NCBI GenBank assembly: GCA_964291235.2
Contig: OZ219815.1
Span: 704,001 to 768,000 of the forward strand
Direction: 5' to 3'
From: Vicinamibacteria bacterium
GTDB lineage: Bacteria; Acidobacteriota; Vicinamibacteria; Marinacidobacterales; Marinacidobacteraceae
DNA: 64,000 bases
This document shows positions 1 through 64,000 of this stretch, in pieces. A model generated the notes under the pieces. It did not search any database and was not told the origin of the DNA. It was given only the letters and a program-made list of their open reading frames with translations. The position numbers and the translations under genes were made by a program. The number at the start of each line of letters is the position of its first letter. Positions within the stretch are counted from its first letter, which is position 1.

Positions 1-1
1 G

Positions 2-595
2 TCCCTCGCGAGTCTCGAGGAACTCGGGGCGACCGTCGTGGATCCGGTGAGGATCGAGGGGCTCGACGCCCCGGGATCGCTCTGGTGCAATCCGTTCCGC
101 GCTCAACTCGAGAGTTATCTGGACAGCCTCGGGCCGGACGCTCCGGTCACGACGCTGGCGGCGATCGTGGAGGGAGGCGACTATCACCCCTCCATTGGCG
201 CCCGGCTCGAAACGGCGCTCGAGGTTGAAGGCGAGCCGGATGAACTGTGCTCCGAGGCCAACGGCCGGGCGTCCGAGCTTCGGGAGGAGGTCGGAAACCT
301 CTTCGCCGGGGAAAACCTCACCGCCCTGGCGTTCCCGAGCTGGAGCAACCCGCCCAGGCTGCTGGGGGACCTGACCACTCCCGATGGCAACAACTCGCCC
401 CAGTTGTCCCCGCCCACCGGTTTCCCGGCGGTCACCGTTCCCATGGGATTCACTCCCGCCGGACTGCCGGGCGGGCTCCAACTGCTGGGAGACTCCCTGG
501 GCGAGGGCGCGCTGTTCCGGATCGCCTACGCCTACGAACAGGCAACCGGCCATCGAAGCCCGCCGTCCACCACGCCGCCCCTGACGGGTCGGTAG
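2..595 (+). CDS. Amidase signature family protein, C-terminal part (5' end outside window)
   Basis: Frame open from base 2 ([13 protein letters not shown]). C-terminal amidase motif [22 protein letters not shown]...[12 protein letters not shown], paralogous to 12781..14400. Confidence 0.85.
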
Positions 596-622
596 TTCGC
601 CTCCGTCGTTGGGAGGCGAACT
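594..622 (+). terminator. Hairpin after amidase stop (possible terminator)
   Basis: AGTTCGCCTCC-N7-GGAGGCGAACT, an 11-bp perfect stem; weak U-tail. Confidence 0.45.
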
Positions 623-659
623 CCTTCGCTAAACTCCCAGCGCCAGCGCTCGGAAACCC

Positions 660-1004
660 ATGCCCATCTATGAATATCGTTGCGACGCGTGCGATCAGGT
701 GTTCGAAGCGATACAGCGCCTCAAGGACGAACCACTCGATGCCTGCCGGCACTGTGGGGGAGCCGCCCGCCGGATCGTCTCCAGTCCGGCCATCCAGTTC
801 CTGGGCAGCGGTTGGTACGTGACCGACTACGCCCGGAAGGGGAGCAACGGCGCCAACGGGTCCTCCGCAAAGGGCGGCTCGCCGGGCAATTCCGACTCGG
901 GAAGCGAGGCCGGCAAAGCGGATTCGGGCAAGAAGGCTGGCGCGCCCGGCACCGAAAAGTCCTCACCTTCCGGAAACGAGTCGCGGACCGGCTCACCGAC
1001 CTAG
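660..1004 (+). CDS. FmdB-family zinc-ribbon protein
   Basis: MPIYEYRCDAC...CRHCGG...GSGWYVTDY followed by a low-complexity S/G/K tail. Confidence 0.9.
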   Translation: MPIYEYRCDACDQVFEAIQRLKDEPLDACRHCGGAARRIVSSPAIQFLGSGWYVTDYARKGSNGANGSSAKGGSPGNSDSGSEAGKADSGKKAGAPGTEKSSPSGNESRTGSPT

Positions 1005-1009
1005 CAGCC

Positions 1010-1984
1010 GTGCCGCCTTCGGCGCGCGGCCGCCTCTTGCAGAGGAGTCAGCCGAGCGTCACCCGGCTGCTGATCGCGGCCTCTCTCCTCACGCCCGTTG
1101 CCGCGTCCGCCGCTGCTCCGCAGGACCCGGACGCCGCGGCCCGGGAATGTGAGGCCGCAGCCCAGGCATCTGATTGGGCAGCGGCGGTGACGCACTGCGA
1201 AGCCGCGATCGGGGCGCTTCCGGACGCCTACGGCATCCACTACTTCCTCGGGTTCGCATACCAGGCGAGGCAGGAATGGGAGAAGGCGGGCGGCGCTTTC
1301 GAATCCTTCATGTCGGCGGTCGAGGAATTACCGGCGGACGGACCGCGCCCGCAGGATCAGCTCGCAGTGGCGGCGCGAAATGCCGGACTCGCGTGGTTTC
1401 GCGCCGGAAACTTGACAAGCGCCCTTCCCTTGTTGCGGCGCGCCGCCGCGGCCGACGCGGCGGACGCCGAGGTTCATTTCTTCCTGGGTGTCGGGTTGAT
1501 GCAGGAGGGTGATCGGGAAGGCGCCGAGGCGGCCTTTGGTGTCGTGGCGCGGGAAGCCCCCCAGATCAGCCAGGCGGAGTTCTTCCTGGGACAACTGCGC
1601 TATGACGCCGGGGACTACGACGCGGCGCTCACCCATCTCGCCGAGTACCTGCATGCGGCGCCCGACGGGCCGTTCGCGGCGGAAGCACACTGGATGGCCG
1701 GATCCATAGCGCTCCGGGCGTCGGAATCCGGTGCGGCCGATTCGGACACGGCGGCAAACGAGGCCCGCGACCATTTCGCGGCGCTCCTCGAAGTGGAGCC
1801 GGACAGTGCCCGCGCGGCGCTGGCGCACTATTTTCTCGGAACCATCGCGGCGGACCGGGAGGCGTGTGAGCAAGCTCGCCACCACTACGAGGACTTCCTC
1901 CGGATCGCGCCGGAGCACGAACGCGCTTCGGAGGTGAGGGGTTACCTCGCCGAGGGCTTCTCCCCCTGCGAGCCTCCGGCTTGA
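1010..1984 (+). CDS. Secreted TPR-repeat protein (paralog 1)
   Basis: In-frame GTG at 1010 (start uncertain), signal-peptide-like RLLIAASLLTPVAASAAA, TPR motifs HYFLGFAY, HFFLGVGL, FFLGQLRY, HYFLGTIA. Confidence 0.8.
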   Translation: MPPSARGRLLQRSQPSVTRLLIAASLLTPVAASAAAPQDPDAAARECEAAAQASDWAAAVTHCEAAIGALPDAYGIHYFLGFAYQARQEWEKAGGAFESFMSAVEELPADGPRPQDQLAVAARNAGLAWFRAGNLTSALPLLRRAAAADAADAEVHFFLGVGLMQEGDREGAEAAFGVVAREAPQISQAEFFLGQLRYDAGDYDAALTHLAEYLHAAPDGPFAAEAHWMAGSIALRASESGAADSDTAANEARDHFAALLEVEPDSARAALAHYFLGTIAADREACEQARHHYEDFLRIAPEHERASEVRGYLAEGFSPCEPPA

Positions 1985-2112
1985 TCGCGGATTCCGGAAT
2001 TCGCCCAATCCCCAAGGCCTATGCTAGTTTCCCGCACTTCGCACGGGCAGCGACCGCTGAATCAGAGTGCCCTCCACGGGCGTCCGGCCAACCCGTCAAG
2101 GAGAAATCCGCC

Positions 2113-3165
2113 ATGCACACCCGATTCCTGACCCTGTTCCTGGTCCTCCTGGTTAGCTTCGTCGTCGGAGGAGCCAGCGCCGCAGCGCAGGATGTGGACC
2201 CGGAAAAGGCCGCCGCCTGCCTGGCGGCAGTGGACGGCCAGAACTACGAACAGGTTCTCGCCGCCTGTCCCGAAGTCCTGGAGACCCTGCCCGAGGATCA
2301 CCCGTACTACGCCCACTGGTCGCAAACCGTGAACTACGCCTACAGCCTCCAGTGCCAGCCAGCGTTTGAAGCCCAACAGTGGGCCAGCGTCATTACCTAC
2401 TGCGAAATGGCGATCCAGGCGAACCCGGGAGCGTTCATCATGAACTACTTCCTCGGCGTCGCCTACCAGACCCAACAGAACTGGGAAAACACCGCCGTCA
2501 ACTTCGCCGCTTTCCTGACCGGGGTCCAGGGGAATTCGGAGGCAGCGTCGCAACTCTCGGAGCAGGTGGCCACTGCCCAGCGGTCCGGCGGCATCGCCTA
2601 CGCCCGCGTCAACGCGATGCAGGACGCCATTCCCCTGCTGCAGGCAGCCGCGCGAGCGAACGGGTCCGACGTGGAAGTGCACTACCGGCTGGCGGTCGCT
2701 CTCCTCAGTACCGGTGACTCCGCGGGCGCCGAGCGGGCGTTCTCGGTCGTGATCGACAATGCTCCCAACCCCATCGCGAGCGTGCTGTTCCTCGCTGGCC
2801 AGCTCAACTACAACGCGGGCGATTACGCCAAGGCCGACACCCGGCTGAGCGCCTACCTGGCCGCGGCTCCAGGAGACAAGGGCGTTCCGGACGCTCACTT
2901 CATGCTCGCGCAGGCGCTCCAGGGGTCGAACGAGGACCGCGCCGTCACCCACTACCAGGGATTCCTCTCCGGCGCAGCGGGAGGGGATCCGCGCGTCGTG
3001 GACGCCAACTTCGCTCTCGGAACCATCTTCTACAACCGCGATGACTGCGGAAACGCCGAGCAGCACTACCAGGCGTTCATGGAAATGGCGCCGGATCATG
3101 CGAACGCCGCCCAGGTCACCGAAATTCTGGCGTCGATCGCAGAAGGCGGTTGCGAGGGAGGCTGA
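2113..3165 (+). CDS. Secreted TPR-repeat protein (paralog 2)
   Basis: ATG at 2113, signal peptide MHTRFLTLFLVLLVSFVVGGASAAAQ, TPR motifs NYFLGVAY, HYRLAVAL, LFLAGQLNY, NFALGTIFY. Confidence 0.85.
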   Translation: MHTRFLTLFLVLLVSFVVGGASAAAQDVDPEKAAACLAAVDGQNYEQVLAACPEVLETLPEDHPYYAHWSQTVNYAYSLQCQPAFEAQQWASVITYCEMAIQANPGAFIMNYFLGVAYQTQQNWENTAVNFAAFLTGVQGNSEAASQLSEQVATAQRSGGIAYARVNAMQDAIPLLQAAARANGSDVEVHYRLAVALLSTGDSAGAERAFSVVIDNAPNPIASVLFLAGQLNYNAGDYAKADTRLSAYLAAAPGDKGVPDAHFMLAQALQGSNEDRAVTHYQGFLSGAAGGDPRVVDANFALGTIFYNRDDCGNAEQHYQAFMEMAPDHANAAQVTEILASIAEGGCEGG

Positions 3166-3379
3166 GCCTCAAGAACGGCCCCGCCGGTCAATCCGCGCGC
3201 GTTCCTCGCGGACCGCCCGACTGGATGACAACCCGCTGATCCACCTTTGTTTTCCCTTTTTTACCCCTACCCGTTTCCTGTGCTAGGCTGGCTCGTTCCA
3301 TTACGGGGGACGGGGTAATGGGGGTTTAGCCGGCAATCGCCGGTTGCAGCGCCCCGCCCGACCTCGAGGAGGTTCTGTC

Positions 3380-4474
3380 ATGTCACTCCGGAGCAACACT
3401 GGACTCCCGCTTCTGCTCGTTGCGACGTTCATCTTCCCCGCTCTTGCGCTCTCCGCCGCGCTCCCTCACCCCGCCGTGCAGGACGATCCGGACGAGGTTT
3501 GCGAGGCCGCCATCGAGAGCCAGGTCTGGGAAGATGTGATCGCGACTTGCGAACCGCTGCTCTCGGTTCACGACGAGAGCCACCCTTCGTGGGAGTTCTA
3601 CAAAGAGAACGTCGAGTACGCCCACACCACCATCAACTACCAGAACCAGCAGCAGTGCGTAGAGTCGGCGCAGGCCGGCGCCTGGGACACCACCCTCACG
3701 GCGTGTCCCGCAATCCTCGCCACCGCTCCCGACTTTCTCGTCGCCCATCTCTTCCTCGGCTACGCCCATCAGGCCAAGGGAAGCGCGACGGAAGCCATCG
3801 AATCGTTCGAGGACTTTCTTGGCGCCGCCGATGCGAATCCGGAGATGGCCGCCCAACTCGGCGATCAGATCGCCGATGCCCGTCGGAGAGTCGCGATCAG
3901 CCGCATCGAGATGGGCGACCGGGAAGCGGCGATTCCGCTGCTTCGCCAGGTCGCGGAAGCCGATCCGAGCGACGCGGAGGTCCACTTCCGGCTTGGATTC
4001 GCGCTGCTCCAGGCGGAGGACAACGCGGGTGCCGAGGCGTCGTTCACGGCCGTGATCGACCTGAATCCGGACATCCCCCAGTTGCCCCAGGTTCTGTTCC
4101 TCGCCGGCCAGCTCGCCTACAACGACCAGCAGTTCGACACCGCTGCGGAACGCTTGAACGCGTACCTCGAGCGGGAACCGGAGGGGCAGTACGCCACCGA
4201 CATCCACTGGATGCTCGGGTTCATCGCTGGCCGCAACGACGACCAGCGCGGCATGATGCGCCACTACGGCGCCGCACTCGCGGCGGATCCCAACAATCCG
4301 AACGCCAGGGACGCGAACTACTCACTGGGCGTAATCGCCTTCAACGGCGGCCAGTGCAGCACGGCGGAGCGCTACTTCAGAGCGTTCCTCCGCCTGGCGA
4401 GGGGTGACTCGCGAGCCGCGGACGTCGAGGACATGATTCTCGACATCGAGGACGGCGTCTGCGAAGGGGGCTGA
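3380..4474 (+). CDS. Secreted TPR-repeat protein (paralog 3)
   Basis: GGAGG RBS, ATG at 3380, signal peptide, TPR motifs HLFLGYAH, HFRLGFAL, LFLAGQLAY, NYSLGVIAF. Confidence 0.85.
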   Translation: MSLRSNTGLPLLLVATFIFPALALSAALPHPAVQDDPDEVCEAAIESQVWEDVIATCEPLLSVHDESHPSWEFYKENVEYAHTTINYQNQQQCVESAQAGAWDTTLTACPAILATAPDFLVAHLFLGYAHQAKGSATEAIESFEDFLGAADANPEMAAQLGDQIADARRRVAISRIEMGDREAAIPLLRQVAEADPSDAEVHFRLGFALLQAEDNAGAEASFTAVIDLNPDIPQLPQVLFLAGQLAYNDQQFDTAAERLNAYLEREPEGQYATDIHWMLGFIAGRNDDQRGMMRHYGAALAADPNNPNARDANYSLGVIAFNGGQCSTAERYFRAFLRLARGDSRAADVEDMILDIEDGVCEGG

Positions 4475-4555
4475 CCGGCACGTCAAGCCACGGTCCGCGG
4501 ACGCCGCGGGGGTTTTGCCACAGGCTGTCGAGGGATCGTCGAAAGTCCGCGGGGA

Positions 4556-5029
4556 TCAACCCCGGCGGAACCCTGCCGCTTCTTCCGTGCGCCGCAGGTA
4601 GCGGGGAAGCAGCGGAGGGTCCATGAAGGCGATCCGCTGCCGCTCCACGACCCACAACCGGGCGAGCAGGACGTTCAGATAGCGGAGTTCGTCCAGGGAG
4701 TAGCGGACCTCGCCGTGCTCGTACCGCCGGAGCCAGTGGCCCGGGAGATCCCTCGCGATCTCATACCAGTGAGAATCGACGGTCGCAGTGACCCGGCGGG
4801 CCGCTTCGACGGTGTGAGCCATCAGGTACAGCACCGAGTCCGGTTCGAGTAGGCGGCTGCTCGCGGCAACCGAGCGGATCCCGCGCAGGAGATAGATCAG
4901 GCACCACCGCACCTCCGGAGTGAGCGACTGCGGATCGGCGAGCATTCGCGGCGCCAGGAATGCGGCCGCCCCCTGCTCGTCGTCGAACAGGAGCCGGTAG
5001 AGCTCGGCGCGCAGCATGTCTCTGGGCAT
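4556..5029 (-). CDS. Hypothetical protein (157 aa)
   Basis: Protein-like composition, 15 nt downstream of the ASPIC gene on the same strand; no motif recognised. Confidence 0.65.
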   Translation of the reverse strand: MPRDMLRAELYRLLFDDEQGAAAFLAPRMLADPQSLTPEVRWCLIYLLRGIRSVAASSRLLEPDSVLYLMAHTVEAARRVTATVDSHWYEIARDLPGHWLRRYEHGEVRYSLDELRYLNVLLARLWVVERQRIAFMDPPLLPRYLRRTEEAAGFRRG

Positions 5030-5044
5030 GACCCACTCGATGAC

Positions 5045-8000
5045 TCAGCGTTGCCGCTCCCGGGTGGCGCCGGAACGCGAGGACGAGGTCTCCCCGGTCA
5101 CCTCGACCGGAGGTTCCTCGCCCAGGAATCCGTGACGGCCCTCGGGGCCAACGCGCCGCGTGTTGTATTCAGCCCGCCAGCGCGCCAAGGCCTCGGAATC
5201 CGGGTAGGCCCCCTCCGGATACGGGTAGCTCGGCATCCCGTGGAAGGGAAGAGGCGTCACGGTATGGGGCCGGGCGGAGTTCAGGTCCATGTCCTTCCCG
5301 AATCCGTCGGCAAACGCGAAGAACGTGCGCCGGCTGCCCGGGGCGGGCGGGGGAAGTTCCCGGGCGTCGAAGCGGAGCCGCACCTCGTCTCCGTGCCGGG
5401 CGATCACATAGCGATCGTCTATCGCAGCGAGGAGGGGCTGCACATCCCCGTACCGGGTGTAGCCCCCCTCGTGCGCGCCCCAGATGTCCCGGGCGGCCCG
5501 GGTGTCGTATCGGTATTCGGTCGGAGGAATTCCGCGAGGGCGGTGGGGTTCGGGATATCCCGCGAAGCCGAAGACCGCGGTCGTGGCATCGAGTCGCCAC
5601 TCCTGAAGCCGGGTGTCGGCGACCTCGGCGAGCTCGATGCGGTCCCAGTAGATCCGCATGTTCGTTCGGATCCGGAGCGGACGCCCGCTCTCGACCCCGG
5701 CATCCTCCAGCGGCACCACCATTGTCTTGGGCAGACCAGCCGGGAATCCCATCGGATCCACGGCGACCCGGAACCCGGTGTCTCCGGCAATCTCCAGGAC
5801 CGGGGGCTTGGCCTGGACGCCGGCCTGCGAGGCGGCGAGGTTGGAACTCGAGTCGGCGTAGTCCACCCATCCGTAGAGCAGGAGGACGTGTGGGACATCG
5901 GCCCGCACCCCGTCGAAGGTGAGCGTCAGCTCGTGGGGCTTCGCGTATCCCTTGAAGGGAAGCAGCGGAAAGTCGTCCACGTATTCGCGGTCCACCCGAG
6001 CGAGAGCCGCGGTCACATCGCGCTCGGACCCTTCTTCAGTTGAGGAGGACGCCCGGGAAGGCGGACGCCGATTCCTGACCGCGACGAGTCCGGGAGCGGG
6101 ATAGGGCGGGCCCGGCATCAGGCGTTCCTGGGCGAAGACATCCACGTCGTCTGGATGGTCGGCCACCCAAAGCGCCGCCCGATCGTAAAAGATGACCTCC
6201 TCGAGCTGGTTCACCCAGCGCATCTCGTAAGCGCCCTCCCGCGGGACCAGGGGAAACGCCTCCATCTTCACCACTTCGGCGGTATCCGGGAAGTTGTAGG
6301 TTCCGGGAGCCAGAAGGTTCCCAAGAGCGCTGCCGCCGAGAAAGTCGGTCACGAAGCGGATCCGTTCCCCGTCCCAGGCGTAGAGGACGGGACACGACGT
6401 GCCCTTTCGATTGAGCTCCTCCACCGACGCCACCGCCAGGGCCGGAACGTCGAGCTCGACCTGTTTCACCCCGCCGGGCCAGAGAAACCGGACGTAGTCG
6501 GCGGCCAGGGCCTCTCCCAGCCCGAAGTGAACGGGGAGATCGTTCTGCGACAGGTATCCCGAGGTGGTCTGCACCTGGCGGCGCTGGCTGACGCCGGAAA
6601 CCCGCACTTCGATCTTGGTACCCACGCCGTCGAGGTTGCTGCGGAGGCCTCGCGGACTCACGGCCATCCAGTTTCCGCCGCCCGTCTGATCATTCCGGAA
6701 GGCGAGGATGCGGCCCAGCGTGGTGCCGACCACCGCGTCGAGATCCCCATCGCCGTCCAGATCGCCGGTGGCCAGCGCCCGCGCCTCTTCCCCGGAGCCG
6801 AGCCTGGCTTCCGGCGCGCCCGCGCGGGAGAACCCCGCCGAGGTGTTCTCATAGAAGACGAGGGGAGCTGCAGCGTCGGCGGTGACCATCAGCAGGTCCA
6901 GATCCATGTCGTGGTCGGCATCGAGGAAGGAGACGCCGTGCCGGGCCCCGGGGACGCCGGCGCGCAGCAGGAACGGGGATCCGATGTCCGGAGAAAAGCC
7001 GCCAGCTCCTGATCCTCGCAGCAACATGTTCAATGCGCTGCCTTCGGCGGAGAGCAACAGGTCGAAGAAGCCGTCACGGTTGTAGTCGGCGGCCGCGGCG
7101 CCCCGCATCCGGGACGCGGTTTCGACGCCCCAGGCGCCCGCACTCTCCGTGAACGTGCCGACCCGGTCGTTCGAGAAGACCTGCACGGGACTGCCGTCGT
7201 TCACGACCAGGAAGTCCACGTCCCGGTCGTCGTCCCAATCCGAGAACAGCGAGAACAGACTCCGCCGCGCCCCGCCGTCCGTCCCGGTCTCCCCGGCTAC
7301 GTCGGTGAACGTGCCGTTGCCATTGTTCCGGTAGAGCCGGTTCGGAGCGCCTGGCAGGTCTTCCGGAATGCGGAGGACCGGAGGGACGGAATCGAGCCCG
7401 TCCAGCGAAGCGGGCGCGTAGTTGGCCACCTGGATGTCCAGATCGCCGTCATGGTCGAAATCGGCGAAGGTGGCCCCCACCGAGATGAGGTCTCCCTCGG
7501 CTCCCGAGCCTTCCGCCCGCGTGAAGAGAGGCCCGGTCTCGCCGGAGCGGTTGATGAACAGTGCGTTCGGACCGGCGCCGGCCGCATAGAGATCCGGATC
7601 CCCATCGAGATCCACGTCACCGACGGTCACACTGACCATCCCGCTGATTTCGAGGCCGGAGTTCTCCCACGCTTCGAAGCCGTCCCCGGTGTTTCGAAAC
7701 AGGAGCACCGATCCACCCCGCACGAAGAGGATTTCGGGCCGGCCGTCCCTGTCGAGGTCACGAATGGCGACCCCCGAGCCGAGCCGAGGCAGCAGGTTCC
7801 CGGCTACCCAGGCGGTCGAATAGTCCTCCGCGCTCAGGGCCTCAGGAAGTTCCACCACCGGATCCCCCGGGGACAGCTCCAGGTTCCACCCCGCGGTGGC
7901 TTCCGAGAAAGTGGCCCTTCCCGTCGTCGAGGGTTCGTCCTGGGCGCGATGAAGCGGCGCCGGGCGTTCCTCGACGGCCTCCGCATAAGGCCCGAGTTCG

Positions 8001-8641
8001 GTGTACTGAAGCCCCGCCGAGACTCCGGCACCCGAAAAACTGTTCTTCAGTTCCTGAAACCGCATCAACTGGGCGCGCCCCTCTTCCCGGCGGCCGGCGC
8101 GAACGAGCACGTTCCCCAGGCTGAAGTGGGCGGATTCATGCTCCGGCTGCAGCAGGATGGCGGTACGCAGCGCGGCCTCGGCCTCCTCGAGACGACCGGT
8201 GGCGGCGTACGCGGCGCCCAGGTAGTACTGAGTCATCGCGTCGTCCGGATCCGCCTCGGCGACCCGCTGGAAGGCAGTGAGCGCCGCCTCCGTATTGCCC
8301 TCGAGTTTTTCGATGAGGCCCAGGTTGTACAGGGCGTGGAGCCCGTCGGGATCGAGATCACGAGCCGTGCCGAAGGAAGTCCGCGCGGCGGCAAAATCGC
8401 GCTCGTTGAACCACGCGATCCCGAGATTCACGTGGGCGGCGGGCGAGTCGGGCCTCAGTGCCACGACCCGCTGGAATTCCGTCGCCGCGTCCGAGAACCG
8501 GAACTGCTCGAGCAGCGCCACACCTCGACTCATCCGCGCCGCCGCCTCCTGCTCCGGTGCCTGGGCGCCGACGGCGGACAACGCGGCGGCTATCACCAGC
8601 GTCAGGAGCCGGCGGCGTTGGGGCTGGATGCTCCGGGTCAT
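5045..8641 (-). CDS. Secreted TPR + FG-GAP repeat + ASPIC/UnbV (CRTAC1-like) protein
   Basis: Signal peptide from ATG 8641, N-terminal TPRs, multiple DxDxDGxxD FG-GAP loops, ASPIC motif SGYLSQNDLPVHFGLG, and a C-terminal domain starting SCPVLYAWDG. Confidence 0.88.
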   Translation of the reverse strand: MTRSIQPQRRRLLTLVIAAALSAVGAQAPEQEAAARMSRGVALLEQFRFSDAATEFQRVVALRPDSPAAHVNLGIAWFNERDFAAARTSFGTARDLDPDGLHALYNLGLIEKLEGNTEAALTAFQRVAEADPDDAMTQYYLGAAYAATGRLEEAEAALRTAILLQPEHESAHFSLGNVLVRAGRREEGRAQLMRFQELKNSFSGAGVSAGLQYTELGPYAEAVEERPAPLHRAQDEPSTTGRATFSEATAGWNLELSPGDPVVELPEALSAEDYSTAWVAGNLLPRLGSGVAIRDLDRDGRPEILFVRGGSVLLFRNTGDGFEAWENSGLEISGMVSVTVGDVDLDGDPDLYAAGAGPNALFINRSGETGPLFTRAEGSGAEGDLISVGATFADFDHDGDLDIQVANYAPASLDGLDSVPPVLRIPEDLPGAPNRLYRNNGNGTFTDVAGETGTDGGARRSLFSLFSDWDDDRDVDFLVVNDGSPVQVFSNDRVGTFTESAGAWGVETASRMRGAAAADYNRDGFFDLLLSAEGSALNMLLRGSGAGGFSPDIGSPFLLRAGVPGARHGVSFLDADHDMDLDLLMVTADAAAPLVFYENTSAGFSRAGAPEARLGSGEEARALATGDLDGDGDLDAVVGTTLGRILAFRNDQTGGGNWMAVSPRGLRSNLDGVGTKIEVRVSGVSQRRQVQTTSGYLSQNDLPVHFGLGEALAADYVRFLWPGGVKQVELDVPALAVASVEELNRKGTSCPVLYAWDGERIRFVTDFLGGSALGNLLAPGTYNFPDTAEVVKMEAFPLVPREGAYEMRWVNQLEEVIFYDRAALWVADHPDDVDVFAQERLMPGPPYPAPGLVAVRNRRPPSRASSSTEEGSERDVTAALARVDREYVDDFPLLPFKGYAKPHELTLTFDGVRADVPHVLLLYGWVDYADSSSNLAASQAGVQAKPPVLEIAGDTGFRVAVDPMGFPAGLPKTMVVPLEDAGVESGRPLRIRTNMRIYWDRIELAEVADTRLQEWRLDATTAVFGFAGYPEPHRPRGIPPTEYRYDTRAARDIWGAHEGGYTRYGDVQPLLAAIDDRYVIARHGDEVRLRFDARELPPPAPGSRRTFFAFADGFGKDMDLNSARPHTVTPLPFHGMPSYPYPEGAYPDSEALARWRAEYNTRRVGPEGRHGFLGEEPPVEVTGETSSSRSGATRERQR

Positions 8642-8756
8642 GGACTCCGCATTATGACCAACCCGGCCCACTCCCATTTTTCGAACGCCGATTCCGCAGC
8701 GCGGCCCGGGAAGCCGTCGGGGGGTCCCCCCGCGATACGGTTCCCCGCGCCCAACC

Positions 8757-10685
8757 ATGATTCAACTCGTCGAAGGCTCGAAGGCCTACGGAGACCAGGT
8801 GCTGCTTCGCGAAGTCTCCTGGCAGGTCACGGGCGGAGATCGCATTGGCCTCGTCGGGCCGAACGGATCCGGGAAATCCACGCTCCTGAAAGTCCTCGCC
8901 GGACTGGTGTCGCTGGACGCCGGAAGAGTCGTGCTGGCCAAGCGGAAACGGGTTGGCTACCTGCCCCAGGAAGGGCTCCAGTTGAAGGGTCGAAGCGTCG
9001 CCGAGGAGGTGCGCACGGCATTCGCCGATCTGTTGCAGCTCCGGCGAGAACAGGAAGACATGGCGGAACTCCTGTCCCGGACTCCCGATCAGCCCGAACT
9101 CCTCACCGCCTATGGGGAAAAGGAAGAGGAATGGCAGCGCCGGGGCGGATACGAAATGGACGCCCGCATCAGCGAGGTTCTTTCCGGTCTGGGCTTTGCC
9201 GCCGGAGATCAGGACCGGCCTGTCGAGACCTTCAGCCAGGGCTGGCAGATGCGGATCTCCCTTGCCAAGCTGCTGGTGGAAGCGAATGACCTCATCCTGT
9301 TGGACGAACCGACGAACTATCTGGACATCGAGGCGCGCACCTGGTTGCTCGGATTCCTCTCGCAGCACCGCGGAGGGCTGGTGTTGGTCGCTCACGACCG
9401 CTACTTCCTCGACTCCGTCGTCACCCGCATCACCGAGATCGGGATGGGGCGGCTTGGCAACTACCCGGGCACCTACAGTCGGTACGAAACGCAGCGCGCC
9501 GCCGAAATCGCCGACCTCAGAAAGCGGGCCGCCGAGCAGGCGGCCGAGATTGAACGCAACGAGCGTTTCATCAGCCGGTTTCGCTACCAGGCCAGCCGCG
9601 CGCGGCAGGTTCAGAGTCGCGTTCGCATGCTGGAAAAAATCGAGCGGATCGAGGTGCCCCCCGAGCCCCGGCGGGTCGCATTGCGGCTACCGCATCCGCC
9701 GCGTTCCGGCCGGGTTCTGGTGAAGCTCACCGGCGTCGCCAAGAGTTTCGGCGACAACGAAGTCTTCAGGGGCGTGGATCTGGTGGTCGAACGCGGCCAG
9801 CGCCTTGCCCTCACCGGGGCGAACGGCGCCGGCAAATCCACGCTCATCCGTCTGATCGCCGGCGAAGATCCCCCGAGCGCCGGCACGCGGGAACTCGGTC
9901 ACAACGTTCGGTTCGCCTACTACGGCCCCGACCGGCACGATCTCGACCCCGACCGCACGGTTCGCGAGACCATGGCCGACGCCGCGCCGCTCGCGATGCT
10001 TCCGCAGATTCGCAACATCCTGGGAGCGTTCTTGTTTTCGGGGGAGACCGTGGACAAGAAGACGGCGGTCCTTTCCGGCGGCGAACGAAGCCGGCTGGCG
10101 CTGGCTCGCCTGTTTCTGCGCCCGGCCAACCTCCTCCTGCTCGATGAGCCAACCAACCATCTCGATCTCGACGCCAAGGCGGCACTCCTGAACGCCCTTG
10201 CGAACTATCAGGGAACCATCGTGTTCGTCGCCCACGACCGGTACTTCATGGACGCGCTCGCCACCCGGGTGGCCGCCATCGGCGCTGGCGACGCCGCGCT
10301 CTACTGGGGCAACTATTCGGACTACCTCGCCCGGACGAACCCGCCGGCGGGCGCGGACAAGGCTGCCGAAACCCCCAAACGGCGCCCGCCAGGCGCGTCC
10401 GACCGCAAGAAGCGGGACGTCGGGGGCGCGGCTGCCGTGCGCGAACGCCGGGCTCCGGGCAAGAACCGGTTGCGGCAGTTGCGGCGCGAATGGCGGGAAG
10501 TGTTCGAGGCGATCGCGGACACCGAGGCTGCCGTCGAGAGCCTCGAAGCGCGCATGGCGGCTCCGGGTTTCTTCGGCGATCGCGAAGGGTCCCGCGAGGT
10601 CACCGCTACCTACGAGGACCTGAAGGGCCGGCTACCGGCGCTCTACGAGAAACTCGAGCGACTCGACGCCGCCGTGGGGAGCTAG
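8757..10685 (+). CDS. ABC-F family ATP-binding protein
   Basis: Two ABC domains (GPNGSGKST, GANGAGKST; LLDEPTN twice; HDRYF twice), interdomain linker, C-terminal coiled coil, no TM segments. Confidence 0.93.
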   Translation: MIQLVEGSKAYGDQVLLREVSWQVTGGDRIGLVGPNGSGKSTLLKVLAGLVSLDAGRVVLAKRKRVGYLPQEGLQLKGRSVAEEVRTAFADLLQLRREQEDMAELLSRTPDQPELLTAYGEKEEEWQRRGGYEMDARISEVLSGLGFAAGDQDRPVETFSQGWQMRISLAKLLVEANDLILLDEPTNYLDIEARTWLLGFLSQHRGGLVLVAHDRYFLDSVVTRITEIGMGRLGNYPGTYSRYETQRAAEIADLRKRAAEQAAEIERNERFISRFRYQASRARQVQSRVRMLEKIERIEVPPEPRRVALRLPHPPRSGRVLVKLTGVAKSFGDNEVFRGVDLVVERGQRLALTGANGAGKSTLIRLIAGEDPPSAGTRELGHNVRFAYYGPDRHDLDPDRTVRETMADAAPLAMLPQIRNILGAFLFSGETVDKKTAVLSGGERSRLALARLFLRPANLLLLDEPTNHLDLDAKAALLNALANYQGTIVFVAHDRYFMDALATRVAAIGAGDAALYWGNYSDYLARTNPPAGADKAAETPKRRPPGASDRKKRDVGGAAAVRERRAPGKNRLRQLRREWREVFEAIADTEAAVESLEARMAAPGFFGDREGSREVTATYEDLKGRLPALYEKLERLDAAVGS

Positions 10686-10722
10686 GGGTTCGCGAACCGG
10701 CCGGCCCCGCATCGGGTGGCCG

Positions 10723-11280
10723 TCAGGCTCCGGGAGCCGCCTCTTCGAGCTCCACGCCGAGCCCGTTGGCCATGCGGTTCACGAAGCAAAAGTAGGACGC
10801 CACGGCACAGGCATCGTGAATGTCCCGGTCGGAGAGCCCGGCGTTTCGAAGCGGGTCGAGATCTTGCGGGCCGAGGCTCGACGGCGCTCGCGCCAGCTTG
10901 ATGACGTAGTTGGCGAGCGCCCGGAATCGGGGCGAAAGGGAACCCCCCTCCGGATCGCGGCAGAGGGCGTCCACCAGCTCCCGGTCCCTGGTCAGCCGGA
11001 GAAGACCCCTCCGGTGGTGCTCGATTCAATAGTGGCACTCGTTGACCACGGAAACGGCGACCGCTATCAGTTCCCGTTCGGCGAGGCTGAGCCCCGATTC
11101 GCCACGCATCAGGTGCTCGTAGAGGCTCAGGTGGTGCCCCAGCGTTTCCGGATTCAGACTGGACACCCTCAGGATGTTGTCCACCAGACCATCGGGACGC
11201 CGGTGGCGGCGGTAGAGAGAGCCGAGCTGACCCGAGCGGCCTGCCGCGCTGTCCGGCGAAATCATGGGAATCCAAGACAT
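10723..11280 (-). CDS. AhpD/CMD-family peroxidase-related enzyme, probable selenoprotein (CHYU, Sec85)
   Basis: ORFs 11026..11280 and 10723..10974 are in one frame joined through TGA at 11028-11026: ERELIAVAVSVVNECHY*IEHHRRG...AGLSDRDIHD...FCFVNRMANGLGV; 185 aa in total. Confidence 0.85.
10996..11014 (-). promoter_or_regulatory. Putative bacterial SECIS element
   Basis: After an 11-nt spacer from the UGA: CCGGAG-GGGUCUU-CUCCGG hairpin with apical G/GU. Confidence 0.7.
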
Positions 11281-11311
11281 CGGATGAACCGGAACGTAGG
11301 ATACCGGGCCG

Positions 11312-11797
11312 ATGCTTCAGATCGCCTGCGACGGCTCCTGCCTCGGAAACCCCGGGCCGGGAGGGTGGGCGGCGGTAATCCTCTCCGGAACGGGAGGGGA
11401 GCGGGTCCTCTCGGGAGGCGAACCGAACACCACCAACAACCGCATGGAACTCACCGCCGTCATCCGGGCCGTGGAAGCGGTGCCGGACGGCGTTCCGGCG
11501 ACCGTGTTGTGCGACAGTCAGTACGTGGTCAAGGGAATCACCGAGTGGCTCCCGTCCTGGGTGCGGCGCGGCTGGCAGACCGCGGGCCGCCGCCCGGTCA
11601 AGAATGCCGACCTGTGGCGACGTCTGGCCGCGGCACACGCGAAGCGGCCGGCCGTTCGATTCGAGTGGGTCCGGGGCCATGCCGGTCACCCCGGGAACGA
11701 ACGCGCCCATACGCTCGCTTCGGAAGAGGCCATTCGGCAAAAGCGGGACAAGTCCGCGCCCGGCGCGGTCCGTGGGCTTTTCGCGGCTAGGGGATAG
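11312..11797 (+). CDS. rnhA: Ribonuclease HI
   Basis: CDGSCLGNPGPGGW, TTNNRMEL, DSQYV, VKNADLW, WVRGHAGHPGNE. Confidence 0.96.
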   Translation: MLQIACDGSCLGNPGPGGWAAVILSGTGGERVLSGGEPNTTNNRMELTAVIRAVEAVPDGVPATVLCDSQYVVKGITEWLPSWVRRGWQTAGRRPVKNADLWRRLAAAHAKRPAVRFEWVRGHAGHPGNERAHTLASEEAIRQKRDKSAPGAVRGLFAARG

Positions 11798-11810
11798 ACT
11801 CGGGGCGTTC

Positions 11811-12761
11811 GTGCGCGAATACCGGTTCCTTCAGGCGGACGTTTTCACCGACCGCGCCTTCGCGGGCAATCCACTCGCCATCGTGACCAGTGCGGAAGGG
11901 TTGTCGGGGGAAGAGATGCAGCGGATTGCTGCTGAGATGAACCTGTCGGAAACCGCCTTCGTCCTGCCGCCCACCGACGTGCAGGCGCTTTGCCGTCTTC
12001 GAATCTTCACCCCCAACACCGAACTGCCCCTGGCGGGACATCCCGTCGTGGGAACGTTCTTCGTGCTGGCGCGGCGGGGAGAACTCGGGCTGGGCGAACG
12101 ACTGAAGGCCCTGGGAACCGGTGTTCACCGTATCCATCAGGAGTGCGGCGCCGGCGTCCTCCCGGTGGACATTCGGATTCGCGAGGGCACGGTAGAACAG
12201 GTCGTCATGACCCAGGCGCCTCCCCGCTTCTTTGCCGAGTTCACCGACCGGAACGCTCTCGCCGCCTGCCTCGGCATCGGCGCCGATGAAGTACTTCCCG
12301 ACGGCAGGCCGGCGCAGGTCGTCTCCACCGCGCTCCCACAGTTGATGGTGCCGGTGCGTTCGCTCCGCAGCCTGGAAAAGCTGGAACTGGATTCGGCGGC
12401 GACCCAAACGCTGCTCAACCGCGAGGAAATCGGCTCCGACTGCATGATGGTGTTCTCCACCGAGTGCGCCCGCGAGGAAAACGCCGCTCACGCGCGGATG
12501 TTCGCCCCGGGCCTCGGGGTGGTCGAAGATCCGGCGACTGGCAGTGCCGCGGGCGCATTGGGCGCCTGGCTGGTTCGGAACGGGCTGGTGAAGAACGGCG
12601 ACGGAGATCCGGTCCGTCTCGTGATCGAACAGGGCTACGAGATGGGTCGTCCCAGCTTGATCCACGTGGAAGTCGAACGCGACGGCGGCCAACCCTCCCT
12701 GGTGCGTGTCGGCGGCCAGGCGATCGAGGTCGCCGAAGGAGTGCTGAGGATCCCGGACTAG
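11811..12761 (+). CDS. PhzF-family isomerase/epimerase
   Basis: DVFTDRAFAGNPL, EMNLSETAF, ELPLAGHP, EDPATGSA, EQGYEMGRPS; GTG start at 11811. Confidence 0.93.
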   Translation: MREYRFLQADVFTDRAFAGNPLAIVTSAEGLSGEEMQRIAAEMNLSETAFVLPPTDVQALCRLRIFTPNTELPLAGHPVVGTFFVLARRGELGLGERLKALGTGVHRIHQECGAGVLPVDIRIREGTVEQVVMTQAPPRFFAEFTDRNALAACLGIGADEVLPDGRPAQVVSTALPQLMVPVRSLRSLEKLELDSAATQTLLNREEIGSDCMMVFSTECAREENAAHARMFAPGLGVVEDPATGSAAGALGAWLVRNGLVKNGDGDPVRLVIEQGYEMGRPSLIHVEVERDGGQPSLVRVGGQAIEVAEGVLRIPD

Positions 12762-12780
12762 CCCGCGACCCGGCTTTGCA

Positions 12781-14400
12781 TCACGGAAAGGTGATGCGTT
12801 CGCCGGGGAGCACCGGAGTGTGTGCGGGGACCCGATGGGCCTGCACCCGCTGTTCGAAGGCGTAGCCCAGAGCGAGAAGCCGGGGTTCGCTGAACGCCCG
12901 TCCCAGGAAGGAAATGCCGACTGGCAACCCGCCACCGGTGAACCCCGCGGGGACGATCAGATCCGGAAATCCGCTCATGTTGGCGAGCCGCACCGGAGAC
13001 GGTCCATAGAGATCCGGCGGCCGGTCGATGAGCGCCGGCCGGATCGGGGAGGTCGGGTACACGAGCGCGTCCAGTTCCTCCTGATCCATCAGACCTTCGA
13101 CGAGCGCACGGACCAGTGGGAGAGCGTGCTCCCGGACCGCGAGGTGTGCGTAGTCGGTGACTTCTCCGCTCGCGTTTTCGCGCAGGAAGAGGCTCCAGCG
13201 CCCCGGGTTGGGACGAACTCCTTCCCCGCGCGAGGGCAGCGCCATGGACCGATCGACCAGCTCGTCGAGGGATCTCGGATATCCGTCACCGAGGCCCTCC
13301 AGGTACTCCGCGATCTGTTTACGGAATTCCGGCCAGCGCACCGTGGTGTAGAAATCGCTCTCGACCTCCAAGAGCCATTCCGGGAATCGGACATCGACAA
13401 CTTCGGCGCCGGCGTCGCGCATCGCGTCGAGCGCCGCCTCGATGATCCAGTCCACTTCGCGATCGACTCCCATGAAGTCGCGCGCCACACCGAGGCGCGC
13501 GCCCGCGAGCGCGCCGGCGTCCAGAAACTGCGTGTAGTCGTCGTGGAAATGTCCGGCGCTGGCTGAGGTCGCGGCGTCTGCCTCATCCACCCCAACCATC
13601 GTTCCCAAAGAGACCGCCACGTCATGGACGCTGCGCGCCATCGGTCCACCGGTGTCGAACGAGAGCGCCAGCGGCACGATCCCGTCTCGGCTGAGGAGCC
13701 CGAGCGTCGGCTTGAGCCCGGCCAGGCCGTTCGCCGTGGACGGCCCGCGAATCGATCCGCCGGTGTCCGAGCCCAGCCCGACGAAGCCATAACCGGCGGC
13801 AACCGCCGCCCCGGTGCCACCGGAGGACCCGGACGGAGTCCGGGCCGGATCGTGCGGGTTCCGGGTGACCCCGCCGAGCGAACTCATCGCCCCGCCGGAA
13901 GCGAACTCGCTGAGGTTCACCTTGGCCAGCACGATCGCCCCCGCTTCCCTCAGTTTGCGCACCACGAAGGCATCGTCCGGAGGACGCGAATCCTGGAGCA
14001 GGAACGATCCGGCGGTCGTCGGAATGTCCGCGGTGTCGAAGTTGTCCTTGAGCAGAACCGGAATCCCGTGCAGTGGTGAACGGCGCCCGGACCGCTCCCG
14101 CTCGGCGTCCAGTTCCCGAGCTCGCTGCCGAGCGTTCGGGTTCACCGAGATGACGGCGTTGATCTCCGGGCCCTGGTCGTCGTAGGCGTCGATCCGCGCC
14201 AGACACAGCTCGACCAGCCGTTCCGCCGTAAGGGCGCCGGCATCCACCGCTTCGTTGATCTCGGCAATCGTTGCCGTGGTGAGGTCGATCTCCCGAGACT
14301 GGCGGGCTTCCGAGCCGGCGGCAAACAACAGGACGAGGGCGGCAAGCGCCCCGCCCCGACGAGCGGAACGGGAAGGAGGACAAAGGCGCATGGGCGCCAT
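12781..14400 (-). CDS. Secreted amidase signature family protein
   Basis: Signal peptide, LHGIPVLLKDN, GSSGGT, SDTGGSIRGP (Lys-Ser-Ser triad). Confidence 0.92.
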   Translation of the reverse strand: MAPMRLCPPSRSARRGGALAALVLLFAAGSEARQSREIDLTTATIAEINEAVDAGALTAERLVELCLARIDAYDDQGPEINAVISVNPNARQRARELDAERERSGRRSPLHGIPVLLKDNFDTADIPTTAGSFLLQDSRPPDDAFVVRKLREAGAIVLAKVNLSEFASGGAMSSLGGVTRNPHDPARTPSGSSGGTGAAVAAGYGFVGLGSDTGGSIRGPSTANGLAGLKPTLGLLSRDGIVPLALSFDTGGPMARSVHDVAVSLGTMVGVDEADAATSASAGHFHDDYTQFLDAGALAGARLGVARDFMGVDREVDWIIEAALDAMRDAGAEVVDVRFPEWLLEVESDFYTTVRWPEFRKQIAEYLEGLGDGYPRSLDELVDRSMALPSRGEGVRPNPGRWSLFLRENASGEVTDYAHLAVREHALPLVRALVEGLMDQEELDALVYPTSPIRPALIDRPPDLYGPSPVRLANMSGFPDLIVPAGFTGGGLPVGISFLGRAFSEPRLLALGYAFEQRVQAHRVPAHTPVLPGERITFP

Positions 14401-14559
14401 CGTATCCGCCGGGCGCTCCGGCGAGCTACGCGGGACGGATCCGGGAAGCTGCCGCCGTCTCCGGGCGGGTTCCGGCCATTCGTGAGCCCGCCCCGGGAGT
14501 CTTCCCTCCGTCGGGCGCAGGGATCTCGGTTTGAGAACCGCTACTCCCGCCGGAGCCGG

Positions 14560-15594
14560 TCAGCTCGCCGAAACGCGGAGACGCGGGTCCTGCCGGAGCC
14601 GCAGAAGAGCCTCGGTCTCGAGCTGGCGCACCCGCTCGCGGGTCAGATGAAGCTCGCGCCCGATCTCCTCCAGGTTCGCCTCGCCACCACCCAGAATTCC
14701 AAAGCGGCGCTTGAGGACGTGCTGCAAGCGATCCGGGAGATCCGAAATCGCATCGCGCACGTGGCGGCGCTGCTCGGCGTCAGTAACGCCTTCGATGGGA
14801 TTCAACTGGTCCGGATCGGGCGTCAGCTGGATGCGAGGCGTCCCGTCGGGAACCAACGGAGCATCGAGCGAGTCGATCTGCGGCACCGAGCGGAGGGCAT
14901 CGCGCAGCCTCTCCGGAGGAACACCGATTTCGCGAGCCACTTCGTCCGTACTCGGGAACTGCCGCTTGCCGCGGCGCGCCGGATCGTTCCGGTATCGCTG
15001 CTCGAGTTCCGCTCTGACCTTGGAAGCCTTGCGGTGAAGATCCAGCTTGTTGATCGGGACCTTGATGGTGCGGGACTTTTGCGAGAGAGCCCGCCAGATC
15101 GCCTGCCGGATCCACCAGGTGGCGTACGTCGAGAACTTGAGGTTGCGCTCGGGTTCGAACTTGCGGACCGCCTGCATGAGTCCGATGTTGCCTTCCTGAA
15201 TGAGATCTCCCAGCGGAAGTCCCTTGCCCCGGGACTGCTTGGCGATGGAGATGACGAGGCGCAGATTCCCCTCGATCATCTTCTCCCGGTTCTTGTAGAA
15301 GGTGTCGAGGTCGTTGTTCGAAGGATCCTCGGTCTCCTCGATCTCGCGAAGCGCCGTCTGCATCGCCCGGCTGTACCGCTGCTCATCGTTCTTGGTGAGC
15401 AACCGGTGCCGGTGCGTATCGCGCAGGTACAGCCCCATGGAATCCAGGTCGCCGGTCTGGTGCGTATCGGGGGCGAGTCCGAGCTCCGCCGCCTGATTCG
15501 CTTCCTCCTCAGTGGACTCTTCTTCTTCTTCCTCGATCTCGAAAGCTTCGTCCACGAATTCGATGGTTTCGTAATCCGTACTCGTAGGGTCCAT
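14560..15594 (-). CDS. RNA polymerase sigma-70 factor, RpoD/RpoS-like without region 1.1
   Basis: Region 1.2 [53 protein letters not shown]; GGAG RBS before ATG 15594. Confidence 0.93.
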
Positions 15595-15647
15595 AACTCC
15601 CTCCAATCAACTCCTTGTTGTCAACCTTGTTTTCTAAAGGGCAGATA

Positions 15648-15663
15648 CGCACACCGCGTGCCA
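15648..15663 (-). promoter_or_regulatory. Putative sigma-54 (-24/-12) promoter of the sigma-70 gene
   Basis: Minus strand TGGCACG-CGGT-GTGCG with GG-N10-GC spacing, about 55 nt upstream of the ATG. Confidence 0.55.
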
Positions 15664-15880
15664 TCTTGCCCTTCTCACCGCTCCGTCTCCCCGCGGAACG
15701 ACCCTGGTACTCCGTGAACCACGGCGAATCGGCCTTTACCCAGCGATCCAGACTGGCTGGACCGCCTCGCAAACGCTGGTTCCCCTTCGTCCATGTAGTA
15801 CGAATAACGCCGCACCCGAACCAAGGGTTCCCTTCCCCGCGGACGGGCCCCGCGAATCACGCCGGCAGGGCCGGAACGAT

Positions 15881-16588
15881 TCAGCCCACCGGAGGCGGCT
15901 CGGAAAGCGGCAAACGCACGATGCTGGCGCTGGATTTCAACTCCTCCAGCCAAGCGGAAATCCGCCGGTTCAGATCGCGCTGTTCAAGTATATTCCTAAT
16001 CAGGCTCTCTACATCAGTCAAAGTTGCAGGTGAGCCGGCGTCGAGGTCCGGGAGCAGAACGGTCCGGTAGTACTCCTCCACATCGCGTTGCGCCACCTGG
16101 ACCAGCGGGCGGAAGCGGCGGTCCACGTAACGGTCCACAATCAGTTCCCGCTGAATCCGCTTTCGCAGATAGTCCTCGGCGATGCCGAGACGCCGCAGGG
16201 TGGCCCGATACTCGTCCGGAGTCGGAAAGCGGTCCATCAAGGCGCGCAGGGTGGCCTCGCTCTCCTCCTCGGAGGGCGGTTCCTGCGGATACCGGCGCGC
16301 CTCGCGTTCCATGAGCCTCGCATCGATGAGGCGCTCGAGAGTCTCCTCCACCGTGAGCGAAGGCCCTCCTCCCGGCATGAGCGCAGCAGCCTCGAGGACT
16401 TCCGAGTACGTGATCGGCTCGCCGTTCACGACGGCGAGCACCCGGTCGATCCGGTCGGACTCCTGGCCCCGGGAAAGGGCCGCGGAACCTGTCCCCGCGA
16501 AACCGGATTGGAAACAACCGATCGCCAGGGCAGCGGCGACGATCGCCGCGCGGACGAAACGGGCACTCCGGCAGGCCAAGTGCTTCAT
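15881..16588 (-). CDS. SurA N-terminal-domain-like periplasmic chaperone
   Basis: Signal peptide, IDRVLAVVNGEPITYSEV, LERLIDARL, WLEELK; no evident rotamase domain. Confidence 0.8.
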   Translation of the reverse strand: MKHLACRSARFVRAAIVAAALAIGCFQSGFAGTGSAALSRGQESDRIDRVLAVVNGEPITYSEVLEAAALMPGGGPSLTVEETLERLIDARLMEREARRYPQEPPSEEESEATLRALMDRFPTPDEYRATLRRLGIAEDYLRKRIQRELIVDRYVDRRFRPLVQVAQRDVEEYYRTVLLPDLDAGSPATLTDVESLIRNILEQRDLNRRISAWLEELKSSASIVRLPLSEPPPVG

Positions 16589-16744
16589 CCTGGGGGTGTA
16601 TTCGGACGGAATCCGGAACGGCACACCGGAACAGTCTCGCACAGACCCGTCCCCGATCCCCACCCGGGCGCCATCCGGGGCCCTCGGACCCTGGGTCGCG
16701 AAGATCTGTGTGGGCACCCGAGAGGCCCTGCGGTGGACGGGCTG

Positions 16745-19576
16745 CTAGAAGACGTGGCCGATGGTGAAATGCCACTGGCCCCGCGCCTGGTCGCCGATGT
16801 CACCCAACCGGATTCCATAGTCGAACCGGAGCGGCCCCAAAGGCGTATTCCAGCGGAGCCCGGCGCCGACGTTGTTTCCGAGGTCCTCCAGCCGGAAGGA
16901 CCCCACCTCGCTGTAAACACCGCCGTGGTCGGAGAAGACGGCGCCCCGCAGGCTCCCGAAGATGGGAAACCGCACCTCGATGTTGCCCACGATGAGCATG
17001 TTGCCACCGACCGGGTAGCCGCTCGGATCGAGTGGGCCCGCGCGGTCCAGCTTGTACCCGCGCAGCGTGGTCGCGCCCCCCGCGAAGAACCTCTCCGTGA
17101 TCGGGACGAGAGCCGGCTGATCCGCGCCCAGGGTCCACGCCAGGCCGAGCCGGCCCGCGACCGCGACCACGATCTGGTCTCCCACTGGAAAGAACAGGTA
17201 CTGCTGCCCCAGACCCTTCAGGAAGGGCGCCCGGGACCGGAGAACTGCAGACGACCACTCCACATCCATGATGCCAAAGCGTCCCCGGCGGGGATCGACG
17301 GGGTCGTCCCGGGTGTCCGTGACGACGGAAGCCGAAACCGTTGACAGCCAGAGATTGTCCGCGAAGTTGCGATCGATCTGATTCGGGTTGATCTTCAGGT
17401 CGAACAGTTCGCTGGTGGTCAGGTCATAACGCAGGAACACGTTTCGTCCCAGGATCCGGCGGGTCACCTGGACGCCGATACCCGAACGAATGAAGTCCAG
17501 GCTCTCCCGGTCCTGCGACTCGCGGAAGGCGCTCACGAAGATGGGCACGTCCCCCTCGACGCTCTCCGCCCCCCGGTAGGTCGCCACCATCCGGGTTCCC
17601 TTGAGCGAGAAACGGCCGAACACGCTCAGGGTCTGCCCCATCCCGAAGAGGTTGTTCCGGGTCCATTCACCCTCTCCCCGGACCTGCTCGCGCTCGCTGT
17701 ATCCCGCCCCGTAGCCGATGCTGGTGCGGGGACCCTCCGCCACCCGGATCAGCACGTTGCGCTCGCTGATCGGTTCCTCGGGCTCAAGGAGATTCACGTC
17801 CACACTGCGAAAAATCCCCATGGACACCAGGCGCCGGCGTATCTCGAGCAGATCGCCGCTCCCGAGGGGATCGCCCTCCTCGAAGGGAAGCCGGGACCGG
17901 ATGACGGAGTCCCGCGTGGTGTCGAGGCCTGCGACGATGATCCCCCCCACCGTGAAGTAGTTGCCCGGACGGATCCGGAAGATGACCTCCGCGTCGTGAC
18001 GGACCGGATCGACCGGAGCCTCGACGTCCACGACCGCTTCCAGGTATCCCCGGTTCCGGTGAAACGTCTCGATGTCTTCCCGGGCGCCGACGATGTCCTC
18101 GGCGACGTAGGGCGCTCCCGCCGCGATGGCGGCCACCTCGGACAGTTCCTCCTCGGTGAACGCCGCGCTCCCCTCGAAACGCACCCCCCGGACGGAGGCC
18201 GCCGGGCCCGCATCGACCCGGACGGTGAGGTCGAGCGCGAGCGCCTCCTCGGACGGCACGGGCGCACCCGGCTCCAGTGGCTCCACCTCTGCCTGGAAGT
18301 AGCCCCTTCGCCTCAGAGTACGGCGCACGCTGTCCGTCAGCGCCCTCCACTCCGCTACCCGGAAGGGCCGGCCGGGGCGGAGCGGCAGCAGAGCTTCGGC
18401 GACGGTGTCGACCTCGTTCGGGGGGACCCCCTCCGACGAGACGGACCCGACGACGTAGCGGGGACCCGGATCCGCGGCGAACCGGTAGGTCCGTTGCCGT
18501 CCGTCCGGACTCTCCACGCTCTCCACCGCCACGACCGCATCCCGGCGGCCCTCCCGCCGGAGTTCGGCAAGGAGTTCCTGTCGGGCGCCTTCGATGGCGT
18601 CGGGCGTCAGGGTCAGGTCGGAGAGGGATTCCACGACGTCTTCGGCCGCCCCGCTCGCGGCGCCGAACCCTTCCACCTCCAGGGTCACTTCCGGGCCGGG
18701 ATTCACCGACAGCACCGCGTGAACCCCTCCCGAGTCGAGAGGACGCCAATCGAGACTCGCCCTAGCGAACAAAAAGCCGCGATCCCGAAGCCGTTCCTCC
18801 ACCGCCGGCAGCCGGGCGAGGACCTCGGGCTCCACCCAGGGGTCGCCCGCGGAAATCCGGAGCGCCGGGATGAGATCCCTGGCGAGTTCCTCATCTACTC
18901 CCAGGACCTCCACCGTCTCGAACCGGGCCCGATCTCCCGCTGCCACCTCGAGGTCCAACCGCACGTCCCGGCCTTCCGGAACGGTTCTGATGTCCATTTC
19001 CGCCGCCAGGTAGCCCTGCGAGCGCAACCATTCCTCCGCCGCTTCAGCGCGCGCCAAAAGGTCGTCGGGCACGGCTTCGCCCACCTCCAGGCCGAGCCTG
19101 GCGATCAGTTCCAGGTCCTCGCCGGCGGGGGCATCGACAATGTTGATCTGGGAGATTCCGGGAACGGGGTCGAGTTCGAAGACGAGTCGGACCCCTCCGC
19201 CCGGCGCCATCTCGGAGAGCACCCGGACATCGCGAAAACGGCCGAGCGCGAAAACCTGCTTCACCGATTGCCGCACGACCAGCGGCCGCAGCCGCATTCC
19301 GGCGCGCACCGAGATCAATCGGGACACCTCCTCCGGTATGGGTTCGACGCTGTCGTCCGCCCAGCGCACCACCACCGAGTCCACGCGCTGTGACAGGGGG
19401 TCCGCGTCCCCGCCGGGTTCGGTCTGGGCAACGGCAAGGCGCCCGGCCGGCATTCCCGACAAGGCGCCGGCCAGGAGGAACGTTCCGGCGCGCCAGACGA
19501 GCCGGGAACGAGACCCCGACCGGAGCCGGCCAGCTCCGATGCTCGCGGCAGGCGCCTCGGCACGCACGTCAACCAT
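16745..19576 (-). CDS. BamA/TamA-family Omp85 outer-membrane protein (POTRA repeats plus barrel)
   Basis: POTRA-like repeats (RSQGYL, RRRGYF, RNRGYL), NLFGMGQ, RFFAGGATTLRGY, TPLGPLRFDYG, C-terminal FTIGHVF. Confidence 0.92.
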   Translation of the reverse strand: MVDVRAEAPAASIGAGRLRSGSRSRLVWRAGTFLLAGALSGMPAGRLAVAQTEPGGDADPLSQRVDSVVVRWADDSVEPIPEEVSRLISVRAGMRLRPLVVRQSVKQVFALGRFRDVRVLSEMAPGGGVRLVFELDPVPGISQINIVDAPAGEDLELIARLGLEVGEAVPDDLLARAEAAEEWLRSQGYLAAEMDIRTVPEGRDVRLDLEVAAGDRARFETVEVLGVDEELARDLIPALRISAGDPWVEPEVLARLPAVEERLRDRGFLFARASLDWRPLDSGGVHAVLSVNPGPEVTLEVEGFGAASGAAEDVVESLSDLTLTPDAIEGARQELLAELRREGRRDAVVAVESVESPDGRQRTYRFAADPGPRYVVGSVSSEGVPPNEVDTVAEALLPLRPGRPFRVAEWRALTDSVRRTLRRRGYFQAEVEPLEPGAPVPSEEALALDLTVRVDAGPAASVRGVRFEGSAAFTEEELSEVAAIAAGAPYVAEDIVGAREDIETFHRNRGYLEAVVDVEAPVDPVRHDAEVIFRIRPGNYFTVGGIIVAGLDTTRDSVIRSRLPFEEGDPLGSGDLLEIRRRLVSMGIFRSVDVNLLEPEEPISERNVLIRVAEGPRTSIGYGAGYSEREQVRGEGEWTRNNLFGMGQTLSVFGRFSLKGTRMVATYRGAESVEGDVPIFVSAFRESQDRESLDFIRSGIGVQVTRRILGRNVFLRYDLTTSELFDLKINPNQIDRNFADNLWLSTVSASVVTDTRDDPVDPRRGRFGIMDVEWSSAVLRSRAPFLKGLGQQYLFFPVGDQIVVAVAGRLGLAWTLGADQPALVPITERFFAGGATTLRGYKLDRAGPLDPSGYPVGGNMLIVGNIEVRFPIFGSLRGAVFSDHGGVYSEVGSFRLEDLGNNVGAGLRWNTPLGPLRFDYGIRLGDIGDQARGQWHFTIGHVF

Positions 19577-19584
19577 CCGGGAGG

Positions 19585-22500
19585 TCAGAAGCTCCGGTGG
19601 AAGCGGACATCAACGCCGAGCGAGCCGTCCTGGTCCCGCGAGAAGATCCAGGAGACGGGACCGCTCGGGGTGTACTCGACCACGATGATGGACTCCTCGG
19701 CCGACGAGAGGCTCGAGGAATAGCGAACGTTGAGGTCTCGGGTGACCTGCTTGCCGAGCGTGACGCGGGCCGTCGGGTTGCTGAAACGTCCGATCATGAA
19801 GGGATCGATGCTCACCCGGTCGATGCCGAAGACCCTCCCGGCGCGCCGGCCGATCATGTTGCTGAGTTGCTGACTCAGGAGACTCGCCGCCGAGGCGGCC
19901 GCGAGTTCATCGTCGCTCGCCGCCGTGAGGAGATCCTGTTCGGGAGCTCCGGAGAGGAGCCGGAGGATGTCCGCTTCGCGCAGCGGGGGTTCGGAACTCA
20001 GGTTCGCATCGATCTGCTCCGCCGTTCCGGACGCGGCGAGCCGCACCCGATAGCTCCGCACGCTGGTTTCCGCTTCGATGTCGAAGACGGGCTCGATCCC
20101 CTCCGGATCAATGAAATCCGCACGTCCTTCGACGATCTGGAAACGGTGGGCGCCGAAGTAAACCTCGCCACCAACGAGATCCGCACGCCCAAGGACCGCG
20201 GGGGACCCTGCCGTTCCCCGGAGGCCGAAATCGGCAGCCGCGTCGAGTTGAAAAATGGAATTACGAACTGCGAAAGGAGAGTCGGTTCCGACCTGGATGT
20301 CCATTCGAAGTTCGTCCAGATACCCGCTTGTTTCCGTCTCCTCGACCCGTGAGACGCTGTTCAGGTCAGCGAGAATGCTGGCAAACAACTCGTATTCCCG
20401 GCTCCAGACGGCCTCGTCAAGCCGTACCTCTCCGGTGAGCAGACGGCCGCTCTGGTCCCCCAGAAGCCGCAGGTCGGCATCCACGGTCGCGCTCAGGTCA
20501 CTGGGGTAGCGCAAGCTGGAATCGGACAACTGAACCCGGAGGTCGGTCGCGGCGAATTCCGCGTCCTCGATCGAGATCGTTCCGGAAACGATGGCGTCCC
20601 CGCCACCCATGCGGCCGATGACCTCCGCGATCCGGAGCGTCCGGCGATCGAAATCGACAACGCCCTCCACGTCGCTGAGAGCGTGCGGAAACCCTTCGAC
20701 CCGGAAGGAACCGTTCCGGATCGTCCCGGTACCGAGCACTTCCGGCTCCGTCCAGGGCCCCACCACCGCGGCCTCGAGGTTGAACTGCCCGTCCGCGAGG
20801 AGCCAGGGCACGAAGGGCGCCGCAATTCTCAGCGATGTCTGCCCGAGAAGCGCGAAGTCGAGAAGCTCATCGTCGAGGCCGATCGACCCGGCCAGGCCGA
20901 GCTGGCTGTCCGCGTGGAGCAGCCGGAGCTCTTCCACGTGAACGCGGGCGTCTTCAAGGCGAATGCGGGTCGGTCCCCCGGATTCGGCGATGAAATCGGG
21001 CGCCGAAATCTTCAGCGTTTCGAGGGTGGCGGAGCCGGTCATCCATTCGTCGAGGGGATCCTCGATGTGGAAGTCACCGGACCCGCCAACGACGATCGAA
21101 ATCCCCCGTTCGCCGGGCGAATCGAAGAGGATGGGAGCAACGTCGATTCCACGCATCGTGACGGTTCCGGCGCCGTCGGTTCCGAGCGGGACCCGTCCCT
21201 CCATCCTGAAGGATGCGTCTCCCGAATCGAGCGCGCCGCTCCCCTCGAAGTCTTCTCCGTGGACGAACCCCGTGATGTTGCCGGGGCCGAGCGCCAATCC
21301 GAGCACCGCGGCATCCGGGACGCGCGCCTCGAGACGCAGTTCGGGAATCAGAAGATCGCCGCCGACGTCGAGACGAAAATCGGAGCGTATGGAAATCCAT
21401 TCGGGCGCCAGCCCAGGGGTCAGCGGGTAGTCGTGGCCGGTGACGAGGCCTTCCATTTCCCAGTCCACCAGCCCGATGTCCAGGACCCCTTCCGCGGTGC
21501 CCTCCCGAAACACACCGCTCATGGGAGCCAGGCGGGCCTTGTCACCGTCCAGGTCCCAGTGGATGGCAACCTCGTCGAACGGTTGCTCCAGCACGTGGCC
21601 CCCGGAACCGACGACCGATCCCCCGCCCGTATAGCGTTCGTTCTGCCGCACGGTGTGGCTCCGGCCGGTTACCAGGCCGTCGGCTTCCAGGTCCCACTCC
21701 AGGAAATCGATGATCTCCCGGGCGTCCCAGGCCTCCCAGTCGGCCTCGAACTCCATGTCCGGGTACTCGACGGCAGCGCGGTCGAAGACCCCCGAGGCGG
21801 AGATGCGCCCCTCCCCGTAGCGGGCGCTCAGACTGTCGAGGAAGATGCTGTCCCGGTCAATCCGGCCCGTCGCAATGAGCGTCTCCGTCTGGATGGTGGA
21901 GAAGCGCATCAGCTGACCTTCGACCTCCCCTTCAAGCACCAGGTCGGGCCACCGGCCGCGCACGAGGCCCTCGAAACCTCCGGCCCCGGCGACGTCCCAA
22001 AAGGTCGTCTCGGGATCCTCGCCGAAGAACACGCGCCGCAGCTCCTGTTGGACGGCATCCGCCTCCGCTGATTCTCCGGCGAGGGCGGACGCCGCGATGC
22101 TGGCATTGCCGGACCGGGGGTAATGCCCCTCCACACCGCCGCGAAACGCCTCTCCCTCAATCACGACGCGGCGGATTTCGGTTGCCGTGTCGTCCATGCG
22201 CAGATCCGCTTCGAAACCCAGCGGAAGCTCTCCCGGCCCGACCTCGTCGGGTCTTTGTCCGGTCGCCCGGATGGTCCCGGTCATCAGCCCGGGGTCGGCG
22301 AAGGGCATCCGCAGATCGGCATCCAGGGTGACCTGGGAACGCAGCGAGGTCGTCCTCCCGAACATGCCTTCAACGGCAGGACCGAACCATCCCTCCTCGA
22401 CGCTCAACAGGATCTCCGCCGGGTTTTCCTCCCGAGGCTGTACTTGAAGCAACTGGAGCGTGGCCGGGCCTTCCGACAAAAGGCCCTCCGAGGAGAGGAT

Positions 22501-23499
22501 TTCGACACGCTCGGGGTCCCAGTGCACAAGTCCCGTCCAATCGCGGAGCGGCACCCCGTAGAAACGGCTCTCCGGCAGTACGAAGGTGCCGTCGATGCCG
22601 AGGCCGTTTTCCTGAAACCCCGCCGTCCCATCGAACTGGAGCCAGGGGGCGCTCTCTGTATCAATTCCCTCGAACTCGAACAGGAAACGGCCCAGGCGGC
22701 CCGCGTCCCCGCTGCCCACCATCCGCAGCCGGCCAGCGAGATCGTTGGACATATCCATGGTGCCATCGAAGCGCACCTCGAGCATGTCGGAACGAAGTTC
22801 GAGGAAGTCGAAATGGAGGTCGTCCTCGCGGATCCGGATTTCCGCGGACAGGGCCATCGGAAGGTCCGGCCGCTCCCAGAGACGGATGACTCCCCAGCCG
22901 GACCGGATTTCGCCGTCCACGCCTCCGTCCTCGCCGGTTCGCAGGCTGATCGCCACGTCGTCCGCACGCACTTCCCAGGGGGTCGGCCGATTCCGGTACC
23001 CGATGGTGGTGCCCGACACCGACATCCGGTTCGACGAAAAGGAAAGCCGGGTGGCCACGGCCTGAATGGCGGGCCCGAGCGGGGCCGATTCAGGCCGCGG
23101 CTTTCCCCCGTCATCGAGGCCCCAAAGACCCACCCCCTCGACGGTGAGGCTCTCCAGATGGAGGCGCGCGGGGAAAAAAGAGCGCCAACTCAGCCGGCCC
23201 CGGATCCGGTCGATCGAAAACGCCGGCGGCGCCGGCCCGATCTCCATCGGCTCCCTCCCGATCTGAAGACCCCGCAGGACAAACTCGCCTTCGGCGACGG
23301 AGATCTCGAAACCGCTGGCCGCCACCGGGCGGCCGAGCGCGGCGCTCAAACGACTGGTGACCTGAGCCAGGACGCGGTCGGAATCCAAATTCGAGACGAC
23401 CCACAGAGCCAGCGCGCCAGCCACCACAAGGGCGGCAAGAGAACCCGCCAACAAGAGCCAGAAGCGGCCAAAACGGCGAGTCGAAGTTGAAGAGGTCAC
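19585..23499 (-). CDS. TamB/AsmA-like translocation and assembly module protein
   Basis: N-terminal TM anchor, long beta-taco-like region, C-terminal DUF490-like LSSEPPLREADILRLL...TLGKQVT; adjacent to the Omp85 gene. Confidence 0.88.
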   Translation of the reverse strand: MTSSTSTRRFGRFWLLLAGSLAALVVAGALALWVVSNLDSDRVLAQVTSRLSAALGRPVAASGFEISVAEGEFVLRGLQIGREPMEIGPAPPAFSIDRIRGRLSWRSFFPARLHLESLTVEGVGLWGLDDGGKPRPESAPLGPAIQAVATRLSFSSNRMSVSGTTIGYRNRPTPWEVRADDVAISLRTGEDGGVDGEIRSGWGVIRLWERPDLPMALSAEIRIREDDLHFDFLELRSDMLEVRFDGTMDMSNDLAGRLRMVGSGDAGRLGRFLFEFEGIDTESAPWLQFDGTAGFQENGLGIDGTFVLPESRFYGVPLRDWTGLVHWDPERVEILSSEGLLSEGPATLQLLQVQPREENPAEILLSVEEGWFGPAVEGMFGRTTSLRSQVTLDADLRMPFADPGLMTGTIRATGQRPDEVGPGELPLGFEADLRMDDTATEIRRVVIEGEAFRGGVEGHYPRSGNASIAASALAGESAEADAVQQELRRVFFGEDPETTFWDVAGAGGFEGLVRGRWPDLVLEGEVEGQLMRFSTIQTETLIATGRIDRDSIFLDSLSARYGEGRISASGVFDRAAVEYPDMEFEADWEAWDAREIIDFLEWDLEADGLVTGRSHTVRQNERYTGGGSVVGSGGHVLEQPFDEVAIHWDLDGDKARLAPMSGVFREGTAEGVLDIGLVDWEMEGLVTGHDYPLTPGLAPEWISIRSDFRLDVGGDLLIPELRLEARVPDAAVLGLALGPGNITGFVHGEDFEGSGALDSGDASFRMEGRVPLGTDGAGTVTMRGIDVAPILFDSPGERGISIVVGGSGDFHIEDPLDEWMTGSATLETLKISAPDFIAESGGPTRIRLEDARVHVEELRLLHADSQLGLAGSIGLDDELLDFALLGQTSLRIAAPFVPWLLADGQFNLEAAVVGPWTEPEVLGTGTIRNGSFRVEGFPHALSDVEGVVDFDRRTLRIAEVIGRMGGGDAIVSGTISIEDAEFAATDLRVQLSDSSLRYPSDLSATVDADLRLLGDQSGRLLTGEVRLDEAVWSREYELFASILADLNSVSRVEETETSGYLDELRMDIQVGTDSPFAVRNSIFQLDAAADFGLRGTAGSPAVLGRADLVGGEVYFGAHRFQIVEGRADFIDPEGIEPVFDIEAETSVRSYRVRLAASGTAEQIDANLSSEPPLREADILRLLSGAPEQDLLTAASDDELAAASAASLLSQQLSNMIGRRAGRVFGIDRVSIDPFMIGRFSNPTARVTLGKQVTRDLNVRYSSSLSSAEESIIVVEYTPSGPVSWIFSRDQDGSLGVDVRFHRSF

Positions 23500-24023
23500 G
23501 CGGATCCAGCGGGCTCCACGACGAACAGGAGCTCGCCGCCCTCCGTCAGTGTTCCCGCGGCAACCTTCATGTTAGCGACGACGCCGTCCTCCGGAGCCCG
23601 GATCTCGTTTTGCATCTTCATCGCCTCAAGCACCAGAACGCCGTCGCCGGCGGCGACCCGGTCTCCTTCTTCCCGCAGGAGACGTACCACTTTGCCCGGC
23701 ATCGGGGTTCGCACTTCGCACCGGCTGCCGCCGGGGCCGCGACTTCGCGATTGCCCCGGTCTCGACGCGCCCGCGGCCTCCCTGCCGGTCCGGAAGCGAA
23801 AGGTGTGGCCCGCAATCTGAACCACCAACTCGCCGGATCGTCCGCCGGCAACGCCGGCCTCTGCCGTCCGACGCCCGTGGACGATGGTCCATCCACCGGG
23901 GGCCGGGTGCGCCGTCAACTCCCCCTCGACGCCTTCGATCGTGAGCCGAAGCGCGCCCTCGCTCCCCTCCCGGCGCACCCGGACCGAACGGTCCTGGCCG
24001 TCGAGCGAGAGGACCCGGCGCAT
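23496..24023 (-). CDS. Biotin carboxyl carrier subunit of an acyl-CoA carboxylase
   Basis: PMPGKV...LEAMKMQNEI biotinylation motif. Confidence 0.93.
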   Translation of the reverse strand: MRRVLSLDGQDRSVRVRREGSEGALRLTIEGVEGELTAHPAPGGWTIVHGRRTAEAGVAGGRSGELVVQIAGHTFRFRTGREAAGASRPGQSRSRGPGGSRCEVRTPMPGKVVRLLREEGDRVAAGDGVLVLEAMKMQNEIRAPEDGVVANMKVAAGTLTEGGELLFVVEPAGSA

Positions 24024-25540
24024 CAGCTCCGGCCCCGGTGCGCGTCGGAAAGCGCCGTCAGTTTCCAGCGGGACGGCGCCGCGAGGGAATTGCCCGGGGC
24101 CGACGGTTGTTCGCTCCGCCAGAGCTCGGCCGCGGCGGCGGCCAGCGCCACGGACGCCAGATCCTTCCGGGCCGCCGCGTCACCCGCCTCGCCGTCCCGG
24201 CAAAGAGCGGGCCAGTGAGCGGCCACGAAGGAGGTGTCGAAACTCCCGGTGCGGAAAGGCTCGCTGGCCAGGACCCGCTCGAAGAAAGGGAGGGTCGAGG
24301 CGATTCCGGTGAGCCTCGTTTCGCGTACCGCCCGGAGCGCCCGCCGCCGCGCCGACTCCCGATCGTTTCCCCAAACGATGATCTTGGCGAGCAGCGGATC
24401 GTAGTGGGGAGACACCACGGTTCCCGAGACGATCCCGGCGTCGCAGCGGATCCCGGGACCCGCCGGAGGCCGGAACTCGCGGATGCGGCCCGCGGCCGGC
24501 ACGAAACCGGAGAAAGGGTCCTCCGCGGTGATCCGGAGCTCGATGGCCGCTCCACCGAGAGACACCTCCCCCTGCGTGAAGCCGAGCGGTTCTCCGGCGG
24601 CTACCCGGAACTGCAGCGCGACAAGGTCCATCCCCGACAGGAGTTCGGTCACGGGATGCTCAACCTGGAGCCGGGTATTCATCTCGAGAAAATAGAAGCG
24701 CCCCTCCGGATCGAGAAGGAACTCGACGGTGCCGGCATTCCGATAGCCGCCGAGTCGTGCCAGACGCACGGCTGCCTCGCCCATCTCCGACCGTAGTCGC
24801 GCAGAGATCGCCGGCGAGGGGCTTTCCTCGATCAACTTCTGGTTCCGGCGCTGAATCGAACAATCGCGCTCCCCCAGGTGAACGACAGAGCCGAAGTGGT
24901 CGCCGACGACCTGAATCTCGACGTGCCGCGGGTTTTCCACAAAGCGCTCAAGAAAGACCCGCCGGTCTCCGAAGGCTGCTTCCGCTTCGGATCGCGCCTC
25001 GCGGAAGGCGTCGGAGAAGCTCGAGGGATCCCGCACCAACCGCATCCCCATGCCGCCGCCGCCCGCGGCGGCCTTGATGAGGAGCGGGAAACCGATTCCG
25101 GCCGCTGCCCGCCCGGAATCCTCTTCCGAAACGACGTCGGACCCCGCCGCCACCGGAACCCCGGCTCGCATCGCGGTCGCGCGCGCCGCGGCCTTGTCTC
25201 CCATCTGGCGCATGGCGCCCGGAGGCGGCCCGACAAAGACGATGCCCCCCTCGGCGCAGCGGGCCGCGAACTCCGGGTTCTCGGCCAGGAATCCATACCC
25301 CGGATGGAGAGCTTCGGCGCCCATGGATCCCGCGGCCTCGATGATTCGTTCGCCGTTCAGGTAGCTGTCCCGCGAAGCCGCTCCTCCCACTTCGAAGGAC
25401 TCGTCGGCCAGACGCACGTGCAGGCTTTCCCGGTCGGCCTCGGAGTGGATGGTTACCGGCGAAATTCCCAGGTCACGGCACGCCCGAATGATCCGGACCG
25501 CAATCTCGCCCCGGTTCGCGATGAGGACGCGGCGGAACAT
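24023..25540 (-). CDS. accC: Biotin carboxylase subunit (AccC/PccA-like)
   Basis: MFRRVLIANRGEIA, HPGYGFLAEN, KAAAGGGGMG, FLEMNTRLQVEHPVTE; true start at 25540. Confidence 0.92.
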   Translation of the reverse strand: MFRRVLIANRGEIAVRIIRACRDLGISPVTIHSEADRESLHVRLADESFEVGGAASRDSYLNGERIIEAAGSMGAEALHPGYGFLAENPEFAARCAEGGIVFVGPPPGAMRQMGDKAAARATAMRAGVPVAAGSDVVSEEDSGRAAAGIGFPLLIKAAAGGGGMGMRLVRDPSSFSDAFREARSEAEAAFGDRRVFLERFVENPRHVEIQVVGDHFGSVVHLGERDCSIQRRNQKLIEESPSPAISARLRSEMGEAAVRLARLGGYRNAGTVEFLLDPEGRFYFLEMNTRLQVEHPVTELLSGMDLVALQFRVAAGEPLGFTQGEVSLGGAAIELRITAEDPFSGFVPAAGRIREFRPPAGPGIRCDAGIVSGTVVSPHYDPLLAKIIVWGNDRESARRRALRAVRETRLTGIASTLPFFERVLASEPFRTGSFDTSFVAAHWPALCRDGEAGDAAARKDLASVALAAAAAELWRSEQPSAPGNSLAAPSRWKLTALSDAHRGRS

Positions 25541-25578
25541 CAGGTGGTCGGCCGCCCGGGCATGAGTTCCGCTACCCC

Positions 25579-27144
25579 TCAGAGCGGAATGTTGCCGTGC
25601 TTTTTTGGAGGGTTCCGGTCCCGCTTGGTGGAGAGGGAAGAGAGGGCGGACACGAGCTTTCGGCGTGTGTGGCGCGGGAGGATCACCTCGTCGACATAAC
25701 CTCGCTGCGCCGCCACGTAGGGGCTCGCAAACCGCTCCCGATAGGCTGCCACCCGCTCGGCGCGCTCCTGTTCGGCGTCCTCGGCCCGTTCGAGTTCTCG
25801 CCGATAGAGGATGTTCACCGCGCCTTCCGGTCCCATCACCGCGATTTCCGCGCCCGGCCACGCGTAGTTGAGATCGGTGCGGATGTGCTTGCTCGCCATG
25901 ACCACGTAGGCGCCCCCGTACGCCTTGCGGGTGATTACGGTGACCTTGGGAACGGTGGCTTCGGCGAAGGCATAGAGCAATTTCGCCCCGTGCCGGATGA
26001 TGCCTCCCCATTCCTGCTGGGTTCCGGGAAGAAAGCCCGGGACGTCTTCGAAGACGACGAGCGGAATGTTGAAGGCGTCGCAGAAGCGGACGAACCGGGC
26101 GCCCTTCACCGAAGCATGGATGTCCAGGACACCGGCCAGCACCGCGGGCTGGTTCGCCACGATGCCCACCGGCGATCCCCCGAGCCGGGCGAAACCGACC
26201 ACCAGATTCCCGGCGTGGAGCGCCTGGACTTCAAGGAACGCACCATCGTCCACCAGCTCGCCGATGAGGTCCTTGATGTCGTACGGCTGGTCCGGTTGGT
26301 CGGGCACCAGGCTGTCGAGTGAAGGAATCTCGCGGTCGGGCGGATCGGACGAGGGACGCCGCGGGGGTTCCTCCAGGTTGTTCGACGGCAGGAAGGAGAG
26401 CAACGTCCGGATCAGTTGGAGGCAGTCCTCATCGCTTTCCCCAAGGAAGTGCGCATTCCCCGACACCGTGTTGTGGGTTTCCGCGCCGCCCAGCTTCTCC
26501 ATCGTCACTTCTTCGTGGGTCACCGCCCGGATCACGTCGGGCCCGGTCACGAACATGTAGCTGGTTCCGCGCGACATGATCGTGAAATCGGTAATTGCCG
26601 GCGAGTACACGGCGCCGCCGGCACAGGGGCCCAAAATGGCCGAAATCTGGGGGACTACCCCGGACGCCAGGGTGTTTCGCAGGAAGATGTCGGCGTATCC
26701 GGCCAGCGAAACCACGCCTTCCTGAATGCGCGCCCCGCCGGAGTCGTTCAACCCGATGATGGGCGCCCCCTGCCGGACCGCCAGGTCCATCACCCGGCAG
26801 ATCTTCTCGGCGCAGGCCTCGCTGAGGGAACCGCCGAGCACGGTGAAGTCCTGGGCGAAAAGGTAGGCGAGGCGCCCGTCGATCCGCGCATACCCGGTCA
26901 CCACCCCGTCGCCGGGATGCCGCTGCTGGTCGAGGCCGAAATCGCTCGCGCGGTGTTCGACGAGTTTCCCCGTCTCTTCGAAGGAGCCGGCATCAGCGAG
27001 GGCGGCGATCCGCTCCCGAGCCGTCAGTCGGCCCGACCGCCGCTGGCGCTCCACTCTGGCGGCGCCTCCGCCTTCCTCCGCACGGCGGTTCCGCGCTTCG
27101 AGTTCGGCAAAGGCTGCGCGCCGCTCTCGCGAGTTGGCTGGCAC
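25579..27144 (-). CDS. pccB: Acyl-CoA (propionyl-CoA/methylmalonyl-CoA type) carboxyltransferase beta subunit
   Basis: [56 protein letters not shown]. Confidence 0.9.
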
Positions 27145-27173
27145 CTCAGCCGTCGAGCCTCCGGCGCGCCGGG

Positions 27174-27821
27174 TCAGGTGACCCTGGCCTCAGCCCAGTC
27201 CTTCAGGAAGCGCTCGAGACCGATGTCCGTCAGCGGATGCTTGATGAGCAGATCCAGCACCTTGGCGGGCATGGTGGCGATGTCGGCGCCCAGCCGCGCC
27301 GATTCCACGACGTGCAGGGGATTGCGGATGCTCGCCACCAGAATCTGCGTGGAGTAGCCGTAGTTGTCGAAGACTTCCCGGATGTCCGCGATCAACTGCA
27401 TTCCGGGAGCCGCGATGTCATCCAACCTTCCGACGAAGGGACTGACGATGTAGGCGCCGGCCTTGGCGGCGAAAAGCGCCTGCGGCACGCTGAAGCAGAG
27501 GGTGACGTTGACGCGGATCTCCTCCTCCTTCAGCTCGCGGACCGCACGCAGGCCGTCGGGGGTCAGCGGACACTTGATGATGATGTTCGGGGCGATCGTC
27601 GCCAGCTCCCGGCCCTCGGCCACCATCCCGGCGGCATCGGTCGAGAGGACCTCCGCCGAAACGTCCCCCGGAACCAGCGCGGCGATCCGCGCCAGGATCT
27701 CGCGCGGATCTCCGGTTTCCTTCGCCATGAGCGACGGGTTCGTGGTGACGCCATCCACGAGACCCATCCCGGCGGCGCGCGAGATTTCGTCGAGGTTGGC
27801 AGTATCGAGAAATATCTGCAT
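27174..27821 (-). CDS. tal: Transaldolase (short TalC/FSA family)
   Basis: [18 protein letters not shown] (Glu) and SPFVGRLDD (Phe) favour transaldolase over FSA. Confidence 0.9.
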
Positions 27822-27894
27822 TCGTATCTGACAGGCCGGTATCCGGCCCGGAATCTGACCCCCAGTCCCGGTGCGATTCTACCGGTTCCGTCCC

Positions 27895-29760
27895 CTATCT
27901 CGGATTCACTCGGCGGCTGTCGGACGGGAAACTCTCGTTCGGTGGTTCGGCGCCGTCCACCGCGCTGACGGCGTAGCGATAGCGACCTCGGGGGTCGCGC
28001 TCGGCGTCGCTGAAAGTCGTCTGCCCGAGAGGTGATCTCGTGAGGCGCTCGAACCCGGTGCCGTCCGGGCCCGAGCGGTAAACGTGGTATCCGACGACAT
28101 CGGGGGTGGTTGACTCATTCCAACTGAGGTCGGTCTGTTCCGCCCGCCAGAAGAGTCGGAGATCCGAGGGCGGCAACGGCGGGAAAGTGTCCACCGGCGT
28201 GACGCACGCCTCTGCCGAAGTCGGTCCGACGCTGATCGCGCCGGCGCCGGCGCCGGGCACGCGAATCGGGATGGGACTCCAGGGCTCCTCTTCGGATGGC
28301 GCTTCCTCGACCGGGACGGGCGGCTCCTCGGCCGTGGGCGGCATTTCCTCGGTCGGGGCCAGCGATTCCTCGGCCAGGGCCGGCACCTCCTCGGCCACTT
28401 CTCCGGCCGGGGCCGGCATTTCCTCGGCCGGGGCCGGCATTTCCTCGGCTGGGGCCGGCGCTTCCTCCGCAGATTCGTCCGCAGCGTCCGCCGCTTCCGC
28501 GATCGCGGCGGCGGGCGGGCCATCCACCACCCCCGGCCCGGGGTCCGCGAGAACCCTTTCCTCGTCGCCCCCCGCCATGACGAGTCGAGCGCTGTAGCAA
28601 ACCTCTTCCCCCCAGATCACATCGGCGTCCGTCCGGTTCGGTCCGCGGGCTCGCCCCAGGAGTTCCGGTTCGGCGCCGCGTCTGCGGAAGACTTCGAACG
28701 TCGGATCAGACAGGAAGGGCGCTCCCTCCAGGAGGCCCCGGGGATCCTGCCACTGCACCGTCAACTCGCGAGGGCCGACTTCGACGCTGACCCCCTCCAC
28801 CGCCGGAATCGTGCCGGTGATGTCGAGCGACCGCGGTTCGCTTTCCTCGCTGGCGCCGCCGCGCGCCTCGTAGCGGACCCGTACTTCCAACCGGCGGCCG
28901 ATCCACTCCGGTTCCACCGGCAACTCGAGCATCCGCTCCTCTCCCACAACCTCCGATTCGATCTCGGACAGGAGTTCGAATTCGAGGTCTTCGTAGTCGA
29001 GAACCACTCCGGTCGGCTCGGGATCCGGTTCGGGCTCGTCGGCTTCCTCGCCGGGGGCCTCTTCGGCCTCGGGGTCTCCGCCCTCCGGATCTTCGGGAGT
29101 CTCCTGGTCCGCTTCGGGCTCCTGATCCGCCGGAGCCGGCTCTTCGGCCGGAAGAACTTCCGGCTCCGCTTCGTCGGCGATCTCTACCTCCGGCAGCGGC
29201 TCCCCAGCCGGTGCGTCTTCCCCTTCTGGTTCGACTGGCTCCGGCTCGGCCGGCTCCGGCTCGGCCAGGTCAGGCTCGGCTGGCTCCGGTTCGGCCAGGT
29301 CAGGCTCGGCTGGCTCCGGTTCGGCCAGGTCAGGCTCGGCTGGCTCCGGTTCTACGGGCACGGCCTCCGGCGGCGCGGATTCGCCGGCCTCGACCGGAGT
29401 GTCTTCGCCGACAGCCGTCTCCGTAGTCTCTTCCTCCTCCGGCCCGGCGCGTTGGGAGGCGCGCTCCTCGGCAGCCAACTCTCGGATGTCCACCAACCGG
29501 TAGGAAACGATCGCCCGCCGCAACCGCAAATCCTCGACATCCCCCCCGGACGAAAGCCGCGGCGCGTACCAATGAATCACGACCTGGCCGCCTTCCTGCC
29601 GCAGCGGCAGGAGCCGCGGCGCCTCGGGGTCCACCTGTTCCGGCGGCAGCGGGGGTCCGCGTCGCCCGCACCCCACCCCGCCGGCGGCGAGGGCCACCGC
29701 GAGCAACGCCATCGCGGTTCCGGTCAATGGACCGGACACACGAGTTGCAGCGGATTTCAT
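27895..29760 (-). CDS. Lipoprotein with fibronectin-III-like domains and acidic Pro/Glu/Ala repeat linkers
   Basis: Lipobox GVG|CGRRGPPLPP; FN3 motifs LSWNES..DVVGYHVYRS..YRYAVSAVD..NES.PS. Confidence 0.8.
   Translation of the reverse strand: MKSAATRVSGPLTGTAMALLAVALAAGGVGCGRRGPPLPPEQVDPEAPRLLPLRQEGGQVVIHWYAPRLSSGGDVEDLRLRRAIVSYRLVDIRELAAEERASQRAGPEEEETTETAVGEDTPVEAGESAPPEAVPVEPEPAEPDLAEPEPAEPDLAEPEPAEPDLAEPEPAEPEPVEPEGEDAPAGEPLPEVEIADEAEPEVLPAEEPAPADQEPEADQETPEDPEGGDPEAEEAPGEEADEPEPDPEPTGVVLDYEDLEFELLSEIESEVVGEERMLELPVEPEWIGRRLEVRVRYEARGGASEESEPRSLDITGTIPAVEGVSVEVGPRELTVQWQDPRGLLEGAPFLSDPTFEVFRRRGAEPELLGRARGPNRTDADVIWGEEVCYSARLVMAGGDEERVLADPGPGVVDGPPAAAIAEAADAADESAEEAPAPAEEMPAPAEEMPAPAGEVAEEVPALAEESLAPTEEMPPTAEEPPVPVEEAPSEEEPWSPIPIRVPGAGAGAISVGPTSAEACVTPVDTFPPLPPSDLRLFWRAEQTDLSWNESTTPDVVGYHVYRSGPDGTGFERLTRSPLGQTTFSDAERDPRGRYRYAVSAVDGAEPPNESFPSDSRRVNPR
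28300..28470 (-). repeat. Degenerate 21-bp coding tandem repeat (EEMPAPA-type)
   Basis: EEAPAPA EEMPAPA EEMPAPA ... EEVPALA EESLAPT EEMPPTA EEPPVPV. Confidence 0.8.
29252..29352 (-). repeat. 30-bp coding tandem repeat x3 (EPEPAEPDLA)
   Basis: GGCTCCGGYTCGGCCAGGTCAGGCTCGGCT repeated three times, nearly perfect. Confidence 0.92.
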
Positions 29761-29794
29761 CGAGCGCCGGCAATCCGCCGGGAATCGGAGATCT

Positions 29795-31216
<1,422 letters not shown>

Positions 31217-31240
31217 TGCGGGGAGATACTCGATCAGGAT

Positions 31241-31813
31241 TCAGACCTCTTCCAGGACCACGTGACCGTTCGTGTAGATACAGATCCCGTCGGTGACCCG
31301 CATCGCTTCCTCGGCGATCTCGCGCGCCGACAGTTCGGTTCTGGACGCCAGAGCTCTCGCCGCCGCCATGGCGAAAGGCGCACCGGCGCCGATCGCCATG
31401 ATGCCGTCATCGGGCTGCATGAGGTCACCGTCGCCCGACAGCAGGAACACATGGTCCTTGTTGGCAACGAGCAGGAGGGCGTCCAGATGGCGGAGCACCC
31501 GGTCCGTGCGCCAGTCCTGGGCGAGTTCCACACATGCCCGTTCCAGGTTTCCTCGATGCGCTTCGAGTTTCGTTTCGAATTTGGCGAACAGCGCCTGAGC
31601 GTCCGCGGTGGCTCCCGCGAAGCCTGCCAGCACCGCCCCTTCGCACATCCGGCGCAGCTTGCGCGCACCGTGCTTCACGACGATGTCCCCGAGGGTGACC
31701 TGCCCGTCGGCGGCCAGGGTGGTTTTCCCTTCGCGGCGCACGGCCAGAACGGTCGTGGAATGGAACGGGGACGACACGGAATCTGATGCAGAGCCCCCGC
31801 GGGCCGGGACCAT
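31241..31813 (-). CDS. hslV: ATP-dependent protease peptidase subunit HslV
   Basis: TTVLAVRR..AADGQVTLG, GFAGATADA, DWRTDR, ICIYTN; start uncertain. Confidence 0.95.
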   Translation of the reverse strand: MVPARGGSASDSVSSPFHSTTVLAVRREGKTTLAADGQVTLGDIVVKHGARKLRRMCEGAVLAGFAGATADAQALFAKFETKLEAHRGNLERACVELAQDWRTDRVLRHLDALLLVANKDHVFLLSGDGDLMQPDDGIMAIGAGAPFAMAAARALASRTELSAREIAEEAMRVTDGICIYTNGHVVLEEV

Positions 31814-31970
31814 CGTGAAGCCGCGCTCAACCCGCCGATCGCAGGTAACCGCATGCGGTTTTACACACGGGGAGTCAGGCAGTATAGCGGGGGGCCCGGC
31901 CACTGTAATCCGTGAATGACAGCGGTCGAACGAGGCCCCCGCGACCGGAGCCGAGGGTTACGCTTGGCAG

Positions 31971-32357
31971 GTGAGGTTGCTCTTTTGGGTCGTCGTCGTC
32001 AGCGGCGTTTACGACGTTCTCCTCGGTGGCGCGCTGCTCTTCGCTCTTGAAGAAGTCCGGCAACTGTTCGGGACCGAACCACCACTGTTCCCGATCCATG
32101 CAAATCTCAACGGCCTCTTCGCACTCGCCGTCGGCCTCGGGTATTTCGCGATCCTGAAGAACCTGGAAGCGAACCGCTGGTACGTCTGGATCATGGGACC
32201 CGTGCTCAAGGGCGGGGGGGCGCTGCTGTTCGTGCTGGACTTCCTGGTGCGGGATTCCCCTCCCGCGTTCCTGGCGTTCGCCGCTGCGGACGGCGCCCTC
32301 GCGGCCGTTACCGCGGCCGCGCTGGTCGGATCGGCGGCGGGCAGCCGCACCCGATGA
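31971..32357 (+). CDS. Small multi-TM membrane protein
   Basis: About four hydrophobic segments in 128 aa. Confidence 0.75.
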   Translation: MRLLFWVVVVSGVYDVLLGGALLFALEEVRQLFGTEPPLFPIHANLNGLFALAVGLGYFAILKNLEANRWYVWIMGPVLKGGGALLFVLDFLVRDSPPAFLAFAAADGALAAVTAAALVGSAAGSRTR

Positions 32358-32412
32358 GAAAGGGGATCGGGTGCGGGTCGATTGGCAATAGACTCCCCCG
32401 CCCTCGCCGCCG

Positions 32413-33114
32413 ATGGACTCCTGGGAACTGCTGCGCCGCCTCGCGGCCGCGAGTCCCGACGACCCGCTCTGGACGGTCCTCTTCCAGCGCTGCGATGTCC
32501 TGATCCGAACCGCGCTGCGCTCGCAGTTCGCAGGCCGCCGGCGGCCGGATGTCGGGCAACTGGATGATCTGGCCCAGGATGTGATGGAGAGGCTGCTGGT
32601 CGACGGGCGCAAGGTGATTACGCGTTTCTCCGGAACGCGGGACGAGATTTTCTCCGCCTACATCCGCCGGATCGCGGAGAACATTCTGCTGGACCAGTTC
32701 CGGCGCAGTTCGCAACGCCAGGCGGTGGAGACGTCGTTTCCCTCCGACGAGCCCTGGCGATTCGAAGCCGCCCTCGCGGAGAGTCCGATCGACAACGTCG
32801 GCGGCGACCCGGCATCCGGTGTGGAACTGCGCGAGATGACGGAGCGCGTCGAGCAGGTCTTGAGCCGCATCTCCCTCGATGACCGGCAGCGAGCTCAGAA
32901 CCGGCTCCTCTTCCAGCTCTACTTCCGAGACGGCTGCAGCATTCCCCAGATCGCCCGGCTCCGGGCCGTGGCGCTCAGCGCATCTTCGGTAGCCCGACGG
33001 ATCACCCTGATCCGCAAGGAACTACGGACGTCGTTCGCAGCGCGGCGCCTGTCGGCCGAGACCCGGCCCACCGGAGAGCCCCGCCGCCGGACAACCTGGC
33101 GGAAAACGCGCTGA
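32413..33114 (+). CDS. ECF-type sigma-70 factor-like protein
   Basis: Region 2 DDLAQDV...FSAYIRRIAENILLDQFRR; region 4-like LFQLYFRDGCSIPQIA. Confidence 0.75.
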   Translation: MDSWELLRRLAAASPDDPLWTVLFQRCDVLIRTALRSQFAGRRRPDVGQLDDLAQDVMERLLVDGRKVITRFSGTRDEIFSAYIRRIAENILLDQFRRSSQRQAVETSFPSDEPWRFEAALAESPIDNVGGDPASGVELREMTERVEQVLSRISLDDRQRAQNRLLFQLYFRDGCSIPQIARLRAVALSASSVARRITLIRKELRTSFAARRLSAETRPTGEPRRRTTWRKTR

Positions 33115-33139
33115 CGGCCTGAGGCCGCGGGACCGGTGA

Positions 33140-34510
33140 TCAGGCGGGCCGGGGTTTGCCGGTCGTTCCGGCACTGAGGCCGATCATGAGGTCCATGACG
33201 TTCGTCCCCGTCGGGCCGGTGATCAGCAGGTCGCCCGTCTCCTGAAACAGCGACCAGGAATCGTTGTTCCCGAGCGTCGCCACCGGATCCCGACCCCTTT
33301 CGCGAGCCCGAGCCCAGGACCTCCCGTCGGCGAAGGCCCCCGCGGCGTTCGTCGGACCATCGGTTCCGTCCGTACCCGCCGCCAGGAGAGCCACACCGGA
33401 AACGCCTTCCAGTTCTTCCGCGGCGACCAGCGCGAACTCCTGACTCCGTCCCCCCCGGCCATCCCCCGTAACCTGGAGCGTCAGTTCTCCTCCCGCGACC
33501 AGCGCGGAAGGGCCCGCCGCCGATCCGAGCTCGGCCAGCCGGCGAGCGAAGCGGTGCGCGGTGGCGTGCACGCCGCCGACGAGGTCCCGGCCAAAGATCT
33601 CGGTCCGGTAGCCGAGGCGGGACGCCTCCGCCAGGGCCGCCTGCAGCGAGTGGAAGTTGCTCGCCACGATGTGGTGGGGAACGCCGTCAGCGGGGGTGTC
33701 GGGGGTTTCTGCAACTCTTCCCGCCGCCCCCTCGCGGAGCCGGTGGATCACCCCTTCCGGAACGCGGCCGGACAGCCCGAATTTCTCCAAGACCCCGAGT
33801 GCCTCGCCGAAGGTCGTCGGGTCGGCCGTGGCGGGCCCCGAGCCGATGGAGGTCAACTGGTCGCCGATGACGTCCGAAATCACGAGCGCCGCGGATCGCC
33901 CGGGGGGAAGCAGCGGTATCAACCCGCCTCCCTTGACTCGCGAGAGGTGCTTGCGGACGGTGTTCATTTCGTGGATATCGGCGCCGCAGGCGAGCAACAG
34001 GGAACTCACCCGCGACTTGTCGTCCAGAGTGATGCCGGCCGCGGGGGCGACCAGGAGCGCGGAGGCGCCCCCGGTCAGCAACACGAGGATCCGGCCCTTC
34101 CCCCCGTGCCCGCGGAGGTCTTCGAGCAGCCTCCCGGTCGCCGCGACCGAGTCGGCGTCCGGCACCGGATGTCCGGCCTCCTCGATCGTCACCCCGGGAA
34201 CCGCAAGCCCGTGACCGTGCTTGACGATGATCCTCCCGCCGATGGCTTCTCCGCTGAGCCGTCGCTGAACGCCCCGTGCGAGAGCGGCAGCCGCCTTCCC
34301 GGCGCCGAACAGGAAGACGGGCTCTCCCGCCGCCCGCGGAGGGGGCAGCAGCGGTTCTCCCCGAACGGTCCACCCGGAAACCACGTCTCCCCGGAGATCC
34401 CGCTCCAGAATCCGCTCGGGATCGGCCGCGCGGAGCGCCGCCCGGTGAATGGCCAAGAGGTCCCGGCGGAGTGGATCGGAAGCTGCGTGCCGTCCCTCGG
34501 AATCCGTCAA
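33140..34510 (-). CDS. Glycerate 2-kinase (TtuD/DUF4147-MOFRL family)
   Basis: GAGKAA, EAGHPVPD, TGGASAL, RKHLSRVKGG, ISDVIGD, GTDGTDG, TGPTGTNVMDL; start approximate. Confidence 0.92.
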   Translation of the reverse strand: MTDSEGRHAASDPLRRDLLAIHRAALRAADPERILERDLRGDVVSGWTVRGEPLLPPPRAAGEPVFLFGAGKAAAALARGVQRRLSGEAIGGRIIVKHGHGLAVPGVTIEEAGHPVPDADSVAATGRLLEDLRGHGGKGRILVLLTGGASALLVAPAAGITLDDKSRVSSLLLACGADIHEMNTVRKHLSRVKGGGLIPLLPPGRSAALVISDVIGDQLTSIGSGPATADPTTFGEALGVLEKFGLSGRVPEGVIHRLREGAAGRVAETPDTPADGVPHHIVASNFHSLQAALAEASRLGYRTEIFGRDLVGGVHATAHRFARRLAELGSAAGPSALVAGGELTLQVTGDGRGGRSQEFALVAAEELEGVSGVALLAAGTDGTDGPTNAAGAFADGRSWARARERGRDPVATLGNNDSWSLFQETGDLLITGPTGTNVMDLMIGLSAGTTGKPRPA

Positions 34511-34744
34511 TTGCCTTCTCCCGGCCGAGCCTTGGGAACCGCGAAACCCGGCAGTCCGGCAGTTAGAGTTCCCCGGTGAACGAGCCGGCGGCGACGGGCG
34601 GACAGAACCCGAAGCGCTGGCACTTCGTATTGGCATTCGCGCCCATCGCCCTGGCGCTGCTCGCCCTCGGGGGCCTCCTCTGGTTCCACTGCGGAACGGT
34701 TTGAGAAAACGGCAGCCACGCCCGGGCCCGCGCAAGGAGAAACC

Positions 34745-35746
34745 ATGTCAACCAGTCAATGGTACGTAGCCGAAGGCGGGCGGAGTCTGGGCCCGTTCTC
34801 CACGGCCGATGTCCTGCAGTCCCTCCGGACCGGCCGCTGGACCGCGGCCACTCTCGTCTGCCCGCTCGGAGAGAGCTCCTGGACTCCCGTTTCCGGAGTC
34901 CCGGACCTGCAGGCCGCCATCGGCGCCGGCTCGGCGCCGCCCCGTCCTCCGGCGCCGCGCCGGATGCACGAGGTGGACTACCGGATCGTCGGTGAGGAAA
35001 TGCAGTTCGTCGAAATCGAGCTGGATCCCCGCGAAGGGGCCATCGCCGAAGCAGGCGCCATGATGTTCATGAGCTCGGGAATCGAGATGCAGACCATCTT
35101 CGGCACGGGCGGCGAGCAGGGTTTCATGGACAAGGTGCTCGGCGCCGGGAAACGGCTGCTGACTGGCGAGAGCCTCTTCATGACCGAGTTCGTGAACCAG
35201 GGCGCCGGGAAGCAGCACGTAGCGTTCGCCTCGCCCTATCCGGGCAAGATCCTGCCAGTGCAGCTCGACGAGCTCGGTGGCCGCCTCATCGCGCAGAAGG
35301 ACGCCTTCCTGTGCGGCGCCAAAGGCGTCTCGATCGGTATCGCGTTTCAGCGGAAGATCGGAACGGCGCTCTTCGGCGGCGAGGGTTTCATCATGCAGTC
35401 GCTCGAGGGCGACGGCCTGGCCTTCCTGCACGCCGGCGGCACGATCATCAAGAAGGAACTGGCAGCCGGCGAGAACCTGCGGGTGGACACCGGCTGCCTG
35501 GTCGCGCTCGCGCCCTCGGTGAACTACGACATCGAGTTCGTGGGAGGAGTCAAGTCGGCCATTTTCGGCGGGGAAGGATTCTTCTTCGCGAGCCTTACCG
35601 GACCGGGGTGGGTCTGGCTGCAATCGCTGCCGTTCAGCCGCCTCGCCGGTCGCATCCACCAGGCCGCGCCGCAGACCGGCGGCGGCGGCAAGGGAGAGGG
35701 ATCGCTCCTCGGCCGGCTCTCCGGCGTCGGCTGGGACGGGAATTGA
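34745..35746 (+). CDS. TIGR00266/AIM24 family protein with N-terminal GYF_2 (DUF4339) domain
   Basis: WYVAEGGRSLGPFS...W; GEEMQFVEIELDP, FGGEGF, VWLQSLPFSRLA; AAGGAG RBS. Confidence 0.9.
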   Translation: MSTSQWYVAEGGRSLGPFSTADVLQSLRTGRWTAATLVCPLGESSWTPVSGVPDLQAAIGAGSAPPRPPAPRRMHEVDYRIVGEEMQFVEIELDPREGAIAEAGAMMFMSSGIEMQTIFGTGGEQGFMDKVLGAGKRLLTGESLFMTEFVNQGAGKQHVAFASPYPGKILPVQLDELGGRLIAQKDAFLCGAKGVSIGIAFQRKIGTALFGGEGFIMQSLEGDGLAFLHAGGTIIKKELAAGENLRVDTGCLVALAPSVNYDIEFVGGVKSAIFGGEGFFFASLTGPGWVWLQSLPFSRLAGRIHQAAPQTGGGGKGEGSLLGRLSGVGWDGN

Positions 35747-35884
35747 CAGCCCGTGACGGAAGCACCCCGCGCGGTTACCGCCGCGGTCCCCGCACCAGTC
35801 GGAACAGTCGGGCTGTGGGCGGGGCGCTCCCGCCACGGGCCGAATGTCCTGGATCGCTGCGCGATCCGGCCATTCCTCTTCTGT

Positions 35885-35917
35885 GGGGAGGGGAAACCCC
35901 TCCCCACACCCCTCCCC
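35885..35917 (+). repeat. Potential intrastrand triplex motif
   Basis: GGGGAGGGG-AAA-CCCCTCCCC-ACA-CCCCTCCCC. Confidence 0.65.
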
Positions 35918-36029
35918 CGCGGCGCTGCGCGCCGCGATTCCGGCCGGAGAACGGCGCACCGCTCACCGCCGCATAGGTGGCGCTGCGACATGCTGCTGGG
36001 CAGCGGCGCGATCATGAACGAACAGATTG

Positions 36030-36081
36030 GGGAGTTTCGCTTCGCTGTGCGAAGCGATGCCGGCCTGGAGGCCGGCGCTCC
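36030..36081 (+). repeat. REP-like two-hairpin element
   Basis: GGGAGTT-TCGCTTCGC(TGT)GCGAAGCGA-TGCCGGCC(TGGA)GGCCGGC-GCTCC. Confidence 0.8.
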
Positions 36082-36105
36082 TTGCGCTCCTCAGGCTGCT
36101 AGCAA

Positions 36106-36708
36106 TTGACGGAACACGCCATCTCCCCGGACGCCGGCGCCTTTCTGGAGGCCTTCAGTTGGGACGGATGGATTCCCGACGAACGGGCCACGTTGCTCTT
36201 CGTGGTGCGCAACGGTCGGATCCTGCTGATCGAGAAGCATCGCGGGCTCGGCCGGGGGAAGATCAATGGTCCGGGGGGGCGTCTGGAACCGGGAGAGAGC
36301 CCGCGGGCGGCGGCCATCCGGGAAGTGGAAGAAGAGATCCGGATTCATCCCACCGGAATCCGCCCGGCCGGGGAGCTCCGGTTCCAGTTCGTGAACGGGT
36401 ATTCGATTCACGTCTATGTGTTCCGCGCCGACGGGTTTGTCGGCGAACCGGAGCCCACGGTCGAGGCGACGCCGGTCTGGGCCGACGTGGAATCGATTCC
36501 CTACGAACGGATGTGGGAAGACGACGTCGTCTGGTTACCGCTGCTCCTGCGCAACCAGCCCTTCGCCGGCCGTTTCGTGTTCGACGACGATGTCATGCTC
36601 ACGAACGAGATCGAACTCCGCGCCGTCCCGTCCTTCCACCCCGGAGAACCGGCCCCGCCGGGTCAGCAAACGCCGGGGCTCTCCGGCTCGGGGGCCGGAG
36701 CGAAGTAG
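36106..36708 (+). CDS. NUDIX hydrolase, MTH1-like 8-oxo-dGTPase
   Basis: KHRGLGRGKINGPGGRLEPGE..AAIREVEEE, IPYERMWEDD..WLP. Confidence 0.88.
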   Translation: MTEHAISPDAGAFLEAFSWDGWIPDERATLLFVVRNGRILLIEKHRGLGRGKINGPGGRLEPGESPRAAAIREVEEEIRIHPTGIRPAGELRFQFVNGYSIHVYVFRADGFVGEPEPTVEATPVWADVESIPYERMWEDDVVWLPLLLRNQPFAGRFVFDDDVMLTNEIELRAVPSFHPGEPAPPGQQTPGLSGSGAGAK

Positions 36709-36722
36709 TTCGCTCCGGCCCC
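36691..36722. terminator. 14-bp perfect hairpin between convergent genes
   Basis: GGGGCCGGAGCGAA-GTAG-TTCGCTCCGGCCCC overlapping the NUDIX stop codon. Confidence 0.55.
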
Positions 36723-36753
36723 GGACGGAACGAATCCCGCCGGGAACGGGACG

Positions 36754-39700
36754 CTATTCCGGGGTCTTCCAGCGGTCCTTGTCCACCGCGTCGGCGCCGG
36801 AATCGGTGATTTTGGCGTTCAGGGCGCCGAGACGCTCGCCGAGCAAGCCTCCGAGCCGCCCCAGGTGCTGATCCAGCTCGCCTGACAACTCCTCGAACAC
36901 GGCGTAGGCGCCATCCGTTGGCTTCGCGTCCCCGTTTTCCACGCTGCGGCGAAGCGACGCGAGTCGGTTGTTCAGGCGAATCGGGAAGTTCAGCGGATCC
37001 TGATTGCTGCGATTCCTGGTCTGGTAGAGGGCTTCCTCGACCTCGGTCATTTCTTCGATCAAGCGGCCCCCGTCGGCAATCACTCCCTCATCGGAGGATC
37101 CTTCCAGGCGCTCCTCAAGCTGCGTGCGAACGTCCCGGATCTGGATCACGGCCTCGTTCGCCTCGGAGGTCCGGTCCCGGATTTGGCTGGCGAGTTCGAA
37201 CTGCTCCACCAGGTCGGCGGTGGTCACGCCTTCGAGGCGGGGATCGGCAATCAGCGTCAGGCTCGTGGTCTCGGTGACGCCGGCGGCGGCGACGCTCACC
37301 TGGTAGTCGCCCGGAGGCGCCTTCGGACCGCTGGTGGCCCGGGCGCTCCAGAGGATCATGCCGTCGAACTCGACGGCGCCCTGGTACCGGCCGTTCCAGA
37401 CGAATCGGTTGAGCCCCTTCCCGGTGGTCGGCTCGGAGGAACGCCGGGCCCGGAACCAGGAGAAGTCCGGCTCGGCCTCGAAGTCCGGTTCGGTGCCTTC
37501 GAAGCGATCCACGAGCGTCCCGTTCGCGTCCTGGATTTCAATGACAACCGAGTCCACTTCCTCGGCGAGGTGGTACTGGATGATGGCGTCCTGGACTCCG
37601 CGCACCGCCCGGTCGGGATCGAAGAGCGTCAGGGTGGCGTTGAGGGACTCGGCGGTGAACTGCCGGAGCGGCTGGATGTCGTCCAGAATCCAGAACCCGC
37701 GCCCGTGGGTGCCGAGCACGACGTCGGCGTCCTTCACGACCAGATCCCGGATGGGGGTATCGGGAAGGTTCTGCTGCAGCGACATCCAGTGATCGCCGGC
37801 GTCCCAGGACGCGTACACCCCGTGTTCGGTCCCCAGGAACAGCAGTCCCTGCCGTTCCGGATCCTCGCGAACCGCGCGGGCGAAGTGTCCCGGGGCAATC
37901 CCGTCCACGATCTTCGTCCAGGTCGCACCGTAGTCGGTGGTGCGGAAGACGTAGGGCTCTCGATCGTCCACCTGATAGCGATTGGCTGCCACGAAGATCG
38001 TGCCGGGCTGGTGGGAGGACTCTTCGATGATGCTGACCCGGCTGAACTTCGGCAGATCGGCGGGAGTGATCTCGGTCCAGTTCGCCCCGTGATCGCGGGT
38101 GACGTGGATGCGCCCGTCGTCCGAGCCCGCCCAGATCGTGTTCACGTCGTGCTGCGAAGGGGCGACGGCAAAGATGGTGGCGTAGATCTCGGGGCCGTTC
38201 ATGTCCATCGTGATCACGCCCCCGGTTTCACCGAGCGTCTCCGGATCGGCGTAGGTGAGGTCGGGGCTGATCTTCGTCCAGGACTGGCCGTCATCGGTAG
38301 TCAGGTAGAGAAACTGCGAACTCGTGTAAAGCCGGTTCTCGTCGAGCGGCGAGAAGATGATCGGGAAGGTCCACTGCCAGCGATCGGGGAGCGCGCTCGC
38401 CGGCTCGCCCGAAAAGAACCGCGGATACACCTGGATGTCGCGGATCTGGCCGTTCGCGCGGTTGTAGCGGGTCAGCAGCGCGCCCTGGCTGCCGGCGTAG
38501 AAGACGTCCAGGTTGGAGGGATGCTGGGTGATGTAACCGCTCTCGCCGCCGCCGGCATCGTAGTACCAGCGGCTACCCGGCCCCCGCGCCTGCATATGGT
38601 CCCAACCCTCGCTCGGCGTGCAGAGCGTGGTGTTGTCCTGCTGGGCGCCGCAGACGTGGTACGGAAAGTCGTTCGTCACGTTCACGTGGTAGAGCTGGGT
38701 CGTCGAATACGCCTGACCCGTCCATGTTTCCCCTCCGTTGACGCTGACGTTTCCGCCGCCGTCGTTCGAGTTGCACATGCGCAGAGGGTTGTTGGGATCG
38801 ATCCAGAGATCGTGCTGGTCTCCGTGCGGCGGCCGGATTACGTGGTCGAAGGTCTCGCCCCCGTCCATCGACTTGTAGAACCCGGTGTTCAGGGCGTACA
38901 CCGTGTCCACGTCCACGGGGTCGGCGTAGATTCGCGAGTAGTAAAAGGCGCGCTGGCGCAGCTTGCGCTCGTTGTTGGTGAGCCGCCAGGTGGCGCCCGC
39001 GTCGTCCGACCGGAACACGCCGCCCTCCGGGGCCTCCACGATCGCCCAGACCCGGTCCGGATTCGCCGGCGAAACGGTGACGCCGATCTTGCCGATGGGC
39101 CCTTCCGGCATTCCCGGGTTTTGGGTGAGTTCCGTCCAGGTGTCTCCGCCGTCTTCCGAGCGGTAGAGCCCCGAGTCGGGGCCGCCGCCCCACATCTTCC
39201 AGGCCTTGCGGTACACCTGCCAGATGCTGGCGTAGAGCACGTTCGGGTTCGTCCGATCGATGATGAGGTCGGCCGCCCCGGCGCCCGGGCTCACAAACAG
39301 CACTCGCTCCCAGGTCGCTCCACCGTCGCGCGAGCGGAAAACCCCGCGCTCCTCGTTGTCCCCGTACGGGTGCCCGAGCGCCGCCACATAGACGATGTCG
39401 GGGTTCACCGGATGGATCCGGATGCGGGCAACGGCCTGGGTTTCGCGCAGGCCGACGTGGCGCCAGGTCTCTCCGCCGTCCGAACTCTTGTAAACGCCGT
39501 CGCCCTGGGTGATGCTGCCCCGCAGCTGCGTTTCTCCGCCGCCGATGAAGACCACGTCGGGGTTTGTTTCCGCTACCGCGACCGCTCCGATCGAAGAACT
39601 GGAAATCTGGCCGTCCGTCACCGGAAACCAGGTCGTCCCCGAGTCAACGGTCTTCCAGAGCCCGCCTCCGGTCGCCCCGAAGTAGTACTCGTGGCGCCGG

Positions 39701-39882
39701 CCCGGGCTGCCGATACAGGAAAGCGAGCGCCCGCCGCGGAGCGGGCCGATATTCCGCCACTCCATGGTCCGGAGGTGGGAAGCCTCGAGCCCCAGATCCT
39801 GAGCAAAACCGGCTGCCGGAACAGCCACCGTCGCCAAGCCGACGAGTGCGAGACGCGGCAATACGTGGTGTCGAAGAAACAT
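36754..39882 (-). CDS. Secreted VPS10/BNR (Asp-box) repeat beta-propeller glycosyl-hydrolase-like protein
   Basis: WRNIGPLRGGR, many SxDGGxTW Asp-boxes, GTHGRGFWILDD; ATG at 39882. Confidence 0.9.
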   Translation of the reverse strand: MFLRHHVLPRLALVGLATVAVPAAGFAQDLGLEASHLRTMEWRNIGPLRGGRSLSCIGSPGRRHEYYFGATGGGLWKTVDSGTTWFPVTDGQISSSSIGAVAVAETNPDVVFIGGGETQLRGSITQGDGVYKSSDGGETWRHVGLRETQAVARIRIHPVNPDIVYVAALGHPYGDNEERGVFRSRDGGATWERVLFVSPGAGAADLIIDRTNPNVLYASIWQVYRKAWKMWGGGPDSGLYRSEDGGDTWTELTQNPGMPEGPIGKIGVTVSPANPDRVWAIVEAPEGGVFRSDDAGATWRLTNNERKLRQRAFYYSRIYADPVDVDTVYALNTGFYKSMDGGETFDHVIRPPHGDQHDLWIDPNNPLRMCNSNDGGGNVSVNGGETWTGQAYSTTQLYHVNVTNDFPYHVCGAQQDNTTLCTPSEGWDHMQARGPGSRWYYDAGGGESGYITQHPSNLDVFYAGSQGALLTRYNRANGQIRDIQVYPRFFSGEPASALPDRWQWTFPIIFSPLDENRLYTSSQFLYLTTDDGQSWTKISPDLTYADPETLGETGGVITMDMNGPEIYATIFAVAPSQHDVNTIWAGSDDGRIHVTRDHGANWTEITPADLPKFSRVSIIEESSHQPGTIFVAANRYQVDDREPYVFRTTDYGATWTKIVDGIAPGHFARAVREDPERQGLLFLGTEHGVYASWDAGDHWMSLQQNLPDTPIRDLVVKDADVVLGTHGRGFWILDDIQPLRQFTAESLNATLTLFDPDRAVRGVQDAIIQYHLAEEVDSVVIEIQDANGTLVDRFEGTEPDFEAEPDFSWFRARRSSEPTTGKGLNRFVWNGRYQGAVEFDGMILWSARATSGPKAPPGDYQVSVAAAGVTETTSLTLIADPRLEGVTTADLVEQFELASQIRDRTSEANEAVIQIRDVRTQLEERLEGSSDEGVIADGGRLIEEMTEVEEALYQTRNRSNQDPLNFPIRLNNRLASLRRSVENGDAKPTDGAYAVFEELSGELDQHLGRLGGLLGERLGALNAKITDSGADAVDKDRWKTPE

Positions 39883-40001
39883 CAGACGAACTCCCCTGAG
39901 AGACGAAATCCGAAACCGGGGAGCATACGGCCTACGAAAGGTCCTCCCGGCGCCGTCCATCTACGGTCAACCGCCCACAGGCTGCTAGCATTCCGGCCGC
40001 G

Positions 40002-40265
40002 ATGGCCAACCGTTCCCGACAGACGTTTCTCAAGCGTCGGAAAGAGAAGGAGCGGGTTGCGCGTCAGCGGGCCAAGGAGATGCGGCGCCGGGAGCGCGCC
40101 ATCGAGAAAGAGCGCGGGTCGCCAGCGCCAACGGACGGAGATCGGGATATCGTGGGAATCGTTCCCGGTCCGCAGGAGCCCGTGTGGAAGATGGCGGACG
40201 TCCTGACCGAAGACGAGCGCGCCGAACTCGAGGAAGAGGAAGAAGAGGAAGAGGCGCGAGCCTGA
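40002..40265 (+). CDS. Small charged hypothetical protein
   Basis: Basic N-half (QTFLKRRKEKER), DRDIVGIVPGPQ motif, acidic tail; TG-n-TAGCAT upstream. Confidence 0.75.
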   Translation: MANRSRQTFLKRRKEKERVARQRAKEMRRRERAIEKERGSPAPTDGDRDIVGIVPGPQEPVWKMADVLTEDERAELEEEEEEEEARA

Positions 40266-40348
40266 ATTTCCGGCGCCGCTCCCGGGCGGCAAGCCGCCCG
40301 GGAGCGAGCGTTTCGGTCAGCCGGTTGGCGGCGCTGGCGCGCTCGCGA

Positions 40349-40963
40349 TCAGCCGCGGCGTCCGCGCCGGGAACGCTGGCTCCGGCGGTCGCGCATTTGC
40401 TCAAGCTGCTGGAGCTGTTCTTCGGTCAGGATGCCGGCCATCCGTTCCCGCTCGGTCCTGCGCTGCAACGCCAGTTCGGCCTGTGCCCGGCCGAGCGCCT
40501 CTCCCAGCGCCTGGACCTCCTCGGCGGTGCGTTCCGGATCGCGCGCAGCGCGCTGAAAGGAGCGCCGCGCGTCGGCGACCTGCCGCCGGCCGTCTCGCCG
40601 GTTGTCGGCGATTTCGCGCATCGCCTCCCGCATCTGATCCCGCTGTTCCTCGGTGAGGTCCAGCCTCTCGGCCATCTGCCGCCCGAACCGGCGAGCCACA
40701 GAACCGGAGCGAGAACCGGAGCGACCCTCGCGCCGCATCCCGCGCGTCGTGCGCCGCTCCTGGACCGCCGACCGCCGGCCATCCCGCTGTGATGCCGACT
40801 CCTCGCCAGGCTCCACGGCGGAAACGCCGGCGACCCTCGCAGCGGGCTCCGGATGGCCTTCCGCCGCTGCCGCTCCGGCGAGGATCAGGCCGAGCGGTAC
40901 CGCCGCCAGCAAGGTCGGGACAAGACGCAACCGCAACGGCGCAAGATTCTGTTTTTTCTTCAT
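40349..40963 (-). CDS. Spy/CpxP/ZraP-like periplasmic LTXXQ protein
   Basis: Signal peptide, LDLTEEQR and ILTEEQL motifs; AAAGGA RBS. Confidence 0.85.
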   Translation of the reverse strand: MKKKQNLAPLRLRLVPTLLAAVPLGLILAGAAAAEGHPEPAARVAGVSAVEPGEESASQRDGRRSAVQERRTTRGMRREGRSGSRSGSVARRFGRQMAERLDLTEEQRDQMREAMREIADNRRDGRRQVADARRSFQRAARDPERTAEEVQALGEALGRAQAELALQRRTERERMAGILTEEQLQQLEQMRDRRSQRSRRGRRG

Positions 40964-41011
40964 CGGAGTTGGTCCTTTCGGCGCCTCCAGGCGCGCAGTA
41001 CCCCACCGAAA

Positions 41012-41028
41012 TGCAACCCATATGCCAA
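41012..41028 (-). promoter_or_regulatory. Putative sigma-54 promoter of the Spy/CpxP-like gene
   Basis: Minus strand TTGGCATATGGGTTGCA (GG-N10-GC). Confidence 0.65.
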
Positions 41029-41072
41029 GTGGAGCCGGTGATAAAGTTGGCCGGTTCCAACGAAATTCGGTT

Positions 41073-41149
41073 GGCGGGGTAGCTCAGTCCGGTCAGAGCG
41101 AAGGACTCATAACCCTTAGGTCGGCGGTTCAAGTCCGCCCCCCGCTACC
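41073..41149 (+). tRNA. tRNA-Met (CAT), elongator type
   Basis: GGCGGGG/CCCCGCT acceptor stem, TAGCTCAG D-arm, CTCATAA anticodon loop, GGCGG-TTCAAGT-CCGCC T-arm; 3' end reads ACCG so CCA is not fully encoded. Confidence 0.92.
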
Positions 41150-41191
41150 GACAGTAGTTTCCGCGCTGGAGAGCCGCTTGCTGGAGAAGTC

Positions 41192-41521
41192 ATGGACATG
41201 AAGAAAACGTTCAAGATCAAGGCTCGGCGCGACGTCCAGTGTCCCGAGGTGTATGCGAATTTCTGCGAGGCAACCCATTCGCCTTTCGATCTGACGATCA
41301 CCTTCTGCAGCCTCACCGGGATTCAGCCGGAAGATCTCTCGCACACGGATTCATCCGGGGAGCCGGTCGTCCACGCGGACCCCAAGACCCGGGTCACGCT
41401 TCCCTTCCGCATCGTCCCCGCCCTCATCAAGATGCTGGAGACGCAGTTGAGCGCGGTGGAACAGGCCGAGAACGAGGGTGCCCCGCGCTCCCGGGGAACC
41501 GACTCCTCCACGGTGCACTGA
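41192..41521 (+). CDS. DUF3467-family protein
   Basis: EVYANFCEATHSPFDLTITF...RVTLP..VPALIKML pattern. Confidence 0.7.
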   Translation: MDMKKTFKIKARRDVQCPEVYANFCEATHSPFDLTITFCSLTGIQPEDLSHTDSSGEPVVHADPKTRVTLPFRIVPALIKMLETQLSAVEQAENEGAPRSRGTDSSTVH

Positions 41522-41572
41522 CCGCACCGAGACCCCGTGATCTACTCCCGATAGCGCTGACCGATTCCCAAG

Positions 41573-42028
41573 ATGCCGACCCCCGCTCGCCGCCGCCTGC
41601 GCCCGGAGCCGCCGAGGCCCCGGCGCACCGAACGCGACGGAGCCCTGGACCGGATCCAGGAGGCGCGCGCTTCGGTCGCCAGAAAGTCACTCTGGCTGAA
41701 GCGGGGAAGCGTGGCGGTGGTGGCGGGCGCCATCGGCGTCGGCGCCTTGCAGGGGTGGCTGCTGCTGCGGTTGGCGGCGCTGCCCATCGCGCTCTGGGTC
41801 TGGTGGATGGACGCCTCCCTGACGCGCACCGACGAGCGGCTCGAACGCTGCTACGACGACGTGTTCCAGGGAACCAGCGAACCGCCCCTGATGGGAGAGG
41901 AGCTGGCGGTCGCGGCCCGGTTGACGGATCCGCCCGGTTCCCTCAGGCGGGCCCTGATTTCAGGCCCCGGCGTCAGCCTCCACTGGATGATGACCGGAGT
42001 CGCCGCCCTCTTCAACATCCTCGCCTGA
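41573..42028 (+). CDS. Small membrane protein (about 3 TM)
   Basis: Hydrophobic segments; IQ...SLWLK..SV and WWMDA.......YDDV pattern. Confidence 0.65.
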   Translation: MPTPARRRLRPEPPRPRRTERDGALDRIQEARASVARKSLWLKRGSVAVVAGAIGVGALQGWLLLRLAALPIALWVWWMDASLTRTDERLERCYDDVFQGTSEPPLMGEELAVAARLTDPPGSLRRALISGPGVSLHWMMTGVAALFNILA

Positions 42029-42298
42029 GGCCGCGTCCCCGGACCCCGGGACGGGGATCGGGATTCGTTCCTCCATCAACATGATCGGGATTCCGTTCCG
42101 AACGGGGTACAGGAACTTCCCGTCTTCCCGTAGCAGACCACCGTGCAGGGTCTCGGCTTTCGGGCCCCCGGCCGGCGCTTCGAAACTCCCCTCGCGAATC
42201 GCTCGGTTCACGGATTCCACGAGGGTCGCCGGCGCTTCCCGCACCGGCTGCCGGGTCTCCGGGCAGCAGAGGATTTCCAGGAGTTCAGGATGGATCAT
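41960..42298 (-). CDS. Trm112/UPF0434 family protein
   Basis: MIHPELLEILCCPET...LYPVRNGIPIML; 3' end overlaps the convergent gene. Confidence 0.85.
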   Translation of the reverse strand: MIHPELLEILCCPETRQPVREAPATLVESVNRAIREGSFEAPAGGPKAETLHGGLLREDGKFLYPVRNGIPIMLMEERIPIPVPGSGDAASGEDVEEGGDSGHHPVEADAGA

Positions 42299-42410
42299 GG
42301 GTCCAGAGTATCGGGGGATGCCACACAAACCCCGCCGCCCGGCGCACGCCGTTGGTGGGGCAAGAGGGAACGGGGGGCTCGCAGCGGCCCCGAACGGGAA
42401 CCGCTCGACC

Positions 42411-42498
42411 TGGTGCCGGAGGAGGGACTCGAACCCTCATGATCCAGAGGACCGCGGGATTTTGAGTCCCGTGCGTCTGCCAATTCCGCCACTCCGGC
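42411..42498 (-). tRNA. tRNA-Leu (CAA)
   Basis: GCCGGAG acceptor, CGGGA-CTCAAAA-TCCCG anticodon arm, long variable arm, GAGGG-TTCGAGT-CCCTC T-arm, encoded CCA. Confidence 0.96.
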
Positions 42499-42691
42499 AC
42501 GTCCCGAAGCCGCCGCCGGACGGGCGCTCGGCAAAACAGTGTACCGCGGCAAGCGGCCGGGCGGACTCCGCCCGAACGCGAGACGCCCGGTGCCAAAGTC
42601 CAAGAGTGCCAGCGGTCAGAGCGTTTCCCAGTGTGGTATCATCAACGGTTCGCTTATCAAGTGCTTCACCGGGAGGCGTCGTTGAGTGTTG

Positions 42692-43330
42692 ATGCGGTTT
42701 GAAGTGGGAGACAAGGTCATCTATCCCAACCAGGGGATCAGTGTGGTCGAGAGCATCGAATCCACCAACGGGGTGTCCGGTCCCAACTTTTATCGGTTGC
42801 GGCTGCTGTCGAAGTCCACCCTGGTGATGGTGCCGATTGACAAGGTTGATGAAGTCGGGCTGCGGCCGATCATGACCGAGAGCGACGTCGAGGAAGTTCT
42901 TGACGTGCTCGAAAACGGCGTGGTGGATGAGCAGATCAACTGGAAGACCCGCTACAAGGACAACTCCGACCGCATGAAGAGCGGTTCGCCCGTAGAGGTT
43001 GCGGGCGTCCTGAAGGGTCTCTTCTACCTGAGCGAGCGCAAGACCCTTTCGTTCCGCGAGAAACGCATGCTCGACCGGGCGCATCAGTTGACCGTGACCG
43101 AAGTGGCGGAAGTCGCCGAAGAGACCCTCGAGGCGGTGGAGCGCAAGGTTGTCGAAGCGCTCCGGCGCAGCCGCAACGGAGACGGACTCGAAACCGGAGA
43201 AACGGAAAACGAAGGAAGCGCCGGAGCGGCTACCAGCGTGGTGCCCCTCAAGCCACCCAAGCGCCGGAGAGTTGCCAAGGGCACCGACAGCGGGCGGCGT
43301 CCCGTTTCCATTTCGATCAATCGGTACTGA
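42692..43330 (+). CDS. carD: CarD-family transcription factor
   Basis: FEVGDKVIYPNQG, VGLRPI, NWKTRY, LSFREKRMLDRA. Confidence 0.9.
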   Translation: MRFEVGDKVIYPNQGISVVESIESTNGVSGPNFYRLRLLSKSTLVMVPIDKVDEVGLRPIMTESDVEEVLDVLENGVVDEQINWKTRYKDNSDRMKSGSPVEVAGVLKGLFYLSERKTLSFREKRMLDRAHQLTVTEVAEVAEETLEAVERKVVEALRRSRNGDGLETGETENEGSAGAATSVVPLKPPKRRRVAKGTDSGRRPVSISINRY

Positions 43331-43378
43331 CTCCCGCCGCGACCCACGTCGCGGGCATCTGTCGGCAATCCCAGTCTG

Positions 43379-44173
43379 GTGAGCGTTCCGCCGCAAGCCG
43401 CCGCGCGCCCGCGGGCCGGGCGGCTCCGAACCGCACGCGCCGTGGTGGGAACGGTGGGGATAGCGCTCGCCCTGCCGCTCCTCCTCCTCGCCGGGTTGAT
43501 GCTGATGCCGCTCGGAGACCTGTTCAGCGGCCGCCACCGCCTCGGGTACGAGATCGGGCGCCAGATCGTCGCGGTGCTCTGGTTCATCGCCGGAATCCGG
43601 ATGCACGAAGTGGACAGGCGGCGGGTCAAGCCGTTCCGGCCTCGCGTTTACATGCCCAACCACCAGTCGCTCACCGACATGCCGCAGGTGCTCTACCTGC
43701 TACCCAAGGCGAACGGCACGCTGATCAAGAAAGAAGCGTTCCGCGTTCCGCTCGTGGGCTGGGCGTTTCGCGCCGCGGGGTTTACACCCGTGGATCGTTC
43801 GAGCCCGATGGCGGCCCGGCAGAGTATCGAGGCGGCCGTCACCGCGCTGCGCGACGGCCAGTCGTTCGTGATCGCACCCGAGGGAACCCGCAGTCGCACC
43901 GGAAAACTCGGCCCGTTCAAGTCGGGGGGATTCCGGCTCGCCGTTCGGGCGGGCGTTCCGATCGTGCCCATCACGGTCACCGGGGCAAGAGACATCCTCC
44001 CGAAGGGCGGAAAACTGATCTATCCGGGAACCATCCGGATCCAGTTTCACGACCCCGTGGAAACCGGGGAGACGGATGTCCGGGACCGCCAGCAGATCGC
44101 CGCGCTGATGGAGCGGGTCCGAACCGCGATTCAGAGCGGCCTGGACGAGGCGAAACCAGCGGACGGCGGCTGA
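43379..44173 (+). CDS. plsC: 1-acyl-sn-glycerol-3-phosphate acyltransferase
   Basis: NHQSLTD (HX4D), PVDR, PEGTRS, PFKSG, VPIVP. Confidence 0.88.
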   Translation: MSVPPQAAARPRAGRLRTARAVVGTVGIALALPLLLLAGLMLMPLGDLFSGRHRLGYEIGRQIVAVLWFIAGIRMHEVDRRRVKPFRPRVYMPNHQSLTDMPQVLYLLPKANGTLIKKEAFRVPLVGWAFRAAGFTPVDRSSPMAARQSIEAAVTALRDGQSFVIAPEGTRSRTGKLGPFKSGGFRLAVRAGVPIVPITVTGARDILPKGGKLIYPGTIRIQFHDPVETGETDVRDRQQIAALMERVRTAIQSGLDEAKPADGG

Positions 44174-44221
44174 TTTGACGGAAGACCGACGACAGTCAAA
44201 CGCGGCACCGGGAGACCGGAC

Positions 44222-44248
44222 TCCAGGTCCGGACCTGGAAACTACAAT
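44222..44248 (+). promoter_or_regulatory. 18-bp perfect palindrome plus TACAAT -10 box upstream of pckA
   Basis: TCCAGGTCC|GGACCTGGA (44222-44239) followed by TACAAT (44243-44248). Confidence 0.5.
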
Positions 44249-44407
44249 CAACCCCTCCCGACTCCTGACCGAGTCATTTCCCGGAGATCCCCGGTGCCGT
44301 AATGGGTGCGCGACGCCCGGAGCACGCCGGCTGGCCGTGCGCGGTCTCAAACCGGCAGCACTTTCACCGCACGCCGTCGCTCCCTCTCTTCGTCGGTACT
44401 CCCCGCC

Positions 44408-46036
44408 TTGACCCACCTAGCAACGGAACACCTCGGTTTCGCCCAGAGTCGCCATGACCTGCGGCTGGCCGGGATTCGCTACCCCCGCCGCGTTTTCTGG
44501 AACCTCTCGAGCGCCGCCCTGGCCCAGGAAGCCGTCTTCCGCGGCGAAGCGACCCTCGCGCACGGCGGACCGATCGTGGTCCGCACCGGAGAGTTCACCG
44601 GCCGGTCTCCCTCCGACAAATACGTGGTGGGGGGGCCGAAGACCAATGACAACGTTTGGTGGGGCCCGCACAACCAGCCGTTCGCCGCATCGAGCTACGC
44701 ACAACTGCGGTGGCGGATGACCGCCTACCTTCAAGGGCGCGACCTGTTCGTGCAGGACTGTTTCGTGGGCGCGCACCCGCGCTACCGCATGCCCCTCAGG
44801 GTCATTACCACCGAAGCGTGGCAGAGCCTGTTCGCCCGCAACATGTTCGTGCGGACCAGGAGCCGCGACACCCTGGGGGAGCACCTCCCCGAGTACACGG
44901 TCATCGCGGCGCCCCGGTTCCGCGCCGCCCCGGACCAGGACAACACCCGCTCCGAGGTCTTCGTCATCGTCAACTTCGAGCGCAAGGAAATCCTGATCGG
45001 CGGCACCGCCTACGCGGGCGAGATCAAGAAGTCGGTGTTCTCGGTCATGAACTGGCTCATGCCGGAACGCGACGTCCTGCCCATGCACTGCGCGGCGAAC
45101 TGCGACGCGGACGGCAACAACCTCGCCATCTTCTTCGGCCTTTCGGGAACCGGGAAAACGACGCTTTCCGCGGACCCCGGGAGAACGCTGATCGGTGACG
45201 ACGAGCACGGCTGGGGGACCGACGGCGTCTTCAACTTCGAGGGTGGTTGCTACGCCAAGGTGATCCGGCTTTCCCGAACCGGGGAGCCCGAGATTCATGC
45301 CACCACCCGAAAGTTCGGGACCATCCTCGAGAACGTGGTGGTGCACGAGGACACGCGCCGGCTGGACCTCGACAGTGCCCAGTTCACCGAGAACACCCGC
45401 GCCTCCTACCCGGTGACCCACATTCCGAGCGCGTCCAGGACAGGCGCCGGCGGACCACCCGAAGTCGTGCTGATGTTGACCGCCGACGCTTTCGGGGTGC
45501 TGCCGCCGATCTCGCGGCTGACGCCGGATCAGGCGATGTATCACTTCCTTTCCGGCTACACCGCCAAGGTCGCCGGTACCGAGCGGGGTATCACCGAACC
45601 GCAGGCGACGTTCAGCGCCTGCTTCGGAGCACCCTTCATGACTCGGAAACCCGAGGCGTACGCGCGCCTGCTCGGCCGCCGCATCCAGGAGCACGAGGTG
45701 CGGTGCTATCTCGTGAACACCGGTTGGGCCGGCGGACCGTGCGGGGTCGCCGACCGCATGCCGCTTGGCCTCACCCGTGCACTGGTGCGGGCCGCGCTGA
45801 GTGGGGAAATCGAGCGGGCCGGGTTTGACTCGGAGCCGGTCTTCGGCCTCGACATACCGCGGGAATGCCCCGGCGTGCCATCGCGGATGCTCGACGCGCG
45901 CCGGACCTGGGATGACCCCGCCGCCTACGATCGCCAGGCGCGCCAGCTCTCGGCCATGTTCGAAGAAAACGCCACACGCCTCGGGATTACGGCGGCGACG
46001 GTAACCAGCGAGACCCCACTTGTCCCGACCGGATGA
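44408..46036 (+). CDS. pckA: Phosphoenolpyruvate carboxykinase (ATP)
   Basis: TGRSPSDK, YAGEIKKS, FFGLSGTGKTTLS, LIGDDEHGW, FNFEGGCYAK; start approximate. Confidence 0.96.
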   Translation: MTHLATEHLGFAQSRHDLRLAGIRYPRRVFWNLSSAALAQEAVFRGEATLAHGGPIVVRTGEFTGRSPSDKYVVGGPKTNDNVWWGPHNQPFAASSYAQLRWRMTAYLQGRDLFVQDCFVGAHPRYRMPLRVITTEAWQSLFARNMFVRTRSRDTLGEHLPEYTVIAAPRFRAAPDQDNTRSEVFVIVNFERKEILIGGTAYAGEIKKSVFSVMNWLMPERDVLPMHCAANCDADGNNLAIFFGLSGTGKTTLSADPGRTLIGDDEHGWGTDGVFNFEGGCYAKVIRLSRTGEPEIHATTRKFGTILENVVVHEDTRRLDLDSAQFTENTRASYPVTHIPSASRTGAGGPPEVVLMLTADAFGVLPPISRLTPDQAMYHFLSGYTAKVAGTERGITEPQATFSACFGAPFMTRKPEAYARLLGRRIQEHEVRCYLVNTGWAGGPCGVADRMPLGLTRALVRAALSGEIERAGFDSEPVFGLDIPRECPGVPSRMLDARRTWDDPAAYDRQARQLSAMFEENATRLGITAATVTSETPLVPTG

Positions 46037-46779
46037 GCGGCTCCGAGCGAATTCTGGTCCTCCTCCGCCACGGGGAAAGCGTCTGGAATCTGGAAAACCG
46101 GTTCACCGGCTGGACGGACGTAGCGCTCACCAAAACCGGACGCGAACAGGCGCGGCGGGCCGGGGAGGAGCTGCGAAATGCGGGCATTGTCCCCACCGTC
46201 GCCCACACCTCCGTCCTGAAGCGCGCCGTCCACACGCTCGAGGAAGTTCTGGAGCGCCTTGAACTCCCCGACCTCCCGACCCGCTACGCCTGGGAGTTGA
46301 ACGAACGGCACTACGGGACGCTCCAGGGGAAGAACAAGGCGGAAACGGAGCGCGAGTTCGGCGCTGACCAGACGCTGGCCTGGCGGCGGAGCTTCCGCGA
46401 CCCGCCGCCGCTGGTGGAGCGCGACGACCCGCGGCATCCCCGCTTCGATCCGCGCTACGCGGCGGTGCCCGAAGAGCGGCTACCGCGCGGCGAGTCCCTT
46501 CTGGACACCGGCCGCCGGGTGATCCCCTACTGGGAACAGCAGATCCTTCCGGATCTCGCCGCGGGTCCGGTGCTCGTGGTCGCCCACGGAAACAGCCTGC
46601 GCTCGCTGGTCATGCATCTCGAAGGGGTCGGGCCCGCGGAGATCCAGCAGCGGAACATTCCGACCGGGATACCCCTCGTGTATCGGCTCGACGAGAAGCT
46701 CGCGGTGCTCGGCCAGCGCTACCTCGCCGGGGAAGCGGAGCTCGCCGACGGAATCGCCAAGGCAATCCAGCGTCCCTAG
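46033..46779 (+). CDS. gpmA: 2,3-bisphosphoglycerate-dependent phosphoglycerate mutase
   Basis: LLRHGESVWNLENRFTGWTDV, LNERHYG, AHGNSLR, NIPTGIP. Confidence 0.96.
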   Translation: MSGSERILVLLRHGESVWNLENRFTGWTDVALTKTGREQARRAGEELRNAGIVPTVAHTSVLKRAVHTLEEVLERLELPDLPTRYAWELNERHYGTLQGKNKAETEREFGADQTLAWRRSFRDPPPLVERDDPRHPRFDPRYAAVPEERLPRGESLLDTGRRVIPYWEQQILPDLAAGPVLVVAHGNSLRSLVMHLEGVGPAEIQQRNIPTGIPLVYRLDEKLAVLGQRYLAGEAELADGIAKAIQRP

Positions 46780-47670
46780 GAGCGCCGGCTGCGTGGCTCC
46801 CACGCGTTGGGGGTCTTCGCCGTCACTGATTGGGTCCGGGACGCCAGGGCGGATCAGGCCTGGGAGTTTCGCGGCCTACGGCCGCGATGCCGGCCAGAGG
46901 CCGGCGCTCCTGGGGAGCGAAACGCGCATCGCGCCTCAGCCCGACGGCGCAAAGGCCAGGGGCGTCACGTCGACATAGAGTCGGAGCGCCGGCCTCCGGC
47001 CGGCATCGCTCCCCCCAGGGGAGCGAAACCGCACGGCGCTGCTCAGCCGCACGGCGCAAGGGCACACGGACGTTACGTCGTCCCCGCTTAGCTGGCCGCT
47101 GTGCGGCTGATGAAATTCGGGAGTTTCGCGGCCAGCGGCCGCGATGCCGGCCGGAGGCCGGCGCTCCTTGCACGTTGGGGGTCTCCGCCGTCATCGATTA
47201 GGTCCGGGACGCCAGGGCAGACTAGGTCTGGGAGTTTCGCCTCGCTTCGCTCGGCGATGCCGGCCGGAGGCCGGCGCTCCTGGTCTGGAGGCCCCCACCG
47301 GGAGAACTGGCCGGCGTTCCCTTGCCTGCGTGACCGGGGGGAAAGTGTGAAAGGGGGGCACCCCCCCTTTCACAAAAAGAAGGCGCTGAAGGATCGGAAC
47401 TCGCCGCAGCGCGCCCCCGGCGCGCAAGGGAGTTTCGATCCCGGCACGAAGTGCCGGGCGGCCCCGGAGGGGGCCTTTCCCGGTGTCTCCGCGACTCTCC
47501 CTCAACACATCCAGACCGCGGCCCCCTCCGGGGCCGCTCAGTGCGATGCCGGCCGGAGGCCGGCGCTCCTATGTCGCGCGCCGTGGGGCGGGAGGGGGGG
47601 CGCGTAAATCCCCCGCCCCCCAGGGACACGAGAAAACGAGCGCTCCGCGCTCCCCTCCCGGCCCGCTCGG
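46780..47670. repeat. Intergenic mosaic of REP-like elements and palindromes
   Basis: Core GCGATGCCGGCCGGAGGCCGGCGCTCC at 46884, 47141, 47254, 47543 and inverted at 46983; roughly 108-bp imperfect direct repeat 46805-46912 / 47173-47282. Confidence 0.88.
47336..47371. repeat. Potential intrastrand triplex motif
   Basis: GGGGGGAAAG-TGT-GAAAGGGGGG-CAC-CCCCCCTTTC: perfect mirror repeat plus perfect inverted repeat. Confidence 0.7.
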
Positions 47671-47671
47671 C

Positions 47672-48973
47672 TTAGTGCCCCTTGTGTCCGAGCGGACCGC
47701 GGGCGGAACTGCGCTGGGCTCCACCTCCGTCGTCGTCGTCCTCACCACCGCTGCCACGCAGGATGGCGGGCACGTCCACTCCGGTGGAGGTCTTCAACTG
47801 CTCCAGAAAAGCAGCGATGGACCCGGTCAGGCCGCGCACGTGGTTCGGGAGCGCGCCGCCGGTTCCGTTGTCAACCACCGTGAGCCGTTCCACGTGCAGG
47901 TTGTCATGCAGCACGTGGGTGACCTTGTCGAGGAGCTGCGGCAGCATCTGCAGCAGCATGATTTCCCGGGTGGTCTCGTCGGTCCACTGGGCCTTGATCT
48001 CGGCCAGGGCCTCGGCGGTGGCCTTCCCGTTCTCCCGGATGCGGGACGCGTCGCCCTGGGAGGCCAGCGACTGGGCTTGACTCGCGGCCTCGGCCGGCAC
48101 CACGGTGTTGGCCTTCTCCCGGAGTTCGTTGCGCGCGACCCGGATTTCTTCAAGCTTGCGCTCTTCCTCGATCCGGGCCATGCGCTTCGCGACCTCGGCG
48201 ACCTGTTCGGCCTGGTTCGACGCCGCCGCCCGCTCGGCCCGCCGCATCCGGACTCCGTGCTCGGCGTCCACGATCGCTTCTTCGGCACTGGTCTCGGCAA
48301 CCACGGCGTCGCGCTTCGCGCTCGCCGCCACGTCGCGCGCCTCGGCTTCGGCGCGGGCCTCGGCCACCTTGGCATCACGCCTCACGGCGGCGCTTCGTTT
48401 CCGCCCAACCGAGTCGAGGTAGCCCTCGGTGTCGGACAGGTTCTGGATCTTGAAGGTGTCCAGCACCAGGCCAAGCTGCGCGAAGTCTTTCCGGGCGGAT
48501 TCCGCTACCGCCTCGGCGACCCCCAGCCGCTCGGCGTTCGCTTCCTCCGGGCTTCGCGTGGCGAGGACCCCGCGAAGGCTCCCTTCGAGCGTCTGCCGCG
48601 CGACGGTCTGAATCTCGTGCTGCGTCCGGCCGAGGAAACGCTCCACCGCGTGATCGAGGCCGCCTTCCGGATCGCCGGCGATCTTCACGGTCGCCATCCC
48701 GTCCACGTTGAGGGGGATCATCCCCGCGGACAGCGCCTTCTTGACCGTGACCTCGATGGCGATGGTGTTCAGTGAGATCCGCGACACCGTCTCGACGAGC
48801 GGCCGGCGGAAACCGCGGCCGCCCCGGATGATGCGATATCCCTTCTTCCGTCCCGAGAAGATCACCGCCTCGTTGGGGGCGCAGACCACCACGTGGGCGC
48901 GGATGAAGATGATGACCGCCAATACCCCGACGATTCCGAGGGAAAGGGCGATTCCAATGGTTCCTGGGGTCAT
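47672..48973 (-). CDS. SPFH/flotillin family protein
   Basis: N-terminal TM, PNEAVIFSGR, AVERFLG, LEGSLRGVLA, LGLVLDTFKIQNLSD, AEA-rich coiled coil. Confidence 0.9.
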   Translation of the reverse strand: MTPGTIGIALSLGIVGVLAVIIFIRAHVVVCAPNEAVIFSGRKKGYRIIRGGRGFRRPLVETVSRISLNTIAIEVTVKKALSAGMIPLNVDGMATVKIAGDPEGGLDHAVERFLGRTQHEIQTVARQTLEGSLRGVLATRSPEEANAERLGVAEAVAESARKDFAQLGLVLDTFKIQNLSDTEGYLDSVGRKRSAAVRRDAKVAEARAEAEARDVAASAKRDAVVAETSAEEAIVDAEHGVRMRRAERAAASNQAEQVAEVAKRMARIEEERKLEEIRVARNELREKANTVVPAEAASQAQSLASQGDASRIRENGKATAEALAEIKAQWTDETTREIMLLQMLPQLLDKVTHVLHDNLHVERLTVVDNGTGGALPNHVRGLTGSIAAFLEQLKTSTGVDVPAILRGSGGEDDDDGGGAQRSSARGPLGHKGH

Positions 48974-49039
48974 GAAAGGGCCTCCCTGGTCGCTGGCCGG
49001 CCGTTCAACGTTGGGTTCTGGCGGGATGCCTCACGAGAA

Positions 49040-50455
49040 TCAGCAGTCATAGTAGAGAGCGAATTCCGCAGGGTGCGGCCGCTGGTCCATGTAGGCGAGT
49101 TCGTGGGCCCGCTTGTAGCGGATCCAGGTGTCGATGACATCGGGCGTGAAGACGCCACCCCGCAACAGGTACTCGGCGTCGTTCTCAAGCGCATCGAGCG
49201 CCGCCTTCAGCGTCGGAGGCGTATCGCCGATCTTCCGCAGCTCCGCTTCGGGCAGTTCGTAGAGGTCCTGGTCCACCGGCTCGGGAGGAACGATCCGGTT
49301 CACGATGCCGTCGAACCCCGCCATCATGATGGCCGAAAACGCCAGGTACGGATTGGCGCTCGGATCGGGGCAGCGGAACTCGATCCGCTTTGCTCCGGGA
49401 GCCGCCGAATACATGGGAATCCGTACCGCCGCCGAACGGTTGCTCTGCGAGTAGACGAGCTTGTTCGGCGCTTCGAACCCGGGGACCAGCCGCCGGTAGG
49501 AGTTGGCGGTGGGGCAGGTGAAGGCAAGGAGGGACGCCGCATGCTTCAGGATGCCGCCGATGAAGAAGACTCCCGCCTCGCTGAGGCCGGCGTATCCGTT
49601 CGGGTCGTAGAAGAGGTTCTTCCCCTTGCTCCACAGGCTCATGTGGCAGTGCATTCCGGACCCGTTGTCGCCGAAGAGCGGCTTCGGCATGAAGGTCGCC
49701 GTGCGGCCATGCCGGTTCGCGGTGTTCTTGACGATGTACTTGAACTTCATCATGGCGTCCGACATCTGGCTGATCGTCGTGTACTTCAGCCCGATCTCGC
49801 ACTGGCCGCCGCTGCCTACTTCCTGGTGGTGGAGTTCGGCGTCCACCCCGCAGTCCCGCAGGTTGGTGAGCATCTGGGAGCGCACGTCCTGATATGGATC
49901 GGTCGGCGGCATCCGGAAATAACCCTGCTTGAGGCCCGGCTTGTGGCCAAGGTTCGGCTTCTCGACGCGTCCGACGTTCCAGGCGCCGATGCCGGAGTCC
50001 ACGTAGTAGAAGGCCTCGTTCACGGTCTGGTCGAAGCGGACGTCGTCGAAGATGTAGAACTCGGCCTCGGGGCCGACGTAGCAGGTATCGGCAACGGCGG
50101 AGGTCTCGAGGAACCGGGTGGCCTTCTCCACGATGTTCCGCGGGTCGCGCGAATAGAGACTGAGGTCCACCGGGTCCTTGACGTTGCAGATGAACACCAG
50201 GGTGGGATCCTCGTAGAAGGGATCGATGAAGCCGCTGTCCGGGTCGGGACGCAGCAGCATGTCGCTCCTCTCGATGCCCTGGAAGCCGCGGACCGACGAC
50301 CCGTCGAAGCCGATCCCGTGGACGAACATGTCCTCGTCGAAGGCCTCGATGGCGTAGGAGATGTGGCGCCAGCCCCCCAGAAGGTCGGTGAACCGGAAAT
50401 CCACGAATTTGATCTTCCGGTCCTGGATTACGCGGCGGACGTCGCGAAGAGACAT
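49040..50455 (-). CDS. glnA: Glutamine synthetase type I
   Basis: FDGSS, ATFMPKPLFGDNGSGMHCH, SYRRLVPGFEAP, RIEFRCPDP, adenylylation site DLY. Confidence 0.97.
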   Translation of the reverse strand: MSLRDVRRVIQDRKIKFVDFRFTDLLGGWRHISYAIEAFDEDMFVHGIGFDGSSVRGFQGIERSDMLLRPDPDSGFIDPFYEDPTLVFICNVKDPVDLSLYSRDPRNIVEKATRFLETSAVADTCYVGPEAEFYIFDDVRFDQTVNEAFYYVDSGIGAWNVGRVEKPNLGHKPGLKQGYFRMPPTDPYQDVRSQMLTNLRDCGVDAELHHQEVGSGGQCEIGLKYTTISQMSDAMMKFKYIVKNTANRHGRTATFMPKPLFGDNGSGMHCHMSLWSKGKNLFYDPNGYAGLSEAGVFFIGGILKHAASLLAFTCPTANSYRRLVPGFEAPNKLVYSQSNRSAAVRIPMYSAAPGAKRIEFRCPDPSANPYLAFSAIMMAGFDGIVNRIVPPEPVDQDLYELPEAELRKIGDTPPTLKAALDALENDAEYLLRGGVFTPDVIDTWIRYKRAHELAYMDQRPHPAEFALYYDC

Positions 50456-50465
50456 GGGAGGCCCG

Positions 50466-50807
50466 TCAGCCGATGGCCTGTGAACCGCGCTCGCCGGTTC
50501 GGATTCGGATGCAGTCGTGGAGGTCGGTGACGAAGATCTTCCCGTCGCCCGGTAGTCCGGTCTGCGCCGCCTTGAGAATCGCCTGGACCGCGCGTTCCAC
50601 GAAGTCCTCGTTCACCGCGACATCGATGCGGACGCGCTTGAGGATGTTGATCTGCGTCTGCACCCCGCGGAAGGTGGCCTGGTATCCCTTCTGGGTTCCG
50701 TGGCCGACTCCCGCGGTGATCGAGAACTTGTTGATCTGCGCTCCGAAGAGTTCCTCCTGGACCAGGGGAACTACCTCGGGTTGAACCATGGCGGTGACTA
50801 GCTTCAT
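50466..50807 (-). CDS. glnK: P-II nitrogen regulatory protein (GlnK-like)
   Basis: GxGxQKG T-loop base, TGLPGDGKIFV, IRIRTGE; located between amtB and glnA. Confidence 0.88.
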   Translation of the reverse strand: MKLVTAMVQPEVVPLVQEELFGAQINKFSITAGVGHGTQKGYQATFRGVQTQINILKRVRIDVAVNEDFVERAVQAILKAAQTGLPGDGKIFVTDLHDCIRIRTGERGSQAIG

Positions 50808-50835
50808 GTGGTGACAGCCTTGAAAGAAGTTCCCC

Positions 50836-52152
50836 TCAGGAACCCAGAATCTGGAAGCCGGTATAGGACTCCATGCCGTGCTCGTTCATGTCGAGGCCCC
50901 GGATTTCCTCCATCCGGTCCACCCGCAGGCCGAGCACCGCCTTGATGGCGATGAACACGAGTCCCATGGAGAGGAAGACGAAGGCGCCGGACACGAAGGT
51001 GCCGAGCGCCTGAATCCCGAGCTGCTCGAAGCCGCCGCCGTAGAAGAGCCCCTCTCGCGCGAGTCCGAGCGATTCCCGCCCCCAGAGCCCGACGGTCAGG
51101 GTCCCCCAGATGCCGCAGAGGCCGTGCACCGGGAAGGCGCCGCACGGATCGTCCACCTTGATGATCCGCAGGAGGCCCTCACCGAGGACGATCACGAACC
51201 CGCCGGTCACGCCGATCCAGATCGCGGACGCCGGGCTCACGACCGCGCAGGACGCGGTGATCGAGACGAGGCCGGCGAGCGCCCCGTTCATCGTGAAGAA
51301 CAGGTCGGGCTTTCCGAAGAGGATCCAGGAGATGAACGTGGTGGTCACCGCGGCAGCGGCGGCGGCGAGGTTCGTGTTGATGGCGATGAGCGAGATGGCT
51401 TCGCCGTCGCCCACCGAGAGCGCCGAACCCGGGTTGAAGCCGAACCACCCGAACCAGAGGATGAAGACCCCGAGCGAGGCCAGCGGCACCGAGTGGCCGG
51501 GGATGGGATTCGAGCTGCCGTCGGCGTTGAAGCGGCCGAGGCGCGGCCCCAGGATCATGGCGCCGACCAGTGCGGTCGCGCCTCCCGTCAGGTGGACGAC
51601 CGTCGAGCCCGCAAAGTCGAAGAAATCGAGCTGGGCGAGCCAGCCGCCGCCCCACGTCCAGTGCCCGACGACGGGATAGATGAAGGCGGAAATGATGAAG
51701 GAGTAGGCGAGATAGGCGGGAAACTTCATCCGCTCCGCCATTCCGCCGGCCACGATGGTGGCAGCGGCGCCGCAGAACGCCGCCTGGAACAGCCAGAAGG
51801 CCCAAAGCGGCACATCGGCGGCCGACTCGGCGCCCACCAGGAAGAAACCCGTCGTCCCGAAGAACTGGTTCCCCTCCGAGAACATGATGGCGTAGCCGAA
51901 GACGAAGAACCCGAGCGACGCCATGCAGTAGTCGAGGAAGTTCTTCGTGAGGATGTTGCAGGTGTTCTTCGCCCGGATGAACCCCGCCTCGAGCATCCCG
52001 AATCCGGCCTGCATGAGGAACACGAGGAACGCCGACACCAGCACGAACAGGGTGTCGAGCCCCACGATGACGTCGCCCACGGAGTCCTGCGCAAATGCGG
52101 GTTCAGCCAGCAGGAGCGCGGCCAACCCGATCAGCGGAATTCGCTTCAGCAT
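50836..52152 (-). CDS. amtB: Ammonium transporter
   Basis: MQAGF, AERMKF, DFAGSTVVH, WFGWFGFNPGS, DDPCGAFPVHG; twin histidines present. Confidence 0.96.
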   Translation of the reverse strand: MLKRIPLIGLAALLLAEPAFAQDSVGDVIVGLDTLFVLVSAFLVFLMQAGFGMLEAGFIRAKNTCNILTKNFLDYCMASLGFFVFGYAIMFSEGNQFFGTTGFFLVGAESAADVPLWAFWLFQAAFCGAAATIVAGGMAERMKFPAYLAYSFIISAFIYPVVGHWTWGGGWLAQLDFFDFAGSTVVHLTGGATALVGAMILGPRLGRFNADGSSNPIPGHSVPLASLGVFILWFGWFGFNPGSALSVGDGEAISLIAINTNLAAAAAAVTTTFISWILFGKPDLFFTMNGALAGLVSITASCAVVSPASAIWIGVTGGFVIVLGEGLLRIIKVDDPCGAFPVHGLCGIWGTLTVGLWGRESLGLAREGLFYGGGFEQLGIQALGTFVSGAFVFLSMGLVFIAIKAVLGLRVDRMEEIRGLDMNEHGMESYTGFQILGS

Positions 52153-52225
52153 CAGGACCTCCCCCTCGGAGCACCATTGCCGGGGCGCCTACCACCCGGT
52201 CGGGCATCCCCAAATATGGGCGCGG

Positions 52226-52255
52226 AGGTTACGAGGTTGGCGGGTTTGTGGTCAA
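52226..52255 (-). promoter_or_regulatory. Putative sigma-70 promoter of amtB-glnK-glnA
   Basis: Minus strand TTGACC-N18-TAACCT. Confidence 0.45.
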
Positions 52256-52355
52256 GTCCCGACACGGAGATCGCCTTCATGTCCCATATGACACACGCCG
52301 ATCCCGGCCGGGCATTGCCGCTAACCCCTTGACAGGTGGCTGTCTGATTCGCGGA

Positions 52356-53288
52356 CTACGCCGTCAGCCCGACGACGGTCAGGAGTCCCATCAGACCGAA
52401 CGTGATGGACCAGAAATGAAGGAACACCAGCGCGGCCTGCTTGACCAGGGTCTTCAGCACCCCTTCGCCGTAGACCCGCCGAAGCGACAGAAAGAGCAGG
52501 GTGAGCACCGCCAGATAGGCAATCAGGGAAGGGATCTGGGTGCCCAGAATCAAGGTTCCGGCGACTCCGGCCACCAGCAGCACGAACGCGAGCGTGTGGA
52601 AGTGCAGGGCGAACACCAGGTGCGGGACGAAGAAGCGCTCGCGCCGCCGGTAGAGCAGCCTGAGCCACAGGGCAAAGAGGGGAACCAGCGCGACGACCGC
52701 CCACTGGAGTCGTTGGTGGAAAAGCCGCTGGGCTCGTTCGGGAGCCGCGAGCCCGGGACGGATCACGTGCTCCATGAGCCACCCTGAGTCGTCTTCAGCG
52801 GACGCTGGATCGTCGTCCTCGGTGACCGTGATCGAGACCGGCCCCGCGGGGATGGGCAAGTCAAAAGGCGCCGGGCCGGACCCGATCCTGAGCGGCGCCC
52901 AGGGATTCGTCCCGGTCGCGTCGAGGATGGCGTTCGGCGCAACGGCGACGAGCAACAGGAAGGTAACGAAGCTCACGATCAGATAGAGCCGCAGCGGGGT
53001 GACGAACCGGGCGCGCCGACCCTGCCAGTAGTCCGCGGTCAGCGAACCGGGACGGCGGAACAGGGCGATGAGCGTCCGCCAGATGCGCGAATCGAACGAA
53101 AAGACATCGTCGAGCGCCTCGCGCAGGAACTCGCTCACCGGTGTCCGGAGGTCGCTGGCGCGCTGCCCGCAAGCGGCGCAGTAGTCCTCCACCTGCCCCG
53201 ATCCACAGTTCGGACACGCGACCACCGGGAGCGGCTCCGGCGAGACGACAACGTCGTCGCCGTTGTTCTCGTTCCGATCTTTCGTCAT
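52356..53288 (-). CDS. DUF3667-domain membrane protein
   Basis: CPNCG...YCAACGQ, DSRIWRTL..L.RRPG.LT..Y..G.R.RF..PLRLY, C-terminal TMs. Confidence 0.85.
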   Translation of the reverse strand: MTKDRNENNGDDVVVSPEPLPVVACPNCGSGQVEDYCAACGQRASDLRTPVSEFLREALDDVFSFDSRIWRTLIALFRRPGSLTADYWQGRRARFVTPLRLYLIVSFVTFLLLVAVAPNAILDATGTNPWAPLRIGSGPAPFDLPIPAGPVSITVTEDDDPASAEDDSGWLMEHVIRPGLAAPERAQRLFHQRLQWAVVALVPLFALWLRLLYRRRERFFVPHLVFALHFHTLAFVLLVAGVAGTLILGTQIPSLIAYLAVLTLLFLSLRRVYGEGVLKTLVKQAALVFLHFWSITFGLMGLLTVVGLTA

Positions 53289-53460
53289 GGCGCGGTGCTC
53301 CCGAGCGTAGGGGGGTCCATGTTGCCGATCAAGCCCGGATGGCAGGGTGGTCAGGGAACGCCGGCCGACTCGCCCAGTGGGGATCCGCGAGCTGGCGAAT
53401 CGCGCAGCCCGGGCCGCGGATCGCCCGGTTACCCTGTTCCGGACCTCAGGGAGTTGCCCG

Positions 53461-54648
53461 ATGAAGACCCGCCGGCTGTTTTGGCTTGTTCTCTTGTTCC
53501 CAATCGGCGCCTGGACCGCGGCGGCCCTTCAGGAGGATGGCGTGGACGCCATGATCCGGGCGATCGAGGGTCCGCAGCAGCCGAACCGCCAGGGCCTCGA
53601 TCCCTACACGCTCGAAGAGATCATGAGTCTGGCCGGGGTGCCCGGGGTCAGCGTCGCCGTGATCGAGGACTTCCGGATCCACTGGGCCAAGGGCTACGGG
53701 ATCGCCGACGTCGTAACCGGCGCCGACGTTGACTCCGAGACCCTGTTCCAGGCGGCGTCCATCAGCAAACCGGTGGCGGCCATGGCCGTCGTTCGGGCGA
53801 GCGAGGAGGGGCGGTTCTCGCTCGACGACGACATCAACGATGTCCTTGTCTCCTGGCGGCTGCCCGGGACCCCTCACACCGAAAACCGGCCGGTGACTCC
53901 CCGGACCCTCACCAGCCACACCTCGGGAACCGGAGACGGGTTCGGTTTTCCGGGCTACCACCCGGGCGCCCCGCTACCGACGACCGTTCAGATCCTGGAC
54001 GGGGAGCCGCCCTCCAATGTCGGTCCGGTCCTTCTCGCCCGAGAGCCCCTCACGGCGTTCCACTACTCCGGCGGCGGCGTCACGATGATGGAGCTCGCGC
54101 TGGCCGACGCGACCGGGAGACCCTTCCCTGAGTTGCTCCGCGCATGGGTGTTGGGGCCGATCGGCATGACCCGCAGCACCTTCGAGCAGCCCCTGAGCGC
54201 GGAACTGGACGCGAACGCCGCCCGGGCCCACGACGGCGCGGGCCAGGCGAAGGACGCGAAGTGGCACGTTTATCCCGAGTTGGCCGCCGCCGGCCTGTGG
54301 ACCACACCCACCGACCTGGCGAAGTTCGCCATCGACGTTCAGCGGGCGCTCCTGGGACGGGACGGAACCGTGCTGTCCTCCCTGGCCGCCCAGCAGATGG
54401 TGAACCCGGTGGGTGTCGGAGACTTTGGAGTCGGGTTTCGCGTTTCGAAACGCGGGCAGGGCTGGTACTTCGGGCATGGCGGCTCGAACTGGGGTTTCCG
54501 GGCGACGCTGCTCGCCCATAAGGTGAAGGGATACGGCGTGGCGATCATGACGAACGGCGATCGCGGGGGTGTCGTTCTCGACGAGCTGACGGCGCGGGTC
54601 GAACGAGCCTACGGATGGGACTCGCTCGACAAGCCGGTACTTCGTTAG
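53461..54648 (+). CDS. Secreted serine hydrolase, beta-lactamase/AmpC-like family
   Basis: FQAASISK (SxxK), YSG, HGG; signal peptide from ATG 53461. Confidence 0.9.
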   Translation: MKTRRLFWLVLLFPIGAWTAAALQEDGVDAMIRAIEGPQQPNRQGLDPYTLEEIMSLAGVPGVSVAVIEDFRIHWAKGYGIADVVTGADVDSETLFQAASISKPVAAMAVVRASEEGRFSLDDDINDVLVSWRLPGTPHTENRPVTPRTLTSHTSGTGDGFGFPGYHPGAPLPTTVQILDGEPPSNVGPVLLAREPLTAFHYSGGGVTMMELALADATGRPFPELLRAWVLGPIGMTRSTFEQPLSAELDANAARAHDGAGQAKDAKWHVYPELAAAGLWTTPTDLAKFAIDVQRALLGRDGTVLSSLAAQQMVNPVGVGDFGVGFRVSKRGQGWYFGHGGSNWGFRATLLAHKVKGYGVAIMTNGDRGGVVLDELTARVERAYGWDSLDKPVLR

Positions 54649-54688
54649 CGCACACCGTAGCGAGAGCCCGGAGCTCCCACCAGGAGAG

Positions 54689-55048
54689 TTGGCCTCTTCG
54701 CAAGGCACCCTTTTCCATGCCCTGCTGGACGCCGGCGTTGAGGCAGAGGTCCCCTATACTGCGGAAAAGCGGCTACACGCCATGATTTCGGAAGCCACCG
54801 CCCCGCAGCTTCAACCGTTGCTGGCGGAGGTGTGTCGGCGCTTCGACGAACGGTTCGACAAACAGGAAAAACGATTCGAAAAACGGCTCGACGAGCAGGA
54901 CCGCCGGCTGGACGAACACGACCGGAAGCTGGACGTCATCGTCGCTCGCCTCGACGGGCTGAAGTTGCTGGGACAGATCATGGTCGGGGCCTACGCCCTC
55001 CTGATCACGGTGCTCATCGCAGTCTTCGGCTTCCTGTTCACAAACTGA
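54689..55048 (+). CDS. Small coiled-coil protein with C-terminal TM anchor (CCDC90/DUF1640-like)
   Basis: Head LFHALLDAGV, heptads RFDKQEK/RLDEQDR/RLDEHDR, terminal hydrophobic helix. Confidence 0.65.
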   Translation: MASSQGTLFHALLDAGVEAEVPYTAEKRLHAMISEATAPQLQPLLAEVCRRFDERFDKQEKRFEKRLDEQDRRLDEHDRKLDVIVARLDGLKLLGQIMVGAYALLITVLIAVFGFLFTN

Positions 55049-55126
55049 ACCCGCCAGCGCACCGCCAAACCGCCGCGGATGAGGCTGCGCGTCCCGACTG
55101 AGTGCGCGTGGAATACTGAACGGTCG

Positions 55127-57199
55127 ATGCGCTCTCGCCTGGCGATCGCCGTCGCGCTAGTCGCGTGGAGTTCCGGCCTCTCGGCCCAGGAGATCCCGGC
55201 GAGCAGGACCTCGGGATCCATTGAAATCGACGGCGTGCTGAACGAGGCCGCCTGGAGTGAGGCCGCCGCCGTCGAGGCCTTCACCCAACTCCAGCCGGTC
55301 GCCGGCGCGGCGGCCTCGCAGAACACCGTCATCCGCATTCTCTACGACGAGCGGATGGTCTATTTCGGGATCGAGGGCCGCGACACGGATCCGGGCGCCA
55401 TCTCCCGGACGGTCACCCAGCGGGACGGGGAAGTGTGGGAGGACGACGCGGTGGCGCTCGTCCTCGACACGTTCGACGATGACAACAACGCCTACGTGTT
55501 CATGGTCAACTCGCTGGGGACCCAGCAGGACGAACGCTGGGCGGACAACGGGCGCACGCGGGACATCACCTGGGACGCCAACTGGCTGTCGGCGGGAGCG
55601 ACCAGCGACCGCGGCTGGACCGCCGAGGTCGCGATCCCCTTCGAGACGGTCCGCTTCGCGCGCGAAGCCACGGCGTGGGGATTCAACGCGATCCGCTACC
55701 TGCCGAGGAACCTGGAGCAGAGCCACTGGATCCCGGGCCTCTCGGAGTGGTTCCGGATCGACGAGATCGGCGCCATCACCGGCCTCGACCTGACCGAGGC
55801 CGTCACCAAGAGCTACGCCCTCATCCCCTACGCGCAGGGCGCCCTGCAGGAGGCGGCGGACGACACCACAGAGGTCGGCCTCGACCTGCGTTACGCGCCG
55901 TCGAGCAACATCGGGATCGACGTCTCCTTCAACCCGGACTTCGCGACTGTCGAGGCCGACGTCGAGCAGGTGAACCTCACCCGCTACGAGCTGTCGTACC
56001 CGGAGAAGCGCCCCTTCTTCCTGGAGGGCACCGAGAGCTACCGGACCCGCATCGTGCAGTTCTATTCCCGGCGGATCGGAGACATGCAGTGGGGCGCGAA
56101 GGTGAACGGCAAGGTCGGCAAGTGGAGGGTCAACGGGCTGGCCAGTCAGACCGATACGGAATCCGTCACCGCTTCCGGAGACGGCGCGCTCTACTCCGCG
56201 TTTCGGCTGAGCCGGGAGATCAAGGGCGCTTCCAACGTCGGGGTGATCGGCGCGAACCGCTCCTTCGACGGGACGAACGAGGGGTCGGTGGGACTCGTGG
56301 GAACCCTGTTCTTCTCGGACTACCTCGGCATGACCTCACAGGCCGTCCGTTCCTACGGCGCCCACGACGAGGGGGCGTGGACCTACTTCTTCCGGCCCTC
56401 CTACGACTCGCAGACCGGCCATTTCCACGTCCGCTACACCCACCTCGGTGAAAACGTCCGGGAGAACATGAACCGGGTCGGCTTCATCCGGGACGACGAC
56501 CGGCGCGAGGTGGATTCCAACATCCGGAAGCAGTTCTGGATCAACCGCCACGGGCTCCAGGACCTGACCGGCTCGATCAACTACAACCAGTTCTGGAGCC
56601 AGTCCGGCCGGCTCAGAAGCTGGCAGGTCCGCAACCGGCTCGGTCTCAACTTCCTGAGACGGTGGAGTCTGGACCTGACGAACGACGAAGAGTTCAAGGC
56701 CGAAGAAGCGGGTCTCTTCGAGAAGGACTTCCGGAACTCGCTCAACCAGGCCAAGCTCACCTTCGACACCCGAACGGGCACGTCGGTTGCGGCCTACTAC
56801 GGCCAGGGCCTGAACTTCGACAGCGACCTCGACCAGTTCGGGGGCGTCGTGGACTGGACGATCACCGACGCCCTCACCGCGACCTACGACCTCAAGCGCG
56901 TCTGGTTCGACCCCGACCCCCACGACCGCAGCAGTTGGGTCCACTTCATCCGGGCGACCTACTACGTGAACAAGGACATGTTCTTCAAGGCCTTCTACCA
57001 GACCCGATACGACGTCACCGGCAGCCTCTCAAGCCCGATGTTCGAGCTGGAACGCGAGACCATCCAGCTCCTCTACGTCTGGAGGTTCTTCCCCCCATTC
57101 GGCTCACTCCAGCTCGCCTACCAGGAAGGCCCCGCCCAGTTCGACGACGAACTCATCAACTACCGCACCCTCTTCACCAAACTCTCCTGGGTCTTCTGA
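55127..57199 (+). CDS. CBM9-like plus DUF5916 outer-membrane/secreted protein
   Basis: IEIDGVLNEAAW, GWTAEVAIPF, NPDFATVEAD, YPEKRPFFLEG, C-terminal KLSWVF. Confidence 0.85.
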   Translation: MRSRLAIAVALVAWSSGLSAQEIPASRTSGSIEIDGVLNEAAWSEAAAVEAFTQLQPVAGAAASQNTVIRILYDERMVYFGIEGRDTDPGAISRTVTQRDGEVWEDDAVALVLDTFDDDNNAYVFMVNSLGTQQDERWADNGRTRDITWDANWLSAGATSDRGWTAEVAIPFETVRFAREATAWGFNAIRYLPRNLEQSHWIPGLSEWFRIDEIGAITGLDLTEAVTKSYALIPYAQGALQEAADDTTEVGLDLRYAPSSNIGIDVSFNPDFATVEADVEQVNLTRYELSYPEKRPFFLEGTESYRTRIVQFYSRRIGDMQWGAKVNGKVGKWRVNGLASQTDTESVTASGDGALYSAFRLSREIKGASNVGVIGANRSFDGTNEGSVGLVGTLFFSDYLGMTSQAVRSYGAHDEGAWTYFFRPSYDSQTGHFHVRYTHLGENVRENMNRVGFIRDDDRREVDSNIRKQFWINRHGLQDLTGSINYNQFWSQSGRLRSWQVRNRLGLNFLRRWSLDLTNDEEFKAEEAGLFEKDFRNSLNQAKLTFDTRTGTSVAAYYGQGLNFDSDLDQFGGVVDWTITDALTATYDLKRVWFDPDPHDRSSWVHFIRATYYVNKDMFFKAFYQTRYDVTGSLSSPMFELERETIQLLYVWRFFPPFGSLQLAYQEGPAQFDDELINYRTLFTKLSWVF

Positions 57200-57235
57200 G
57201 GGTAGGGAAAGGGGCCCCCACCGGGAGGACTGGCC

Positions 57236-57665
57236 GCCGGTCTCCAGACCGGCACAGCCCCGCCGCAGGCGGGGCGGCGGGACGGACCCCCCAGCGTCCG
57301 AATGGTGCCCCTCTCGGCGGGGACCCCACCAGCCTCGATGTCGCAAAGGCACGGGAACGCCGGCCTCCAGGCCGGCACAGCCCCGCCGCAGGCGGGGCGG
57401 CGGGACGGCCCCCCAACGTCCGGACGGTCCCCCTCTCGGCTGGGACCCCACCTGCCTCGATGTCGCGCAGGCACGGGAACGCCGGCCTCCAGGCCGGCAC
57501 AGCCCCGCCGCAGGCGGGGCGGCGGGACGGACCCCCCTGCGTCCGGACGGTCCCCCTCTCGGCGGGGACCCCACCTGCCTCGATGTCGCGCAGGCACGGG
57601 AACGCCGGCCTCCAGGCCGGCACAGCCCGCCGCAGGCGGGCGGCGGGACGGACCCCCCTGCGTCG
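57236..57665. repeat. Tandem array of a roughly 123-bp structured unit, about 3.5 copies
   Basis: Unit starts at 57236, 57359, 57481, 57604 (periods 123, 122, 123). Confidence 0.92.
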
Positions 57666-57736
57666 AGACGGTTCCACTCGGACCGACCCACGTTGCGAAG
57701 CGACCTTATTGTCGATTACCGTAACAATGAATCGGA

Positions 57737-58066
57737 ATGACTCCAGCGAACGACCGACTGCACGGCCACCTCGATCTGCTGATCCTCTCGTCGCTCGCCG
57801 GGGGCACGATGCACGGCTGGGCCATCGCGCAGCGCCTGCGGATCGTGTCGGAGCGGGTGTTCGAGGTCGGTCAGGGCTCCGTCTATCCCGCGCTTCGCCG
57901 GTTGGAAGCCGCGGGCTGGATCCGTGCGAAGGTGGCCGTCTCCGAAGCTGGCCGTCAAGCCCGTTTCTATTCGCTCACCCCTGCCGGGCGGCGGCAGCTC
58001 GCCACCGAACGGGAGGAGTGGGCCGACTTCGCGGCAGCAGTTCAGCGGGTGCTGGACACCGTGTAG
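57737..58066 (+). CDS. PadR-family transcriptional regulator (acidobacterial type)
   Basis: LHGHLDLLIL, MHGWAIAQR, QGSVYPALRRLE, RFYSLT..GRRQL. Confidence 0.92.
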   Translation: MTPANDRLHGHLDLLILSSLAGGTMHGWAIAQRLRIVSERVFEVGQGSVYPALRRLEAAGWIRAKVAVSEAGRQARFYSLTPAGRRQLATEREEWADFAAAVQRVLDTV

Positions 58067-58070
58067 GAGT

Positions 58071-60734
58071 GTGCTCGCGCCGTCGCTCTTTCGTCGGCTT
58101 CGGCTATTGGTGCGCGGCCATCGGGTAGAACACGAACTCGACGCGGAAATGCAGCTCCACCTGGAGCTGCTCGAGGCCCAGTTTCGGCAAGAGGGGCTCG
58201 ATCCCAGGGAAGCCCGGCGCCGAGCCCGCCTCGAGTTCGGTTCGCAGGAGTCCTTGCGCGCCGAGGCCCGCGACGCTCACGGGTTGGTCCGGACCCGCGA
58301 GTTTCTCGATGATCTCGCCCACGCGGTGACGGCTCTGCGAAGGACCCCCAGGTTCACTTTCGTCGTCGTATCGGTGCTCGCGCTGGGGATCGGAGCCACG
58401 GTCGCGATCTTCAGCGTGTTGAGCGCCGTGTTGTTGCGGCCCGTGCCCTTTCCGGACGGCCAGCGGGTCGTAAGCCTGGCGTGGAACTACGGTGACTACG
58501 TTTCCCCTGATCTGACGTCGGCCAAGTTTTCGTACTGGCGAGAGCACAGCCAGTCGTTCGAAGTGATGGCGAGTTGGCGGCCGTTTTTCGGACGCGTGGG
58601 CGAAGTCGGCGAGATCACCGGCGCTCAAGGGCTCAGAGTCACGGAGGGGTTCTTCCGCGTCCTACGCATGCCACCCACCGCGGGCCGGGTATTCGCGGAA
58701 GACGAGTACCAATCCGGGGGCGCCAAGGTCGCGGTGGTGTCTCGCGCGTTTTGGCGCCGGCACTTCGGCGAGCGCCTGGACGTGTCCGGTCGCGTTTCCA
58801 TCAGGGTGGAGGAAGAGCCCTACGCGATCGTCGGACTGCTTCCGGAGGACTTCGCCTTCCCCTACGAGTCGAGACCGGTGGAGATCATCGTCCCTACCGA
58901 GGTCGCAGTGGACCCTGACGACGAGGCGGCAAACTGGCCGGCCCTCGCAAGAGTCGCTGATGACATCACGATCCGTGAGGCTCGGACCGAGGTGGGGTGG
59001 CTGAATACCGGCTTCAGAGCGACCTACCCGCAGCAGGCCGCCGAGGAGGAACCCGGAATGCTGCTCGGCTCCTTCGCCGAGCTGTACGTCGGCGAAGCGG
59101 TGAACGCGATCTGGATCCTGATGGGTGCGGTCGCCGCGGTCCTCCTCATCGCCTGCGCGAACGTGGGCAGCCTGTTCCTGGTCAGGGCAGTGCGGCGCCG
59201 GGGAGCGATGGCCATCCGCGAGGCTCTCGGAGCGACAGAGAGCCGGATCCTTCGACTGGGGGTGTTGGAGGCCGTCCTGGCCGCTTCCGCGGCGGGCGTG
59301 GTCGGGGTCGTACTCGCGATCTGGGGCGCCAACGTGCTCGTCGTCCTGGCGCCGGTCCAACTGCCGCTTCTGGGTGCGATCGAGGTTGACTGGAGAGTCC
59401 TGGCATTTGTGATCGGCAGCTCGCTGACCGCGTCCGCCGTGGTGAGCCTGGTGGCGGCGTGGCCTGGAATGCGCCGGGGCATGTGGCGCACGCTTGGACA
59501 TGGTTCCCGGACCACGGCTGGGCAGGGCCGGTTGCAGGAGGTGCTGCTGTCGGTGCAGACGGCGCTGTCGATGATCCTGCTCGTGGGGGCGGTCTTGCTC
59601 TTCACCACCTGGTCGAACCTCAGGCAGGTTGACCCGGGGTTCGATCCCGGCGCCCTCGTAGCCGTGCAGTTGCCGATCAGGCCACCCTCGTATGACACCT
59701 CCGAGCGGCTCGATCAGTTCACCCGGGGTGTGATCGAAGGCGTCCGCGGCGCCGGTGGCGGTGCTGTCGTCGCCGCAGCGAGCAGTCTCCCCTTCGAGCG
59801 GGGCCTGAACTTCCCGATCTCGATCGCTGGACGCGCCGAATTCGGTGGTTCGGTCGAGCTGCGGACCGTCACCGAGGACTACTTCCGGACGCTCGCGGTC
59901 CCGGTGATCCGTGGGCGGTCGTTCACTGCGATGGACGCCAAGGGCGCAACCCCGGTCGCCATCGTCAACGAGACGTTCGCACGCAGGTACTTTCCAGAGG
60001 GGGAGGCGATCGGACAGCGCATCGACCTCGGGCGTCGGGGCGACATCTACCGGTACCCCTCCCTCAAAGGCCTTGGGATTGTGATCGTCGGCGTCGCCGC
60101 CGATGTCCAGGACGTCTCGTTCCGGGCCGCGGTCCGTCGCACGATGTACCTGCCGCAAGCCCAGGCGCCGGACATCTTGGCCAACATCCGTCCCGCGATG
60201 CCGGTGTTTGTGGTTCGGAGCAGCTTGCCCCTGCAGCGGCTCGAAAGTGAGTTCAGGCAGGCAATCCGCGCCGTGGATCCCGCGCTTCCCGGCCCTCAGG
60301 TCTTTCCGCTGAGCCAGACGCTCGCAGATTCGCTGGCCCGGGAACGCTTCGGCACCATACTCGTCTCGCTTTTCGGCGCTCTCGCGCTCCTCCTGACCGC
60401 GGTAGGCGTTTACAGCGTCCTCGCCCAGGCCGTGCGGTTGCGTCGCCGCGAAATCGGCATCCGCATGGCCGTAGGAGCAAGCGGCGACGCAGTATTGCGC
60501 CTGGTCCTCGTGCGAGGCCTGCTCCCCATCGCGATCGGAATCGGCGTCGGCCTCGTAGGCGCCGTGATCCTGTCGCGCCTCCTAGAGGCCTACCTGTGGG
60601 GCGTAACCGGCACTGACGCCGTCACGCTCGGTGTGGCCGCCGCCGGAATCCTCGCCGTCGCAACCCTCGCCTGCTGGATCCCCGCCCGAGAAGCGGCGGC
60701 GGTTGACCCCGTCACCGCACTGTCTTCGCAGTAG
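58071..60734 (+). CDS. ADOP-type duplicated ABC (MacB/FtsX) permease
   Basis: ELDAEMQLHL prefix, LALGIGA..AIFS, LLIACANV, REIGIRMAVGA, IPAREAAAVDP; no adjacent ATPase. Confidence 0.92.
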   Translation: MLAPSLFRRLRLLVRGHRVEHELDAEMQLHLELLEAQFRQEGLDPREARRRARLEFGSQESLRAEARDAHGLVRTREFLDDLAHAVTALRRTPRFTFVVVSVLALGIGATVAIFSVLSAVLLRPVPFPDGQRVVSLAWNYGDYVSPDLTSAKFSYWREHSQSFEVMASWRPFFGRVGEVGEITGAQGLRVTEGFFRVLRMPPTAGRVFAEDEYQSGGAKVAVVSRAFWRRHFGERLDVSGRVSIRVEEEPYAIVGLLPEDFAFPYESRPVEIIVPTEVAVDPDDEAANWPALARVADDITIREARTEVGWLNTGFRATYPQQAAEEEPGMLLGSFAELYVGEAVNAIWILMGAVAAVLLIACANVGSLFLVRAVRRRGAMAIREALGATESRILRLGVLEAVLAASAAGVVGVVLAIWGANVLVVLAPVQLPLLGAIEVDWRVLAFVIGSSLTASAVVSLVAAWPGMRRGMWRTLGHGSRTTAGQGRLQEVLLSVQTALSMILLVGAVLLFTTWSNLRQVDPGFDPGALVAVQLPIRPPSYDTSERLDQFTRGVIEGVRGAGGGAVVAAASSLPFERGLNFPISIAGRAEFGGSVELRTVTEDYFRTLAVPVIRGRSFTAMDAKGATPVAIVNETFARRYFPEGEAIGQRIDLGRRGDIYRYPSLKGLGIVIVGVAADVQDVSFRAAVRRTMYLPQAQAPDILANIRPAMPVFVVRSSLPLQRLESEFRQAIRAVDPALPGPQVFPLSQTLADSLARERFGTILVSLFGALALLLTAVGVYSVLAQAVRLRRREIGIRMAVGASGDAVLRLVLVRGLLPIAIGIGVGLVGAVILSRLLEAYLWGVTGTDAVTLGVAAAGILAVATLACWIPAREAAAVDPVTALSSQ

Positions 60735-60801
60735 GCCCCAGCGACTCGGCACCGTGCGTCCGGCACCGTAGTCCCACTTGGACAGATGGCGGGGACCGCT
60801 T

Positions 60802-60968
60802 GGACCGCCGACCTCCAGGTCGGCATCGCGCGGGAGCGCGAAACCAGCGCTAACAGCGCTGCACCCTGCCAAAGAACCACCAAGACGGCACGGCGCGCTT
60901 CCAAGGAACCGCTGGCCATTTCCCCCGGTGCGGGCCTTCAGACCGGCATCGCACCAGAGCGCGCAACC
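60802..60968 (-). repeat. Two REP-like elements (one intact, one degenerate)
   Basis: 60802-60845 GGACC-GCCGACC(TCCA)GGTCGGC-A-TCGCGC(GGGA)GCGCGA-AACC; degenerate copy at 60927-60968. Confidence 0.72.
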
Positions 60969-60969
60969 C

Positions 60970-62226
60970 TCAGGTTCCCGCCAGTAATCGTTGCAGCCGT
61001 GGGTGCTGGGTGCTCACCAGATGGTCTAGGCGATCCCGCATCCAGGCTACAGCGTCGTCGAATGTCGCGTTCGTCTGGCCGTCTGCAGCTTCCGGAGGGA
61101 ACGGTAGTTGCGTCTCACGCTGAAACCCGATCCTCGGCCGTCCAGCATTGTCCGTCCAGTGCGCCAGGTCGTCGCCCAACCGACTTGGCAGCTCATCCAT
61201 AGCAGCCCGGACCTGGGTAAAGACTCGCTCCGCCTGAGGAATTCCTTTCCGGCATGTCAGATAGCACCCGATGGTCCGTTGCTGCCGGTACAGATAGCCC
61301 ACAAATGACAGTCCCCAGCCACCGAATCCCGAATGCCGCACTTTGACATAGATGGCCGATTCGTGCGTCACCTCGGGGACATCCACAGTTACGTCGGAGA
61401 AGGTGTAGTCGTGTAGAACCGCCGTCCAGAATCGGACGTTCTCCTGCTGGTAGTCGGAAAGCGCTTCGCTCGATTCAGGTTTAGCGAGGTCGCTGGGCCC
61501 GGGTTGCACGACGCCACCCTCGACAACGAACCTCTTGACTATCTCTGTCCGCGCCAAACACCGTGGTTGCACGACGATGCGTCCAGCTGTATCGCGGTAC
61601 AAGGCAGCCTCGACGAGCGCAAGCGTGAAATGCAGCCCGCTGTAGCGTTGGACGAACTCCACAATGCTTTCCACGCCCTCACGAATACCGTCGCCGATGA
61701 TCAGAAGTAGAAACTCGCCCCGCGCGAGGTGTCGGGTAACGTTGTCCACAAAGTCCGCTTCTTTTACGTCGGGCGACCGCGCGCGTACCAGTTCGTAGAG
61801 GACATTGCCCTTGCGTCCCAAGGCTATGGACACCTGTCGCTGCAGGTCCTCGTAGTTCCACGAGGCGAACTCCTTGGCGTAGTCGAGAATCTGCCCGATT
61901 ACTTCACGACGCGCCTGCGGATTTCGCCAGAGCTTGAACTCCGCGAGAATCACGCGGCCCAGCGAGTTGACGTATAGCGCGTCCACGTATCCGGCCGACG
62001 TCGCCAGTTCACGACAAACGGGGACCGGACCTGCGTAGGCGGCATCGATCGCCGCGATTGGCAGCGTGCCAGGGAATCTGAAGAGCAGATCCTGGAGCGA
62101 CGACTCGTTTATGCCGCCTTCGGCAACAGGCGTACCGAGCGGGATGCGGTGCAGCACTTCTTCGGACGATTCGCGGGCCGGATCGATACGGACCAACTCG
62201 CCATATCTGTCGTCGAGTTCTGTCAT
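60970..62226 (-). CDS. NucS-like PD-(D/E)XK nuclease domain protein with DUF4268-like C-terminus
   Basis: NESSLQDLL, RELAT..GYVDAL...ILAEFKL.RN..ARREVIGQILDYA; ATG at 62226. Confidence 0.72.
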   Translation of the reverse strand: MTELDDRYGELVRIDPARESSEEVLHRIPLGTPVAEGGINESSLQDLLFRFPGTLPIAAIDAAYAGPVPVCRELATSAGYVDALYVNSLGRVILAEFKLWRNPQARREVIGQILDYAKEFASWNYEDLQRQVSIALGRKGNVLYELVRARSPDVKEADFVDNVTRHLARGEFLLLIIGDGIREGVESIVEFVQRYSGLHFTLALVEAALYRDTAGRIVVQPRCLARTEIVKRFVVEGGVVQPGPSDLAKPESSEALSDYQQENVRFWTAVLHDYTFSDVTVDVPEVTHESAIYVKVRHSGFGGWGLSFVGYLYRQQRTIGCYLTCRKGIPQAERVFTQVRAAMDELPSRLGDDLAHWTDNAGRPRIGFQRETQLPFPPEAADGQTNATFDDAVAWMRDRLDHLVSTQHPRLQRLLAGT

Positions 62227-62335
62227 CACGGCACGCGTTGGTTGTCGCGGCAGTACTGCCACAGGTAGGCGTCGACCCGCTGCCGGCTAAGTCCGTACTC
62301 CGTGCTGAGAAAGGTGACCATTTGCTCGAAGTTGA

Positions 62336-63088
62336 CTATCGGATAATTGTGTCTTCTTTCTTGCTGTCCATGGGCTCCCAAAAACCGCTCGTGTCGTTAT
62401 ACCTATAATGTGTCGTGTTCTCATTACTGAGTAGTGATGGCGGAAGTGGATTCGCAGCATACTTGTTGTGATATACGCTCAATTGCAGAAAGTAGCCGCA
62501 CTTCGGCGCTTTGTGCTCCTCCTCCCGCCACGGCCATCTCTTAGACAAGACTGCCACGGCGCTGATTGACGTGTTCCGGTCGGGAGCCATCCTGTCCCGT
62601 CCACTTCGCTTGAATTCATCGCGGCTTCTATCGGGAATTCCATTGACGAGAGTTATCACCATCTTGGAATCTCCATACATAGCGTCCGCAATACAGTTAG
62701 AGTCGAAATGATGGGCCATGTTGTTCTCCCGATCAGCATAGAGAACTAGGATGCCGTAACACGCTCCGTCGACATGCATCATGCTGTTCTTGATCTGGCT
62801 CTTGGCTTCTAGGATCTTTTGTCTGGCCTTCTGGCCGATTTCCACCGTATCCGGAGACATCGTTATGGTTGTTCTGCCGCGTATCGTTAGACCGTCTATT
62901 TCCAAGTCCTCGTGATGTTCAATACCGCGCGGGTCATATTCAAGTTCCTTTACTTCGGCAACAATCACTGCACCGCCAATGTCCAAGCGACGGTCTGCGG
63001 TCTTTACGCCGCGTCGTGGTGGAATGATGCAACATGCTATCTGTTCCACGGCACAGTAGTTGTCAAAGAGTCGTTCCGACTTATTCAC
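62336..63088 (-). CDS. Hypothetical protein, possible restriction-endonuclease fold; low GC
   Basis: SERLF..., KTAD...IVAEVK pattern, ISAVAV...YHNKYAANPLP; visibly AT-richer than the flanks. Confidence 0.65.
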   Translation of the reverse strand: MNKSERLFDNYCAVEQIACCIIPPRRGVKTADRRLDIGGAVIVAEVKELEYDPRGIEHHEDLEIDGLTIRGRTTITMSPDTVEIGQKARQKILEAKSQIKNSMMHVDGACYGILVLYADRENNMAHHFDSNCIADAMYGDSKMVITLVNGIPDRSRDEFKRSGRDRMAPDRNTSISAVAVLSKRWPWREEEHKAPKCGYFLQLSVYHNKYAANPLPPSLLSNENTTHYRYNDTSGFWEPMDSKKEDTIIR

Positions 63089-63117
63089 TTCCGACTTTGG
63101 CGGGACGTTCCCCGAGG

Positions 63118-64000
63118 CTAATTGTATGAATTTTGGGCGCCACGTTCCAGAAGCTCAGTAATCTGGGACTCGACGTCCTTGGCGCCCAAGACCTGCGCAA
63201 GATGGGCGAGTGCAAGTCCGTACCCGAGCCCGAGACGGCCCAGCCATAGGAACAGTCGAACGTAGCTCGTCGGATTCCCGGCGTCTGCGAGCCCGCCATC
63301 CGCCAGCGGCAAGCTCAACGACAGCGGGGTCGGGTGGTCGTATGTCGACAGTAATCCCGATCTCGCTTCTTTGGCCCACCAGTCACAGTAGAACTCATTG
63401 AACCCGTATTCTGGGGGCACAGACGGCCAGACCCGGGCCATCTGCGCAAATGCGGCCCGCAACTCTGTCGCCATCGCGTGGACGCCGTCGACATCGACAT
63501 CGCACGCGGAAATCGCCATCGTGTGAAGGCACACCTTGCGCAAGCGCCGGACCCAATCCGGCTCGTCCGCTCCGATCCTCCGATTTGGTGTATCGATCCG
63601 CGCATGGATCCGGGCCAACTCGCGAAGCAGGTCTATTTGTTTCCCGCACCGGGTCCGCTGCCGCTCCACGCCTTCCGCCGCCGCATGCATTCAGTCTTCC
63701 ACCACGGTGTTGACACCGGCCATCGCCGACATCGCAGCGCGCCGAAGGTCGGCTGAGGTTGCCCGCCCTTCTCTCAGTCGCCCTAGCGTGGCTTCAACCC
63801 TTCCTTTGCCGTCATCTCCGGTGACAGGGAACAATGCGGCGTACGCGTTCATGGAGCCCACCTGCTCCACTAGGTAGTCCATGAAGCCCGCGAAGGCCAA
63901 TGCGGCTTGCCACGTGTTCGTCGATCCGACGCCGCCGCGCCACGTGTGCCCCCTCAAAGTCCCATCGCCGTGGCAGAAGTGCTCGCTCAGGTGCGCGTAC
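63118..64000 (-). pseudogene. Hypothetical gene interrupted by an in-frame TGA (or two abutting genes); 5' end outside window
   Basis: Frame open from the window edge (YAHLSEHFCHGDG...) to TGA at 63693-63691, immediately followed by in-frame ATG at 63690 and 190 more codons. Confidence 0.5.

Follow-up and report, generated by a model that had tools for sequence, protein, structure and literature searches.

The In-Frame UGA Codon of a Small Redox-Enzyme Gene in a Soil-Type Acidobacterium Almost Certainly Encodes Selenocysteine

One Gene and One Fold across the UGA Codon

In the window analyzed here (i.e., the whole stretch of DNA under study, comprising 64 kb from a contig whose length is at least 1.34 Mb), a single minus-strand frame of 185 codons (11280–10726) has a TGA at codon 85 (11028–11026) as its sole interruption, which raises the question of whether this codon ends a gene or is translated as selenocysteine (Sec). 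Under translation table 11, the frame is split into two minus-strand ORFs, one of 84 aa (11026–11280) and one of 83 aa (10723–10974); the latter starts with a GTG at codon 103 and is called by gene callers as a separate C-terminal “protein” (database fragment P0026). Translated throughout, the frame contains the motif C82-H83-Y84-U85-I-E-H88-H89 and ends at the true stop codon (10723–10725), which is also a TGA; no SECIS-like hairpin is present after this second TGA. The locus is very probably a single gene encoding a 185-residue AhpD-like thiol/selenol oxidoreductase (TIGR01926, COG2128 type), with Sec as the predicted decoding of the UGA at codon 85. The complete coding region (10726–11280, minus strand) of this AhpD-like, peroxidase-related protein was delimited by read-through translation, the TIGR01926 and Pfam CMD matches, and a structure model.

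The proposal, made previously in a sequence-only reading of this locus, that the two short ORFs represent one gene is supported by a single TIGR01926/CMD-family match that spans both. The match to the NCBIfam model TIGR01926 (peroxidase-related enzyme) scored 140.3 bits, above the curated cutoff of 81.8, and aligned aa 19–177 with profile positions 15–174 of 178, placing the read-through protein, with both of its halves covered, in this family. The read-through protein also matched Pfam CMD (6.5e-17), as well as the sequence of PDB entry 3c1l (5.2e-28) in an alignment that crosses the break. An AlphaFold model of the protein (pLDDT 92.0; pTM 0.88) presented ten helices in one compact AhpD-like domain, with the UGA-encoded residue at the start of a helix formed by residues 83–97; Foldseek comparisons of the model with 3c1l, 6k40, and 2oyo yielded TM values of 0.83–0.88, identifying the all-helical AhpD-like fold. 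Two chains of Pseudomonas aeruginosa PA0269 (2o4d and 2ijc) were matched with an E-value of 1e-7 in sequence and a TM of 0.67 in fold. The two ORFs are, in this respect, one gene with one fold. The canonical AhpD model TIGR00777 did not recognize the protein (20 bits versus a cutoff of 191.95), and no ahpC neighbor was found, as none of the 138 window ORFs of at least 150 aa matched a peroxiredoxin model; the neighboring genes encode an ABC-F ATPase, RNase HI, PhzF, and an amidase. Membership in NF041238, the AhpD_rel_CFYUT (seleno)protein family, was rejected (50.4 bits versus a cutoff of 175).

The proton relay of AhpD/CMD proteins has been described as Glu-(11 residues)-Cys-x-[His/Tyr]-Cys-x-x-x-His (PMC3141380). 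The corresponding residues of the window protein are widely shared among 150 family representatives: Glu70 (codon at 11071–11073, 12 residues before Cys82) in 140, Cys82 (11035–11037; initial Cys in the C-x-x-U redox motif) in 136, Tyr84 in 139, and His89 (11014–11016) in 142. Column 85 is occupied by Cys in 123 of these 150 representatives. Some catalogue entries present Gly or Trp at this column, which may represent UGA read under another genetic code.

The UGA Codon Pairs with Cysteine and Is Conserved in Relatives

A total of 80 related loci were collected from species-representative genomes by a locus scan with an alignment of N-terminal halves as the query. The codon aligned with codon 85 of the window gene (11026–11028) was TGA in 31 loci, TGC in 41, and TGT in eight; TAA, TAG, and TGG were not found at this position in any of the 80 loci. 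The loci with a TGA are distributed over three phyla (17 Acidobacteriota, 13 Gemmatimonadota, and one Chloroflexota), and all other 49 loci have a Cys codon. Similarly, 18 of 20 full-length homologs carry Cys at column 85. Pairing of UGA with Cys at the catalytic column is a property of this group of genes, and the homolog alignment bears out the previous suggestions that the UGA stands at the second Cys of a CxxC motif, with a His four residues further on, and that relatives would share the UGA at the same column. Judged from these alignments, the placement of the TGA at the catalytic column is far beyond chance. On a tree with 81 rows, only three changes of state were needed; Sec use in this AhpD-like subfamily looks old and mostly vertical in Acidobacteriota and Gemmatimonadota.

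Database proteins that match the gene reflect the same arrangement. All 30 N-terminal fragments found in other assemblies (61–89% identity) end at residue 84, with a terminal C-[H/F/R]-Y, while 37 of 48 C-terminal fragments start at the same residue as the 83-aa ORF in the window (i.e., codon 103). The expectation that standard gene callers would split the gene held true, as the 77 short database proteins consist of 29 N-terminal and 48 C-terminal fragments; with 77 of 77 short matches being halves, splitting of this AhpD-like subfamily is systematic across public protein catalogues. For the window, the annotation can be corrected from two “hypothetical” fragments (84 and 83 aa) to one predicted redox enzyme of 185 aa. 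The designation of this gene as a “hidden” selenoprotein is thus appropriate insofar as gene callers split it; it does not apply in the sense of novelty, as AhpD-like CxxU proteins are already catalogued in the tables and descriptions of PMC1088965, PMC2398784, and PMC13188914.

An ordinary Cys-type AhpD-like gene could also have acquired the TGA by nonsense mutation or through a mistake in sequencing or assembly; only a single-base change (TGC or TGT to TGA) would be required, and one window by itself is insufficient to exclude an error. The same TGA is present, however, in 31 independently assembled genomes, and the 30 N-terminal fragments from other assemblies all stop where it would stop them. 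Moreover, the region downstream of the TGA contains no frameshifts and no further stops in the window and its close relatives. Among the window and eight Vicinamibacteria-type loci, the median dN/dS was 0.17 for the codons preceding the UGA and 0.23 for those following it (finite dS in 35 and 36 of 36 pairs, respectively), and 1307 of 2304 downstream differences were located at third codon positions; the corresponding dN/dS values between the window and its nearest relative (L001) were 0.22 and 0.13. By these values, purifying selection is equally strong on either side of the TGA. Seven of the eight Vicinamibacteria-type loci share the gene order amidase-PhzF-RNase HI-AhpD-like-ABC-F-TPR, which is rearranged in one (L006); all five neighbors have matches in seven of the eight loci, while another locus (L003) presented no amidase match. 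Sequence identity is 58–92% for the neighbors and 67–84% for the AhpD-like gene, which, with synteny and divergence resembling those of neighboring genes, is not decaying. We thus consider a pseudogene or an error to be of negligible probability.

Alternatively, the gene may be truly split, with the UGA terminating translation, so that either two polypeptides (84 aa, and 83 aa initiated at the GTG at codon 103) or only the first would be produced. Table 11 yields precisely these two ORFs, which are entered in public catalogues as separate proteins, and a conserved split would also be expected of a functional two-piece protein. On the other hand, residues 86–99 (IEHHRRGLLRLTRD), upstream of the restart codon used by gene callers, are identical in eight of nine sequences, with one (L007) differing at two residues, and the complete stretch between UGA and restart (residues 86–102, including the active-site His88 and His89) is in frame and identical or nearly so in nine of nine close relatives. 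In addition, a split would leave the catalytic CxxC without its second residue and would fall, according to the model, at the start of a helix inside a single compact domain, whereas the Cys-form homologs are single chains. The stop is also a TGA in 31 of 31 cases, never a TAA or TAG, as predicted by Sec decoding but not by mere termination. A truly split gene is thus very unlikely, and a continuous gene with Sec at codon 85 is the reading followed below.

A SECIS-Like Hairpin Is Kept in Position

A SECIS-like hairpin is located at 11014–10996 on the minus strand, in the place indicated by the sequence-only reading, with the stem starting 11 nt and the loop 18 nt after the UGA. While this hairpin had been described as CCGGAG-GGGUCUU-CUCCGG, a more suitable representation is a 7-bp stem (CCGGAGG/UCUCCGG, with one G-U pair) and a 5-nt loop (GGUCU), with an energy of −9.8 to −10.9 kcal/mol. 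The bSECIS model given in the legend to Figure 2 of PMC13188914 specifies a loop of 3–9 nt, a stem of 4–16 bp, a G in the first two loop positions, a UGA-to-loop distance of 16–37 nt, and an MFE of ≤ −7.5 kcal/mol; the window hairpin agrees with this published model in all four criteria (5-nt loop GGUCU, 7-bp stem, 18-nt spacing, −9.8 kcal/mol). A simplified bSECIS test was passed by 156 of the 1318 UGA triplets in the window (11.8%), representing the rate expected by chance; criteria modelled on fdhF (i.e., loop 17–19 nt after the UGA, stem of at least 6 bp, and a loop beginning with GG) were passed by only two of the 1318. When folded in a context of 41–69 nt, the hairpin was no better than shuffled sequences (z from +1.4 to −0.4; z = −1.6 for the hairpin alone), and thermodynamics alone was thus dropped as an argument. 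No SECIS family match was found in the window with Rfam at gathering thresholds, which detected two tRNAs only. By itself, the hairpin is not more than expected by chance.

The position of the hairpin is kept in relatives, as are the UGA and the frame downstream of it. Among 32 TGA sequences, 29 presented a hairpin that starts 12–15 nt from the U of the UGA and has GG in its loop; the remaining three presented a 7-bp hairpin with the loop 24 nt after the UGA. Across the TGA sequences, the hairpin has been re-formed in three distinct versions, all at almost the same position. Three of five fourfold-degenerate sites inside the hairpin are invariant, compared to three of 48 in the rest of the gene (Fisher p = 0.008), and one of the invariant hairpin sites belongs to a GGT codon whose T occurs at just 6% of such sites. 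In a Cys-form relative (L012), the same residues (G-A-x-L-R) are encoded by different synonymous codons, and the hairpin is absent. Paired cells amounted to 98.4% in nine Vicinamibacteria-type sequences and to 78.1% in a second clade, as compared to at most 69.8% and 54.4%, respectively, in slid controls. Covariation within the two clades was weak (143 of 500 and 24 of 500 shuffles reached the observed score), with changes on both sides of the stem at only one stem pair per clade. Because the shuffles were not exceeded, covariation is not claimed as proof, and the conserved peptide H-H-R-R-G-L-L-R could account for most of the conservation of the stem. The median hairpin energy was lower in TGA loci (−7.4 kcal/mol) than in Cys loci (−5.6 kcal/mol; Mann-Whitney p = 0.002); at a threshold of ≤ −7.5 kcal/mol (bare hairpin, contiguous stems), 18 of 31 TGA loci passed, as did 13 of 49 Cys loci. 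Discrimination between TGA and Cys loci by hairpin energy is thus real but modest in this GC-rich DNA.

Proposed Decoding and Sec Machinery

Based on these data, we infer that the UGA is decoded by SelB and tRNA-Sec and that the protein contains selenium. A ribosome at the UGA would meet the hairpin CCGGAGG-GGUCU-UCUCCGG 11 nt downstream, with its GGU-containing loop at 18 nt; a SelB-type elongation factor carrying Sec-tRNA(Sec) would bind this hairpin and deliver Sec, and translation would then run on to the real stop (10725–10723). The product would bear an AhpD-type proton-relay site consisting of Glu70, Cys82, Tyr84, Sec85, and His89, with Sec taking the place of the second Cys. The selenolate would be the likely attacking group and may form a selenenylsulfide, either with Cys82 or with a partner peroxiredoxin or peroxide. 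If this reading is correct, the organism should possess selA, selB, selD, and tRNA-Sec and require selenium.

In the 64-kb window, ARAGORN identified only tRNA-Met and tRNA-Leu, the same two tRNAs as detected with Rfam, and no tRNA-Sec, and a scan of the 138 ORFs with NCBIfam models for selA, selB, and selD found no match. Likewise, tblastn searches of the window and the 80 loci (924,996 bases) with Escherichia coli SelA, SelB, and SelD yielded no SelA and no SelD match and four weak matches to the SelB GTPase domain, all outside the window; ARAGORN detected no tRNA-Sec within the 31 TGA loci. These negative results say little about the presence of Sec machinery because the contig extends over at least 1.34 Mb, of which the window represents only 64 kb. 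In-frame TGAs flanked on either side by 30 or more open codons number 433 in the window; 10 of these passed a composition filter, and a redox motif was found only at the codon-85 TGA, so that no second selenoprotein candidate in the window provides an independent sign of Sec use by this genome. A change in genetic code was rejected because TGA serves as a normal stop in the window, ending 20 of 30 ORFs with family matches.

The UGA may also be recoded to a residue other than Sec, such as Cys, by a suppressor or Sec-like tRNA (e.g., a SelB-dependent selC*-type tRNA(Cys) or an Acidobacteria allo-tRNA). A conserved UGA, a hairpin, and an open downstream frame would look alike under such recoding; a Sec-tRNA-mimicking tRNA(Cys) of delta-proteobacteria is described in the literature as one that “may function as opal suppressor”, non-canonical allo-tRNAs are on record from Acidobacteria, and no Sec machinery was found in the window or the 80 loci. 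However, selC* is on record from anaerobic Firmicutes, Thermodesulfobacteria, Nitrospirae, and Proteobacteria rather than from Acidobacteria, and AhpD-like CxxU proteins are already recognized as a Sec family. Reading UGA as Cys would also offer no gain over TGC, yet 31 species-level genomes from three phyla retain the UGA, with only three state changes on the tree; in addition, TGA is the usual stop in the window (20 of 30), so a general suppressor would be costly. Recoding to a residue other than Sec is thus quite unlikely; if true, it would mean that a clade of aerobic soil bacteria (Vicinamibacteria-type Acidobacteriota and Gemmatimonadota) keeps a “selenoprotein-style” gene without selenium.

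Comparison with Known Systems

The relay residues of the window protein (Glu70, Cys82, Tyr84, Sec85, and His89) show the same spacing as those reported in PMC3141380 for Mycobacterium tuberculosis AhpD (Glu118, Cys130, His132, Cys133, and His137) and for P. aeruginosa PA0269 (Glu36, Cys48, Tyr50, Cys51, and His55), with the second Cys of both proteins replaced by the proposed Sec in the window protein. Glu70 thus stands at the position of Glu118 and Glu36, and His89 at that of His137 and His55. The nearest solved structures include three structural-genomics entries without known function (3c1l, 2pfx, and 2oyo), while 6k40 is named as an alkyl hydroperoxide reductase. The CFYUT type represented by NF041238 (“hypothetical protein 1” from the Sargasso Sea) is also a CxxU selenoprotein family with a CMD fold; the window protein, however, matches only the C-terminal half of this 357-position model.

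The hairpin was also compared with the SECIS of E. coli fdhF. In E. coli K-12 DNA, the UGA of fdhF is codon 140 and is followed by 11 nt and then by GGUUGCA-GGUC-UGCACC. The likeness to fdhF noted in the sequence-only reading holds on this DNA, as both elements have 11 nt between the UGA and the upper stem, a 7-nt 5′ side, and an apical GGUC(U) from 18 nt onward. In contrast, the 5′ arm of fdhF includes an unpaired U, and a lower helix extends back as far as the UGA; the window element consists of an uninterrupted 7-bp stem and has no bulge. The bulged U of the fdhF SECIS has a role in SelB binding. Given the agreement in spacing and loop, the window element may already be recognized by E. coli SelB.

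The closest known system is the AhpD-like CxxU selenoprotein family, to which the gene belongs and which has been known since 2005; identification of this gene is thus a correct but ordinary find. Prior prediction of Sec-containing AhpD-like proteins, as mentioned in the sequence-only reading, is documented in PMC1088965, PMC2398784, and PMC13188914. AhpD-like selenoproteins with a CXXU motif were first reported as 27 sequences in the Sargasso Sea metagenome (PMC1088965); subsequent reports list 299 selenoproteins and 902 Cys homologs for “AhpD-like 1” (COG2128, CxxU; PMC2398784), an AhpD-like (COG2128) selenoprotein in two genomes (PMC1794560), and an “AhpD-like protein, TIGR01926, CxxU” as a row in a selenoprotein table (PMC13188914). 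The published examples, as far as these sources detail them, come from marine metagenomes, one Clostridia genome, and one GenBank accession without a stated taxon. By comparison, the clade represented by the window consists of Vicinamibacteria-type Acidobacteriota with Gemmatimonadota relatives, and it is not named in the portions of the published family descriptions considered here; a search of the literature on selenocysteine with Vicinamibacter or on an Acidobacteria selenoproteome yielded incidental or general papers only. This clade may overlap with members already included in the tables of PMC2398784, PMC1794560, or BSepDB. While the general picture of selenoproteins is unchanged, members and a lineage are added to a family with which the window gene shares the same HMM family, a CxxU motif (Sec in place of the second Cys), widespread Cys forms, and a bSECIS, directly after the UGA, with a G in the apical loop.

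An AhpD-Like Gene Interrupted by a Single UGA Codon

The minus-strand frame that starts with an ATG at 11280 and stops at 10725–10723 showed a single interruption, a TGA at 11028–11026. Translation table 11 leaves two minus-strand ORFs, one N-terminal (11026–11280; 84 aa, ending ...VVNECHY) and one C-terminal (10723–10974; 83 aa, with codon 103 as its GTG start); the read-through product has 185 residues and the motif C82-H-Y-U85-I-E-H-H89. The sequence-only reading had proposed a hidden AhpD-family selenoprotein here; its observation is confirmed, as coordinates and motifs (frame, TGA, C82-H-Y-U85, H89, and hairpin) were all correct when re-derived, and its claim that the two short ORFs are one gene agrees with a TIGR01926 match spanning the UGA and a single modelled domain. 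An RNase HI gene (11312–11797, plus strand) diverges from the AhpD-like gene; as only 31 bp separate the start codons (11280–11312), promoters must overlap coding regions or each other.

The read-through protein matched NCBIfam TIGR01926 (“peroxidase-related enzyme”) over residues 19–177, on either side of the UGA (140.3 bits vs. a cutoff of 81.8), and Pfam CMD (PF02627; 6.5e-17); it fell below cutoff for the canonical AhpD model TIGR00777 (20 vs. 191.95) and the CFYUT (seleno)protein model NF041238 (50.4 vs. 175). Eleven distinct PDB sequences matched at E ≤ 0.001; the alignment to the top match, 3c1l (5.2e-28), runs across the break, with the 3c1l CxxC facing C82/U85. An AlphaFold model from alignment A1 was all-helical (mean pLDDT 92.0, pTM 0.88) and places the UGA codon at the predicted start of helix 83–97; Foldseek returned 3c1l, 6k40 (D. 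radiodurans alkyl hydroperoxide reductase), and 2oyo at TM 0.83–0.88.

In the window and its eight closest loci, the frame after the TGA is open for 96–129 codons. Median pairwise dN/dS was 0.17 before the UGA (79 codons; 35/36 pairs with finite dS) and 0.23 after it (94 codons; 36/36 pairs), third positions hold 1307 of 2304 downstream differences, and residues 86–99, ahead of the gene callers' restart codon, are identical in eight of the nine sequences (two residues differ in L007). This conserved downstream frame indicates that translation would go on past the UGA. The eight loci share a neighbourhood of amidase, PhzF, RNase HI, AhpD-like, ABC-F ATPase, and large TPR protein genes (order rearranged in L006; no amidase hit in L003), with neighbour identities of 58–92%, similar to those of the AhpD-like gene itself. 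A change of genetic code is excluded, because TGA is an ordinary stop: of the 30 window ORFs that have family hits, 20 end in TGA, 9 in TAG, and 1 in TAA.

UGA and Cysteine Codons in Relatives

A search among catalogue proteins of similar length gave 23 hits, 20 of them full-length and each at most 52% identical to the read-through protein; column 85 is Cys in 18 of these, and the other two have Trp (P0003) and Gly (P0008). All 77 hits from a search of shorter proteins, including one N-terminal and one C-terminal fragment from the window itself, are halves (29 N-terminal, 48 C-terminal), as anticipated by the claim that gene callers split this gene. Every N-terminal fragment (29/29) terminates at query residue 84, C-[H/F]-Y, and 37 of the 48 C-terminal fragments begin at residue 103; with two longer ones from the similar-length search, all 30 foreign N-terminal fragments (61–89% identical) stop at the same column.

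Among 80 related loci from species-representative genomes, the codon opposite U85 is TGA in 31, TGC in 41, and TGT in 8, and never TAA, TAG, or TGG. The UGA hence stands for the second Cys of CxxC, as had been claimed (Cys in 18/20 full-length homologs, TGC/TGT in 49/80 loci), and the relatives sharing it, a check suggested earlier, span three phyla: Acidobacteriota (17), Gemmatimonadota (13), and Chloroflexota (1). The 17 comprise eight Vicinamibacteria-type loci (67–84% identity) plus Blastocatellia, Chloracidobacterium, Pyrinomonadaceae, and Thermoanaerobaculia. In a tree of 81 rows, one subfamily (SH-aLRT 100) holds all 32 UGA forms and seven Cys forms, and the window falls in a nine-row clade, all UGA (support 99); the Sec/Cys label requires three changes, vs. 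a shuffled mean of 25.4 (0/500 shuffles as low).

Gly (12 of the best 150 family representatives, P0103–P0252, and P0008) or Trp (4 of the 150, and P0003) also occurs at this column, 16 cases among the 150, with the remaining active-site motif intact. TGA is read as Gly and Trp under genetic codes 25 and 4, respectively, and these entries may represent Sec codons that a gene caller translated with an incorrect code.

We infer both the residue inserted at UGA codon 85, which is very probably Sec, and the enzyme's substrate. SECIS-style recoding of the UGA to a residue other than Sec, a reading built on suppressor-like tRNAs reported for Acidobacteria (PMC5389517), is highly improbable.

A Hairpin Downstream of the UGA

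The hairpin claimed 11 nt past the UGA is present at 11014–10996 on the minus strand (CCGGAGG-GGUCU-UCUCCGG); we draw it as a stem of 7 bp, one of them G-U, closed by the 5-nt loop GGUCU (−9.8 to −10.9 kcal/mol). In a context of 41–69 nt its folding does not surpass that of shuffled sequences (z +1.4 to −0.4), and covariation within clades was not significant. A simple hairpin agreeing with the published bSECIS model (criteria as set out in the legend to Fig. 2 of PMC13188914) follows 156 of the 1318 UGA triplets in the window; a simplified bSECIS test is passed by 18/31 TGA loci and also by 13/49 Cys loci. By itself, the hairpin is weak evidence.

Its conservation across related sequences speaks for a putative function. 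In 29 of the 32 UGA sequences, a hairpin starts 12–15 nt from the U of the UGA and has GG in its loop, whose onset is 16–18 nt past the UGA; this common hairpin has two sequence forms, CCGGAGG/GGUCU and (C)ACGGRG/CGGGN or GGY. Across nine sequences, three of five fourfold-degenerate sites in the hairpin are invariant, compared with 3/48 across the remaining gene (p = 0.008); among the invariant three is the T of the loop GGU, a base found at only 6% of such sites. The Cys-form locus L012 encodes the same G-A-x-L-R stretch from different codons and lacks the hairpin, and no such hairpin follows the true stop of the AhpD-like gene, likewise a UGA.

The remaining three UGA sequences, from Thermoanaerobaculia (L035, L037, and L050, each at 6247–6291), carry another hairpin, CGACCUC-CGGGCC-GAGGUCG, with a 7-bp stem and a 6-nt loop 24 nt past the UGA, which brings the SECIS forms within one protein subfamily to three.

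Sec Machinery and Other Features of the Window

No tRNA-Sec, selA, selB, or selD was found within the 64-kb window or in the flanks of the related loci; as the window covers only a minor fraction of a contig at least 1.34 Mb long, this negative result cannot be taken to mean that the genome lacks them. The window yielded no second selenoprotein candidate. In the three Longimicrobiales-type loci (L018:3005–3262, L019:162–234, L021:3076–3328), the UGA-form gene has a tRNA-Cys(GCA) some 3 kb upstream, with a tRNA-Gly ahead of that tRNA in two of the loci; this is probably incidental synteny. Past the TGA stop of a 1237-aa TPR protein (5045–5047, minus strand), the same frame holds a 157-aa ORF (4556–5029) that has a coding-like composition but no family hit; no redox motif occurs at this TGA, and the ORF is most simply an adjacent gene.

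A BamA/TamA-like Omp85 gene (16745–19576, minus strand) is immediately preceded by a 1304-aa ORF lacking an NCBIfam hit (19585–23499, minus strand), an order reminiscent of a TamB/TamA translocation module. An ADOP-family duplicated permease (57924–60734, plus strand; 695 bits vs. a cutoff of 622) fits the acidobacterial origin indicated by the related loci. GC content is 0.609 at 60001–64000 vs. 0.65–0.69 in the remaining window, and three minus-strand ORFs there (60970–62262, 62336–63088, 63118–63690) had no NCBIfam match; this region may be acquired DNA.

Comparison with Known Selenoproteins and AhpD Enzymes

Sec-containing AhpD-like proteins had, as remarked earlier, already been predicted in environmental bacteria: AhpD-like COG2128 proteins with CxxU were a new selenoprotein family in Sargasso Sea data (27 sequences; PMC1088965), and GOS data yielded 299 AhpD-like 1 selenoproteins and 902 Cys homologs (PMC2398784). 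In 2006, the AhpD-like (COG2128) selenoprotein was listed in two sequenced genomes and three selenoprotein families in Acidobacteria (PMC1794560); a 2026 review table has the row “AhpD-like protein, TIGR01926, CxxU” (PMC13188914), and AhpD-like is the browsing example of BSepDB (PMC13326102). Passages from the literature found on selenocysteine and Acidobacteria do not name Vicinamibacteria. The window's gene has every sequence-level feature of the AhpD-like CxxU family, supporting the interpretation of the sequence-only reading; it is a new member, from a little-described lineage, of a selenoprotein family that has been on record for two decades, and its weight lies in annotation, not new biology.

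The Glu70/Cys82/Tyr84/Sec85/His89 spacing is that of the AhpD proton relay, which is Glu118/Cys130/His132/Cys133/His137 in M. tuberculosis AhpD and Glu36/Cys48/Tyr50/Cys51/His55 in PA0269 (PMC3141380). Among the best 150 family representatives, these columns hold Glu in 140, Cys in 136, Tyr in 139, and His in 142, the last being the AhpD-type His claimed four residues past the UGA (H89). The proposed likeness to fdhF also held on E. coli DNA, where 11 nt separate the UGA from GGUUGCA-GGUC-UGCACC, with spacing and GGUC(U) loop exactly as in the window; the fdhF stem contains an unpaired base, whereas the window's hairpin has none.
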